In this document: positions 1 through 61,857 of the stretch, piece by piece
How the letters are laid out: each line of letters starts with the position of its first letter
Position numbering within the stretch: the first letter of the stretch is position 1
DNA from: Folioceros fuciformis
Lineage: Eukaryota
Assembly (NCBI GenBank): GCA_049999805.1
Contig: JBNGIO010005482.1
Location: forward strand, 1-61,857
Direction of reading: 5' to 3'
Length of the DNA stretch: 61,857 nt
The notes under the pieces: model-generated
What the model was told of the DNA's origin: nothing
Database searches by the model: none
Seen by the model: the letters and a program-made list of their open reading frames with translations, nothing else
Position numbers and translations under genes: made by a program

Positions 1-340
1 GGGTCTGGGACCGGAGGTCGCAGACCTGGGGTGGGCCAACAACGGGATCATGTCCGAATGTTTGAGCCGAAAAAGGGAGGAAGAGGGGATGGAGGCGGGG
101 CCCCCAGCACATGGCTGGCGACCACGGTCGGGAGCAAGGCAGACCGTCCAGCCTTTACGTCAAATGAACGGGAAGGACATTCAACCAAACATCCTGCAAT
201 TTGCAAAGCGAAGCGAAGCAAACCCACAGGCCAATCCAAGCTTGAAGCAAAAGCAAAAGCAAAAGCGAGAGCCAAACAGCTGCCAAAGCCCTGCCCCATA
301 ATCTCCACTCCATGCCGCGCTCACACCGTGGTGTGTTCCG

Positions 341-378
341 TTCCGGATTCCGGATTCCGGACTCCGGACTCCGGAATC
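341..378. repeat. Heptamer tandem repeat (TCCGGAT/TCCGGAC)n
   Basis: ttccggattccggattccggactccggactccggaatc read directly. Confidence 0.8.
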
Positions 379-1795
379 CCAACTTTCCTTCTTCCCGGGC
401 CTGGACGCCACGCACACATCCAGACACAACGCGCAGCGCGGAGCGCACCGCACCGGACGGGACGGGACCGGAGTGCAGGAAACAAAAATACGTATGTAAT
501 GTAAATAAATAAATAAATAAATAAATGGGCCCCGCGGCACTGGCCCCAAGTCCGCGTCCACACCGCCACCCCTTGCTCCAGGTCTTTTCTGGTGTCACGT
601 CACGCGCGCCCGCACAGCCTTCGTTTTTCTTTCATTCCTTTTTCTTTTCTTTTATGTTTCTTGTGCAGACGCACTTGGCAGCCCGTCCCGGCGCCCGCCT
701 TTCCCGGGCTGCCTGCCTTTGCGTCTTTGTTGACTGCCGGTACGCCGGTACGCCGACCGGCCCGGTCGCGCGACTCCGTCCACTCCTCACGATCCACCAG
801 TCGTACGTACCGCCTTGCCTGCATCTCTGCTTCCGCCTATCACAGCCCGACCAAAAAATGGCTGCCGACCTGTGCCCATTTTCTATCCCTTTAAGCCCTG
901 CTCCAGGCCCCAGGCCCCAAGCCCCAGGCCCAGCCCAGCCGAGGCTTGCCTTGCCCCCCATGTTCACAAGTCAATGCTCTTCACACCACTTTCCCACAAC
1001 GGTGCGGGATCTTCTTTCCATTTTCAACTTCAAAATCATTTTAATCTATTGAGCACTAGCGCAAGAGTGTCACATAGGATCACACTCTTGGACCACATCT
1101 TTGTCCTCTCCTCTCCTCCTTCCGCCTTTCTCCTTTGCGCAAGTACATGATGGGTGATGGCCGAATCAGTTTCCACGACCTGTCATATATTACATATATG
1201 TATCTCCATGCCACCACCTTCTTCATCAGCATTGTGTCAATGCTGACCTATTATACTACCTTCCTCATCGGGTGGGTTTTCGGGCTAGACCTTTATTTTG
1301 TTTGTACATTGCATAGATGAGAATGCTAGGGAGCTTGTTTTGCTATAAATTGTACATGTTACAACTGAGCTCAACCCTCCTACAGTGGTCTACCACCCAC
1401 TTGTGGAATAGAGTACTACTTGCTAGAACCACCACCACTCTCTTCCACTGCTAGCAGCACACCTCACTATAGTAGTATATGCTAGCTTGAATTGTTGTCA
1501 CTTCCTTCCATTTTGCAATGCACAATCGTTTACATGCTAGGACATTCCAACTACTGAGACCTTTTGAACTACTCTACCAAGAATAACACAGCTTGATACA
1601 AATCCACCTACTCCTAGCGAGTGCTACTCATTCATTCTGGAAGCACAATTCACAGATGTGTGCACGTGTGTAGATTCTAGAATCCACCCACTCTCTTTGA
1701 GTGTGACACACATTTGTTGGTTTGGCACCATCCCTGAGCGTCCTTGCCAAAGTGCTACCCACTTCCTTTGGAGGCCTTGCCAGAATAGATGCCAT

Positions 1796-1997
1796 TGGCA
1801 AGTGTTGTCGGAACATGGAATGCCACCCATTTCCTCTAGTGGCAAGTGTTGTCTGAACATGGAATGCCACCCACTTCCGCCTAGTCTGGCGCCTGGCCTT
1901 GCCAGAAAAGATCCCACTGGTAAGTGTTATACGTTGCAAGGTTAGAGCAGATTCCACTAGCGAGTGTTGTTAGAGCATTCCACTAGCAAGTGTTGTC
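1796..1997. repeat. 44-bp tandem repeat (2 near-perfect copies) followed by degenerate related sub-repeats
   Basis: tggcaagtgttgtc[g/t]gaacatggaatgccaccca starts at 1796 and 1840; ccactggtaagtgtt, ccactagcgagtgttgt and ccactagcaagtgttgt follow at 1914-1997. Confidence 0.75.
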
Positions 1998-2755
1998 AAA
2001 ACGCAACATTGCATTGTAGAACGCTTGTCATCTTGAATCAATGTATCATTACTCTACTCTGATGGAGGCACCCACGAACTAGCCAATATTGTCAGAGTTA
2101 GTGCTGACACGATGTAGAGTGTTGGGCTCGTTACTTGTGTTGTATTGTATTGTACTAAGCATAGCACTATCACTGTGGATGAAGTGTTCTACTCAGATTC
2201 TTCTCTGTCAAACGCAACGGGTCAGTCAAACTGATCTCCTATTCTCTTTGATGGCATAAATGTGGGCTCGTGTGAGATGCAATCCTGTCACTCTTACATG
2301 AAGTACGAGTTCTTGCTGCTGCATGGATATTGTGTGTGGCTTGAGGAGAATCTCCTTAACCTACACACAAGGTGGAGGTTCATCCTATGAACTCCACCTC
2401 AAGGATGACTTGTTAGACCTGCTAGTCCAAGATGCACTAACATGTTTTCATAGTCCCTCATTTCACCCAAGAAAGAATCTACGAAGATATCATTGCTAAG
2501 GAAGATGGACATTGCCACACAAATAAAGCAAAACAAAACTCATAAGTCACATGGTTGTCCACAACACACGGAAGATCGAAAATCACGCTATCATTGTTTA
2601 GAGTACAGGAAGGATATACGTATGTATGTTCTATTCTGTTTGGTCATCGAGAGATGGCTTCTCCGCAACAGCTATGGCCGAAAGGCAAGTACACATGAGG
2701 TGGATGATTGATGAGCATAATATACGTATGTTGAGATCTGGCGCTCCAAATTCGC

Positions 2756-2835
2756 AGGGCACGGCAGGGCACGGCAGGGAAGGGCAGGGCACGGCAGGGA
2801 AGGGCAGGGCACGGCAGGGAAGGGCAGGGCAGGGC
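2756..2835. repeat. Purine-rich pentanucleotide microsatellite (AGGGC/ACGGC/AGGGA)n
   Basis: Direct reading; explains the spurious PCPALP-type ORFs here. Confidence 0.85.
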
Positions 2836-3287
2836 GTCCCTCGTAAGTGGCCGTGCCGGGCTGGCGACTTTTGGTAGCCCACAATTCAATGGCTCTGGAC
2901 AGTCGTTCATGAAGGAAGGTGATGTCTATGAGTATGGAAGCAACGGACACGCGTACAAGCCGCCGTTCCGTCTGAACAGCATGGAGTGGGCGGCGTGTGA
3001 ACGGAACGGGGATCCAAGGGACGGAGACTGGGACATGGCCTGGAGCCGGGTCGTAATGGCGCGCGGACCGTACCATGGGGCCAGCCGACTGCCCGTAACG
3101 TCACATGCAGCGCAGGAGCAGGCCAGGCCGCGCAGGCACTGGACACTGGCCCAGGCCCCAGGCGGCCAGGAGGGGACAGGCTTCGAGCTTCGCGAATCGC
3201 GTCTCATGAAAGCCACTTGACAATCTGCCTGACTGCCTGTCTGCCCTAATCCGCAAAGGCGCCGTTCACAGAGTTGACGGTCAAACA

Positions 3288-3386
3288 GAAGGGCAGGGGC
3301 AGGGCAGGGCAGGGTAGGGAAGGGCAGGGAAGGGAATGGAAGAGAAGGGAAGGGAAGAGAAGGGAAGGGAAGAGAAGGGAAGGGAA
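3288..3386. repeat. Purine-rich pentanucleotide microsatellite (AGGGC/AGGGA/AGAGA)n
   Basis: Direct reading. Confidence 0.85.
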
Positions 3387-6300
3387 AATAAGGCCTGCCG
3401 AACTGTAAACTGGACCCTGGACTGGAGGCGAATCTTTGTAGGCCAGCCTTGTCCCGTTATGCTGACTCTGGAGGTCAAGGGAATGGGGCCAAGTGGGGTT
3501 CAGTCTTCGCTCTCCCTTCATCACTGTTCTTGTTGTTTTTGCTGCTTATACCCGTGGGGCGTCACCTAAAACCCGGCCATTTCCCGGGGAGGTTTGGATA
3601 CAGTATGGCTGAGGCCTGTGTGTGCCTGTGGGTGATGAGACAGACAGTTGCAGAAAACGGGAGGCGAGTTTTGGCAAACTGGATTCAGGACCGAGATCTC
3701 GAAACTGATCATATTCTCCCTGCAAACACGCCTCCAAATCATGCAAACGCTGCTGCTCCTGCTGCTGCTGCTACAATACATACTAACAAGCTCTGACAGC
3801 CCCGAGGATGGGGGCAGGGCACGCCTGCCGTCGCCTGTCCACGCCAGCCGAGCCCTAGGGCTGTACATGTGGATGAAGGCTAGCGACATGCTCGATGTGT
3901 CGCCATGCCCCAGATGCTGCAGGCTGGTCCCGGAGTGGTGCAGGAAACGGCCATCGCGTCGGACGACAGTGGAGCCAGCGAGGCCTAGGTATGGCAGCAT
4001 GGCGGGATTCGGTATGCACCCAGTGTCTTGTGGGTGTTGGTCAGTGGTCAGTGGGGAGTAGGTGCTACGGAGGGCTCTAGAGAGAGAGAGAGAGGGAGGG
4101 AGCTTCTGATCACTTCTCTCACAAGGACAGGGCTGCGTACAGCATTTGTTTACTCAGCTCTGCAGCCTGCAGCTTGGAGCCTGGAGCCTAGAGCCTGGAG
4201 GAGGCCTTGGGTTTGTGTGCGAGTTTCAGATGACTGCATATGCAGGCAACACATGCACGAGAACTGGATCAGTTCGATGCTGTTGTGGGATCCAAGCTTG
4301 CGCGGTGCCCGCCCACGAGAAGCTTGGCATGGGTGGGGGACGACGAAAAATCTGCAGCGTTTAGAGGAGAAGATTCCAGCTTCCATGACCAGCTAATGAC
4401 AACTAGTGCGAAAGCCAAGTGTGTGAGTTCCGGTACTCCAGCCATTTCACCAAATGTAATCTCTACAGCTTAAAGAGCGCGGCTCTTGAGCCAAGCCCCG
4501 GGGATGGAAAGCCGAATGGAAACAGTACTACTCCCATCATGCCGGCCCACTCCCGCAATAATCATCACCATTCCCAGAATTCGGATCTCATTGGGCTTGT
4601 GACAAAATGTGGTTCTGCAACTGTACAACCATGGTCTGCACAACCATACTCTGCACACCCAAGTTTGAGCTCTACAAGCTTAAGATACGGCCAGCAACTC
4701 GAGGCCGTTGCTGTTTTTGGGAAGCTAAGAATAGATTCCGGTTGCCGTCTCAGACATGTTTGGCAATTGTTTGTCTGACGTAAGTTGTAGCGAGAAGCGT
4801 TACGCATGTTGGGTGGGTGGCAAGTCGTCGGTAGATCCCGTCGTTTTGGGGTGTTGGGGCCGGGGTGGGCCGAAGCTTGCCCACCTCCCATCCTATCTAT
4901 TTACAGTTTCTTCGCCTCACACGGAGCCAAATTCTGTTTCGGACAAGAAGTCACCATTTTGTCACGTCCCAGCCCTCCCTGTCGGCTGCAACGTTAGGGG
5001 TCGGCCAGCCTGCTAATAATATGGGCAACCGACCATTACATAACATGCTTTCTCCAGTCCACTCACCGTTGGATGGGTACTCAAATGCTGTAGCATGGAG
5101 GTTCATCCTGACCATGCGAGCATCTAAGCCCCACAGGATTCTTAACAAGCTGCTGCACACGGCTTCACTGGATTCTGGTCGGGGAACAGCCCTTGTGTAA
5201 GATCCCCATGTCAGCTCTGAGGACGGATCAGAGATTTCTTCATGCGCCATGCTCGGCGTTGCGGACCTACTCTGTTCACAACTTTCATGCTGCTTCAGTC
5301 CTTAGAGCAGATCTTACAGAGCTGAGGATCTGCGCATGGTTGCTGTGGAAGAACAGCTGGGAACGGGACACCGGTCCTAGAAGAAAACAGTGACTCTGGG
5401 GATACCAGATCTTTGTAGAATTCCAGTCCAGGACCTGGTTTAAACCATAACAGTCAACAACGTTCCTATGGCAATCTTCCATCTTCACGAACAATCTGGA
5501 CCAGTTCCTGTGTCTGGAAAGTAAAAATAGACGACGCGTTCGTTTTCATGTCTCCAACACTTGGGAACAGGCTTCATGAACCGTTATTTCTGCATTGAGA
5601 TACTCGTACGACGACAGACGTCTGACCGGGGTGGCCTCATTTCGTTTTTCGATTTCCAAGCATCTGGAGCGCATTCCACTGTAAACCATTTTCTGAACTG
5701 ATACCTTATCCTATGAGAAAGAGCTGCATAGTCCAGCGCAAGGGACTTACGTATGCCAGAAAGTGGCTTACCGGAACCTTAGCGGCTTCTTCTACCCTTC
5801 CACTATCTGGTTTCAGGGCAACCAGAGGATCACGCAGACGGGCACCTCCTGTGCCCGTCATCCTCACAACCTTCATTTGTCTCAGCAGCCCTAGCTGCAT
5901 CTATTGGTCTCCTTGTGGACAATCTTGCTTTACAGGTAACGTGGTACCCTTGGGAGAGCCTTTCGATAGGCTCCTCCTTGACGGCTATAAGCCAAGACGT
6001 CCAAACTCAGATTCTGTGGCCTTAGGCTTTGTTTGCCGATTCGTAAGCCTTCCTTTCCGACCATACCTCCAATGCTTAGCTCCTCATCTATTATTTACAG
6101 CAGAATGGCATCCATGGACGCAAACAGTACAACGTTCAAGTGCTCAATCCCACTGGCATAATCCAAGTATCCGCTTTGCTCTCGATCTCTGCAAGCAACT
6201 GGCTTCCCAGATGCACGTTTGTGCAGTAGGAAGACAAAAATGACGGAATTAGGTCTAGCAGTGCCTTCTTACTGCATCACTCTATAGAGCTAAAGGACTT

Positions 6301-6530
6301 CCTGGTCCATGCCCTGCTCGGAACACCTGCGATTGAAGCTGCCCACATCGCAACCACATCTTTCTCACCCACTCCATCAGCTATGAACACCCCGCGCACT
6401 CTCCAAGATGCTATAATTTGCATGGCACTTACCCTAAATATGGCCGAACTGACTTCCCTATTCCTGGCTCCCGGCCATAAAACCAGGGTTTAATCGCAAA
6501 GGCTGAGCCAGATCTACGTATGCTGCGGCC

Positions 6531-8457
6531 ATGGCCGGGGATGGGCAAGTGGACGATGTGCCCAAGGGGCAGCTCCCTGAGCACCTGGAGCTCCAGCGGA
6601 CGCGAGTGGTGTGCAACCCGGACGCGCCTATCTATGTACGCAAATCACTGTTGCTGCTCAGTTCTCTAACCCCGATTTCATTGACCTCTGCTCTGCTGGT
6701 TCCTGAATTGCTTGAACTGAATTTGCAGACGGACCCGGTGCACTACTCCGGAGCGTATATGTCCTCCGGGGTGGACAACAGCTTGACCTTTGATTCGTTC
6801 CGGAAGTACCTCAGGGTGCAGGTTACTCGGTTGACGGATGATGACATCGAGTTTGAAATCGCTGGTATCGATGCCTCCTTGGCCAACGCCTTCCGGAGAA
6901 TCCTCATTGCGGAGGTTTGGCTGTTGGACAGGCTTGCAGGGATGTTTTAGTCGTCAGAAATGTTGCCAGTACGTGACTCCGTAGCATTTGTCCTGCAGGT
7001 GCCCACGATGGCCATAGAGAAGGTGTTCATTGCGAATAATACTTCCGTCATTCAAGATGAAGTTCTGGCCCATCGGCTGGGTTTGATTCCCATCAAGGCC
7101 GACCCTCGGCTGTTTGATTTTAAGGAAGGTGGGACGTTGGACTGTACCCGATGGATGGTGACAGTCGCTGGATTGTTGTGTGTGTAGGGTAGGAATGCCT
7201 ATGAACGTGGACATGGTGCTGATTGGTTTCAGTGTTGAATGGGGGCTTCAGATGAAGAGGTTGCTTCTGAGAAGAACACTATTGTCTTCAAGCTGGATGT
7301 TAAGTGCTCGCGACAGGGAGAGAGGGTAAAAAATGCATCTGGTGCGTGGACTGTCTCTTCCCCGTCCGTCTTAGCCTTGGCTTGCTGGTTATGAGCTGGA
7401 GAGTGATTTGCTTTGCTGATCTTCTTGTGTTTGTGGCAGTGAAGTCAGACCAGCTCAAGTGGCTACCCCGAGGAAGTGAGATGCCCTTTGACACAAGCAC
7501 CAAGTACACATCTTTTGGTATCAGCCAAGATTCTCTTCCAGCATTTATGCACGATGGCATCGCCCCTCGGTACAGGGACATCATCGTTGCAAAACTGGGG
7601 CATCTTCAGGTACTACATCCATGGCTACCCCCTGCCTGACCTGATTCTGTCCTTCCTACCCGGTCAGAATGCAAATACGCGTTCGGTATCTGACCTCAGC
7701 TTGTTCGCGTCTGACTGTTGATCACAATCGCTGCCTGCTGGGGTGAGCAGGCAATTGAGCTAGAAGCTCATGCAGTGAAGGGAATAGGGAAGACGCATGC
7801 CAAGTGGTCACCAGTGGCTACTGCTAGATATAAAATGCTTCCCGAAGTATGGACGTAATCCAGCTCAGAATCTGTCTTCGCTTTTGTTCACCCACCAGAT
7901 ATGATGCAGGGTGCCTGAACTCCATCGCGTTGCACTCATGCTATTTCTGCTCGTTTCCCCGATAGGTGATATTGAAGGAAGAGTTCACCGGCGACTTGGC
8001 AGATCAGCTTGTTCAAAAGTGTCCTGTGAATGTTTTTGACATTGAAGACGTTGGTGCCGGTATGAGTCTGGCCCATGCCTGAAGCTTTGAAGTCTCCGGC
8101 TGATGTCAGAGCTCCTCTTGTGTGCTAAAACTAGGGTTTTGCTGTAACTGCAGGATGCCAACGTGCCACGGTTGCAAGGCCTAAAGACTGCACTTTGTGC
8201 CGGGAGTGTGTAAGGGACGATGGTTGGGACAAGAAGATCCAACTTCGGCGCGTTAGAGATCATTTTATCTGTAAGCCCGCAGTGCTAGCCTTGTCATGAC
8301 AATGGGTTACGTTCAGCAACACTAATCTTACTCATATCGTGGTTTCTTGACAGTCACTATAGAGTCTACAGGTGCGTTGCCACCAGAAGTCCTTTTCACA
8401 GAAGCGGTCAAGATCCTCGTGGAAAAATGCCAAAGAGTGTATGCCGATCTCTCCTGA
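6531..8457 (+). CDS. RPAC1: DNA-directed RNA polymerase I and III shared subunit AC40 (RPB3-like), multi-exon
   Basis: Exons give [89 protein letters not shown] and [23 protein letters not shown] introns; stop TGA at 8455-8457. Confidence 0.95.
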
Positions 8458-8650
8458 AGAAACAGTGGGAAGGCACAAAAGTCTTGCTGCGATAGTCCTA
8501 GCGAAGCCCTGCAGTCCAACCCTTCTGGCAAGTATGCAGATGGTTTGAGGCGGGTTTGCGATGGGAATGGGGCGAGTGTTGTTATTAGACAGGAGAAACC
8601 AGCGACTTCCTTTGCTCTTTTCTTGCCCTTGTCCACATGGTTGCACAGGA

Positions 8651-11494
8651 TTAAGGCTTGTCTCTACAAGAACAGGAGCCATCTACGAAGTGGTGTACCC
8701 CGTGTGCGTCTCTGACGATGATCTCTCGTCTTTCAAGGCGGGACATAATCTTGGTGCTGCTATGGCAGTCATTACACATGCGGAGATTTTTGTTGACCAG
8801 TAAAGTTGCCCCTTTTGGGGTGTTCATTAGACCGTAAGCCAAGGCGAGTTTCTCAGCATGTCCGCACAGAGCATCTTCCTTCTCCTGCTCACTCACGGCT
8901 TTCAGGACCAGCTGAGTCTGGGGCACATGACCTCCTTCCCCCTTCAACCTTGAGTTCACACTTCGCACTGCTGTTGAAACCTCAGACCGTTCTTCTCCCA
9001 CCTTGAACTCGTGCACCTTGTTGTTGACCTCGATGCATGCCTTGGCAGGCCTTTTCCAGGCACCTGCGGCCCTTCTGAGACTCTCTACTTTGTCCACGTC
9101 CGTCCACCTGCCAGAGTTTCCGTAGATGTTTCCTAGAAGTACGTAAGGGGTGGCGTTTTCAGGCTGCAGCGACACAAGTCGATCGAAACACAGTTTCCCA
9201 CGCTCCGCATCACTGTGGCGTTTGCAAGCAGTCAGCAAAGACGTCCAGCCCACCACGTCCCTGGGCATAGTCCGCAGAATAGCTTCTGCCTCGTCCAGAT
9301 GACCCGCCCGGCCCAGGAGATCGATCATGCACCGGTGGTGGTCGTCAGAAGGCAGAATGCCATGGTCGGTAACCATCGCCCTAAAGCATTGTTGGCCCTC
9401 ATTCACCAGGCCTGCATGGCTACATGCTACCAGAAGGCAGATGAAGGTAGTGTCATCTGGCTGCACCCCCTCCTCAAGCATCTCCCTAAAGCATTGCAAT
9501 GCCATCTCACCTTTGCTGTGTTCAGCGTAGCCGTTGAGCATGGCACTCCATGTCACCACGTTCCTGGAGGGTAGTCTGTCAAACACTCTCCGGGCATCCT
9601 GCAAGCTCCCGCATTTTGCATACATGTCCACCAGGCAGCTGCCAATGGACACATCCGCTTCCAGCCCCATTTCCTGAATCCGTGCATGCAGCTCCTTACC
9701 CTGACGCAAGGCACCAACGCTTGCACATGCTTGGAGGAGGCACACAAATGTAACCTGATTGGCTGGAGTGATGCCTTCCTGTTGCATACTTGCATACAGA
9801 CAAAGCGCTTCTTGACCCCTTCCCTGCTGGGAGTATCCTGCAATCATCGTGGTCCATGTTACAACATCTCTGGTAGGCAGGCTGTCAAACACCTCGCGTG
9901 CATCCTCCAGGCTCCCACATTTTGCGTACATGTCCACAATGCAGTTTGCAACGACAAGGTCAGCTTCGAGTCCCCTTTGCTTAAGCTCCACATGAAGCTG
10001 CTTTGCCCGATGCAGAGCTCCAGTGCTAGCACATGCTTGCAAGAGGCACACAAATGTGACTCGATCGGCAAGAGTGATCGCCTCCTGTTGCATCGTTGAG
10101 TACAGCGCAAGGGCTTCTTCACCGAGTCCATGCTGGGTGCATCCCGCAATCATGGAATTCCATGTGACCACAGTTCGTGAGGGCAATCTGTCAAACACTC
10201 TGCGAGCATCTTCCAAGCTCCCGCATTTTGCATACATGTCCACCAGGCAGTTGCCGATGAGCTCGTCTGCTCCTAGTCCCCTCTCCTCTATCTGTGCATG
10301 AAACTGCTTGCCCTGTTGCAGGGCTCCTAGACTAGCACAAGCTTTCAGGAGGCACACAAAAGTGACATGATTTGTTAGCATCAGGGAATCCTGTTGCCTC
10401 CTCTCATACAGAGCTAAGGCTTCCCCAGCAAGCCCCTGGTGCACATATCCTGCTATCATGGTGTTCAAGGTCACCACATCTGCTGTGGGCAAGGCATCAA
10501 AAACTCTGCGGGCATCCTTCAAGCTCCCGCATTTCGCATACATGTTCACCAGGCTGTTGCCGACATAGATGTCCATCATATGATCACTGGCCAGAATGTC
10601 ATCGTGGACCTCCGTGCCGGAAACCACATCGTCTGCAAGGGAACAGGCTTTTAGAACGGCCGCAAAGATATGGTTATCTGGCTTCACACACGAACCCCTC
10701 ATCCGTCGATACAGGTTAATAGCCTCCACAGGCTTTCCATGTTGGGCATGGGCCAGGATAACGGTAGCCCACAGATGGGAGTCCGGTGCAGGCACTTTAG
10801 TGAACACATACGACGCCTCCTCCAATCTCCCATGGGAAGCATACATGCCAACAATATGGGTGGCCAAGAATGCGTTTGACTCGTACCCACATTTGGAAGC
10901 AAGAACATGAACTCGCCTGGCAAGAACCAAATCCTTCTGTGACTTGCACAATTTAAGGACACGGTAAAAGAGAGAGACCTTCACAAACAATCCTCTTTGC
11001 ACCAGGAGGTCCAATGCCTCAACGCCCTCCTCCAGCTCACCATCCTCACAATGCCTATTCAGAGCTTTAACCAGAGAATTCCCCTCATACTTTGCTTCCC
11101 TGCACACGCCTCCACCACCAGCCCTCGAGGTTGATGGGGACCAAGCATCCCGCTCAGGTCGCAACCAGTAACGCATGTGTGCAGTTCTCTCGTCGTTGGA
11201 TGTCTTGTGCCTGAAGCCAGGATGATGGGGACTCCTCTCATCCACCCTACTCTCCCAGCGCTGCCTGGAATTCAAAGAAAAATCTGCCCAGGATAACTCC
11301 TGTAGCTCTCTATGAGGATGTTCTTCAGTGCTACGGTTGCCTTCCGGTTGGGCTGGGCGTGCCTTACCTGTTACCATACTAAGCACTGAGGACTGCCCGG
11401 AGCCTGGTTGTAAACCATCAGTCCAGCTCTGTTGGGCGTAAGTAATAACACTGCCAGCATCCAGAATTGACAATGTTGGGAATGCCACCGCCAT
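8651..11494 (-). CDS. Intronless PLS-class PPR protein with E1-E2-DYW:KP domain (candidate organellar U-to-C RNA editing factor)
   Basis: 947-aa ORF with repeated P/L/S motifs (VVTWNSMIAG, VTFVCLLQAC, GNCLVDMYAKCGSLEDARRVFD), then KRPAKACIEV, HAEKLALAYGL, NKNLRMCNDCH and HHFVDGSCSCRDKP. Confidence 0.95.
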   Translation of the reverse strand: MAVAFPTLSILDAGSVITYAQQSWTDGLQPGSGQSSVLSMVTGKARPAQPEGNRSTEEHPHRELQELSWADFSLNSRQRWESRVDERSPHHPGFRHKTSNDERTAHMRYWLRPERDAWSPSTSRAGGGGVCREAKYEGNSLVKALNRHCEDGELEEGVEALDLLVQRGLFVKVSLFYRVLKLCKSQKDLVLARRVHVLASKCGYESNAFLATHIVGMYASHGRLEEASYVFTKVPAPDSHLWATVILAHAQHGKPVEAINLYRRMRGSCVKPDNHIFAAVLKACSLADDVVSGTEVHDDILASDHMMDIYVGNSLVNMYAKCGSLKDARRVFDALPTADVVTLNTMIAGYVHQGLAGEALALYERRQQDSLMLTNHVTFVCLLKACASLGALQQGKQFHAQIEERGLGADELIGNCLVDMYAKCGSLEDARRVFDRLPSRTVVTWNSMIAGCTQHGLGEEALALYSTMQQEAITLADRVTFVCLLQACASTGALHRAKQLHVELKQRGLEADLVVANCIVDMYAKCGSLEDAREVFDSLPTRDVVTWTTMIAGYSQQGRGQEALCLYASMQQEGITPANQVTFVCLLQACASVGALRQGKELHARIQEMGLEADVSIGSCLVDMYAKCGSLQDARRVFDRLPSRNVVTWSAMLNGYAEHSKGEMALQCFREMLEEGVQPDDTTFICLLVACSHAGLVNEGQQCFRAMVTDHGILPSDDHHRCMIDLLGRAGHLDEAEAILRTMPRDVVGWTSLLTACKRHSDAERGKLCFDRLVSLQPENATPYVLLGNIYGNSGRWTDVDKVESLRRAAGAWKRPAKACIEVNNKVHEFKVGEERSEVSTAVRSVNSRLKGEGGHVPQTQLVLKAVSEQEKEDALCGHAEKLALAYGLMNTPKGATLLVNKNLRMCNDCHSSTKIMSRLERREIIVRDAHGVHHFVDGSCSCRDKP

Positions 11495-12589
11495 GTCGAC
11501 TTATACAAAGCTTCTATCTGGCTGGTTGCATGTTCAACCGACAGTCCTGTCCTGTTCTAATGTCCTCTCCACTAGCCCAGTCCACGAGAGAATCCATCAC
11601 ATGTCATGACTGCAGGAGTCACACAAATGTGACAGAATCAATTCCAGCTATGCCTTCTTCTTGCGCTTCGCAGTAGAGACAAAGGGTCTCTATCCCCATA
11701 CCCTGCTGGGAAAGGCCTGCATTCCAGGTCACCACACCTTCGCACGCAAGAACATCGAACACTATTTAAGCATCTTCCAAGCTACCACTCTTTGCATGCG
11801 TGCTCACCAAGCGGTTGGCCACGACGCCATTTCTTCGGCCTACACCTTTGTTAATCGTTTCTCAACTACTTCATCTGGCCAGGGTGCAGCTAGCAGCTCC
11901 GAGAGCGTAGAGTCGCAGAGAAGGTGGCTGGGAAGAAGCGCGCACGAGCCCGAGTCAAAAAACCCATCACCCCAAAGAGGAAAATCCTGTACCACTGCAC
12001 TCTCGACTTCCCGATAACCCGACCTCTACGCCGGCGATGTGTAGACACCGTCAGTCAAGGTATGGCAAGGCAAGGCGAGCCACAGTGACAACACGGCAGC
12101 AAACGGCGAGGAACGGGCACGAATGCACGCAGTTCACCAGCCTTGTGTATGCTGATCCTGCAAGTCGGAACTTCATCGGCCTGGCGGCGCGTGTCGTAAA
12201 TCGGCAGCAGCGTCTCCGTACCTCAACCCTTCCCGCCAACACCCAGCTCGCCTCCCCAACTCACTCCCACCCCCATATCCCAGCACTCTACCAACTGGAT
12301 CCCGCACACACAAGGTCTGCCCCTCCCCGCTACACAAACCCACGGATGCTCGCAGGTGCGGAGATGTGCACATCGAGGCTGTAGGAGCATGAGTCAACTG
12401 CTGTATTCTGCGTGCAGCTGAGAAGAAGGTGCGCTACAGGAGACCATGGAAGTGGTCATGAGGATCAGAAAGGAAGTAGCACGGGACACGCACAGGCTTG
12501 TACAGGGTTGCAGAGGGGTAGGCACCTGCACTCACAGGAATGGGAAGAGGACTGTGCAGGCCATGAAGAGCAGGCACCTGGACTCACAA

Positions 12590-12725
12590 ACATTGAAAGA
12601 GGACTACAGGATCATGTGACGTTGGGCTGTTAACAGCCTTGGGGACATGTATGCGAAATTTTGTGAACTGGAAGGTTGTGCCCGGCTTTGGACAGCATGA
12701 CCACAGCGGATGTGATGACAAGACG
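12590..12725 (+). pseudogene. Decayed PPR S-motif fragment
   Basis: Translates across a frameshift to NSLGDMYAKFCELE...LDSMTTADVMT, matching NSLVNMYAKCGSLK...FDALPTADVVT of the intact PPR gene. Confidence 0.6.
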
Positions 12726-13731
12726 TGCAGATTGTGGAGTTTTCAACAGTGTTGATCTGGTAAGACCCACCCATGGTATTCACGGCATGAACTGCCCTGA
12801 CTGCTTGGTACGCCTCCGCAAAGAATCACCCACAAGGGCCACAAGGGGTGAATCTGTGTGGACATCTGAACCAAGAAAGACCATGGTTGGCCTCACCACG
12901 GCACTTTTGCTTGCCTTCTGAAGTTCTCTCCGATGACGGAAGTGTATCGTAAAACCAGGCAGCCGCACTCACAAACTGGAAGACTGCTGCATACGAACAG
13001 ATTGTTGTGATAGGAAGAAAGGAAATCTAACACGAGCTAGACGCAAACTAGGAGGACCCCTGGAAGCATGCTACAGTGACGCAATGACATGGAACAGGGA
13101 TCGGGATATGTCAAAGTGACTTTGAAGAAACGACACTTTGCACCTGGACACAAATCTGGTGTCAGTTGCCAATGACGACCAACCTCCCCGTGTCCCCATC
13201 TCTCTCTGTGCTGGTCCCTTGCTACATGCCTGGGAGGCATACCAAACCACCAAGCACCCCTCTCACCATCTCTCTCTGTGCTGGTCCTACCTACATGTGT
13301 AGCACAGTCACGAGGCCTGAAAGTCGGTACGTGGAATGGCGCATCTGGCAGGCACCCGGATCCCAGCCGCTTCAAAACTGTCCAGAAGGGTGACCGGACC
13401 AGTAGACGGTGAATCCTCACCAATAAGCTGAACGAATTTGCACCGGAAGGCAAGGCAACAATGTCAGCAAATGATGGCTCGTATGTAGAGACGTCTATAT
13501 AAGGAAGGCCCTCTTACGACTTCTTCGGCGCGATACACGTATCATTAATCCGCGGCCCATCCAGCCTTGACGTCCGCTTGGGGTGCAGGTCTCTGGGTTC
13601 CGGGAGGAGATGCTTTCCGTCTTCAGATGCCGGGGTGCCCACATCTGCACTTCTATGTTCCTCCAGTCAAAACGCATGGGTGCAGTCGACACCCAGAACT
13701 GAGCAACGCTGAACACACGGGGGGCGAGCCC

Positions 13732-16063
13732 ATGGCGGATTTTGCGACCTCGCGGCATCGTCTGCGGCTTCGTATAACCACGCAGGACCTGGTTTGTGTC
13801 CCTGCGACCGCACCTATCAGCTTGGTGGTCCGCACAAGAGAGTTGGGCGGTCCTGATCAGTGAGATTTGGCTGACCTCGCAGGCGGAGAAGCACAAGCTT
13901 GCGAATGAAAGAGCTATTCTGACGCTCCACAAAGTAATTCTTGCAGCACCGTGTGTGTGGTCAGGCAGAATTCTGGTACAGCAATCTGCTGAGGTGAATT
14001 CCGTGTCTGAAACAGTCTCTCTTCCTCGCAGTATGGCGCCACTCGCATGGATGCGCAATCAGATGGCTCCTCTGCGTATGCTGGAACAGAATTGGTGGAG
14101 GGAGAAGCTGGTGAGTTGTTGGATAAGCTGGAGGACGAGGTGGGGTGTCTGCGGCTGTTGCGGTGTAGTGACGAGCGTGTGAGTTGTGCTCAGGTGCTAG
14201 CAATAGAGGGTGTCTTCCCGAACCTCTGACGGTGGAGGAGGAGCTTTTGATTCTTAGGTTTTACGAGCAAAAGATTCTTCAAGTCTGTGCGGCTTTTAAG
14301 TTCCCTACCAAGGTTCAGGTGAGGACAGTGAGGCCATGTTGGGTTCAAGTTTCTCGTTGATCCTGGAAGTTGGCTTGGTGAGCGGCAATGGCTCGTCCTC
14401 ACACGGTATTCCGCTTCATGAAGGCTGCTGCCATAATCTACTTCAAGCGATTCTATCTGCGATGGTCTGTCATGGAGCACGACCCAAAGCATATCATGTA
14501 GGCTCTCTGTTTTCTGCATGGTCTGTTCGGGAATACAGCCGTTCTCTATGCAGTGGTCATGGTGATTCTCACCGCGATGATGATGTGGAAAACTGCAGGC
14601 TTACCTGTATATACGTTGCCTGCAAAGCCGAAGAGTCTCATGTATCAGCAGAGGAGCTGGGTAAGGGCATCAAGCAAGATCCGCAGGTTGTGCTGAAGAA
14701 CGAAATGGTGGTTCTTCTGGTGAGTACCTCGTCTGCAGCTGTTCATTCAAATCGATGTAACCGTTTTCACTGCTTACTCAAACCTCCAAGTGTGGTGCGG
14801 TAGGGTCTAGACTTCGAGTTGATTGTCTATGGACCTTATCGCTCGTTGGAAGGATTTTGCTATGAACTCGAGGTAACTTGGCGTGGTGAACAAGTTTTCT
14901 GGTGAGGTCTGGAGTTTAGGTTGTTAGGTCTTGTAGAGCCTTATTGGGTTGCAAAATCTTTTGGCTGTGCATGGCAGAGCTTTCTGCGGCGCACAGAGCC
15001 AAGTCCTGGAAGTAAAGTTCAGGTTGGCTCAACAAGCTGAATTGCTTTGCTTCTGTTTTGTGCTTGCACATGGCATTATGCCTCATGTGTAGAGCTCATG
15101 CCCTTCACCAGGAATTAAGAGATGCTGCTGTACGCGTCGCCAACTCATTAATGATGACAGATGTGCCGCTGCTACACACACCTGGTCAGGTATAATGCAT
15201 TGGTGATCGTATCTGTGTTAATGATACGGTACCTGTGAAATTTTGTTGTCTGATCGGTGCAATGTTTATTTGTTTTCTGTAGATCGCTCTGTCTTCCTTA
15301 AGAAAGGCAAATCAGGATTTGGGAAACAAGGTGGACATCGATAGGTACCTCGTCTTGTAATGCTGCATCTTCTAGAATTCGCTTGTGTGTTGCTGTAGCC
15401 GTGTAGTACCGGCCTTCTCACAACGGCTGAACCAATTGTAGATTCTTCAAACACATATGTGATCGGCAGAGGAATCATTCTGTGGCGGAGCTGACACAAG
15501 CTCTTAATGCCGTAGATGATGTAGTAAGTATTCTAACTCCATCTGAAACTAAAGGCATAATCAGTGGGCAATGGGCAGTTTTTCCCTTGCTGGTATCACA
15601 TGCCGATCCTGGGGGTACTTCGTTGCTGAGAACAGGCGAGAAGCACGAGGCAACCCATTGAAGAGGATGTGAAGCGCATTGATAGGAAGCTGAAGTACTG
15701 TCGGAACCCAGAACTCCAAGACGGGTGAGTTCAAGTTCTATGGCTCCCGTCCTGTTCCTGTTCCTGTGGGAGTGGTCCCTATGCTTCAATCAGACTAGAA
15801 CATGTTTGTGGCTGTGCAGGAACAAGAAAAGGGACCGGAAGGCAAAGCAGAAGCCGAAAAGGCCTGTCCAGGACACTGAAACAGTCTCTCAAGCGGACGC
15901 AGTCCCAGGGTATGTTAGTCATTGTTCAAGAAGCCCCATGCAGCTGCTGTTTTGTGTTCCCTGCCAAAATGTTAAACTCATCCCACTTATGCTCTTACCT
16001 TTTCGCCTCCTTGGCAGCGACAATCGGAAGAAACAGCGGACTGGGAACGCCGTGCTCCAATAA
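13732..16063 (+). CDS. CYCH1: Cyclin H (CAK regulatory subunit), multi-exon
   Basis: Exons give [103 protein letters not shown] and [13 protein letters not shown]; last exon ends TAA at 16063. The 3' exon structure is less certain. Confidence 0.92.
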
Positions 16064-17122
16064 TCCCACAGAGCCCACCTGATTCACCCAGGACAGTAGG
16101 ACTCATGTTTTAGGTGAGTGCCTACTACCATGGCTTGAGCCCTAGTATGGCTTTCTGTGTCTACACCAATGGTTTGTTTCTCCTGTCCTGCTGCAGCTCC
16201 TCTCTCTATTCCTTCACAGCGTGTGCAAGAACCACACAATGCGAACATCCTCAACCTCAGTTCCTTAGAAGCAGAGGACCCTACTGCACCTGCTAGGAAT
16301 TCTTAGGACTATCAACCAGGCCCACGAAGGCTGGAGCCAGAGCCTGACAAAAGCTGTAGTTGTTACTCCTCATACGTCCTCTTCAGAACTCAATTTTGCA
16401 CCACGACGTGAGTGCTGTGAAAATCTGCTCTTCGTGGTGCTGACTCCGCGCTTGCCACTTCCATCATCACTTCCAGTTGGATTGAGATTCCCACATCTGA
16501 TCGCAGATAAAATGTGAATATTCAGAGCGGACGACGTGGACGCAGTCTCGTCCTTGCGCAGGGATATGTTCGGCTATCGTCTCTCTTTCAATAAAGGTGT
16601 ACGAGCTAACGGAACGGAAGGAACGGGGCCCGTTACGTGGCTGTGGCCTCTGGGCCCTGCATAAAACCTCCGGCACCGGAGTAGCAAGGACCTTCGCGGG
16701 AGAACAGGGAGGCCAATCCACAAAATCTCCTCCCTCTCCCGCGGGTGCTGGCGCTGTCTCCCTGTAGGCACGGCGTCCTCTCCGCCCTGCTGTTGCATCC
16801 CCTCTCCAGCTAATGAAATCTCCGACGTTGAGGAAGGTCAGGCTCTCGCAGTCTTGCGGTTGCAGGAGATGGTGTAGTTGCATTCGGCAGCGTCGAAATC
16901 CGACTCTCGTTGACGTCTGGAGCTCTGGAATGTGCATTGCTCGAGGCTGAGGTCGAGGCTGGAATCATGCCATATGTTGCAGTGCACGGTGTGGAGGCGG
17001 GGAGAGGGTGGGGCGTGGTGTAGGAGAAAAGTGCTGAGAAAGGAGCATTTGTAGTGTTGTTTCAAGTTCGCTGCGGCGGTGGAAGACTGTGCTGAGCGGT
17101 TTTGACGGCGTTGGAGTGGAGG

Positions 17123-19481
17123 ATGGCACAGGCGGCTATCAAGCCTGCTACCGTTGGGAGCTTTTTTCATCTTTCTGACAGCGGGCGTGGAAGATGGCCT
17201 GTAGGTGTAGCGGCGGGGCCCCAGAAGCGGGCATCCTGGAGGTGAGTGTGCTTGGTTTGGTTCGTGCATTTTTTCTGTTGGATAGGAGGATGTGCGATTC
17301 TGATACCTTTACATGTGCCGGCACGGCAGGTTTGTTTGTTGTGGACAGGATGTGAGAATGGGATTTCCGTCCAGGAGTGCGGGCGGGAGGCCGGTTGTGA
17401 AGGTGGATGCGGTTGCAACCGAAAATTGGATAGCTAGCGATGAGGCAGTGACAGCAGCTGCTGCTGAGCAGGCAATGGCTCTTGCTAGGGCTGCTGTGAA
17501 GGCAGCCAGGGATGTGGAAGCGCTGACCGCCAGGACGATGGCAGATTTTTCACTGGACTGCCTAGATGTGCAAGAGGAGGAGGAAGGCCTTGTTGATGCT
17601 TTTTATGACTCCAAGGACATTTTGAGGTTGAGGTTGGAGAGAGCGAGGCTGAGTGAAATGGAGAAGGCTGGCGCTGTGCAGGCGTTGCCGGGCGACGTGG
17701 ACCGGAGACTGGCAGATGTGGACAAGTTCGATCTGGAGTGGACGGAGAGTGATCTTATGGCGCTGTCGAATATGTCGTTGTTGTGCGACCAGAGTATCCC
17801 CGAGGCTGCAGAATATGCGGGCCCAGGGATTCAGCAGCCCGATGCTGAGCTTGACATCGGCAAGAGGCTCGAGGACTGCGAAGCAAACTCACCTGAAAAC
17901 GCTGTGGCCACTGTCTCGAGGCTTAGCACCAGGGAAGATGTGGCAGTGAAGTCAAATCGTCGGAAAGAGAGAGTGATGAAGAGAGAAAGGGCACTTGCCA
18001 AGGCAGAGAAGGCTGCCGCAGCCGTTGCGACTGCGGCTTCGTCAAGGACGAAGAAGTCATCGATCACCACAGATTCAGCAGGAGATCCTGTCCGAACCTA
18101 TCTTCGGGAGATTGGAAGGTCTCGCCTTCTCAGTGCTGCTGAAGAGGTGGAATTGTCTCAGGGCATCCAGGTAGATCCCTCAACTTGATGAGCATGACTG
18201 TATGAAGTGTTGTCTAGTGAGGATTCATGTGCGGTCAAACCGTTTTCGGAAGGCCTGTGCATTTGAGTTGTACTAATCCTAGGGGTTTTACAAAGTGCAG
18301 GACCTGATGAAATTGGAAGGAGTGAAGCGACGGCTGCATGAACAAATGGGCCGAGAGCCCACGGTCGCAGAATGGGGGAGGGCAGTTGGAATGTCGATAA
18401 GGCCCTTCGAGAACAGGCTCAATCGTGGTCAGGCTTGCAAGGATAAAATGGTGACCTCAAATTTACGGCTGGTGGTTTCGATTGCAAAGAAATATCAAGG
18501 TCGTGGCATGGCTTTCCAAGATCTAGTTCAGGTAATTGATGCACTGAATTTTGGTCTTGCCCCTGTGGAAACATGGCAAGCATTTTTTGCCATTTCCTGG
18601 CATTGACGGCGTTCTATGTTTGTAGGTAGGAAGCATCGGCTTAATTCGAGGTGCAGAGAAGTTTGATAGTACAAAGGGTTTCAAGTTTTCAACTTATGCT
18701 CATTGGTGGATAAGACAAGCAGTCACAAGAGCTATCGCAGATCAGTCTCGTATGATCCGTCTTCCGGTATTCTCTCCGCAGCCCTATCTTTTGCCTAGAG
18801 GAAGTTGGAACCGGTTACGAATGCAAGTCCTTGTTTTGACTCTCGCATCGCTGAAGTGGCGCTTCGTGTGACCTGCTTTTCCATTAGGTGCATCTGTTTG
18901 AGGTTATCTCTCGTATCAACAAGGCAAGAAAAATTGTTGCCCAAGAACATGGAAGGCCAGCTACCGATTCGGAGGTTGCAGAGCTAGTCGGTATGAGCGT
19001 GGAAAAGCTGAAACTAATCCTCAGATCTACCAAGGGCACTCAGTCAATGGAACGACCAATCGGCAGAGAAGGGGACAGTACCGTAGGGGTGAGATTTCCA
19101 TGTCATAGTGCATAGCGTGTACTGATTCACGCTGTGTACTATCTCTGATCTCCCTTTTACGTGCCTCCCCCCCTGTAGGAACTTGTCGCCGACGTGGAAA
19201 CAGAAACTCCTGAAGACGTCATATCTAAACGGCTCTTCAAACATGATCTGGATGTTGTCATGCGCACCCTAAGTGTTCGGGAAAGGGAGGTGCTGCGGCT
19301 GCGGTATGGGCTGGATGACGGGAGAATGAGAACGCTGGAGGAAATTGGCCATGTGTTTAAAGTCACTAGGGAGCGGATCCGGCAGATCGAAACAAAAGCC
19401 ATGCGGAAACTTAGACAGCCTGATCGCCATAAGGTCTTGCTTAACTATTTGGAATTTGCAAGCTCTAATGGGAGGAAGTAG
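17123..19481 (+). CDS. Nuclear-encoded plastid RNA polymerase sigma-70 factor, multi-exon
   Basis: Exon 1 (17123-17241) splices in phase to 17330. Region 1.2 [24 protein letters not shown]; region 2 [54 protein letters not shown]; region 4 [36 protein letters not shown] subtype not assigned. Confidence 0.95.
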
Positions 19482-20438
19482 ATTTTGCTAATGTAGGCGT
19501 CGTGTAATTAATTGGATAGGCGACCGCTAATGGACGCGTGTCGTAGTATTCAAGTATCAGACCAGGCCAACCAGTATCCTAAGTAAACATTGGTTGACTG
19601 TGTACCAGGACCAGCGGGCCTTCGCCGGCACCGTCACGGCTGTTGTCGCAAGTTGTACAGCATCTGTCTAGTGTGTGTACTTAGACAGCAACTACTGGAT
19701 GAAAGTGACGCACGCGCGCTCAGATTTCCCCAGGCATCAGACATAGCACGTACCTACCTACAAGGAACTTGCATATATTTTATCTTATTTTAATTAAACT
19801 AATGAAACGACATAGCTCATCAAATAAACTGTACATTACTTACTATATATGTAGTTCCGACTATATATGAAGTTCCGAGGTAAGAAACCCCCCTGCCTTC
19901 TTCTTATGTCTGGTTTGCTCTCCTTCCCATTCCTTATAGATGTGGGTGGACTGAAGAAGTTTCCCTTTCTTTTGAATGGCTTTCCTCAAGGGTTTTTCTT
20001 TCTCCAAATGGCCTTAGTGAGGAGAGTATAAAGTAAGTCCCAGCAGAGTGAGGCTGTGTGTGAGTAGGGAGACGAGCGGGAGAGTCGTCGGGTTTGGGGT
20101 TAAGACAGGAACGGAAAAGGCGAAGGGAAGAAGGTTGTGTTATGTTAGGACAGGACAGGAAGGAGAGTTTGTTTTTCTTTTAATTTTTTTGAAGCGAGCC
20201 ATGCGTTCTACAAGCAGCGTGGGGCTGGGGCCTTGGGTTCCAAACGTGTGCGACAGATGAAGCGCGAGTGCGTCTGGTGCACGCTCTACAGTACGCAGGC
20301 GCAGGAGGCATTCGCTCCTGCTGCAGCAGAGGCATCGGCATCGGCAGCGTCTGGGTCATCGGCGGGAGGCAGGAGTTGGATCGAGCGGAGGACGAGGCGG
20401 GGGCGGGACCGGGGCCAGTTGGACTGGGTCTTGCACAC

Positions 20439-23400
20439 ATGGTCGCAAAGCGCAAGATGGAGCTCGGAGCTCCTGCAGTAGTTGTGTATAGTCGGAAGCG
20501 GCCCAGAATGAGTGTGGAGTTGCCCGCAAGCTCTGAGGTGCCAATCTGCGACGTCTCGGACGGCCTGGTGTCGTCCACGGACCACAATGAGCCCAGCATA
20601 TCGTCCCCGGATCCCGCCAGGGTATCGTGCAAGAAGAGCAGGCGAGTGTTCGGGCTCAAGAGCCAAGACGGCAGTGCCGCCGAGGTGCGCACTCCCAAGA
20701 AGACAATTCCCAAGCGGAATGGGGATGTGCTGCTGGGCCAGTCGCCTGCCCCCGTGCGGCGCCGGGGAAAGAAAGGCGACAAAATTGAGACCGTAAAGGA
20801 GCTCAGGCTGTCGCCGCGCAGCAGGAAGCTCACGGATGCCATGGTGGAGTACCGCTTGCAGATTGCGCATCGACCTCCCTGGACAGAGTGAGTGATGTAG
20901 CAGTTACTTGGGATAGTTCCCGCCCTTGCTTCATGCCGCTCAGCTCTCTAACCCTCGTCGTGGTGTGTCTGTAGGGTTGATTTGGGGGCTGCCCGGCCCA
21001 AGGATTGTATCGGGAGGAGTTGTAAGGTGTGGTTTCGTTCGACGTTGTCTGACATTTTTTTTTTTTTTTGGTATTTTTGATTTTGGTCCTGCATTCTTTC
21101 CCTTGACCTAGCTCTTGCTGGTTCGTAGGTTTATTGGCCCATGGATAAGGTGTGGTATCCGGGTGTGATTCATGAGTATCAGGCGGTGACAAAGAAATAC
21201 AGGGTATGCATTTCTCTGCTTCCATTTTGTTTGTCAGTAGTCTGGGCTTCCTGTGGTTGATGGTTGTCGTCCGTGGAATGTCCTCAGATTGACTACGAGG
21301 ACGAGGAGAAGGAGTGGCTTGCTCTCGGGAAGGAGCGTATTAAGCTACGCCTTTCACCTCATGAGGGGAATTTGATGGGATGCCCTCTGAAGGAGATGCT
21401 TGGCCCGGACCACTACGTCAATACAGATGCTGAGCTTGCTGGCCTGACTCCTGGAAACTACGAACCGTTGACAGCCTTGGCCACGGAGCTCGATGATTTT
21501 CAACAGAGGGAGTATCAGTCTGGGGATGTTCTGTGGGCTAAAGTTAAGGGTTATCCTTATTGGCCTGCGTATCTTATGGATGAGGAGAACGCTGCCCAGT
21601 GTGGGCTGGAGCCAGCTGCCAAGGACGGCATGCTTCCCCTCCAGTTCTTTGGGAGCTATGACTATGCAAGGTGTGTGCAGGGCTATGATTGTGTGCAGCG
21701 TTCAGAAAATGTTCACATGATTCGTGTTTAGTAACACTGGAATTTCGGATTCACACGCAGGGTGCATGTTAGTAAGGTCCAACCGTTTCTTAGAGGACTG
21801 CTCGCCCGTCACCATTCCAAGTGCCTAAGACATGCCTTTCAGCTCGGCCTATTTGATGTATTCAGGTACAACACCGAATTCGAGTTTCCAGTGACAACCA
21901 CATGGAACTCTAGAGTTCCTGTTAGGGCTATTTTTATCGTGTGCTGACTAGTTTTCATCACTTGGGCTTTCTGCTATGTATAGGTACTTGAAGTCTGGGG
22001 GAAGCCTGCTTCCTGACAAGATGGAACAGTTGCAGATTGAAATGCTTAGGGCTCCCGCTCCGGAGGAGCTTGAAGGAGCTGAAGTGTTTATAACAGAAGA
22101 CAGGAAGCAGACAGCAAAGAAACCAGCGGGCAGCGTTATAGAATGCCCTTGCCAGTTCAATGACTTAACGGTCCTGAGTTTTGGTATGCTGCTCCTGGAG
22201 TGAGCTTTAGTAGTGTCAATGTCCTGATCTATGCAAGTTACGCGTTCTGCTTCCTTTCTCTCGTCCGAAAGGTTGCTAGTCTGAAATTTGGAGGTGTGGC
22301 AGGCGAAATTGTCAGAGACTCCGAGCACTTCCACAATGAGCAATACATTTGGCCTGAAGGATATAAGGCTGTTCGAAACTTTGTATCAATGAAAGGTGTG
22401 CACTCTGCTTTCCCTTCTTCTAGGTGTGTCTTATTCCCCCGTCTTCAATTTCTGACTACTTATTGCCTTGCAGATCCACAAACGATGGTCAGTTACGTGA
22501 TGGAAGTGCAAAGGAATCCAGTGTCACCACTGACACCGCTTTTCAAGCTCACCACAGATGATGGAAGCTGGGTGAGTATTCCAGTTGCTGGGTGGACCAT
22601 GTGGGCTGTCTTTCTGAGAGCTATGTGTTCGGTCTATGGTGTAGAGCCAGGTTCCTGGAGCCGTGTCAGTTGGTGATCTATCTCACGTAACTAAGCATAC
22701 ATGTGCAGGTTGAAGAAGCTACTGCTTCTAAATGCTGGGATACCGTATTCAAGAAGATCAGGAAACCTAGGGGTAAAAATGGCTGCAATGGAAGCCCGGT
22801 TGAAGAAAAACGTCGAAAAGGACCAGCTTTATTTGGATTCTCAAACCCTCGGATCTCAAAGATTATTCAGGTGCATGAGAGGAAGGATATGATCTTTTAG
22901 CAAATGCATTTCTTTTTCTTGTCTAACCAGCTGGTGTGTGCATTATAGGCTTTGCCATTTGCACGGGTTTGCAACAAGTTCACCGGGTGGATTGAAAAAT
23001 CCACGGAGGATGAAGAGGAACTTCTGCCAGCAGGTTATAAGCCTGTGGAAGTAGAATGGAAGCATCGAGACAGATGTAGTGTGTGCTACTTGGATGAGGT
23101 ACAGATCGGATATGCAGTAGGATTGGTAGTCTCTGACCAGAGGAACCCTTGTTCTGACTTCGTTTCTGTTGGCTCTTTTCATAGGAGTACGATGGTAATC
23201 TTCTTCTGCAATGTGACAGATGCAGGATGCTCGTAAGTTATTGGGTGGTATTGCTGTCGTTTCTGACTGCACAGGGCTTGTGATGCGTAGTTGATCTTCC
23301 ACTCTCTCTCTCTCTCTTGAATTAGCGATATGTCTCTCCTCTCAGGTACACATGAGGTGCTACGGAGAATTACATGTGCCAGATGGTGATTTGTGGCTTT

Positions 23401-25688
23401 GCAACCTCTGTGGAGTGGATGCGCCCAAGGCGATACCTCCCTGCTGCATTTGCCCTGTCAGAGGTGACCCTACATGGCCCAAATTGATTACAATTAGATA
23501 ATTTGTGGATCCTGGCTTCCTTTGCCTGTAAGGAGCTCCTGAACACTGACGAGTTTTCGTTTTCCAGGTGGGGCCATGAAGAAAACAGGTGATGGCCGCT
23601 GGGCACATATTATGTGTGTACTGTGGGTGCCTGGTGAGTGTTTGGAGTGAAGTATTCTGTGTTTATTTAGCTTGCTGGCGCTGTAATCCTGTCCAGCTCA
23701 CCTTGAGTCCCTTGTCACGTTTTGCACAGAAACATCCTTCAAGGATATCTGTAAAATGGAAGAAATTGATGGATTCAGCAAAGTTGACAAGGTTATCATC
23801 TATGTTGTTCCTAGGGCTGAGTTTCATGATTGTTCAGTGGTCTGTAAAGTGAACTGACCTTGTCTGTTTTTGGTATCAGGAGCGTTGGAAGCTCAGCTGC
23901 GGCCTTTGTAAAGTTCCCTATGGGGCTTGCATTCAGGTACACATCGTGACTGCCTTTCCCAGCGATTCTGCGTAGGTTTTAACTAGTTGATTGTCAGCTA
24001 CCCTACTAGGATCTTAAAGCGATTTTATGTGCCTTTCTCAGTGCTCACATTCACACTGTCGAACACCTTTTCATCCTTTGTGTGCACGAGCTGCTGGGTT
24101 CCGCATGGAGGTAAGCCTGTGTCATTGTTTGATTCCTGCATTTCCGATCCCATCCTTTCTGCTAGCTGACTCCCAGGGTGTCAGGGTCTGTGTCCTGGAG
24201 ACCCTTGGTCTCTGAAAGCATTCTGCAAGAAGCATAGACTGCCCGGAACTGATCGGTCCGCGGAGCAAGTCAAATCGCAACAACTGAAGCATCACGCGCT
24301 ATGTGAACAGCAGTTGCCTCAGAATCAGTCGGGGTGTGCTCGGACAGGTATTTATGGAATGTTTGTCTGCAAAGCGAGACGGGGAAGTGTAGGACAGCTA
24401 ACATTGGCGTTCTTTGTTTTCCAGAGCCATACAATCATGCAGCGAGGCGAGGCAGAAGAGAGCCAGAAGCCCTTGCAGCTGCACTTGCAAAGCGAAAGTT
24501 TGTGGAGAATCTTCCTTATGTTATCTCCGGCTGTCGGCAAAACCCTCCGAGTGCGGAGCAAGGAAGACAGAGGACAAGCCTATGGTCTTGGAATTGGAAG
24601 CGTCAGAAAACTGCCAAGCAAGTGGGTGGACAAGAGGTTGTCGTACTTGGACCTTCATGTGACGGTGATGCAGTCCTTTCAATGTCAGAGAGGTATAGGC
24701 GGATGCGTTCGACCGTGGGAGAACGGCTTACTTTTGGTACGGCTGTATGACTACACCTGAATTGCTGTTCGTAATGCGTTTGTATTCTGCACTCAGATTT
24801 TGTTACTAATTTTGTATGAAATATGCAGGCAAGTCGGCGATTCATGGCATGGGAGTGTTCACGAAGAAAGCACACGGTGCCAACGAGATGGTGGGATATT
24901 TGTTTGCAGAGGATTGATGTGGTTGTTTCAATCGGACGCAACTAACGCTGCTACTCCAACTTGCTGGATTTGCAGATAATTGAGTACGCGGGGGAGGTAG
25001 TTAGACAAATTATTGCTGATATCAGGGAACGCCGGTGTTATGACTCTCTTGTGGTAAGTCCCTTCCCGTCTGTGTGCAAGAGTTTTTCTGCGAATCTTCA
25101 AGAGCGATGTACGAGGTGAATAATGTGTTCTTTTGATTTCAGGGTGCGGGCACCTATATGTTTGGCATTGATAGCGAGCGTCATGTGGATGCAACTCGTG
25201 CTGGAAGCTTAGCCCATCTGATCAATCATTCTTGTGAGGTACTGCGCGGGTGGCTCCTAAGTTGATTGTGTCATCTGTGTGCGCTTGGATAAGTCCACCA
25301 AAGTTGCTGACTCAGTCTGGTCACGGAATCGTTTCACAGCCGAACTGTTACTCAAGAGTCATCTTTGCGAGTGGGGACGAGCACATAGTGATCCTGTCGA
25401 AGGAAGAGTTGCCCGCAGGAGTCGAGCTCACGTATGACTACAGGTATTGATGTGCGTGATTTGAGTTTGCGATATCACGTGTCCATTTATTGATGCGAAG
25501 TCGTGTAACATGGTCGGGTCGGCTATCCCTTTGGCAGATTCAACTCAAAGGACGAGTTATTGCCCTGCTACTGCGGAAAAGCCGGTTGTCGGGGCTCCGT
25601 GAATATCACCGAGAACTCGGACGACGAGTGTACTATTGTCGTTCCAAGGTCTAAACTTGTAAAGTGGATTCCAGACAGTGTACCATAA
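20439..25688 (+). CDS. ATX1/ATX2: Trithorax-like histone H3K4 methyltransferase (Tudor-like, PWWP, FYRN/FYRC, PHD, ePHD, SET, post-SET), many exons
   Basis: [12 protein letters not shown]...[49 protein letters not shown]...WLCNLC...[62 protein letters not shown]; stop at 25686-25688. The start codon is a best guess. Confidence 0.93.
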
Positions 25689-28035
25689 AGTTTTGTATTT
25701 GAAGCTTGGCACTGCTGGAGGGGCGTATTCGGGAAGAGGTTTGTAGGAGAACGTGTTGATTCTTCCATGTCCACTACAATTTTGAGCCTCGCAAGTGGAG
25801 CCTCTCGGTGGACACGCAATTGTAAAACTTCGATTCTTGGTCGCCACCCATGACGTGTATGGATGGTTGGTGGCCCATTCTTTTACATATGTAATGTAAT
25901 GTAATGTATTGCGAATCTGTTTTCTCACTTGAGCTGCGCATGGGAGCAGGAGGTGATGTGGTTTACTGTCAGCTGTCTGCGGAAGAGATGATGGACCACG
26001 GAAAGGCTAGGCTGCAATACAAGTGCTTCACTGCAGCAGCACAGGGGTACGAAGAATCTCATCTGATTTCAGTCTCGGTCGAAGTGTCTTCTCCCACGTG
26101 TACATCTGTGTGGTGGGTACCCATCTCGGCTGCATACCGCACCTGGTCGGTGATGGGGGTGGTTTGCTTGTGTGTTTGAACTTTGCTTGGCCTGGGCCTG
26201 TTTCCCGTGTGCGTCGTCCTGGACTGGACTGAAGTGGTTGTTTTTTTTGTTTTTGTTAAGCATGTCGTTTGTGTTTGGTTAGAGAAAAGTGGCAGTGCTG
26301 GATGTGTGATAGCTTCCTTGTCTTTCCCGCGGCAAAAGAGCCCTTTTGGTTATACAGCATGTAACTTGTGTGGCAGTCTCATGATGAGCGGCTACTACGG
26401 GTATTCATCCGGGTGGTGCTCGTCTTATCGCCTTCCGTCATAGCCGCTTGCTTCTTGATCTTGGAACAACCCCAAGGCGTCCAGGTGCCCAGGAGCCCTG
26501 CCCTGACTGCGTCTGCGTTTGAACTTCACACTGTACTTTTGCATGCATCTGGATCTGGTACGTGACCTAAATCCATGCGCTTCATCACCCCGCCATTTCC
26601 TACTACTAAGCTTCAACGGTAGACTAGGGCATTTGCTGTTCTGTTGCCATCAGGGAGGGTGTAGATGTGTACCACGTGATCACTTGGAGCTCCCTGTCTG
26701 GCCCACTTTCTCCAAGCCCTCCAAGGTTAGTAGGTTGGTCTGCTGTGCCAACTAGAAGCACGGGCATCCACGGGCGACCTGCAAATGCTTTGTGAGATTC
26801 CCCTCTGCTACATGGCAGCTGGCATCCCCGCAACCCTTCCTTGCTTCTGTTGCTCGTTTCTTTCTTTTCCTTCCTTCTCTTCCTTCTCTTCCTTCTCCTG
26901 TTTTCTGGGTTGTCGTAGATTTTGGCGTCAGCCTTCCATCCTTGCCTGGCCTGGCCTGACCTGACCTGACCTGACCTCGCCTCATCATCAGCCAGCTCTC
27001 GTCTCGGTAAATTTCGTGCTTTTTTTTACTTGGCTTTGCATCAATTGGGTCTTCCATGGAGCCTGCGTCTCACCCCACAGCTCCCATGTACGGAACGTGC
27101 AGTGCCGAAGTAGTCGTTGGGCGGGTCAGTCGTCACCAGCCTTCTCTTCCACGCGGCTGTTCACGGGGATCTCGTACACAACATACATACATACATACAT
27201 ACATAACTGGCTCCAAACCAATTATGTGTCTGTGTACTATGTATGCAGTAGCTGAGGTTTTGCATTGCGGATAAGATAAATCCGCCAGCGTGTTCCGAAC
27301 CTTTTTCTGACTATGCATATCCACGTCTGGACACGGGATCCGAACGTCGCCGTTTCGAGACTGTACCTCTCCTGGCGAAATGGCGTTACTTCAACTTCCC
27401 CGGGCCAACCCTTTCGCCGTACCTGATGTCGTACCTAGCAGGTCTGTGGGAGAGAGGTTAGGCCCATGTTTTCCTCTCACTAGAGATCCATACCAAAACG
27501 GAGTTTAAGGTTGATCTTCTCCTCCATAACAAAGTACATATTCATTTGCATAACAGAAGATTTTATTCTTGTTTATGATGTTGGCTAGTTATATCTTGTC
27601 ATTGTTATGCGGGTTGAGCCAACCCATTAAAAGAGACAAGAACAAAGGGAGCTAGCCGGGTGGATGCCTATGTTCAAACTTTATATATGCATATAATCAT
27701 AAACTTTAGTTCTTATAAAATTCATGTTTATATTATTTTTTAAAAATATTATAGCTATAATAAATTATTATTACTTGTAATATAATATTATTTTAATTGA
27801 TAATTTAATTTACTTTAATGATTTTAAATAAATTTTATAATAAATGGGAAGGAGGAAAAAAGAAAAGGTTAGAATGCAGTACCCTTTGCCCACTTGATAC
27901 ACCCTCCATATGAGCTTAAGAAACACATAGTAAGTTGAACCCGAAGTAAGCCACATTAATACTAGGTAATGGGCAAGTTTCACTACTTTAGAAAAGTTAG
28001 TTCTAAAGCAAAGAATTTTTTTTTTTGTTTTCTTT

Positions 28036-28446
28036 TCATGTGTGATATCTTCCTGTAGTCTTCTTCTTAGGTGGAGGTGTGGAACTACTCAAAGAACTTT
28101 GTGTTATTTTCTTGCCCATGTAAAACTGTGGCATTATTCGCACATTTTCTTGACCAAATTCTTTGATGTACATTTCCAATAANNNNNNNNNNTCCAATAA
28201 GCTTTTGGGAAACTTAACAAGAAGATCCCAATACGAAATCCAGTCTTGTCGCTCTAGGCTCTCTCCTGGTATAGCATCCCATCTTACTAAAAAATCAGTG
28301 AACAAGTACTTACTCAATGCCTTTGTTCTATGTGTGATTATTCTATCAGGAGGTGCAACTTGTTCCATACTTGGGTTAAGATTAAGACCAAAAGGTTCAT
28401 CAACTTGAATTATTTTAGATGGATGCTTATCTAACTCACTCATCAT
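28036..28446 (-). CDS. Small protein with a chromodomain-like segment
   Basis: PDRIITHRTKALSKYLFTDFLVRWDAIPGESLERQDWISYWDLLVKFPKSLL resembles chromodomains (xxIxxxR...FLVxW...W...FP); basic C-terminal PPPKKK could be an NLS; spans a 10-N gap. Confidence 0.5.
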   Translation of the reverse strand: MMSELDKHPSKIIQVDEPFGLNLNPSMEQVAPPDRIITHRTKALSKYLFTDFLVRWDAIPGESLERQDWISYWDLLVKFPKSLLXXXXLLEMYIKEFGQENVRIMPQFYMGKKITQSSLSSSTPPPKKKTTGRYHT

Positions 28447-28797
28447 GATTCCAGCCAATGCATACCCTTTTCTATGAAAAAATTGTACTCATAGATTAGC
28501 TTGTGACCTGACCTCTCAACATATGCACCAGACATATGAAACGTTAATTTTCATGTCCTGTAATAGACTTCAAAAATCAACATTAGGCTTGTGATTTGTG
28601 ATTAGGCTTGTGATTTGTGACTAGTGATTACGTTTATGTGTATTTTTCTAAAAGTAAAAAAATATCATTTTAGAATTTCATCATCCTTTGCAAGCAAATA
28701 GTTTAAGAAACTTATATTCTAACAAAATTTTAAAACAAGTATTGTATTTACTTGGAGTTTAGAATAAACAATTCAAGAACTCATAGGCACATCTCTA

Positions 28798-29655
28798 ATG
28801 TCGGAGTTTGGAGAGAATATGCTGCAAAATACAGCACATGTGCCATTCTTAAAGGAGTATGTTTTGAAGAGGTTAACTAATCAGGTGACTGGTGAACAAT
28901 CAAGTTACCCTATTTTACGTCCATGGCCACGAGGTACTATAAACTTACTCCTTCATCTTAACCTTAATATGATGCATGAATTTGCACTACAATGCAATGA
29001 AGAAATATAGTGAAAAAAGTCATTCAAATATTTTTTTAAAAAATTATTATTATTATTATTATTCTTATTCTAGAAATAAATAACAAATAATTTGGTGGAT
29101 ATTAGGGCACTGATTTTATTTGGCATTCCACAGGGTCTATGGTGTTGAAAAAACATCAAAGCACGACACGAAGTGATCCTCGATTAATTGTTGACATTAA
29201 TTGGTCCATAGACCCTAATACTATATGGCGGGAGCTGCATCCCAACACAAGAGAGGTATTTATTTAAAGTAATAATAATGGTAATAAGAGTAGGGTGTGA
29301 TTTACAAACTTATTAACGACTAGTTTTGTTTTAGGTTAAGTATTATGTATTTGCAGGTAAGAGGTGGTCTGTTGTAAATCCTTTTAATTTCAAAAATAGC
29401 GTACAATTAAAAGAATCAGTGGAATATATTCTCTCGCAATTGATAAAATTTTACTTGGAGGATTACATACTACGAGGTTACACATTCGGAGACAACAATG
29501 CATTGGAGGAGGACCATATTTTAAACTATGGAGAGAAAGATATATACATAAGTTGTCAAGCAAAACCCGAATCGTTGTATATTTATTTTTTCTTCGAAGC
29601 GCTCGGCGCTTATGAAAATTATCCTTTTCAAGAAAAAGATCACGAAGGTGGTTAA
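28798..29655 (+). CDS. Orphan 3-exon gene, 192 aa (exons 28798-28933, 29134-29255, 29335-29655)
   Basis: Two AT-rich GT-AG introns with matching phases (1 and 0) join three stop-free segments from ATG to TAA. Confidence 0.55.
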
Positions 29656-29840
29656 GTGGATGTTGTTTAAGCACATAAGCAACGGAAGATCCATATATCC
29701 TCCACTTGAAGCAACCAACATGTTTGGACATACAAACATAAGACTGGTTCTTAAGCATGTTCTTTTCTAAGCATTGTTGTTGTTGTTGTTGCATTTTGTT
29801 AAAAATGTGTTTGTAGCTCATGTAGGAGTAATCTTACAAG

Positions 29841-30524
29841 GTGGGTGACCTTGGCATCACAGGTGTGTTTATTGTAAGAGAGCTTCTAGAAGATGGAGTG
29901 GACGTTGGATTTACGAACAAGCGGCATGTGATTACCTTATACTATGGTGAACGAACAGCAATGGAGAGGATTAATGAGAAACGACAAGTGGTTTGGACGT
30001 GGATGTTTGCTATAGACCCACGAGAAGGCTTTTTGGATCCTCCTTGTACTCGGGCTACTGAGCATCCTACTTCTTATAGAGTTGTGGAAGGAGAAGGGGG
30101 TCCGTTTCTCGAAATGCTCTACACTGATCAGACGATGGCAGTCATTATACAACGGATTCTAGGTGAAGGAGGACCTTTTCTTATAGCTTATCCCCAGTAT
30201 CCTAGGGCTGGATTAGCTAAGATCTTACCACAAATGGTGAGTCTTATCATTTCTATTTGGGTTCATAATGTGGGTTCACAAACATTTCGCATGCAGTTGC
30301 ATACTGGGCGATATGTGTTCTCCTTTGATAAACCGCATCCCAAGGCTTGGATGATCGTCGAAGTGAAGACATATAGTCGTTGTAGTGCAATGCATCCTTG
30401 GTCAATCAGTGATCTTCAAGAAACTCTTCGTATAGCTCCTGCTGGATCCAATCCAGAAGATGACCAACATCTTAGAGACAGAGTTAGTAGAAAGCTTGAA
30501 TATGTCATAGAAGAGGTTGATTAA
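29841..30524 (+). CDS. Orphan ORF of ~227 aa (true start or upstream exon unresolved)
   Basis: Long open frame in AT-rich DNA with protein-like composition; internal GEGGPFL repeated twice. Confidence 0.5.
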   Translation: MGDLGITGVFIVRELLEDGVDVGFTNKRHVITLYYGERTAMERINEKRQVVWTWMFAIDPREGFLDPPCTRATEHPTSYRVVEGEGGPFLEMLYTDQTMAVIIQRILGEGGPFLIAYPQYPRAGLAKILPQMVSLIISIWVHNVGSQTFRMQLHTGRYVFSFDKPHPKAWMIVEVKTYSRCSAMHPWSISDLQETLRIAPAGSNPEDDQHLRDRVSRKLEYVIEEVD

Positions 30525-30832
30525 ATTTTGGAACCACACATCACTGAATTATGAACAATGTGTGTCAACATACAAGCTATAGCTGTATTGTTCTTTGTTT
30601 CACTTGATTCCTTCTTGTTTTTTCTTTCCATTGCTTGAATTTGCATGCTTAAATTCTTCGTGAGCTTAAAAGAGAGAAGAAGAGCTATTAAAAAAAGTGT
30701 AGAACATAACATCACACTCAAAACATGTTGATAATCCCTATGGTCACAAACATGAAATCCAAAATGCTTGTTTACTTCGTCTTGAAGTCCCCTCAATCTT
30801 GCTTGGAGAAGGTCCACTTCATCACCCAACAA
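30521..30832 (-). CDS. Small orphan ORF with one predicted transmembrane helix
   Basis: VLSVMLCSTLFLIALLLSF hydrophobic stretch; the stop overlaps the opposite ORF's stop in TTAA at 30521-30524; start is TTG only. Confidence 0.35.
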   Translation of the reverse strand: MLGDEVDLLQARLRGLQDEVNKHFGFHVCDHRDYQHVLSVMLCSTLFLIALLLSFKLTKNLSMQIQAMERKNKKESSETKNNTAIACMLTHIVHNSVMCGSKI

Positions 30833-32477
30833 AATTACATCAAAGACCTATTGCAAGCTTAGGGCATCCAACCATGCAAGTAAGCTAGTTTCTTGGAATG
30901 CAAATTTTTTACATGAAAAAAAGTAAACGTCTACTCTAGAAGGTATAGGAGGAGTTTCCCACAATGGTTTAAACAACCACAATGGTTTAAACAACTCAAC
31001 ATGTTGAAGAAAGCGTATTAGCAGAATTGTGTAGCATGAAAGGGATAGGAAGCATCAAAATCACAATGGTTAACAAAACCACTCTTCCATGTTTATAAGA
31101 TCAACCCTATTTTTCCCAAAGATTCATAGATGATTCATAGAGAAGACTACAATGACTCAACATTGCTTAACATACTCAAGTTGTAAGTTGTTTTAAAGAG
31201 AATTATACATATTTCTTTTAAATTAAATTTATTTAATGAGACAGAGAATTTCTCACATCTGATGCTCACAAGACTCAAGAAATATTATAGCACAAGAGAA
31301 TTAATCAACTAAGATGTTTAAATACCAAGATAATATAGAACTGAAAAAGCATTCATTGTGATTAAATTATATCAAATATATAAGAAAAAAAAGCTTGTAT
31401 ATATTTTGTTTGTTGAGGCAAATCTCTCTTTTGCTCCATGGATAGCATGCTGGAGAGCATAAAATAATATACAGATATAAATTATAGTATATAGGAAAAT
31501 ATATATGTATATAATTTCAGCATTTGTTTTTTGCTATTGGATCTCTTTTTGTACGTAAGTTTTATCAAGATTTCGGGTCCTCCGTCAGGAATATTTATTC
31601 CGCCTCGTAAGCTCAGCCGAGGATAGATAATGTGGGAAACCGGTTATACGATTATGGGCGAATGGGGAGGACGGCCCGTGATGACAGGAAGTTACGCCGC
31701 CGCGGTTTCGCCGATTCGCCGATTCGCCGATCGAGGTCCAAGATGGCAAGAGGGCAACGGGCGGACCAGACGACGTGGCTTTGGCACCAGCCGACATCCC
31801 ACGTGGCACCGAAGTGTCATGCAGGATCCATTGCCCGTCAGTGGCCAAATGTTGGAGGCCGCCTGCTCTGTCTCTTGTCGATCTGCTCTCCGGGGACGGA
31901 CATCGCCCAACACCGAAGACGGACATCGCGGAAGGCCAAAGATTGCGCTTGGACGATGGAACCGTGGAGAATGGATTCGCCTCCCGCACAGTGGGCTTGA
32001 TTTCGGCAGGAAGGTTGTGTCGTTGCAGTTTGTGTATGGAATTGCGTCGAGCTGTGACCTGACATTGCAATTTGCGCCAGAAGTGGTATGTGTGAAGGAG
32101 GGAGATTGCGCTTTGTTATTTCCTTTCTCGGATTGGCGTCTTGTGTGGTGTGAAGAGCGTTGGATGGACTGGCGTCTGACAGTACTGTGTGTTTTTCTCG
32201 TTTGGCGGTAGTCTGAGGTTTTTGCATTGGATGTGTGTTCGGAAATTGGCTGTGGCTGTGGCTGTGCCTGTGCCTGTGTTGACCTAGGTCTCACCGTTGT
32301 AGTACTGCTGTGACCGCAGTTGGGAAGGTTTGTTGGTTACTTGTTTCGTTTGTAGCTGCTGAAGCTGAGGGTTCAGAGGGGAGCTGAGCTGAGGTTAGGG
32401 GAGTACCGGTGCGTGTTAGTGTGCGGTGAGGAGGCGCAGATCGGGTGGAGAACTGGAGGTTGTTTGGGGAGGGAGGG

Positions 32478-34987
32478 ATGGAGTGTTTGCGCATGAGCAT
32501 GGTGGTGCCTCCGGCCTCCTCCTTGCATGGGGAATTGGCGGGCCAGGGAGTTGGGAGTAGCCTGTGCTTGTTTCCCTCAAAGAAAGCCCGAGGGGGCTGC
32601 CTCTCGAAATGCCGCCTTGTGCAGCCTGCGGCAGTGGCTCGCAAAGACGGGGTAAGTGGCAATGATGCGGGATTTGGGAGGCCGGAAATGGCGGGTGTTG
32701 TGGAGGAGCCTTACTGGCCTGTTAAGGCTGCAACTCTGGAGGCCCTGGAGGTGGACACAGTTGCGGAAGCGGTGATGAGGGAGAACGGGTACCGGAGTAC
32801 CAGGAGGACCAAGCTTGTGTGCACGATTGGGCCTGCTTCATGTAGTTTCGACCAGCTCACGGCTTTGGCCGTAGGAGGCATGAACGTTGCTAGGCTCAAT
32901 ATGTGCCATGGTACTCGAGCGTGGCATTTGGAGGTGATCCAGAAAATTCGAAGGCTGAATGACGAAAAGGGCTTCTCGGTGGCCGTGATGGTAGACACGG
33001 AAGGAACTGAAATTCACATGGGAGACTTGGGGGGCGCGTCGTCTGCGAAAGCTGAGGTCACCACTGCGCAGCCCACTGTGCGCTCGCTTAAACGTCCTTG
33101 CTGTTTCTCATCTGGTTGTGAGTATTGAATTTTGCATGTGCCTTCCTCAGGAGGGTGAGGAGTGGACGTTCACAGTCCGTGGTCAGGAAACAGCCTCCCC
33201 TCGAACTATTTACGTAAATTATGAAGCATTTGCAGAAGGTGAGAAGCTGTAGTCACTACAGTCGTCAGTCGAAGATTAGACTTCTTTTCCTTTCTGGTGC
33301 ACAGTTGTTGTATCCGCCGTGGAAGTTGAGCGGGGTGGCGTTGTGACAAACGGCGTGATACTGTGATGCATAGCTGCTCTCATTGGGGACGAGGTGGTCG
33401 TGGATGGCGGAATGGCGAGGTTTGAAGTCTTTGATAAGATTGGACCAGATGTGAAGTGCCGAGTTAGTGATCATGGTTTGCTCTTGCCTAGAGCAAATCT
33501 GACGTTTTGGAGAAATGGCCATTTAGTCCATGATCGAAACGACATGCTTCCGACACTGTCATCCAAGGTATGCTCTTGTGCATTCGGTGACACAATGTCT
33601 GCCAGTAATTTTTTTCCTACCGTTTACCTTGACTGCCGATTGGACCTGATGTTACCGTTATACTAGTTACTCTTACCAGGAACTCCTTCCCTTGCAACAA
33701 CACTGGGATATTCTGCTGCCAACAGATCTGAGTATCGTTTGAGCCTGACTTTTCAAGTTGCTTCTCGCTGTCCAGGACTGGCTGGACATCGATTTCGCTA
33801 TCGCCGAAAAAGTGGACTTCATTGCCATATCTTTTGTTAAGTCAGCTGATGTTGTTAAGCATCTTAAAAGCTACATTGCTGCTCGCTCTGCTGAAGGGTA
33901 CGAGTTGTCTTGGTTGTGTGCTTGGTAGGTGCCATATGGCAGATGCAAAGAACACTACTGACATTAAAACTTGGCAAGCTTCTTTCATCTGCAGGTCTAT
34001 CGGCGTTTTTGCAAAACTGGAAAGCGGTGAATCATTAAGGAACTTGGAAGAAATTATCCAATTTTCCGACGGAGCCATGGTGGCCAGAGGAGACTTAGGA
34101 GCTCAGATTCCGCTTGAAATGGTTCCTTCCGTACAGCAAGAGATAGTGCGGATATGCCGGGAGCTGAACAAGCCTGTGATTGTGGCTTCACAGCTTCTGG
34201 ACTCGATGATTGAATACCCAACACCTACTAGGGCTGAGGTATGTTACATGACATCATCTGCTCAAAAGGTACTTTCGGAAGGTGAAGCTTGGCCGATTGG
34301 TGTGGTAACTTGCACGTTTGTTTTGTCCTACTTCTCGTGTCAGGTTGCGGATGTGTCCGATGCGGTCAGACAGCGTGCGGACGCCTTGATGCTCTCAGGA
34401 GAATCCGCGATGGGTCTTTTTCCAGAGAAGGCACTGAGTGTTCTACGAACCGTGAGCCTCCGAATGGAGCAGAGCTGCCGTGAACAGAAGCACTTCGAGT
34501 CTCTCCACCTTCCCGAATTATCGACTACATGGACCGAACGAGTATCGGAGCAAATATGCACCTCAGCTGCCCTCATGGGTGAGTCCGTGTCTTAAGCGCA
34601 AATGTTGGTCATTGCGCTGTCGTGTTTATCATACATGACGAGTTGTTCCTGGCTGTGACAGCCAACACGCTGGACGTAGATGCCATCTTCGTGTACACGA
34701 GGAGAGGCTACATGGCCTCTCTCCTGTCCAGATGTCGTCCCGACTGTCCCATTTTTGCCTTCACCGAATCCAAGAGCGTCCGGCAGCGACTCAACATTCA
34801 ATGGGGCCTCATTCCTTTCCGCCTGGATTTCTCCGAGAACATGGAGGACAGCCTTCAGCGAACCTTCGCCTTGCTCACGTCCCGAGGGATGATCAAATCC
34901 GGAGACTTGGTCATTGCCGTGTCCGACATCTCCCCACCCTGTCAAGCAGAGATGCTGCAGTCAATCCAGGTCCGCAGGGTCCCTTGA
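32478..34987 (+). CDS. PKP1: Plastidial pyruvate kinase alpha-type subunit, multi-exon
   Basis: [116 protein letters not shown]-terminal transit-like extension. Confidence 0.95.
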
Positions 34988-36264
34988 ACATCGCTGGCGC
35001 TACCATATTTTATTGTTCCTCCGAGCCTCGCTTAGGCTGCAAGCTCGGGGGAGATGGAGTTAAATATTATGTATTTATCAACGAACGGTTTTCCCGCAAG
35101 GCGGTCTTGTACAGTGTGAAGAAAGTCCGCAAACCCCAGCTCCTCAAGTGCCGGGATCTTTATCATCACATGCGTCGTATCATACTGTCTGGTAATGTCA
35201 GTCTGCTCGATCGACTGGCATATTATCCATACTTTCTTTCTGTGGTAATGTCAGTCTGCTCAATCCACTTGCTTATCCACAAAGTTGCACGGCGCAAGTT
35301 GCACTGCAGAGCTCTTCGCACATTGTCCCATACTTTCTATTTTACAATAGATCTCCTCTGGCTATGGTGACCGTATAGAAAATATTAACCCATACTGTCA
35401 TTGAAATGGACGTGCCCATGACGATCTCTACTAAGAAAGTCGTTCCTTTGATGCGAAGCCGGCCTCCTTTTGACGAAGAGTACGAGTGTTCGAGATGGTC
35501 GACAGCTTGGGAACGACCCCTACAGTGCGCTTGGGCCGGTGCAGCTGCACTACCTTTCTGCTGGGAGAAGAGATGTCGGTCGTCACAGAAGGATTGTATT
35601 TGCACGGCCCGCACCCACGAAGAAGTTAACAGTGAACGCGATCCCTACCATGACAAAGTTGACATGATTTCCCAAGGGATTTCCCTCACGTCATCACCAA
35701 TTTCCAGGTCGTTATGGCCCTGGGTTGTGAGGGTTTGATCCTCTGGACTGGGCTGCACTGGGCACCAATGTGAGAAGCTCTTTTTCCGAAGCAAAACGCG
35801 TTTGACGGTTGAGAACAAGAGGAGGCGTCAACTCGGGTCCCACAGGACAGGGTTGTGCTGAGGAGGACATTTGCTGTGGCACAGCTCGCAGGCTATTTTC
35901 ACATAAGCACCTGGGCTCTGGGCCTGGGATATAAGCAACGTCTCTTCGCTGTCCTGTGACGCCGCCGGGAGGACTGGGTCGTCCCCGGACTCGCGCTGAC
36001 CCGAATCCGCACCCATAAAACAATGTGATCCACCTGCTTCTTTCAGCCCAATCCCGAGCCCGATTCTTCTCAACGCCTCCGCCTTCTACTTTCGTGTTGT
36101 CAATATCGCTTCGCCATCCGATTCTTCGTTGTCATCTCACTCCCGCTTCCAGGCCGCGGCTTCCAGATCTCCAACTTCGATTGCCATTCGGATAGCCTGC
36201 CGCATTGCGTTGGTGTTTGAGCAGTACATCACTCCAGCGCAGAAGAAGAAGCTGGTAGTCCGTC

Positions 36265-37575
36265 ATGGCGGGCGTTCGGGACCGTGCAGCTGTGGGCCTC
36301 TCGCTCCTCCTGCTTCTGGTGATGAGTGCGGCGCTGGCTCCGGTAGCAGAGGGGCGTGGCGGATCATCCGGACCCTCCTTTCCCCGTGGCCTGAACCCGA
36401 ACTTCTACAAGAGGTCGTGCCCTCAGTACTACTCGATTGTACAGACAAGCATCGAAAGGTGGATGGCTCTGGATGTGCAGAATGCTGCCCACCTGCTCCG
36501 TCTCCTCTTTCACGATGCCGTGGTCAATGTATGTACTCTACTATCGCCATGACCAGCGCATGTGTGGCCTTGAAGGAGCGCCCACGCAGGCCGGCCTGGG
36601 GCTCGCTGGGCTGCATTCTTCCCTTAGGATGGTCGGGAATTGCTCACCACGTGTGGTGTTGGTGTTTGAAAATGACAGGGGGTCGACGCCTCCATCATGA
36701 TCGACAGCACTCCTACCAACAGCGGTGAACGGGATGCGCTTCCCAACAGGTCTCTTCTCGGATTCAACATCGTCGACGACATCAAGCAGCAACTAGAGGC
36801 AGCTTGCCCCGGAACGGTCTCCTGTGCCGACATCCTGGTCACCAGTGTCAGAGACGCCATCGTCAAGGTAAACCTGGGCGGCCCACCCTTTCTCACGCCG
36901 TACAGAAATGCTTGCTGGGTGTCGTGAAATCTTCTCATTGCCGTTTCCTGTATCCGAATCCAGAGAGGCGCACCCTTCTACCCCACGTACCTGGGCCGGA
37001 GGGACGGCTTGATCAGCGCCGTAGGCCCGGCCACCACCAACAACCCCTCCCCCAACCTGTTCGTCGACGGCGTGCTGGCCTCCTTCGCCGGAATCGGGCT
37101 CGGGACGCCGGACGCCGTGGCTCTCTCTGGCGCCCACACCATCGGGAAGGGCGTTTGCGGCGCTCTCAGGAGGAGGCTAACCAACTTCAATGGGACAGGC
37201 CAGGCAGACCCAACAATCCCCGCTGACTACCTGCAGGAGCTTCTGGCCGAGTGCGCCGACCTCTCCTTCCGTGCCGACATGGACCCCCTGTCGCCCACCG
37301 TGTTCGACAACAAGTACTACGTCAACCTGCTGAACAGCAAGGGCTTCTTCGTCTCCGATCAGTACCTCGTCTTCGACCCCCGCACCAAGCCCTTCGTCAC
37401 GAAGTTCGCCTTCAGCCAGCGTGCCTTCTTCGCTCAGTTCAGGTCCTCCATCTTCAAGCTCAGCAACGTGGGAGTTCTCACCGGCGCACAGGGTGAAATC
37501 AGGACCAACTGCCACGTTGTCAACTCTGCTGCTTCTTCTTCTGCTCCCACTCCCGCTCCCGCTCCCGCTCGCTGA
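36265..37575 (+). CDS. Class III secretory peroxidase, paralog A (exons 36265-36528, 36679-36867, 36964-37575)
   Basis: Signal peptide, [57 protein letters not shown]. Confidence 0.95.
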
Positions 37576-39780
37576 TCCATTTGCCACTCGTCGGCATGCA
37601 ATTGCCATCAATGCTGAAATATATATACGTATGCTAGAATCGCTTTGAGGCATTGGAGCGCCTGGTGAGGTTTGCTCCAATGTTCTTCAACGTGCAGGTA
37701 CTCCATCTTCAAAGCGTTTGCAACTATCATTTACGCTATTTCCCTTTCATTTTGATTGTCGATCGTGTGATTTGTGGCGAGTGAGGGACGACAGGGAGTT
37801 TTGCTTGAGAGATGAACACGTGAGAAGGTTTAGATCTCTTGAGGGCTAGAGCGCTCGGCAATTTCCAGCCGCGCACTCTGCGCCAACATATAATTCAATA
37901 AGTTAGACTTCTTGTCATGCTTATCACTCTTCACCTCTGCACGGCAAGGGCGACGAGTTCCTTGTTCCCTTCCCCACAGTTGTGGGTGTTCTGCGCACAG
38001 AAATTGAAGCCTTGTCTACCTTTCCTTAATTCCTGAAGCAGTTTTCGCTTTGTGCTCGGAAGACGAGAAATTTGAATTTGAGCCATTCCCACATATCCAG
38101 ATATTGTTCCTTCAATGCAACAGGAGCAGGCACCGTGACGCCATACACTGCAAATGTCACTTCCATGTCACTGACATCGAAGTCGACTAGAGCTGGAGGG
38201 AGGAACCTTCATGAGGGATGAATAGACATGTGCACTTCTCCCGTGTTAAGGGAAAACTGTACACCTCTAACGCTCTAACGGAGAGCAAAAAATGGAGGAG
38301 ATCGAAGGAAATTAGAGATCTGAACACAGGCATGAAGTTTTGAATTTCACTTCATTTTGTCTTTTTTCCAGGAACCCAGGACGTCATAAGACGCTCGAAC
38401 ACGTTCACATTGTCAAGAGAGGCACCAACACGGAAACAAGTTCCCTAGGCTAGTTTCACGAGACAGACCACTGCAATTTGAAACCGAATCAAGATCGACA
38501 TCCGAAGACATTCGTACTTGCATCTCCAGCGCTACTACATAGAACCAGAGAAAACATAAAAAGTTTCCAAACGTTCCGGTTAGCACGGTCAATTCCGCTT
38601 ACAGTGATACTGTCGAACAGGAATGTCAAGTACGTAGTGAGGGTATGTCGAACACCATGCAGTTCTCGTGAGTGTACATAAAATGAGTGAGTAGCCAAAC
38701 ATTCTTGGGAGGCAATGCCAGCAGCTGTGCAGAAAAACAGTCTTGATTGGCGTAGCATTCGGGGGCGTTGGGATGATAGACTGTGTTCTGCCTACGGATC
38801 TCAGGAGGTCGAGATGCCAATGACTCTTGGTTGTGGGAAACGATAGTGTGCGTCCCCTCGGCACCAGGAGGAAGAAATGTATCTCGTATGCATCCTTCAT
38901 TCTCGAGAACGATAATGACGGTGTTCGGTGGTGGAGACTGCGGCCGATCACCTATGATATGACTAGGCTGGGTTCTCCTTGACTTCCTGCTTGAAGGTGA
39001 ATTGATACATTCTTGCTCTCTGCATGTTCTGTTATAGTTCCGTGTGACAAGGATTTGGATTGCGCTCCGTATAACAGTCGTCATCCGTGGGACCTAGCCA
39101 CTCCTGAGTTTTTTGGCACCCCAGTGAAGAGTTTCGCTACACGTGTAATTAAACTCTTCAGGATCGGCGATGTAGAGTCGTTTGTGCATTGAAGCTTTCA
39201 TCGGTTGGAAGACGCGGCCATTTACGTCCCCTGCAAGCATCACCCTGCGCGTACAATGAGACAGTTCAATTTAAGTAAGACAGCTGTTCTCACTTGTAAT
39301 CCCGAAAGGATCCTCAGCAATTTAAGCTTAGAAATGAAAGAGTTACAGAAGTCAGGGTTTGGATGAAACTCACCAACGTTTTAGATGAATCCAAGCATTC
39401 TGAAATAGGATGCCGTCGGGAAGAATTCTTGAAAATTGCTCAGCTCAGCATAACAGTATTATGAACTATTGAACCTTTGTGGGAAAGAAAAATTGCAGAG
39501 AGCGATACCCTCACTTCTCTTTTCTGCCCTGCACAAGCTTGACACAAATCTGCACATCTCAGCTCTGGCATGTACCTCGATCACATACGGTACCCTAGGC
39601 CGCACGTTAATCGTGATGATTATGATCGACACGCACTCGTATTGAAAGAATGCGATCTGGACACAAGACATCAATCAATCGAACACCAAAAGGCTCAAGT
39701 CGAGAAGCTGAGGATGGATGAAAACTTACAACGTCAACAACAAGCCGCCTCTCTAAACGAAAAGTCAAAGGCCGGCGTTG

Positions 39781-40227
39781 TCACAGTTCCTTCGAGGCAT
39801 CATCTTCCGGAGAGCATTCGATAAATGGAATATTGAAGCGGAGAGCAACAATCCTGTGGTACACATGTGTGTAAGCGTGGTGGTTCTCGATTTCGTTGTA
39901 GATCGCCGTTTGCTTGATCCCATCTCTCAGACACTGTTCCACAAATTGGAAGAGCGCACAAAGCTTGTACTGACTGAGATGTGGATCCTTCTTAGACTGG
40001 AGTCGATAGTGCGGTACAAACATACGCTTATAGGCTGGCGAAAACAGAGGTTTATAGTCCGCATCTATATCCCAGCGCTCAGCGTCCGTCGGATCCCGTT
40101 CTTGTACTCTGCGCTTCATACCTTTCGAAAGACAGACTGCTAAGACCAGTGTGATCGCTACGCCGCCAAGGAGTGCATAAACGGTTCGAGGCGTAGGCCG
40201 CGAGGAGTAGAGACGGGGACGTGCCAT
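39781..40227 (-). CDS. Orphan 148-aa ORF with an N-terminal membrane anchor (possibly the 5' part of a decayed gene)
   Basis: MARPRLYSSRP...VYALLGGVAITLVLAVCLS followed by a soluble-looking region; no family recognised. Confidence 0.35.
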   Translation of the reverse strand: MARPRLYSSRPTPRTVYALLGGVAITLVLAVCLSKGMKRRVQERDPTDAERWDIDADYKPLFSPAYKRMFVPHYRLQSKKDPHLSQYKLCALFQFVEQCLRDGIKQTAIYNEIENHHAYTHVYHRIVALRFNIPFIECSPEDDASKEL

Positions 40228-40899
40228 GATCAAGAACGGGCGAGGACGAATGCACCACGGAGTTCGCAGGGTTCCAGGGGCAACAGAACAGTCTACCAGA
40301 GAGCAAAATTCTTCAACCTGAAAATGTGAGCTCCAGGGTTCCACCGATGTGGCGCCTAGCTTGTGATTTAATTTAAATTCCGCTATTTGTAATGGACTTT
40401 ATTCGGATGGCTGGCATTCCTCGCCAACCACACCAACTACAAAGGGCTTTCAGAGCCATGGTTGGAGTGTGGGAATAGCGGACACCAAAGCTGCGGGCTG
40501 CAGCGCCTTCGCAGGAAATCCAGCTCGAGGGCGTTGGCCAGTACCTGGAGGGTGCTGACCTTTGTAGGATGAGGCCTGCAACACGTGAAGGTGGCGTAAC
40601 TGCTGAGATCGTGAAGAGGCTAATTGAGCAGAGCTGTTTGATGGAGGCTGTTGAGGCTCCGAGTTTTCTGGCGCGGATACGCTTGTAGAAAATTTGTTCT
40701 TCGACATATGGCGTGCGAATCGGAGACGCTCGTGGGCAATCCAATCTTGTTAATACATGTATCAAACATGTACACCTTGTTTATGCGTCACATCGACGGT
40801 TGCAAGATGCGACGGATACGGCTGCAAAGGTTTCTGTCCCAGGTGCCTCCATGTGGTCCTTCATTTCTGCTCCTGTTAAACGTGGACAAAAGCATCCAT

Positions 40900-41400
40900 C
40901 AACCTGACGTGGTTGTAGGCAACTGTTTGGTCGATTTGTCGCAAAGCGTAGCAGCCTAGAGAAAGCAGTGTTTGATGGACTTGACGAAAAGGGGGCTGCC
41001 AGTGGGGATTTGAACTACTGTCATTCGAGGGCAGCCCAGCAGGGAATGGGCCAGAAACAGGAAGCATCACTGCAGAGCTAATGAGCACGAACAAGGGATA
41101 GCTGCTACTTTGGTTACATTTGTGTGCCTTCTACAGACATGAACCAGTGTAGGCACATGTCTGTAGAAGGCACCCACCGTTGGAGGTGGGGAAGTAGCAG
41201 CTTCATGCACAAATCAGAGGAAGGGTGAGGTTTGCTTGTAGCCTTGAGTTTGGCAAAAGTGTGGCAACCTCGAGGCTGGTGCAATATCATATAGGATGCA
41301 CTCGGTGTAGGACACATCGTCACGTGGCCTGTTCTGAAATGCATAATACAAGATGGTCTAGATATTGGCTCAGTTTCTCCATATCCGAGCTTTTGCAACA
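40900..41400 (+). pseudogene. Decayed PLS-PPR fragment
   Basis: Broken frames give PDVVVGNCLVDL, AVFDGL, LVTFVCLL and QLHAQI. Confidence 0.65.
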
Positions 41401-41664
41401 AAGGCAGATCATGGAAGACAGGCCAGAGAAGGCTGTTACCAGCAAATAGTGCCGGTTTACATTACCATTCCCCGGCCATGGCCATCTGGACCTCACTTAG
41501 TATACGGTATCCCAGATCTATGTCAACTGCAGAGTGGCAGGAATAGACCAAAATTAGGAGGGGGACATATTATTGGAGACTCACCAACGTTGTGGATCGG
41601 GTGGGCTGACATTGTCGATGATTCTCCAGCTTTCCCATCAGCCCCAACTCCGACCCAACAAAAT

Positions 41665-43418
<1,754 letters not shown>

Positions 43419-44239
43419 CGCGGCTCCGACTGATGGAGAAGTGCCAAAATGTGGGAGGCAAGATCGACTGCCCGTGAGCGCAAGAGGGAAGGCGATGACA
43501 ACTCCCAAGGTTGCCAAGATTTAGAAGTCTAGGACTCGGAAGATAGAGAGGGAATGCTGTACAGACACATATGTAGATACATTTGTAAGCGAGGGAGGAA
43601 GTCAGGCAGGCAAGCAGGAGGAGTTGCAAGACCGCGCTCGGCCTGTGGAAGCGGCGGGACTGATGGCATTTGATGGGCGCAGTGTGGGTCAGGACAGGAC
43701 AGGACTGTTCCGGACGCCCGAAATTGAGGCGGGCCAGGAGGATTGGTGTTATGACCGGCCTAATGCTTGCGTTTTTTCCCGCAAGTTGCAGAATGCAGAG
43801 CACGATTGCAGTTTGGAGAGAGCGCGTTGCCCGCTGGGAGCCTAAAAGAGTGTCAGCGCCTTCTCCAGATGCCGCCTGCAGGATGTATGTACAGTACAAC
43901 TGCTGCGCTGCATGCTGTAGTTTACTGTCCATCACATGCTCCTTTGGCTTGGGGTACAGGATAGGACATCATACCAAACTTAGAGTACATGTGCTGTTTA
44001 ATCTAGGTTGAACACAAGCGTGAGTGCATTCATGCATGCCGATGAGGATGGAGTGGGAAGGAATGGCGCGTTGGGTACGAGTCATGTGAGATGCGATTCG
44101 TGAGCTGGCCAGGCTGTGATGACGGGACAGAGCTGCTTCGTGTTTACTATAATATGCATTCTTCATCTCAAGCCTTGGGGTTCGATGGGGCCGGTACTGT
44201 ACCTGGGTTGACAATGTCTCCCTAGCATTTAAAGCCTAC

Positions 44240-45025
44240 CAGGGATTGCCCGCTGGAGGAGCTGCCAGAGTGGGCTCTCAGGACCCGAGAGTCTAGACTT
44301 GCACCAGGCATGGGCGACGGAGCCACTTCACACGGTCGATGTTTTGGACTCGGCCTATGAGGAGAGCAGCGCATGACTGTAGGTGTGGAGTGGTGGACCA
44401 CACGGTGTGTGCTGATTTTCATGAAATGGACGCCAACTTCTTGACCTGCGGGCTGGACACTGGGAGGTCAGGGAAGGACGGACTGGACAGGACAGGACTG
44501 TTGATGGTGTGAAGATAGTTTTGGGCTTCGGAGCCTGATGGGTTTACTGGCAGGGTGCAGGGAATGTTGCCGTACATTCTTCTAGGGCAGGTCTTGTTCG
44601 CTCGTGTTTCGGGGCATCATGAAGCGGGGGTATCGCCTGTATGGTGTCCTGCTGCTGCCTGCATGGGTTGCGTGGTGCTGATGGATACCTCACTTTATGA
44701 CACACTGAATCTGTGCTGCAGGCCCCTAGGCAGTCTCCTGGGCACGTACATGCACAGATCGATCCCTCATGACTGCGGTGATCACTCATCACTTCTTTTC
44801 GCGTCCTCCATGCTCCAAAGCAGAGAGAGCAAACCATAGGTGCAGGAAGATTGCTACAAGCGTAACTTTTATCAGGCCCGGGGCAGTCGTTTCGGATTCT
44901 CATGGACGCAAACAATCCTGGTTAGTGTTAGCTGTCACATGAATGACCTCACCTGGACCTGATCAACCTGGAGAGGGCTTGCAACAGACCACACTTGTCA
45001 ACCCTGGCTGAACAAGGCAGCATGG
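44240..45025 (+). repeat. Diverged direct repeat, copy 1 (copy 2 at about 50763-51475)
   Basis: Shared blocks, e.g. ccagagtgggctc, gtgtggagtggtggaccac, ttcatgaaatggacgccaacttcttga, atacctcacttt, tggacctgatca. Confidence 0.85.
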
Positions 45026-45639
45026 TCTTGGTCATCCACATGTTTGTTTTGGAGGTTTCATAAAGGGGTCTCATTCCGCACTGCCTTGCTGAACACGTCC
45101 TATGCTTGTGCCCATCCTCCCGAGTACATAATCACCGACACCGCAGGCAGAGGGCCTTTTCAGATCGTCGAAGTTGGCTTCTCTAGCAAACCGCTGACGT
45201 CACTCGGCTCTCCTTCAGACGGGGGGAAGCCTTAGATGAAATTCCTCTTCCCAATCAATCTCGTCATGAAACAAACTGTAATGTGTGTCTGTTTGAGAAG
45301 CTAAGGGTCAACGAAAGAGTTCGGGAACCACATCACGGCTGGAGGGTTGACGGGTATGTCCGGTCGACCTTCCCCTGGCGTAATTTCAAGGAAGGGTCGG
45401 TTGACGTACAGCCAAGTCCGGAGAAAGCACGTTGGCAGGAGTGAGGTCGTTGAAGAAAATAAAGTTGTCTGGCTAGATGCGGATCTTCAGGAGAGCAGAA
45501 GCTGTGGAGGAAACATCTGTTTTGGAGGCGGTTCTTGGGTGGGGAAAAATGTGAAGTGAGAAGAGCATCTTGTTCTGCTGCAAAGGCATCCCGAGGAACG
45601 TGTGTGAGTGGTACCCCAAGAGTGACTCATGCTCATGAA

Positions 45640-45735
45640 CGGACTTCCTGAGGCTGTGGTGACGGGGAATGCGATGATAGCAGGATATTCCCAGTAGGAC
45701 ATGGGGCATGTAGCCCTCCCGCTCTGCAGTGGAGG
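45640..45735 (+). pseudogene. Decayed PPR P-motif fragment
   Basis: LPEAVVTGNAMIAGYSQ*DMG versus DVVTWTTMIAGYSQQGRG in the intact gene. Confidence 0.6.
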
Positions 45736-45970
45736 CGTGGCACTACATTGAAGACAGGGACGTTATGGCAACCACAGAGGAGATGCATCACCACCCTCAC
45801 GTTTTCCGTCCTTTTTCTCTTTACAATAACACAGTCTGTAGTCATACTCGAGAACGGATGGATGGAATGAAACACTTTGTGGCGTCTTCACCTTATGTTT
45901 CCAGCAAGGTATGGGGAAGGAAACATTGCATACCAAATAAGTTGTTGCTGCATACAAAAATAAGCAGCAA

Positions 45971-46098
45971 GATCTTCCAATGTTGACACATTGTTCTGAA
46001 ATATAGGCCGCATGATCTCCTAGTATTGAAACCTTTTTCTGAACTATAGGCCGCATGATCTTCCAATGTTGAGACCCCGTTCTACACTACAAGCCGGT
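45971..46098. repeat. ~43-bp tandem repeat, about 3 copies
   Basis: gatcttccaatgttga...ttctgaa[a/c]tataggccgcat recurs. Confidence 0.75.
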
Positions 46099-46653
46099 TC
46101 TCGAACATAAGAATGTTTCCACGCATTCCTTCATGCCACGCTCTACACTGTTTACATGAACGGTCCCTCGCCTTTCCTCACCCTTCACGTCACACTCCAC
46201 ACTATTATCGTACTTCGCCCTGGACCATTATCAACTTCCAACATCCCCGACTGGAAGCTGCGACACCGCCATAAGGGGATTGTAAGCTGCAGAATGCCTC
46301 ACTCACGCTTCACCTTGTTTCGCATTCATGCATCTTCAAACTGGAGAAATTGCAGAAAGACGGACAAGACATACTGCCTTCGAACGCTAGGACCGCGGCC
46401 AGAATCATCCACAAGCCAAACCGCTGTAACAAACTGAGGCCGCGGACAAGACTCCCTCCTGGTCGGGGAGGGGAGGGGGCACCGAGAGGCCGAGATCCAT
46501 CCTCTCCCGCTCGGGGAGGGAGGCCGAGCTCGGCCGCACGCCCGCAGAGGCCGGCGGCTCTCCGGTCCCAGGCCGGGCCCGATCCCTGCCCGAGCCCGGA
46601 CACCACCCGGCCCCAGGCTGAGGGCGGGGGCCTCCACCCCAGGGCCCCTTCCC

Positions 46654-46753
46654 NNNNNNNNNNNNNNNNNNNNNNNNNNNNNNNNNNNNNNNNNNNNNNN
46701 NNNNNNNNNNNNNNNNNNNNNNNNNNNNNNNNNNNNNNNNNNNNNNNNNNNNN
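46654..46753. other. Assembly gap (100 N) flanked by very GC-rich sequence
   Basis: N run read directly. Confidence 0.99.
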
Positions 46754-47664
46754 AGTTCGCGGCCCGCGAGCTCCGCATCCGATCCCTGGAGCCCGTGAGG
46801 GCGAGCCCGCTGTCCCCAAGTCCGCCCAAGTCAGACTGGGTATGATAAAGTTTATTCTGGATTATCGATGAATGCAACATGGACAACGTACAATGTACAT
46901 TGCAAATGCACAATGTGCAATTCGTGAGACAGGCAAAATGTTAACTCCTAGGTGGTCTTAACTGCGACCACTTTGGCAAGGCCCCGGAAGGAACATCTTA
47001 CCAAGCCATAAGCTGAATGTACCCAAATCTACCTAGGATAAAGTAGTAGAAAACTGGGCCGCTTCCTCTCCTCTGTGCTACGCGATAAGAGAGCCCTCCT
47101 CCAAGAATTCAATCATGGTATTCCATGACGATTAGGAACAAGTTCACAAACCCTAACGCGCCAGACAGTCCTGATTCAAGAATGAAATCAAAGTCCTCGG
47201 TTACGGCTAGAAACCAATTCGAAAGCGCTCCACAAAGTCCTCACTTACATGCCAGTGGAAACTCCTCATGATCGGGCAACTCCTCAGGGATCTACGATGC
47301 AGAGTCGCTCATGGTATGAAGCTTTCACAGGTTAAACTACGTGGCCATCGGTGCCTCTGGGAGCACCCCCCTGCATGTACAATGCGCATGTTAAACTTAC
47401 ATTTATCAGTGCAAAAGATGGTCACCAATCATGAATAAGATCGACTCGCACTTGCAATGCAATAATTCTGTTTCCTTTGCCCCTTGGAAACAAGACATTA
47501 ATCGGCCATACACCGAACGACTAAGTCATGAAGCTGAGGATGAATGACAGCGGACAAAGTCGGAGACGCCAATCCCACTCTCTGAACAAAAAGCTAAAGA
47601 CGTGCTCACCGAGATCAGCTTCAGCTGGCTTTGGAACTTAGCTGTCTCAGGAGAATTCGGGTCT

Positions 47665-47955
47665 TCATAGATCATATGGTCGAGACGTAGATCTAGGTGA
47701 CTGGTCGTCGTGCTCCTCTTCATTCCATCTCGGACTTCCATCCTTGCTATTTGCGCCATCGCGATTGAACAGTCCGCAAAGAAAGTCGAATAATTCGCTC
47801 CATTCAGGATCGTAGTCACAGAATGTTTCAAACAGATACCATGACATCATTGCAGAGAATCCGATGGCTACGCCGACCATGAATGAAGAGCCACCAGGGG
47901 ACCTCAGCAAAAAGTTGAGACGACGTCCCATGATTCCGCTGAGACGACGCGCCAT
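47665..47955 (-). CDS. Orphan small single-pass membrane protein, tandem copy A (96 aa)
   Basis: FMVGVAIGFSAMMSWYLF helix; homologous to 49220-49474 with TGA at the equivalent position. Confidence 0.45.
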   Translation of the reverse strand: MARRLSGIMGRRLNFLLRSPGGSSFMVGVAIGFSAMMSWYLFETFCDYDPEWSELFDFLCGLFNRDGANSKDGSPRWNEEEHDDQSPRSTSRPYDL

Positions 47956-49219
47956 GATCACCAATGCGTCTGTGAAGTGGTAGGGTTTCAGCGGGGCGTA
48001 AAACAGATCCACAAGTAGAGTTCGCTCAGGCGACCGAACGTCTTCTCGAAGGTGAGCTCCGGATATTTGAAAATGCCAGACGGGACACACCAACGGGTGT
48101 CCAATTTGTGATCTCTAGTATATTAAATTAAAATTAAAGCCACTCCTTCGGGGCCGTAGCCGGGAGGTGGAAGATCCTGACACTCGTCATGTTAGGGCTG
48201 CAGGATTTGAAACCGGGCGAGAGAGTCGTGTAACAAAAGAATCAAAGTAGCCCTTCTTCCTCATTCAAACTTTATAATCCGGGCATCAAGATCTATCCAA
48301 GATAGCATGACGTTGAGAAGAAAAAAAATCCAGGTCCAGTCATGACTAGAAACAAGTTCGAAAGCCATAACACGTCAAGAACTTCTCGTTCAAGAATTAC
48401 ATCAGGGTCCTCGGTCAGTTCAAAAAGCCCTAAACACGCCAGAAGGTCGTGGTTCAAGAACCGAATCAAGGTCTTCAGTTACGGCTAGACACAAACTCCA
48501 AATGCCATCCGGAGAGTCCTCAAATACAAGTCTGGAAACTCCTCAGGATCTACGGTGCAGACTCGTCTCTGTTCACAAGCTTCCACAATTTGGACTACGA
48601 GGCCATTGGTGTCTGACGCTACCGCCACCCTGCATGTACAATGAGGATGTTCAACTTTCAGTAACGGAGTGAACTAAGAGGTGCTCACCATTGAAAGCTC
48701 ACGAAACCAGAACGTGATACACTTTGTCTCAATGGCCTGTCGACATGGAAACGTTCTACATGACGATATGGTGTGTTTTCACTGACATCAAGCCAAACTC
48801 ACTGGATGCGATGGCGCTCAGCTCAGGATGAATACACTACGCGACCTTGAATACACATTTTCAAACTATGTCGGAAAGAAAAATTGCACACACAACGTTA
48901 CACCGCCGGTACATTGCTTGACAAGAACCCGGACATTCTGCACCTCCAGTGTCTCATGAGAATCACAAACACTCGTCCATCATGAATAGACGACTCGTAC
49001 TTGCAATGAAAGAATGCGGCTGTCTTTTCCTCTTGCAAGCAAGACATCAATCGACGGCCAGACTACAAAGCGACTGAAGTAAAGAATTCCTGAGGATACA
49101 TGACAGCTGACAAAGACAACGACGCCAATGCCATGCTCTAAACAACAAGTTAAGGCGTGCTTACCGAGATCAGCTTCAGATTGCTCCGGAACGTGCCTGA
49201 CACACAAGAATTCGGGTCT

Positions 49220-49474
49220 TCACCATTCTGCAAGTGGGGAAGGAACTGTAGGTTGCTGGTCCGCGCCCTCTTCATTGTATGTTCTACCTCCATCCCTGCT
49301 ATTTGCGCGATCACGCTCCGACATTCGGTGAACATATTCCAACAGTTTCTTCCTCGCAGGGGCCTCATAATGTCTAAACAGATACAGTGAGAGCAGCGCA
49401 GAGAATCCGATCGCCAAGCTTTGATAGCCATTAGGAGGCGTAGGCAGCCAGTCGAAAAAGAAACGTGCCATCAT
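49220..49474 (-). CDS. Orphan small single-pass membrane protein, tandem copy B (84 aa)
   Basis: SLAIGFSALLSLYLF helix; RDxANSxDG...NEE shared with copy A. Confidence 0.45.
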   Translation of the reverse strand: MMARFFFDWLPTPPNGYQSLAIGFSALLSLYLFRHYEAPARKKLLEYVHRMSERDRANSRDGGRTYNEEGADQQPTVPSPLAEW

Positions 49475-49819
49475 CAAGATTGCGCGAAGAAGAATGCGTC
49501 TGACAACTGGTAGGGTGCCAGTGAAGTGAAAAAAAACGATCTCCGAGGATAGTTCTCTCATGCGAGCGAATGTCTTCTCGAATGTGAGCTCCGGATATTT
49601 GAACGTTCCAGACGGGACACACCTATGGGTGTCCGATTTGTGATCTTTTGTAAAGCAAATTGAAATTAAAATGCTCCAATTTATAATCAGCTCTATTTAC
49701 TCTTCCTCCTTACTAGTACATTGCGCTCCTTAGAGGCTTCACAGAGCCATGGCTGCTGGAGCGTGCCGATTGAGAGTCACTCCAAGTCACCTGTTGAGTT
49801 GACAAGGCAATATTTCGCA

Positions 49820-50525
49820 CATATTCTGTGACATTTGTGTGCTTTATGCAGGCATGTGTGAGTGTAGGTGACCTAGAATTGGAGGTGGAGAAGTGGCTTC
49901 GCACACAAATCAAAGAAAAAGGAGATCAAGCTAATGTTGTTGTGATTGGGAGAATGGGTTCAGGATACTCCGCAGCTAATTTAAGGCAACTTGATCACAA
50001 AGATGTCGGGATAGTGATCTCTCTTAACGTACGATCTACCCAACAGGGTACGGGAAAGGAATCCCTTCATCTTCATCTCTACAGTGGTATACAAGCAGTA
50101 GGCATCACAGGACCCGATTCTGTGACTTTCGTCTGCCTCCTGCAGGCATGGAACCCCAGTTTTGGAGACAGGGAACAAGATTCATGTGAAAGGTAGTGAA
50201 CTATGACATCAGTATGATAGCCATTTGTAGCCAGCAGCTTCACAAGCATGTAAAGCGTGGCAGTCTGTAGGATGCTTAGACACTACTGGATGGACTTCAT
50301 TGAGACAATGTGGTCCCGTGGAATGTCAAATTTCATGGTATTCCTAGGTCAGGAGGCCATTCGCCTCCACAGTGCTATCCAAGAAAAGGGCGCCAACACA
50401 CCCTATTCAGTGACAATTGCGTGTCTCCTACGGGCATTGGGGTGGAGGCATCTTCGGCTTCGAAGATGGGGAAGCAGCTTCATGCATAAGTTACAAAAAC
50501 GGGACGTCACATTTATGTGTGTTTA
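49820..50525 (+). pseudogene. Decayed PLS-PPR fragment
   Basis: VTFVCFMQACVSVGDLE, GITGPDSVTFVCLLQAW, GQEAIRLHSAIQEKG and SVTIACLLRA in disrupted frames. Confidence 0.75.
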
Positions 50526-50762
50526 GCCAACAGCGTGGCCTCATGTTCCCGAACCCCGAATCCAACGGGTTGAAGGCTAAAACGAGTGGCAGCCCCTTCC
50601 CAAGATGCCGCTTGCAAGGTATTTGGTTGTGATGGCTGTTAAGAGCTTCTGTTTTCACTATAATATCTGTTCTTCTTTCAAAGTTCTCAGGTTTGATGGG
50701 GCCGTTACTGCCCCTGGGTTGACGTGGCCTCTCCCTGACTCTTCATGACCTTCGAAGCCCAA

Positions 50763-51475
50763 CAGGCATTGCAGCTGGAGAAGCTACCAGAGTGGGCTCA
50801 CCAGGCGTGGGCAACGGAGTCGCTTCACAATGTCGTTGTTTTGGAGTCAGCGTAGGAGGAGAGCAGCCCAGGACTGTAGGGTGTGGAGTGGTGGACCACA
50901 GCTTTTGTTGAATTTCATGAAATGGACGCCAACTTCTTGAACTGAGGGCTGCACACTCCGATGTCAGAGAGAGACTGGACTGTCAGTGGTCTGAAGATGG
51001 CGTTGGGCTTTGGAATATGTCGAGACTGTTGCCGTACCTCGTCCTAGGGCAGCTCTTGTTTGCACGTGTTTAGGGGCCTAACGAAGCATGGGATTGCCGG
51101 TAAATCCAGTATGATGTATTGCTTATGGGTTGTGTGGTGCTGTAGTATACCTCACTTTGTGACAGTGAATCTTTGCTGTTGGCCCGTAGGCCTCATGGGC
51201 AGCCACACAGGTCGAACCCTCAGGGCTGTAGGTGGCTTCTGTTTAAGTCCTCCAGGCTCCAAAGCAGGGAGAGCAAATCATGAATGTAGGGAGTTTGCCA
51301 CAAGCATAGGTTTATCTGAGGCACTCGTTTCCGGTAGCATCCGGATTCTCATGGAAGGAAACAATCCTAGTAAGTTAGCTATCACATAAATGACCCCAGC
51401 TGGACCTGATCAGCCAGGGAAAGGCTTGCACCTGCCACCAGCCCCACTGTCAAGCCTGGCTAAACAAGGCTGGTC
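50763..51475 (+). repeat. Diverged direct repeat, copy 2 of 44240-45025
   Basis: Same shared blocks as copy 1. Confidence 0.85.
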
Positions 51476-51758
51476 TTCTGGCCTAGATTCTGTGGTTCTC
51501 ATATACAGTTGTTCATACGAGGTGTTCAGATGGTAAGCAACAGCATCTGGTCGGAAAGTGGTAGGAAGATCGATTATGTGCACCTAAACCAACCCATCAG
51601 TTCTTACTAGCTGCTTTCTCTCATCTCCACTGTCGGTTGCTACCTCTTACTTGTCTTTGGAACAACAGCTGATCCTCTTGTGTCGTTCATGGGTGTTGTG
51701 AGGACTGGCAAATAGGAAGGGCGACTTGTCTTGCAATGGAGGGCATGACGCGCATATA

Positions 51759-54160
51759 TGTAAAACGAAAAATGATAGAATCATATTATACATTTAATTA
51801 CATCTCCTTTTATAGTCTCCTGAAAGGGTGTGACTCTTAGTCTAGAGGGTTAACCTAACCTAACTAGACTGATATTCTAATACTCCCCCCTCAAGTATGT
51901 TAGTCTGGCTTATTGTCTTGATTAGGAAGACCACAAACTCCTAGCAAGGCTGTACAGACGAAGCGCTTGTCGTGAGGCACGCTTTTGGTTAAGATGTTTG
52001 CTCCCATAAACTCGTTTGGGCAATACTTGACTCGCATGTCCCCTGATGCACATTTCTCGCACACAAAGTGATATTGGAGATCAATGTGCTTGGACTTGGA
52101 ATTGAATTTGGGGTTGCTGGCAAGAGCGAGAGCGGATTGGTTGTCAATCTTGATGACCACTAGCTTCTCCTGCATCATACCAAGTTCATCAAGGAGCCTG
52201 ATGCGGTCAACAATGCGCTTGGTGGCAAGAGTCGCAGCCATGTACTCAGATTCGGTGGAAGAGAGTGTTGTGGCTGTTTACAGCTTGTATCACAAACATA
52301 GTAATGTGAATCAACCTTTGAGGAGGGTGCACTCGTAGAGTCAACATTAAAAGGAGAGGCATCCCCCCTATACCGGAAAAGAGTTGGAGGGGTTGCTCAT
52401 AGAAAATAACATCATGAGCGAAGACTCGATGGCGAGTATCCGTTCAATAGATAAGCCTTGATGGTCTCATTGTAGCCCAAAAGAATACCTGCTTGAGACC
52501 CTAAGGGGGTTTGCATAGGACCAAGTAGTTATGTGTTTACAAGACCTAAAGGTTTAGGGCTTCTAGAGGAACCAATAGGGAACTTCGTCCGCTGCTGCTT
52601 ACCCAAAGCACAACTAGGGCAGAAGGAGAGGTCAGAAAGGGATTTCAAGGGAAATCCAGAGACATAGGCTGTAGGGTTTTCATCCGTTGCAAGCCTGTGT
52701 AACCTAGCCTAAAATGCCATAGGTTAGTTAACGTAGAAGCGGACTTGGTCGAATAAAGTGAGTTGGCATGGTGGGATAGACTACCATGCTTGGGTCTAGG
52801 TAGAACCTCATTAGCATGGTAGCTAGGGCTGGTGCGTAAGATAAACAACTGACCAAGTTGTTGATAGGTGCAAACGAGCTGACGGGTTTGATCATGGATT
52901 GAGACTAGGTTAGGAGCAAATTCAAAAGAGTAACCAACTTCGAGAGCTTGGTCAACGAAGACTAGGTTCTTGCTGAGGTGAGGAACATAAAGAACGTTGT
53001 GAAGCTCACGTACCTAGTTGTGGGGCAAGGTGATAGCCAATGTACCTGAGCCTTTGATCTCATGTCGAGAGTCATCACCAAGGTAGACAAAGCTCTTTGT
53101 TGCATTGGGCTGGAAAGTGACAAACCATTCATGATGGCCCATCATATGTTGGGTAGCTTTTGTGTCTACAAACCGTGTGTGTGAATCAATAGTGATGCTC
53201 AAGCAAGCGACGAACAAGCAAGCACCAGTTGTGGCGCTGCTTGTTGAAGGATGCTTCCGAATGTGGGCAAGACGCTTTCGGCAGTCGAGTTGGTGGTGGC
53301 TAGGTAACTTGCAATAGAAACAGGTTCCAAGTTGGTGCTGTTTATGCGAACGAGGGCCCTGAGGGGGACCTCTATTGGGGGGTCCTCTCAAGCCAGAGGG
53401 TCCACGCGGGAACAAGCCTCTCGTGCGAGTATGTCGACCACCAACGAAGAGGACAATACTTTTGGGGTCAGAGGTCTCTCTGGCCTTCTTGCGTTGCTCC
53501 TCTTGGCGAAGAAGGGAGATGGTCTCATCAAGCGTCCTAGGGTTAGCTGTCTGTGTCATGACAAGGGCGGACCACAATGGTGGCATTGCCTAACGCAGTT
53601 GAACAGAGGCATTGTGGTTTGACACAGTGGTGCCGATAATCTCCACTGAATCCTCCAAGTTCATGAACTTATTCACAAAATACTCGACAGATTCAAGCTC
53701 AAACATGCGAACAATATAGAACTTCCGCGTCATGTAACCCTTGATGACGGCATTATCAAAAACGTATTTCTTCTTGAGATAGTCCCAAACCTCTTTGGAG
53801 GTGGGCAAATGTCGAACAACATTCATCTAAGCATCCTTCATGTATAACATCAAGTTTGCACGAGCTTGGCGGTCCTTAGAGTCCCTCTCGTTCTTGCTAC
53901 CGGGTCCACTAACCAGCGTATGCCGACATGTGCCGCCATGAGTGGGAGTGGTGTGACCAAGTGTGGATCGGACCTCTAAACAACACCAAATAAATCTTCT
54001 CACAAGAGAAAGACTTCAATCTTGTGACTCCAAGCCGCACACTTAGTCCCATCAAAGAAGTTAACGAGTCTACTAGAGGAGTCATGGAACCCCATAATAA
54101 TGCAAGAAATAGAAGCAAAAGACAAATTGTATTACAACATAAGTTTGAAGTCCAAGGCAC
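51759..54160 (-). mobile_element. Degenerate, internally deleted Ty1/copia retrotransposon
   Basis: gag with CFYCKLPSHHQLDC zinc knuckle, protease-like FVDTKATQHM, GAG-pre LWHFRLG, RNase H IKIDNQSALALASNPKFNSKSKHIDLQYHF; PPT (purine-rich G-run) at about 51883-51894; probable ~124-bp 3' LTR at 51759-51882; no integrase core or RT seen. Confidence 0.85.
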
Positions 54161-55062
54161 TTGTGGTCAGAAGATGGATCAAGTTCACAAAGGTGAGCAA
54201 AGATATCAAGCAGGTCCAAATTGATCTATGTCAGAGAGTTCCAAACAAAAGAAAGCCAGCCAAAGTGGTGCGCAAGAGTGATGTTGGATGTGTTTGGCTC
54301 GATAGGTGGATCGACAATCTCCTATTTGATGGCGACGGTCTAGGTGGCAAGAATGTGCATGGCCAAACTACGGGTTGGAGTAGGCGAGAAACCTATAGGG
54401 GTTGAAGGGGTAAGGGGAAGGGGTAAAGGCGACTATCCAGGGACAGCTGAAATGGTCATTGATTCAGCCCCGGGCGCAAGCTCATGTCCGTTTGCCAAAG
54501 CAGGAACCTGAGGGACGAAACGGTGGCCACTCAGCGAAGCGGTGCTAGGGGATGGCACCATTCTAAATAGTGGTCCTAACTCCTGCGACACCCACGACAA
54601 TGGCACCCCTAGCACCTCACCCCTTTGATCAGGGCGCATCGATTCGGGGCAGCGTGTGCGTGCGAGTGCGCGTGGGCCAAGCGGTTGCTCCTCTCCCCAA
54701 ATAGCGGCCCAAGGTGTGGCCTTGTGCAAATTGGTGGAGCACAAAGATTCGGTAATCCCAGCAAAAGTCATTGGATTTCCAACATAATTCACCAGGGATT
54801 CTTCAAATTCCGAGTCACAAGGTCCAGTAGTCCTTGTCTCATGTTGAATTGCACGCAAATCTTCTTCACTCCAACCATGGGAAGGTCATTTAGGGCTCGG
54901 GCACCGACAATAATTGTCGAGATGAGTTCCTTGAGGATGGGAGGCCTGGGCATAAGGTGTGTGGCGTTGTAAAGCAAAATTATTAGACGAGAATGCGAGG
55001 ACGCCTGGTGGTAAGCTGCGCATCCATCTGGGCACCACATGCGATCTAAGAGTCACAAAATG

Positions 55063-58000
55063 TGTGAACGGCGTGCAAGATGTGGAGGTTGTGCAAGCGG
55101 TTGTTGCCAAAACTAAATGAACAATACAATTAAAATGTTTACAAAAATGTGTTTATATACTTATGACCTAGAGTCATATTATTTCACTTTAATTAAATAT
55201 ATTTAATCTAAATTAAATATATACAACCCTAAGTGTGACATAGCTTGTTATCTTAACACTCCCTCTCATGATTCACGCTTAGGTATTGGTTTGTCCAAAG
55301 CAGTCTCCACAAAACAAAACAAAACCAATAGTCCACCAGCGGCCAATGATTCTCCATGCATGGGGCGTCTCCCACTCTATGGTAGAAAACACATGTGCTA
55401 GCGGCGTGGTTGCAGTAGCTCTGAATTTGAAGAAAAACTCATGAACAAACAACTTGAAGATAAATAACTCACGACTGATTGTCTACATGTGGCTTCATCC
55501 ACTGAGTTATCTGTTCTCCCATGTATTATGTGCCATTCACATATGCTGAGTAATCACCCAGCCCTAAGCCATCCATATGCTTATAGTGTTTTGGCTTTGA
55601 AAGTGCTTTGGTTAGAATGTCGGCCACATTATCATCTGTTCCAACAAAGCTAACCTTTGTTACCCCTCTATCTACAGCATCCCTGATGTAGTGATGGGAT
55701 ATCTCTATATGCTTTGTGCATGCGTGGAAACGAGTTAACATGAGTTAACACGAGTTAGCAACCAAAGCAAGTGCTAACATGTTGTCACAAAGTATGGGGG
55801 TAGGATCCTATTGTGTCTGCCCCAAGTCTTGTAAAAACATCCTCTCCCATTCAGCCTCCTTGGTGGCTTCAGTGAGAGATTTATACTCTGCCTCCGTTGA
55901 AGACAAAGATATGGAGGGTTGTTTCTTGCTTCTCCAATTGATGGCAGCTCCTGCAAGAAGAAAGCAATATGTGGAGAGGCTGCGATAGGAGTCACCATCA
56001 GACGCCCAATCGGCATCTGTAAAACCTTGTAGAATGAGTTTAGCCTTGCCACTACGCTTATATATGAGCCCATGTGTCAAAGTGCCTTTTAAGTATCTGA
56101 AAACACACTTAACGGCAACCCAATGAGCCCTACCCAGATGTTCTAGAAATTGCAACACTATGCTTACAGCATACTGAATATCAGGTCGGGTCCAATTCAC
56201 CACAAAAATGAGACTTCCAACAGCGTGTCTATATGGAACATCTTGCATATCCAACTGCTCCTCTAGGGTTTGCGCACATTGAAGAGTAGTGACCTTCACA
56301 CCCATAGCAGCAGGAGTAGTAGCTGGTCGTGCCTCATCCATATGAAACTTAGTCAAAATTTCCTTGATGTACTTGTTTTGATGTATGGCCATCAACCCAT
56401 CAGCCCTCACCAATTGGATCCCTAAACAAAACTTCAAGTCACCAATATCCTTCATTTCAAATTTGTTAGATAAAAGCTGCTTGACATGTTCTAAAAGGGT
56501 CTTGTCATTTGTGGCTAATATTACGTCATCAACGTATAAAGCCAAAATAACGTATGAGGAGCCTTGGGTAAGCATATATATATTGGAATCAGCAATACTT
56601 TGTACAAAGATAATTTCCAATAGTAAATATGCATGGTAAAGTACCATACTCTACCAGATTGCTTGATCTACATCCTAATGGATTGAGATCTAACCACAGG
56701 AGTGAATGTCTCTTGATAATCTAGGCCTTCAACCTGCGTGAATCCCCTAGCAATGAGTCGAGATTTATAACGTGCTATCTCTCCTTTGAAGTTGAGCTTG
56801 TGCTTGAAAACCCACTTGCACGAGATGGGTTTTCTGCCATGTGGCAAATCCACTAACTTCCAAGTATTGTTCTTGATCAAGGATTGATACTCATCCTCTA
56901 CTGATATGCGCCACTTGTCACCATCAGAGCCCAATAGGGCTTGCTTCAAACTGATTGGCTCATTAGGGATGACAGCAGCAAGTGATGTGGAAGTGTTGCG
57001 AAAATCTATAGACTCGTAGGGGGGCTCAATCCACTCGGCTCTAGGTGGTCTTTGGCGGGTGGATCTGCACAACTTGGGTTCTGGTGGAACTTCTACAACT
57101 TGTGGCGGTATGACGTCTGGCTCTAAAGCAGGTTCATGGTCATCCTGAATAAGGTCAAGAACTACATCTTCCATGAGAGGTTCATGGTCATGTGTAGGGT
57201 CATGTTGGATATCTTGTGCATCTAAAACAGGCGGAGGGTTAGCTGACAACTCATCATCTTGTGGATACACAGCAGGTACCTCATAAGTGTCCTGCTCATC
57301 ATCATGATCAGCTAATGGATGTGCTCCCTCTGCCGCAGGATGTGCTCCCTCTGTTGACGTTGCCGGTTCACCATGGGCACAGCTAGGTTCAATGAAAGTG
57401 ATGCTACGAGCTAAGGTTAAAGAGTGAGTAACCGGATCATAGAGCTTGTATGCCTTGGCAGTCTCACTGTATCCGATGAAAACAAGGCCCTTTGCTCTCA
57501 TGTCAAGCTTCCTCCTCTTTGCGGAAGGGATATAAGCAAATGCCTTAGCTCCAAATACTCGAAGATGCAGTAGACTAGGTTTACGCTTCCAGAATACCTC
57601 ATATGGTGTCCTTCCATGTACAGCACTGGTGAGCACGCGATTGAGAATGTACGTTGCAGCAACTACAGCCTCTGCCCAATACCCTTGAGGGAGACCTGTC
57701 CGAAGCAACATACTCCTTGTCATTCGTAACAGAGTTTGGTTCTTGCTCTCGGCAACTCTATTCTGTTGTTGACTATAGGGTACAATTAGTTGACGCTGAA
57801 TGCCATGTTGTGCAAGGTACTCGTCGAAAGCGGCGTTGAAAAATTCCGTCTCATTGTCCGTGCGCAGCATTCTAAGAAGATGACCAGACTGTCGCTAGGC
57901 AACTAGTAACCATTTGTGGAAACAAGTGAATGTATCACTCTTCAACTACATAGGAAAGGTCCCCGTATACCTACTATAGTCGTCGGTCAAGCATAAGTAG

Positions 58001-61000
58001 TAACGAGATCCTCCAAGTGAAGCCTTATGTATCTTCCTAGATATGTCTGCATGGACTAGCTCCAATACTTGTGATGCCCTATGTGCAGGTGCGGTAGGGA
58101 AAGGAGCCTCCTTCTTCTTGGCAAGGATACATGTTTCGCAAACTGTAAGGTCCTTGAAACACTTGGGTAGGGGTTCTCGAAAACATTCCTTGTTGGACAT
58201 GTCCACCAGCTTTGCTCAGTTGACGTGTCCAAGGCGAGCATGCCACAATGCAGCCAACTTCTTCAGGTCCATATGAGTACTCCCTATGGAACATACTGTA
58301 TGAGTAGGTTTGCAGTTGATGTTTAGCTTGTACAAGTCGTTGATTACCAACCCCTCGAAGGCACAGATGCTAGGTGAATCTGCCTTGCTAAAGGGACAAG
58401 ACACCTGGTCAGCTTGCATAAGAAGAGCATGCGACTTCAACAATTTGCTAAGTGACATCAAATTCTTCGCCATCCCTAGGACATACAATACCCTGTCAAG
58501 GGTAAGCTCTGTGTTGTCCGGCAAGATAAAGGTACACATCCCATGCCCTCTAATCTGCAATCCAGTCTCAGCCCTCTCATCTCCCAACAACACTTTCTCA
58601 AATACCTTGAGTAGATGCAGATGTGAAAACAGGTCCTTGTCCATACAAATATGTGTAGTTGCTCCAAAGTCCAGATACCAACTAGTACGATCCCTCGTGG
58701 AGCCAGACAAGCAAACAGTATAAATCATGGTCACCTCCAGACTTGCCTTTCACTGCCATGCTGGAAGTAGGTTTGGGCTGACGCAGCGGCTCGCCTGCCT
58801 TCTTCTTGCGACAGTCACGGGCCCAGTGCCCTGCTATCCCACACCAATTACAATTCCTTGTCCTTTTAGTGGAAGAAGATCCAAAGTCGTCATCACGCTG
58901 ACCGAACCCTTGAGTCTTCCCTTTATTTTTGTTCGGCTTGAACTTCGCAGCCAAAACCCTTTCACTCTTGTGTTTATGTCCACCTGACATAAGCTGCCGA
59001 CTTTGCTCCTCCTGGTACAATGCGCCAATAACATCCTCCAATGTCAGGGTGTTGGATGTTGTCACAGCCCCTGCAAGGTGAATTGGCCCATTTTGTATAC
59101 TCACAAAATTTTGATAGGATGGTGGAAGGCTAATCAGTAGTTGGACAATGGCATCCTCTTCATCCATAGTAGAACCAAAAGATACCAGGTCCGCGCGTAA
59201 ATGTCTGAACTTGCTTGTAAAAACTGCAACCTTATCAGACTCCTTCATCTTAAGTGTGAACAGCTCCTGTCTAGCAACACAAAGGGCCATCCGATTACGC
59301 ACCCGGTATGCTTTTTCAAGCTGCGCCCAGATCTCGTGAGCCTTGAGCAAATATTCTACATCTGGAATTAAAACAGCATCCAAACCACTTATGATTAGCG
59401 CTACAGCAAGTTCGTTGGCTGAAGTCCATTCGTCCAGGAGGGTTTGTTGAGCAGTTAAAAGTGTAGTTCCTAGGACTACTGCGGCTGGCTCCTTGCGGGT
59501 CCCGTCGACCACAGTCCACACTTTCCTAGTGACAAGAACAACCCTCATCCGAACACGCCAAATGTGATATTGGTTACCATTAAATTTATCCTTTTCTTTT
59601 AATTCAGATATTGAAGAGGAGCCAGATGAGGTAGACATGTTTACATGAGTGTTGGAATATATGCTATGTGATGATGGTTGTGCTTGCTGTTGGGTTTTTC
59701 TTTTATTTGTCTTGGGTGTGCTTATGTGTATTCCTAGAAGAGGATCGTCATCTGACGAGCTTGAATCCTCTTCGTGCTCAAAATCAGAATCCCTACCTCC
59801 AAAAAGTGACATACAATGGCTCTCCCACTAGACTGGCTAGGTTTTTTTCCTTTTTTGGGAGAAAAATAGGTTACTGATTTATTGATTTATTGTGCAGGAG
59901 GCTATGGTGGAGTCATATGTTCGGGGGAGGGTAGATTGCTATATGCCCGACCTCAGACTGATAGCTACCACATTGCTTTCAAACATACACAAAATTAGGG
60001 AGCAACGAGAAACCGTGACAAGAAAAAAAAACAAGCAAGCAAGCTGTGCATCACGTGAAATAACAAGAGGAAACACCTCCTCACAAGACACAGTGCTCAC
60101 TCGTGCAGCGAAAAAGGCTGACAGCACAAGAAGAAAACCTGCCCAGTATCAATCCTGTCCAATAGCCTCCATGAATCGAGAAAAGTAGAAACACAATGAA
60201 AACTTAACGCCGCTCCAAGCGATCAAACAGCATCGGATGCGGCCAAGGTTTGTGCCGGGGAGGACCCAAGCAACTCATGTCACAAGGGATCAATCAGCGT
60301 GCATTCCTTGCAGAAGTTTGCCCAAAAAAGAACACCTGTATGGCAAAAAAAACGAGCACACTACCACCTATGATCCACCCGCACCGCACCAACATCCACA
60401 AACCTAACTGTCACATGCCAAGTTCGGAAAATGCGCGCACCTCACCATATCCCAGCAGCGTGCCCCTCCTTCTAATTGTCACAGGAGCATCCCGCCGGAG
60501 GCTGATTCCAAGGCCAGATCGAACGCGCCAGTTTGAATCTTGGCCTCCCCCTGCAGCGGAAGCAAAAAAACTAGGGGGATGAGGCACCACCATCTCTGGT
60601 GGTGCCCAACATCAAATCTCCAGGCCAAAAACGCTGTGCCTGGCTGATCCGGGCTCCTGCCTGTGTTGCACCCGACCTGGCAGCCACCGGGTCCTCCACC
60701 TTCTGGCCGGGGCTCAATCCTACCGAGCACAACAATTTGCAAGAAAAGCCTGCTGCTGTGCTGCTCACCTGGTCGCCTCCTGCGCCTCCATCACCCGGAG
60801 CGACCGTTCGAAGAAGGGGCTGTGTGGATGGCAAGCTGTACAGGCAGTGCGGGCCGAGGCGGGGTAGAGATCCTCTCGGGATCGCGTCTTTGTGACAAAG
60901 AGTACTTTGTCCAGGGATAAACACCCTCCAAGTAGCTGAGTGTGGTTTGGTGGTTTAGAGCTATGCGTTCCACCCGTCATCAGATGTAATCCCGCCTAGG

Positions 61001-61219
61001 CATTTGCTAAAATCTTGTGTGGCCAGTGCATGGCTCTGATACCATGTGAACGACGTGCAAGATGTGGAGGTTGTGCAAGCAGTTGTTACCAAAACTAAAT
61101 GAACAATACAATATAAAATGTTTACAAATATGTGTTTATATACTCATGACCTAGAGTCATGTTATTTCACTTCGACTAAACATATTTAATCTAAATTAAA
61201 TATATACAACCCTAAGTGT
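55063..61219 (-). mobile_element. Near full-length Ty1/copia LTR retrotransposon with frameshifts and stops
   Basis: 3' LTR 55063-55258; PPT 55259-55268; RT (LALYVDD, TRPDI) and RNase H (GFTDADWA, LSSTEAEY); integrase (LRTDN..EF, AESKNQTL, RRKLD); gag with CNWCGIAGHWARDC; PBS TGGTATCAGAGCCA at 61031-61044; 5' LTR from 61045, interrupted at 61219. Confidence 0.95.
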
Positions 61220-61857
61220 TGTAGAGTTATTAAAGCCCAATGTGCTTAGACTAATGTGTTTAGTCTAAGATTAGTGTCTAGTTAAGTATCATTAGTTTAG
61301 ATTAGCTTAAGCTAATCTGTAGGAAGCTTCTTGCACAGCTTCCTGTGTGCTTCTTGTGAAGCTTCCTAGGGAGCTCTTCTAGAGGGTATAAATACCCCCT
61401 TGAGCTCCCTTGCATATCGAGACCTTTTGTGAGGGTGTGTCCTCTCCTCTCCTTCACCATGCTCCTCTAGTCATCCTTCAAGTAGTATCAGAGCTTGGTT
61501 GCGGAGCAAAAAAGGTGATGTCCGTGGGTGATGCAGACAGACGCTCAAGGCTATGCGGTGCGAGGCTCTCCAACCCCACTGTGCAAGGAGTGGCAGCACG
61601 GAGCAGGAGTGATCTTGGGCTGTGTGCAACGTCTGGGGAGCTTGAAGTTTGCTAGGAACACCAAGAGCGCCTGTGCATAGGGCGCTTAGCAGCGGGCGCA
61701 CAGAGCGCCCCGGCCGTAGCGGGCTCACAGACCCCGGCCGGCGGGCCGCCAGACCCGGCCCAAGGGGCCGTCAGCCCCGTAGGCGAGGGCCTTCAACCCC
61801 GGCTGACGGGCCATGCGAGCTACCAGCCTCGCGGCCAGGACCGCCCGGCCCCCCAGC
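61220..61857 (+). mobile_element. 5' LTR and start of a third LTR retrotransposon inserted in the copia LTR
   Basis: TG...CA unit 61220-61480 with TATAAATA at about 61387, followed by TAGTATCAGAGC (one mismatch to the Met-i PBS); begins exactly where LTR homology to 55063-55258 stops. Confidence 0.8.

Follow-up and report, generated by a model that had tools for sequence, protein, structure and literature searches.

The window analysed here is a stretch of 61,857 nucleotides of Folioceros fuciformis DNA. Positions 8651-11494 on its reverse strand hold an uninterrupted, intronless open reading frame of 947 codons followed by TAA, as seen in the ORF list and its translation. Pfam searches with the frame gave matches to PPR (E = 2e-80), PPR_2 (7e-75), E_motif (E = 1.8e-14) and DYW_deaminase (E = 3.8e-35), the last spanning profile positions 1-91 of 93. 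The DYW_deaminase match is far above chance, given this E value within a frame of 947 codons that also scores strongly for PPR and E_motif. The motifs follow one another in the order P-L-S, four times P1-L1-S1, P2-L2-S2, E1, E2, and a DYW domain of 133 residues (Table 1). The ORF is an intact plant nuclear gene encoding a PLS-class PPR-E1-E2-DYW:KP protein. Its catalytic end is of the established DYW:KP type, which is linked to U-to-C RNA editing in organelles, and the protein fits as an unexceptional member into this large family rather than representing a novel enzyme type.

Table 1. Features of the PPR gene and its flank, in window coordinates
Feature	Position	Strand	Basis
Whole coding sequence	8651..11494	-	ORF list, translation, Pfam
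Residues 1-134, free of PPR similarity; presumed to target the protein to an organelle, start codon presumed	11093..11494	-	tblastn, motif parse
PPR array, 18 motifs, residues 135-746	9257..11092	-	manual segmentation checked by script, internal repeats, Pfam
E1 (residues 747-780) and E2 (781-814)	9053..9256	-	Pfam E_motif at 760-821; alignment with homologues
DYW:KP deaminase-like domain, 133 residues, R815-P947	8654..9052	-	Pfam, tree, HMM placement
KP box KRPAKACIEV, residues 814-823, replacing the PG box	9026..9055	-	sequence; alignment against PG-type proteins
HAEKLA, residues 879-884: zinc ligand His879, class-specific Ala880, catalytic Glu881	8843..8860	-	sequence; roles by analogy with designer-protein mutants
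Lys902 in KNLRMC, domain position 88 of 133	8789..8791	-	position count
CNDC, residues 907-910: CxxC zinc ligands Cys907 and Cys910	8765..8776	-	sequence
C-terminal triplet D945-K946-P947, replacing D-Y-W	8654..8662	-	translation
Stop codon TAA	8651..8653	-	directly after P947
Relic of an S1-P1-L1 PPR stretch, upstream, in another frame, with an in-frame stop, outside the ORF	11619..11861	-	tblastn 58% identity, E 9e-19; stop-to-stop frames

Gene structure and neighbourhood

Internal repeat matches within the PPR array are at 48-63% identity by tblastn, and the same program found no PPR match between 11080 and 11607. In the motif parse three P1 motifs have 36 residues each. The S2 motif has 30, which is two residues short, and carries an unusual Arg at position 5. 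A longer, frameshifted gene that would take in the upstream relic was considered and is ruled out by the relic's own in-frame stop and its different frame. Broken PPR fragments are also found at 49798-50546.

The gene had been described in a preliminary description of this DNA as intact, which agrees with the open frame and with a comparison to the contig of a related species, where the listed differences are mostly synonymous. The list for residues 724-859 has 39 differences, of which 26 affect the third base of a codon; 23 of the 36 changed codons are synonymous, the other 13 being non-synonymous. An orthologue search among shorter proteins, directed at conservation of the DKP ending, gave 19 matches. 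The best of these reached 76-81% identity, but an orthologue was not among them. The aligned contigs of the related species begin at 8871 or span 8630-8768, the latter with differences.

Contigs from two sequencing runs, X1 and X5, are spliced across the GT..AG introns of the neighbouring gene, which shows that both runs contain RNA. The X1 contigs span most of the PPR ORF with zero differences, and the region upstream of the ORF is covered as well. For transcription of the PPR gene this amounts to only a hint. The introns of the neighbouring gene are short, at 83-141 bases, which together with the position of the PPR protein among DRH- and GRP-ending proteins (below) suggests a hornwort as the source.

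The deaminase domain and its class

The features that had been pointed out in the C-terminal domain are all present: the KRPAKACIEV box in place of the PG box, HAEKLA rather than HSEKLA at the zinc site, an intact CxxC and a terminus reading DKP rather than DYW. The range that had been given for them, 8651-9055, runs exactly from K814 to the stop codon. When the 133 residues of the domain are counted back from the last, position 1 is R815 and the box reads R-P-A-K-A-C-I-E-V; the name-giving Lys of 'KP' is therefore an Arg in this protein. Position 1 of the box is K in 43 of 51 well-parsed HAE proteins and another residue in 8, so that this Arg is within the range of the family. From the same numbering and the conserved KNLR context, Lys902 is probably the equivalent of Lys88 of the designer KP proteins, a residue needed for U-to-C editing by those proteins according to a 2025 paper. 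The His/CxC of the C-terminal part is conserved, alongside HAE, CxxC and the Lys at position 88. Residues C6, A116 and V119 of the domain are present, as are G64 and V113. In the alignment G64 recurs in the close homologues of hornwort type, among them proteins with a GRP end, and being common to these it is the normal state of the clade.

The SHP stretch of PG-type domains is absent: a 4-residue gap faces SHPQ of the solved synthetic PPR-DYW 9kfx, and the PG rows of the alignment are likewise faced by a gap. Most KP domains have been reported to be 132-133 residues long and to lack the xHP residues that PG-type domains have. The two hornwort KP variants end in DRH and GRP, and DKP had been said to differ from both; it is found in 1 of 58 HAE-type proteins. 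The endings of these 58 are highly diverse, with more than 30 different termini, and DKP should thus be seen as only a minor variant of a variable terminus.

A tree of 124 DYW domains was made from an alignment from which the columns of the KP/PG box, the middle residue of HxE and the terminus had been removed. It separates 56 PG domains from 68 KP domains with an SH-aLRT support of 99, and the 8651-11494 protein is on the KP side. There it is nested in a subclade of 21 rows (support 93) that includes eight DRH and four GRP endings, while the other KP subclade takes in the named fern proteins (Adiantum, Ceratopteris). The nearest row, P0003, has 80% identity, and the terminal branch of the 8651-11494 protein is short, at 0.15 against a median of 0.33. 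The middle residue of HxE on the KP side is A in 47 rows, C in 13, S in 7 and V in 1; Ala (or Cys) at this site is regarded as class-specific for DYW:KP, PG types having Ser.

Placement of the protein among the PG domains was rejected by AU tests with equal search effort, both on 39 rows (delta lnL 43.6, p-AU 0.007) and on 124 rows (delta lnL 129, p-AU 0.009). An earlier AU test with treekit did not reject it (p 0.635); there the constrained tree led the quick free one by 11 lnL, in an uneven comparison of a long constrained search with a short free one. Fast constrained searches are rough, since on the 124 rows a KP-constrained fast search ended 73 lnL below a free tree that already meets the constraint. 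Home-made subclass HMMs scored the domain at 239 bits for DRH/GRP, 207 for all KP, 193 for other KP and 160 for PG.

Both phylogeny and HMM scores are in line with the KP class proposed in the preliminary description, without any grouping with PG, and they support membership of the DYW:KP class independently of the diagnostic motifs. As the tree places this DKP-ending protein among DRH proteins, it would best be described as a member of the DRH lineage whose end has changed.

Proposed function and editing direction

The gene product would belong to the PLS-PPR / DYW:KP family and edit organellar RNA at a specific site, presumably after import into plastid or mitochondrion. Its 18 PPR motifs, with E1 and E2, would recognise a stretch of about 20 nucleotides in a single transcript, each motif reading one base. 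The DYW:KP domain would thereby come to lie on a pyrimidine four nucleotides downstream of the one that S2 binds. If it works as the designer KP proteins do, the zinc centre of His879, Cys907 and Cys910, together with Glu881 and Lys902, may then convert U to C through an attack of the active-site lysine on C4 of the uridine. In the PPR code NN and NT denote a pyrimidine, and these were added to the published code for the base calls. The code could be read at 9 of the 18 motifs (P and S), giving G-n-n-U-Y-n-Y-U-n-U-A-n-A-G for positions -19 to -6.

As a whole, a nuclear gene for an organellar DYW:KP editing factor, acting from U to C by analogy, is the best explanation of the locus and is considered likely. 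We infer the U-to-C function from family membership only, and the target and the targeting are predictions of the same kind.

The designer proteins KP2, KP3 and KP6 edit U to C and need HAE, CxxC and Lys88 to do so. In bacteria the editing by the hornwort-based KP2 and KP3 was from U to C, with none from C to U; in E. coli KP1, the designer based on DRH, was among the four of seven designers that had no detectable editing. KP6 edits in both directions in human cells. The KP6 residues favouring U-to-C are C6, A116 and V119, all of them present in the 8651-11494 protein, and the KP6 changes E64G and L113V, which shift activity to C-to-U, correspond to its G64 and V113. According to the 2025 paper, activity had yet to be established for any natural KP protein, and a search of literature listings gave no more recent assay of a hornwort's own KP protein. 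Reconstitution of U-to-C editing in vitro is reported to have failed.

It is possible, although unlikely, that the gene encodes a genuine KP-clade factor that is C-to-U or bidirectional in vivo, the same zinc/glutamate centre then working as in an ordinary hydrolytic deaminase. KP6 shows both activities in human cells and C-to-U activity in vitro; the two residues that pushed KP6 to C-to-U are present here, and the DRH-based designer gave no U-to-C editing. However, one of the two, G64, is what the clade normally has, GRP-ending homologues included. The Lys at position 88, the loss of which switches KP proteins to C-to-U, has been kept, the zinc site is HAE and not HSE, and C6, A116 and V119 are as in the KP6 variant that is U-to-C only. 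The hornwort-based KP2 and KP3, with their U-to-C editing in bacteria free of C-to-U, likewise speak against a C-to-U factor. Also unlikely is a natural DRH-lineage KP enzyme that differs from the designers in its direction or in its release of the edited RNA. This could be so because its residues are a mix favouring both directions (C6, A116 and V119 against G64 and V113), in a protein with an Arg at box position 1 and an unrecorded DKP end, and such a difference could also help to explain the failure of the DRH-based design.

A redundant or decaying paralogue without a catalytic role, being an RNA binder only or a young pseudogene with a frame that is still open, is improbable. The family is very large, PPR relics are nearby (that at 11619-11861 with its in-frame stop and the fragments at 49798-50546), the S2 motif is atypical in its Arg and its length, R stands for K in the KP box, and transcription is only hinted at. 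Against these stand a frame open over 947 codons with every catalytic and zinc-binding residue intact, the excess of third-position differences and of synonymous codon changes, and the short terminal branch.

Among pyrimidine transitions U-to-C alone lacks an assayed natural enzyme; a lysine crosslink has been put forward as a model of its chemistry, and the reaction has not been reconstituted in vitro. Any native KP gene that is intact could therefore serve in tests, and this one is a clean, full-length and possibly transcribed example of the DRH lineage, the consensus design of which failed. Catalogues of KP genes span 22 hornwort, 6 lycophyte and 5 fern genomes, and beyond the variable terminus nothing distinguishes this copy, the value of which is that of routine annotation.

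Comparison with known systems

The DYW:PG structures are homologous over the whole domain, the synthetic PPR-DYW 9kfx matching at E 1.4e-45, DYW1 7w86 at 5.6e-32 and OTP86 7o4e at 1.8e-31; no chain labelled as KP type appeared in this structure search. The DYW:PG C-to-U factors share HxE...CxxC, the KNLR lysine, HHF...CSC and the PLS-E1-E2 architecture with the 8651-11494 protein. They differ in having the PG box, HSE, the SHP stretch, a domain of 136 residues against 133 here and a DYW end, and they lie across the split with SH-aLRT 99.

The fern and lycophyte DYW:KP proteins (designer KP6; hypothetical proteins of Adiantum and Ceratopteris) are on the same KP side, with HAE and a KPAxA box. 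Their identity is lower, at 50-56%, they form a separate subclade of 34 rows, and they have endings such as DMF. The hornwort GRP variant, used for designers KP2 and KP3, is in the same 21-row subclade at 63-66% domain identity and shares the final Pro, HAE, Lys88 and CxxC. Its proteins differ in the ...AGIEV of the box and the GGRP end, and form a 4-row clade of their own (support 91) that excludes the 8651-11494 protein.

The closest sequences are those of the hornwort DRH variant, from which designer KP1 was derived (Ichinose et al. 2022, PMC9478123): unnamed proteins with the ending GDRH share 67-79% identity with the 8651-11494 protein over the DYW domain. They share the KKPAKACIEV-type box with Cys at position 6, HAEKLA, a domain of 133-134 residues and the lack of SHP, and they are found in the same 8-row and 21-row clades as the 8651-11494 protein. 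Position 1 of the box is R in this protein and K in the DRH proteins. Its DKP end is two residue changes from DRH, the K resembling R and the P being as in GRP.

The PPR gene and its deaminase domain

Translation of the minus strand at 8651-9055 gives KRPAKACIEV, HAEKLA, CNDC and SCSCRDKP, followed by TAA. These are the motifs noted in the preliminary description, the range of which extends precisely from K814 through the stop codon; the observation is confirmed, far beyond chance. The range is the end of an uninterrupted minus-strand ORF of 947 codons, which stays open throughout, as expected of the intact gene that had been proposed. The encoded protein matches the Pfam families PPR (2e-80), PPR_2 (7e-75), E_motif at residues 760-821 (1.8e-14) and DYW_deaminase at residues 855-945 (3.8e-35), the last spanning positions 1-91 of the 93 in the profile. 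Its motifs were segmented manually, with a check by script (Table). P1 motifs have 36 residues in three of four cases. The S2 motif is 30 residues long and its position 5 is Arg; the two-residue gap at its end is also found in two aligned hornwort-type proteins.

Table. Features of the PPR gene and of the rest of the window
Feature	Position	Strand	Basis
PPR gene, whole ORF	8651-11494	-	Translation
N-terminal region	residues 1-134	-	Without PPR similarity
PPR array, 18 motifs: P-L-S, 4x P1-L1-S1, P2-L2-S2	residues 135-746	-	Segmentation
E1 motif	residues 747-780	-	Segmentation
E2 motif	residues 781-814	-	Segmentation
DYW domain, 133 residues	R815-P947	-	Segmentation
Rpb3/AC40-like RNA polymerase subunit gene, nine exons	6531 to stop codon 8455-8457	+	Pfam RNA_pol_L and weak RNA_pol_A_bac, single exons
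PPR relic (S1 end, P1, L1 start)	11619-11861	-	58% identity to the gene's own motifs
ORF ending in sigma-70 region 1.2	17313-18188	+	
ORF with C-terminal part of haem peroxidase domain	41665-42555	-	
Broken PPR-like fragments in several frames, e.g. ...SVTFVCFMQACVSVG..., ...DSVTFVCLLQAW...	49798-50546	+	tblastn, 28-58% identity to triplets of the PPR gene
Copia-type LTR retroelement, three ORFs	55808-59812	-	gag (Retrotran_gag_2); SH3_retrovirus and RVT_2 start; rest of RVT_2

The last residue of the DYW domain was taken as position 133, by analogy with F133 of the consensus designer protein KP6, the domain of which has 133 residues and ends there (PMC11845758). On this numbering positions 1-9 are R-P-A-K-A-C-I-E-V, H65-A66-E67 are H879-A880-E881, K88 is K902 inside KNLRMC, and C93 and C96 are C907 and C910. 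The terminus is D-K-P, which had been described as different from the DRH and GRP ends. This is the case, since only this one of the 58 HAE-type proteins collected ends in DKP. The commonest endings are DRH (13), DMF (5), GRP (4) and DRP, DHH and DNH (2 each); more than 20 occur once, including DSP, ERP and DKL as well as DKP, and the terminus is therefore variable. In DKP, D is shared with DRH and P with GRP, and K is a conservative replacement of R. The first box position is K in 43 of 51 well-parsed HAE-type proteins, the other eight having R (two, this protein among them), L (three), M, Q or I (one each). The R815 codon has no change among the listed differences to a related species, this list being partial.

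Placement among DYW domain classes

A word-indexed search with residues 760-947 found 77 matches among 510 candidates. The best 20 or so are unnamed assembly proteins of 57-73% identity, with DRH or GRP as the end of most. Among named matches, fern proteins rank highest, Adiantum (53%) and Ceratopteris (50%), and the matches below about 45% are angiosperm HSE/DYW proteins. When 1.84 billion cluster representatives were searched exhaustively with phmmer, there were 2632 matches at E <=0.001, 1687 at <=1e-10 and 167 at <=1e-30. A near-full DYW match is present in 218 of 223 collected proteins, and the middle residue of HxE is Ser in 153 of these, Ala in 47, Cys in 13, Gly in 3 and Val in 1, with one unreadable.

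All 65 non-Ser rows, 19 Ser rows with an xxPA box and 40 randomly chosen from the 134 other Ser rows were taken into a tree (IQ-TREE, LG+C20 PMSF, short search; 124 rows by 124 columns), with 94 Ser rows outside it. The alignment columns for the box (1-8), the middle residue of HxE (111) and the terminus (181-188) were dropped beforehand. The tree separates 56 PG-type rows, the canonical C-to-U class, from 68 KP-type rows, the U-to-C-linked class, with an SH-aLRT of 99. The domain is nested on the KP side in clades of 34 rows (support 90), 21 rows (93) and 8 rows (87). Within the 21-row clade the ends are DRH (8), DRH followed by VV (1), GRP (4), DAH, DHH, VDH, DSP, DRY and others (once each). 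The nearest row, P0003, is 80% identical in the columns retained; an 11-row group (support 96) inside the second 34-row clade of the KP side contains the two named fern proteins.

Placement with PG was not rejected in a first AU test (p 0.635), in which the quick free tree fell 11 lnL short of the constrained one, so that the searches were not comparable. The tests were repeated under LG+G4 with equal search effort. For a 39-row set (14 PG, 24 KP and the domain itself), the free and KP-constrained likelihoods are equal at -6478.27 and the PG-constrained one is -6521.86 (p-AU 0.007). For the full 124-row set, searched in fast mode, the 68 non-PG rows all fall together on one side of the free tree (-18503.3), and the PG constraint costs 129 lnL (p-AU 0.009). 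Profile HMMs made from the groups of this analysis, with the domain left out, scored it at 239 bits for the DRH/GRP clade (20 rows), 207 for all KP (67 rows), 193 for other KP (47 rows) and 160 for PG (56 rows). From the tree, the equal-effort tests and the HMM scores it follows that the domain does not group with PG, the outcome that would have spoken against the proposed DYW:KP assignment. Both phylogeny and subclass HMMs uphold that assignment, and membership of the DYW:KP family is close to certain.

Possible transcription and neighbouring sequences

The polymerase subunit gene and the PPR gene are convergent, with stop codons 193 bases apart. The former has eight GT..AG introns of 83-141 bases, all joined in contigs of sequencing run X1 and seven in those of X5. 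Runs X2 and X4, both DNA, have none of these joints, and one X2 contig is unbroken over 6300-8879; X1 and X5 are therefore seen to hold RNA. X1 contigs match the PPR gene without differences over 8855-9631, 9616-10058, 10231-10550 and 10530-11900. This coverage hints at transcription of the gene. It may also be DNA carry-over, with which the continuation of the last contig for 431 letters past 11900 is consistent.

At 8354-8879, a spliced contig of the polymerase gene in X1 continues as far as 8879 and thus lies antisense to the final 229 bases of PPR coding sequence; either the convergent transcripts truly overlap at their 3' ends or the assembler has merged two transcripts. Over the central PLS triplets (9479-10600) each of the four runs has a summed contig depth of hundreds to thousands; X2, for instance, has 2318 and 4235 versus about 12 on the flanks, and many contigs there fit two places. 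This depth reflects many near-identical PPR motifs elsewhere in the genomes, not copy number.

Contigs of the related species (X4 and X5) are about 92% identical to the PPR gene, with 60 differences over 8871-9631. The difference list is a sample, with 216 more beyond it; of the 39 listed over 8918-9325, 26 are at third codon positions, and 23 of 36 changed codons are synonymous and 13 not. In X4, eight single-base deletions are present in the orthologous ORF (8938-10433) that X5 of the same sample lacks there; errors of the assembly or of the reads explain these more probably than frameshifts do.

Two sets of PPR relics are found in the window. The nearer lies 125-367 bases upstream of the ATG, on the same strand in another frame, and has an in-frame stop at the site of an Arg in intact motifs; an X1 contig passes through it without a gap. 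The relic points to the loss of an N-terminal triplet or to partial duplication. The farther set looks like a decayed PLS-type PPR pseudogene. The sigma-70 ORF probably represents one exon in a gene for a plastid sigma factor. The copia element is split over three ORFs, thus its reading frame is broken. The G+C content at 27001-30000 is 0.358, versus about 0.50 elsewhere in the window.

Predicted target and editing activity, and known systems

In the PPR code, NN and NT specify a pyrimidine. T or S with N specifies A, NS specifies C, TD specifies G and ND specifies U (PMC13386178 / PMC12733224). The S2 motif was set to -4, consistent with a remark in PMC9478123 that places editing by KP designers four nucleotides downstream. 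With this setting, the P and S motifs predict G at -19, U at -16, Y at -15, Y at -13, U at -12, U at -10, A at -9, A at -7 and G at -6. The remaining positions, those of L motifs and of N/K, A/D and R/D pairs, are unreadable by the code.

KP proteins are described as confined to hornworts, lycophytes and ferns, with a PPR code that matches U-to-C sites (literature including PMC9478123), and the hornwort variants as DRH and GRP (PMC9478123). Among seven consensus designers, U-to-C editing in E. coli was seen with the GRP-type KP2 and KP3 and with the fern-type KP6, the DRH-based KP1 being outside the active set (PMC9478123). Designer activity was lost on changing HAE to HAA or CxxC to AxxA, and lost or lowered on changing HAE to HSE (PMC9478123, PMC11845758). 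Lys88 is required for U-to-C editing, and its replacement switches the enzyme to C-to-U (PMC11845758). According to PMC11332814, reconstitution of U-to-C editing in vitro did not succeed, and a 2025 paper calls the activity of natural KP proteins still unknown (PMC11845758); a literature search of limited depth found no later assay of a native hornwort KP protein. It is reasonable to infer, with fairly good confidence, that the present protein catalyses U-to-C editing. It is a well-formed and probably expressed DYW:KP protein that belongs to the DRH/GRP lineage of hornworts and has a variant terminus.

The protein matches KP6u, a U-to-C-only variant of KP6, at C6, A116 and V119, and with the C-to-U variant KP6c it shares G64 and V113, which are two of the three changes made there (PMC11845758). 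In the alignment G64 is common to close hornwort-type homologues, including GRP ones, and is therefore read as the normal state of the clade. The whole domain aligns with the PG-type domains of the synthetic PPR-DYW 9kfx (1.4e-45), DYW1 7w86 (5.6e-32) and OTP86 7o4e (1.8e-31), with CxDCH, HHF and CSC of the C-terminal part conserved. The gap opposite their SHPQ corresponds to the xHP stretch that, according to PMC9478123, most KP domains lack. The gene belongs to the known DYW:KP family, and nothing in it is categorically new.
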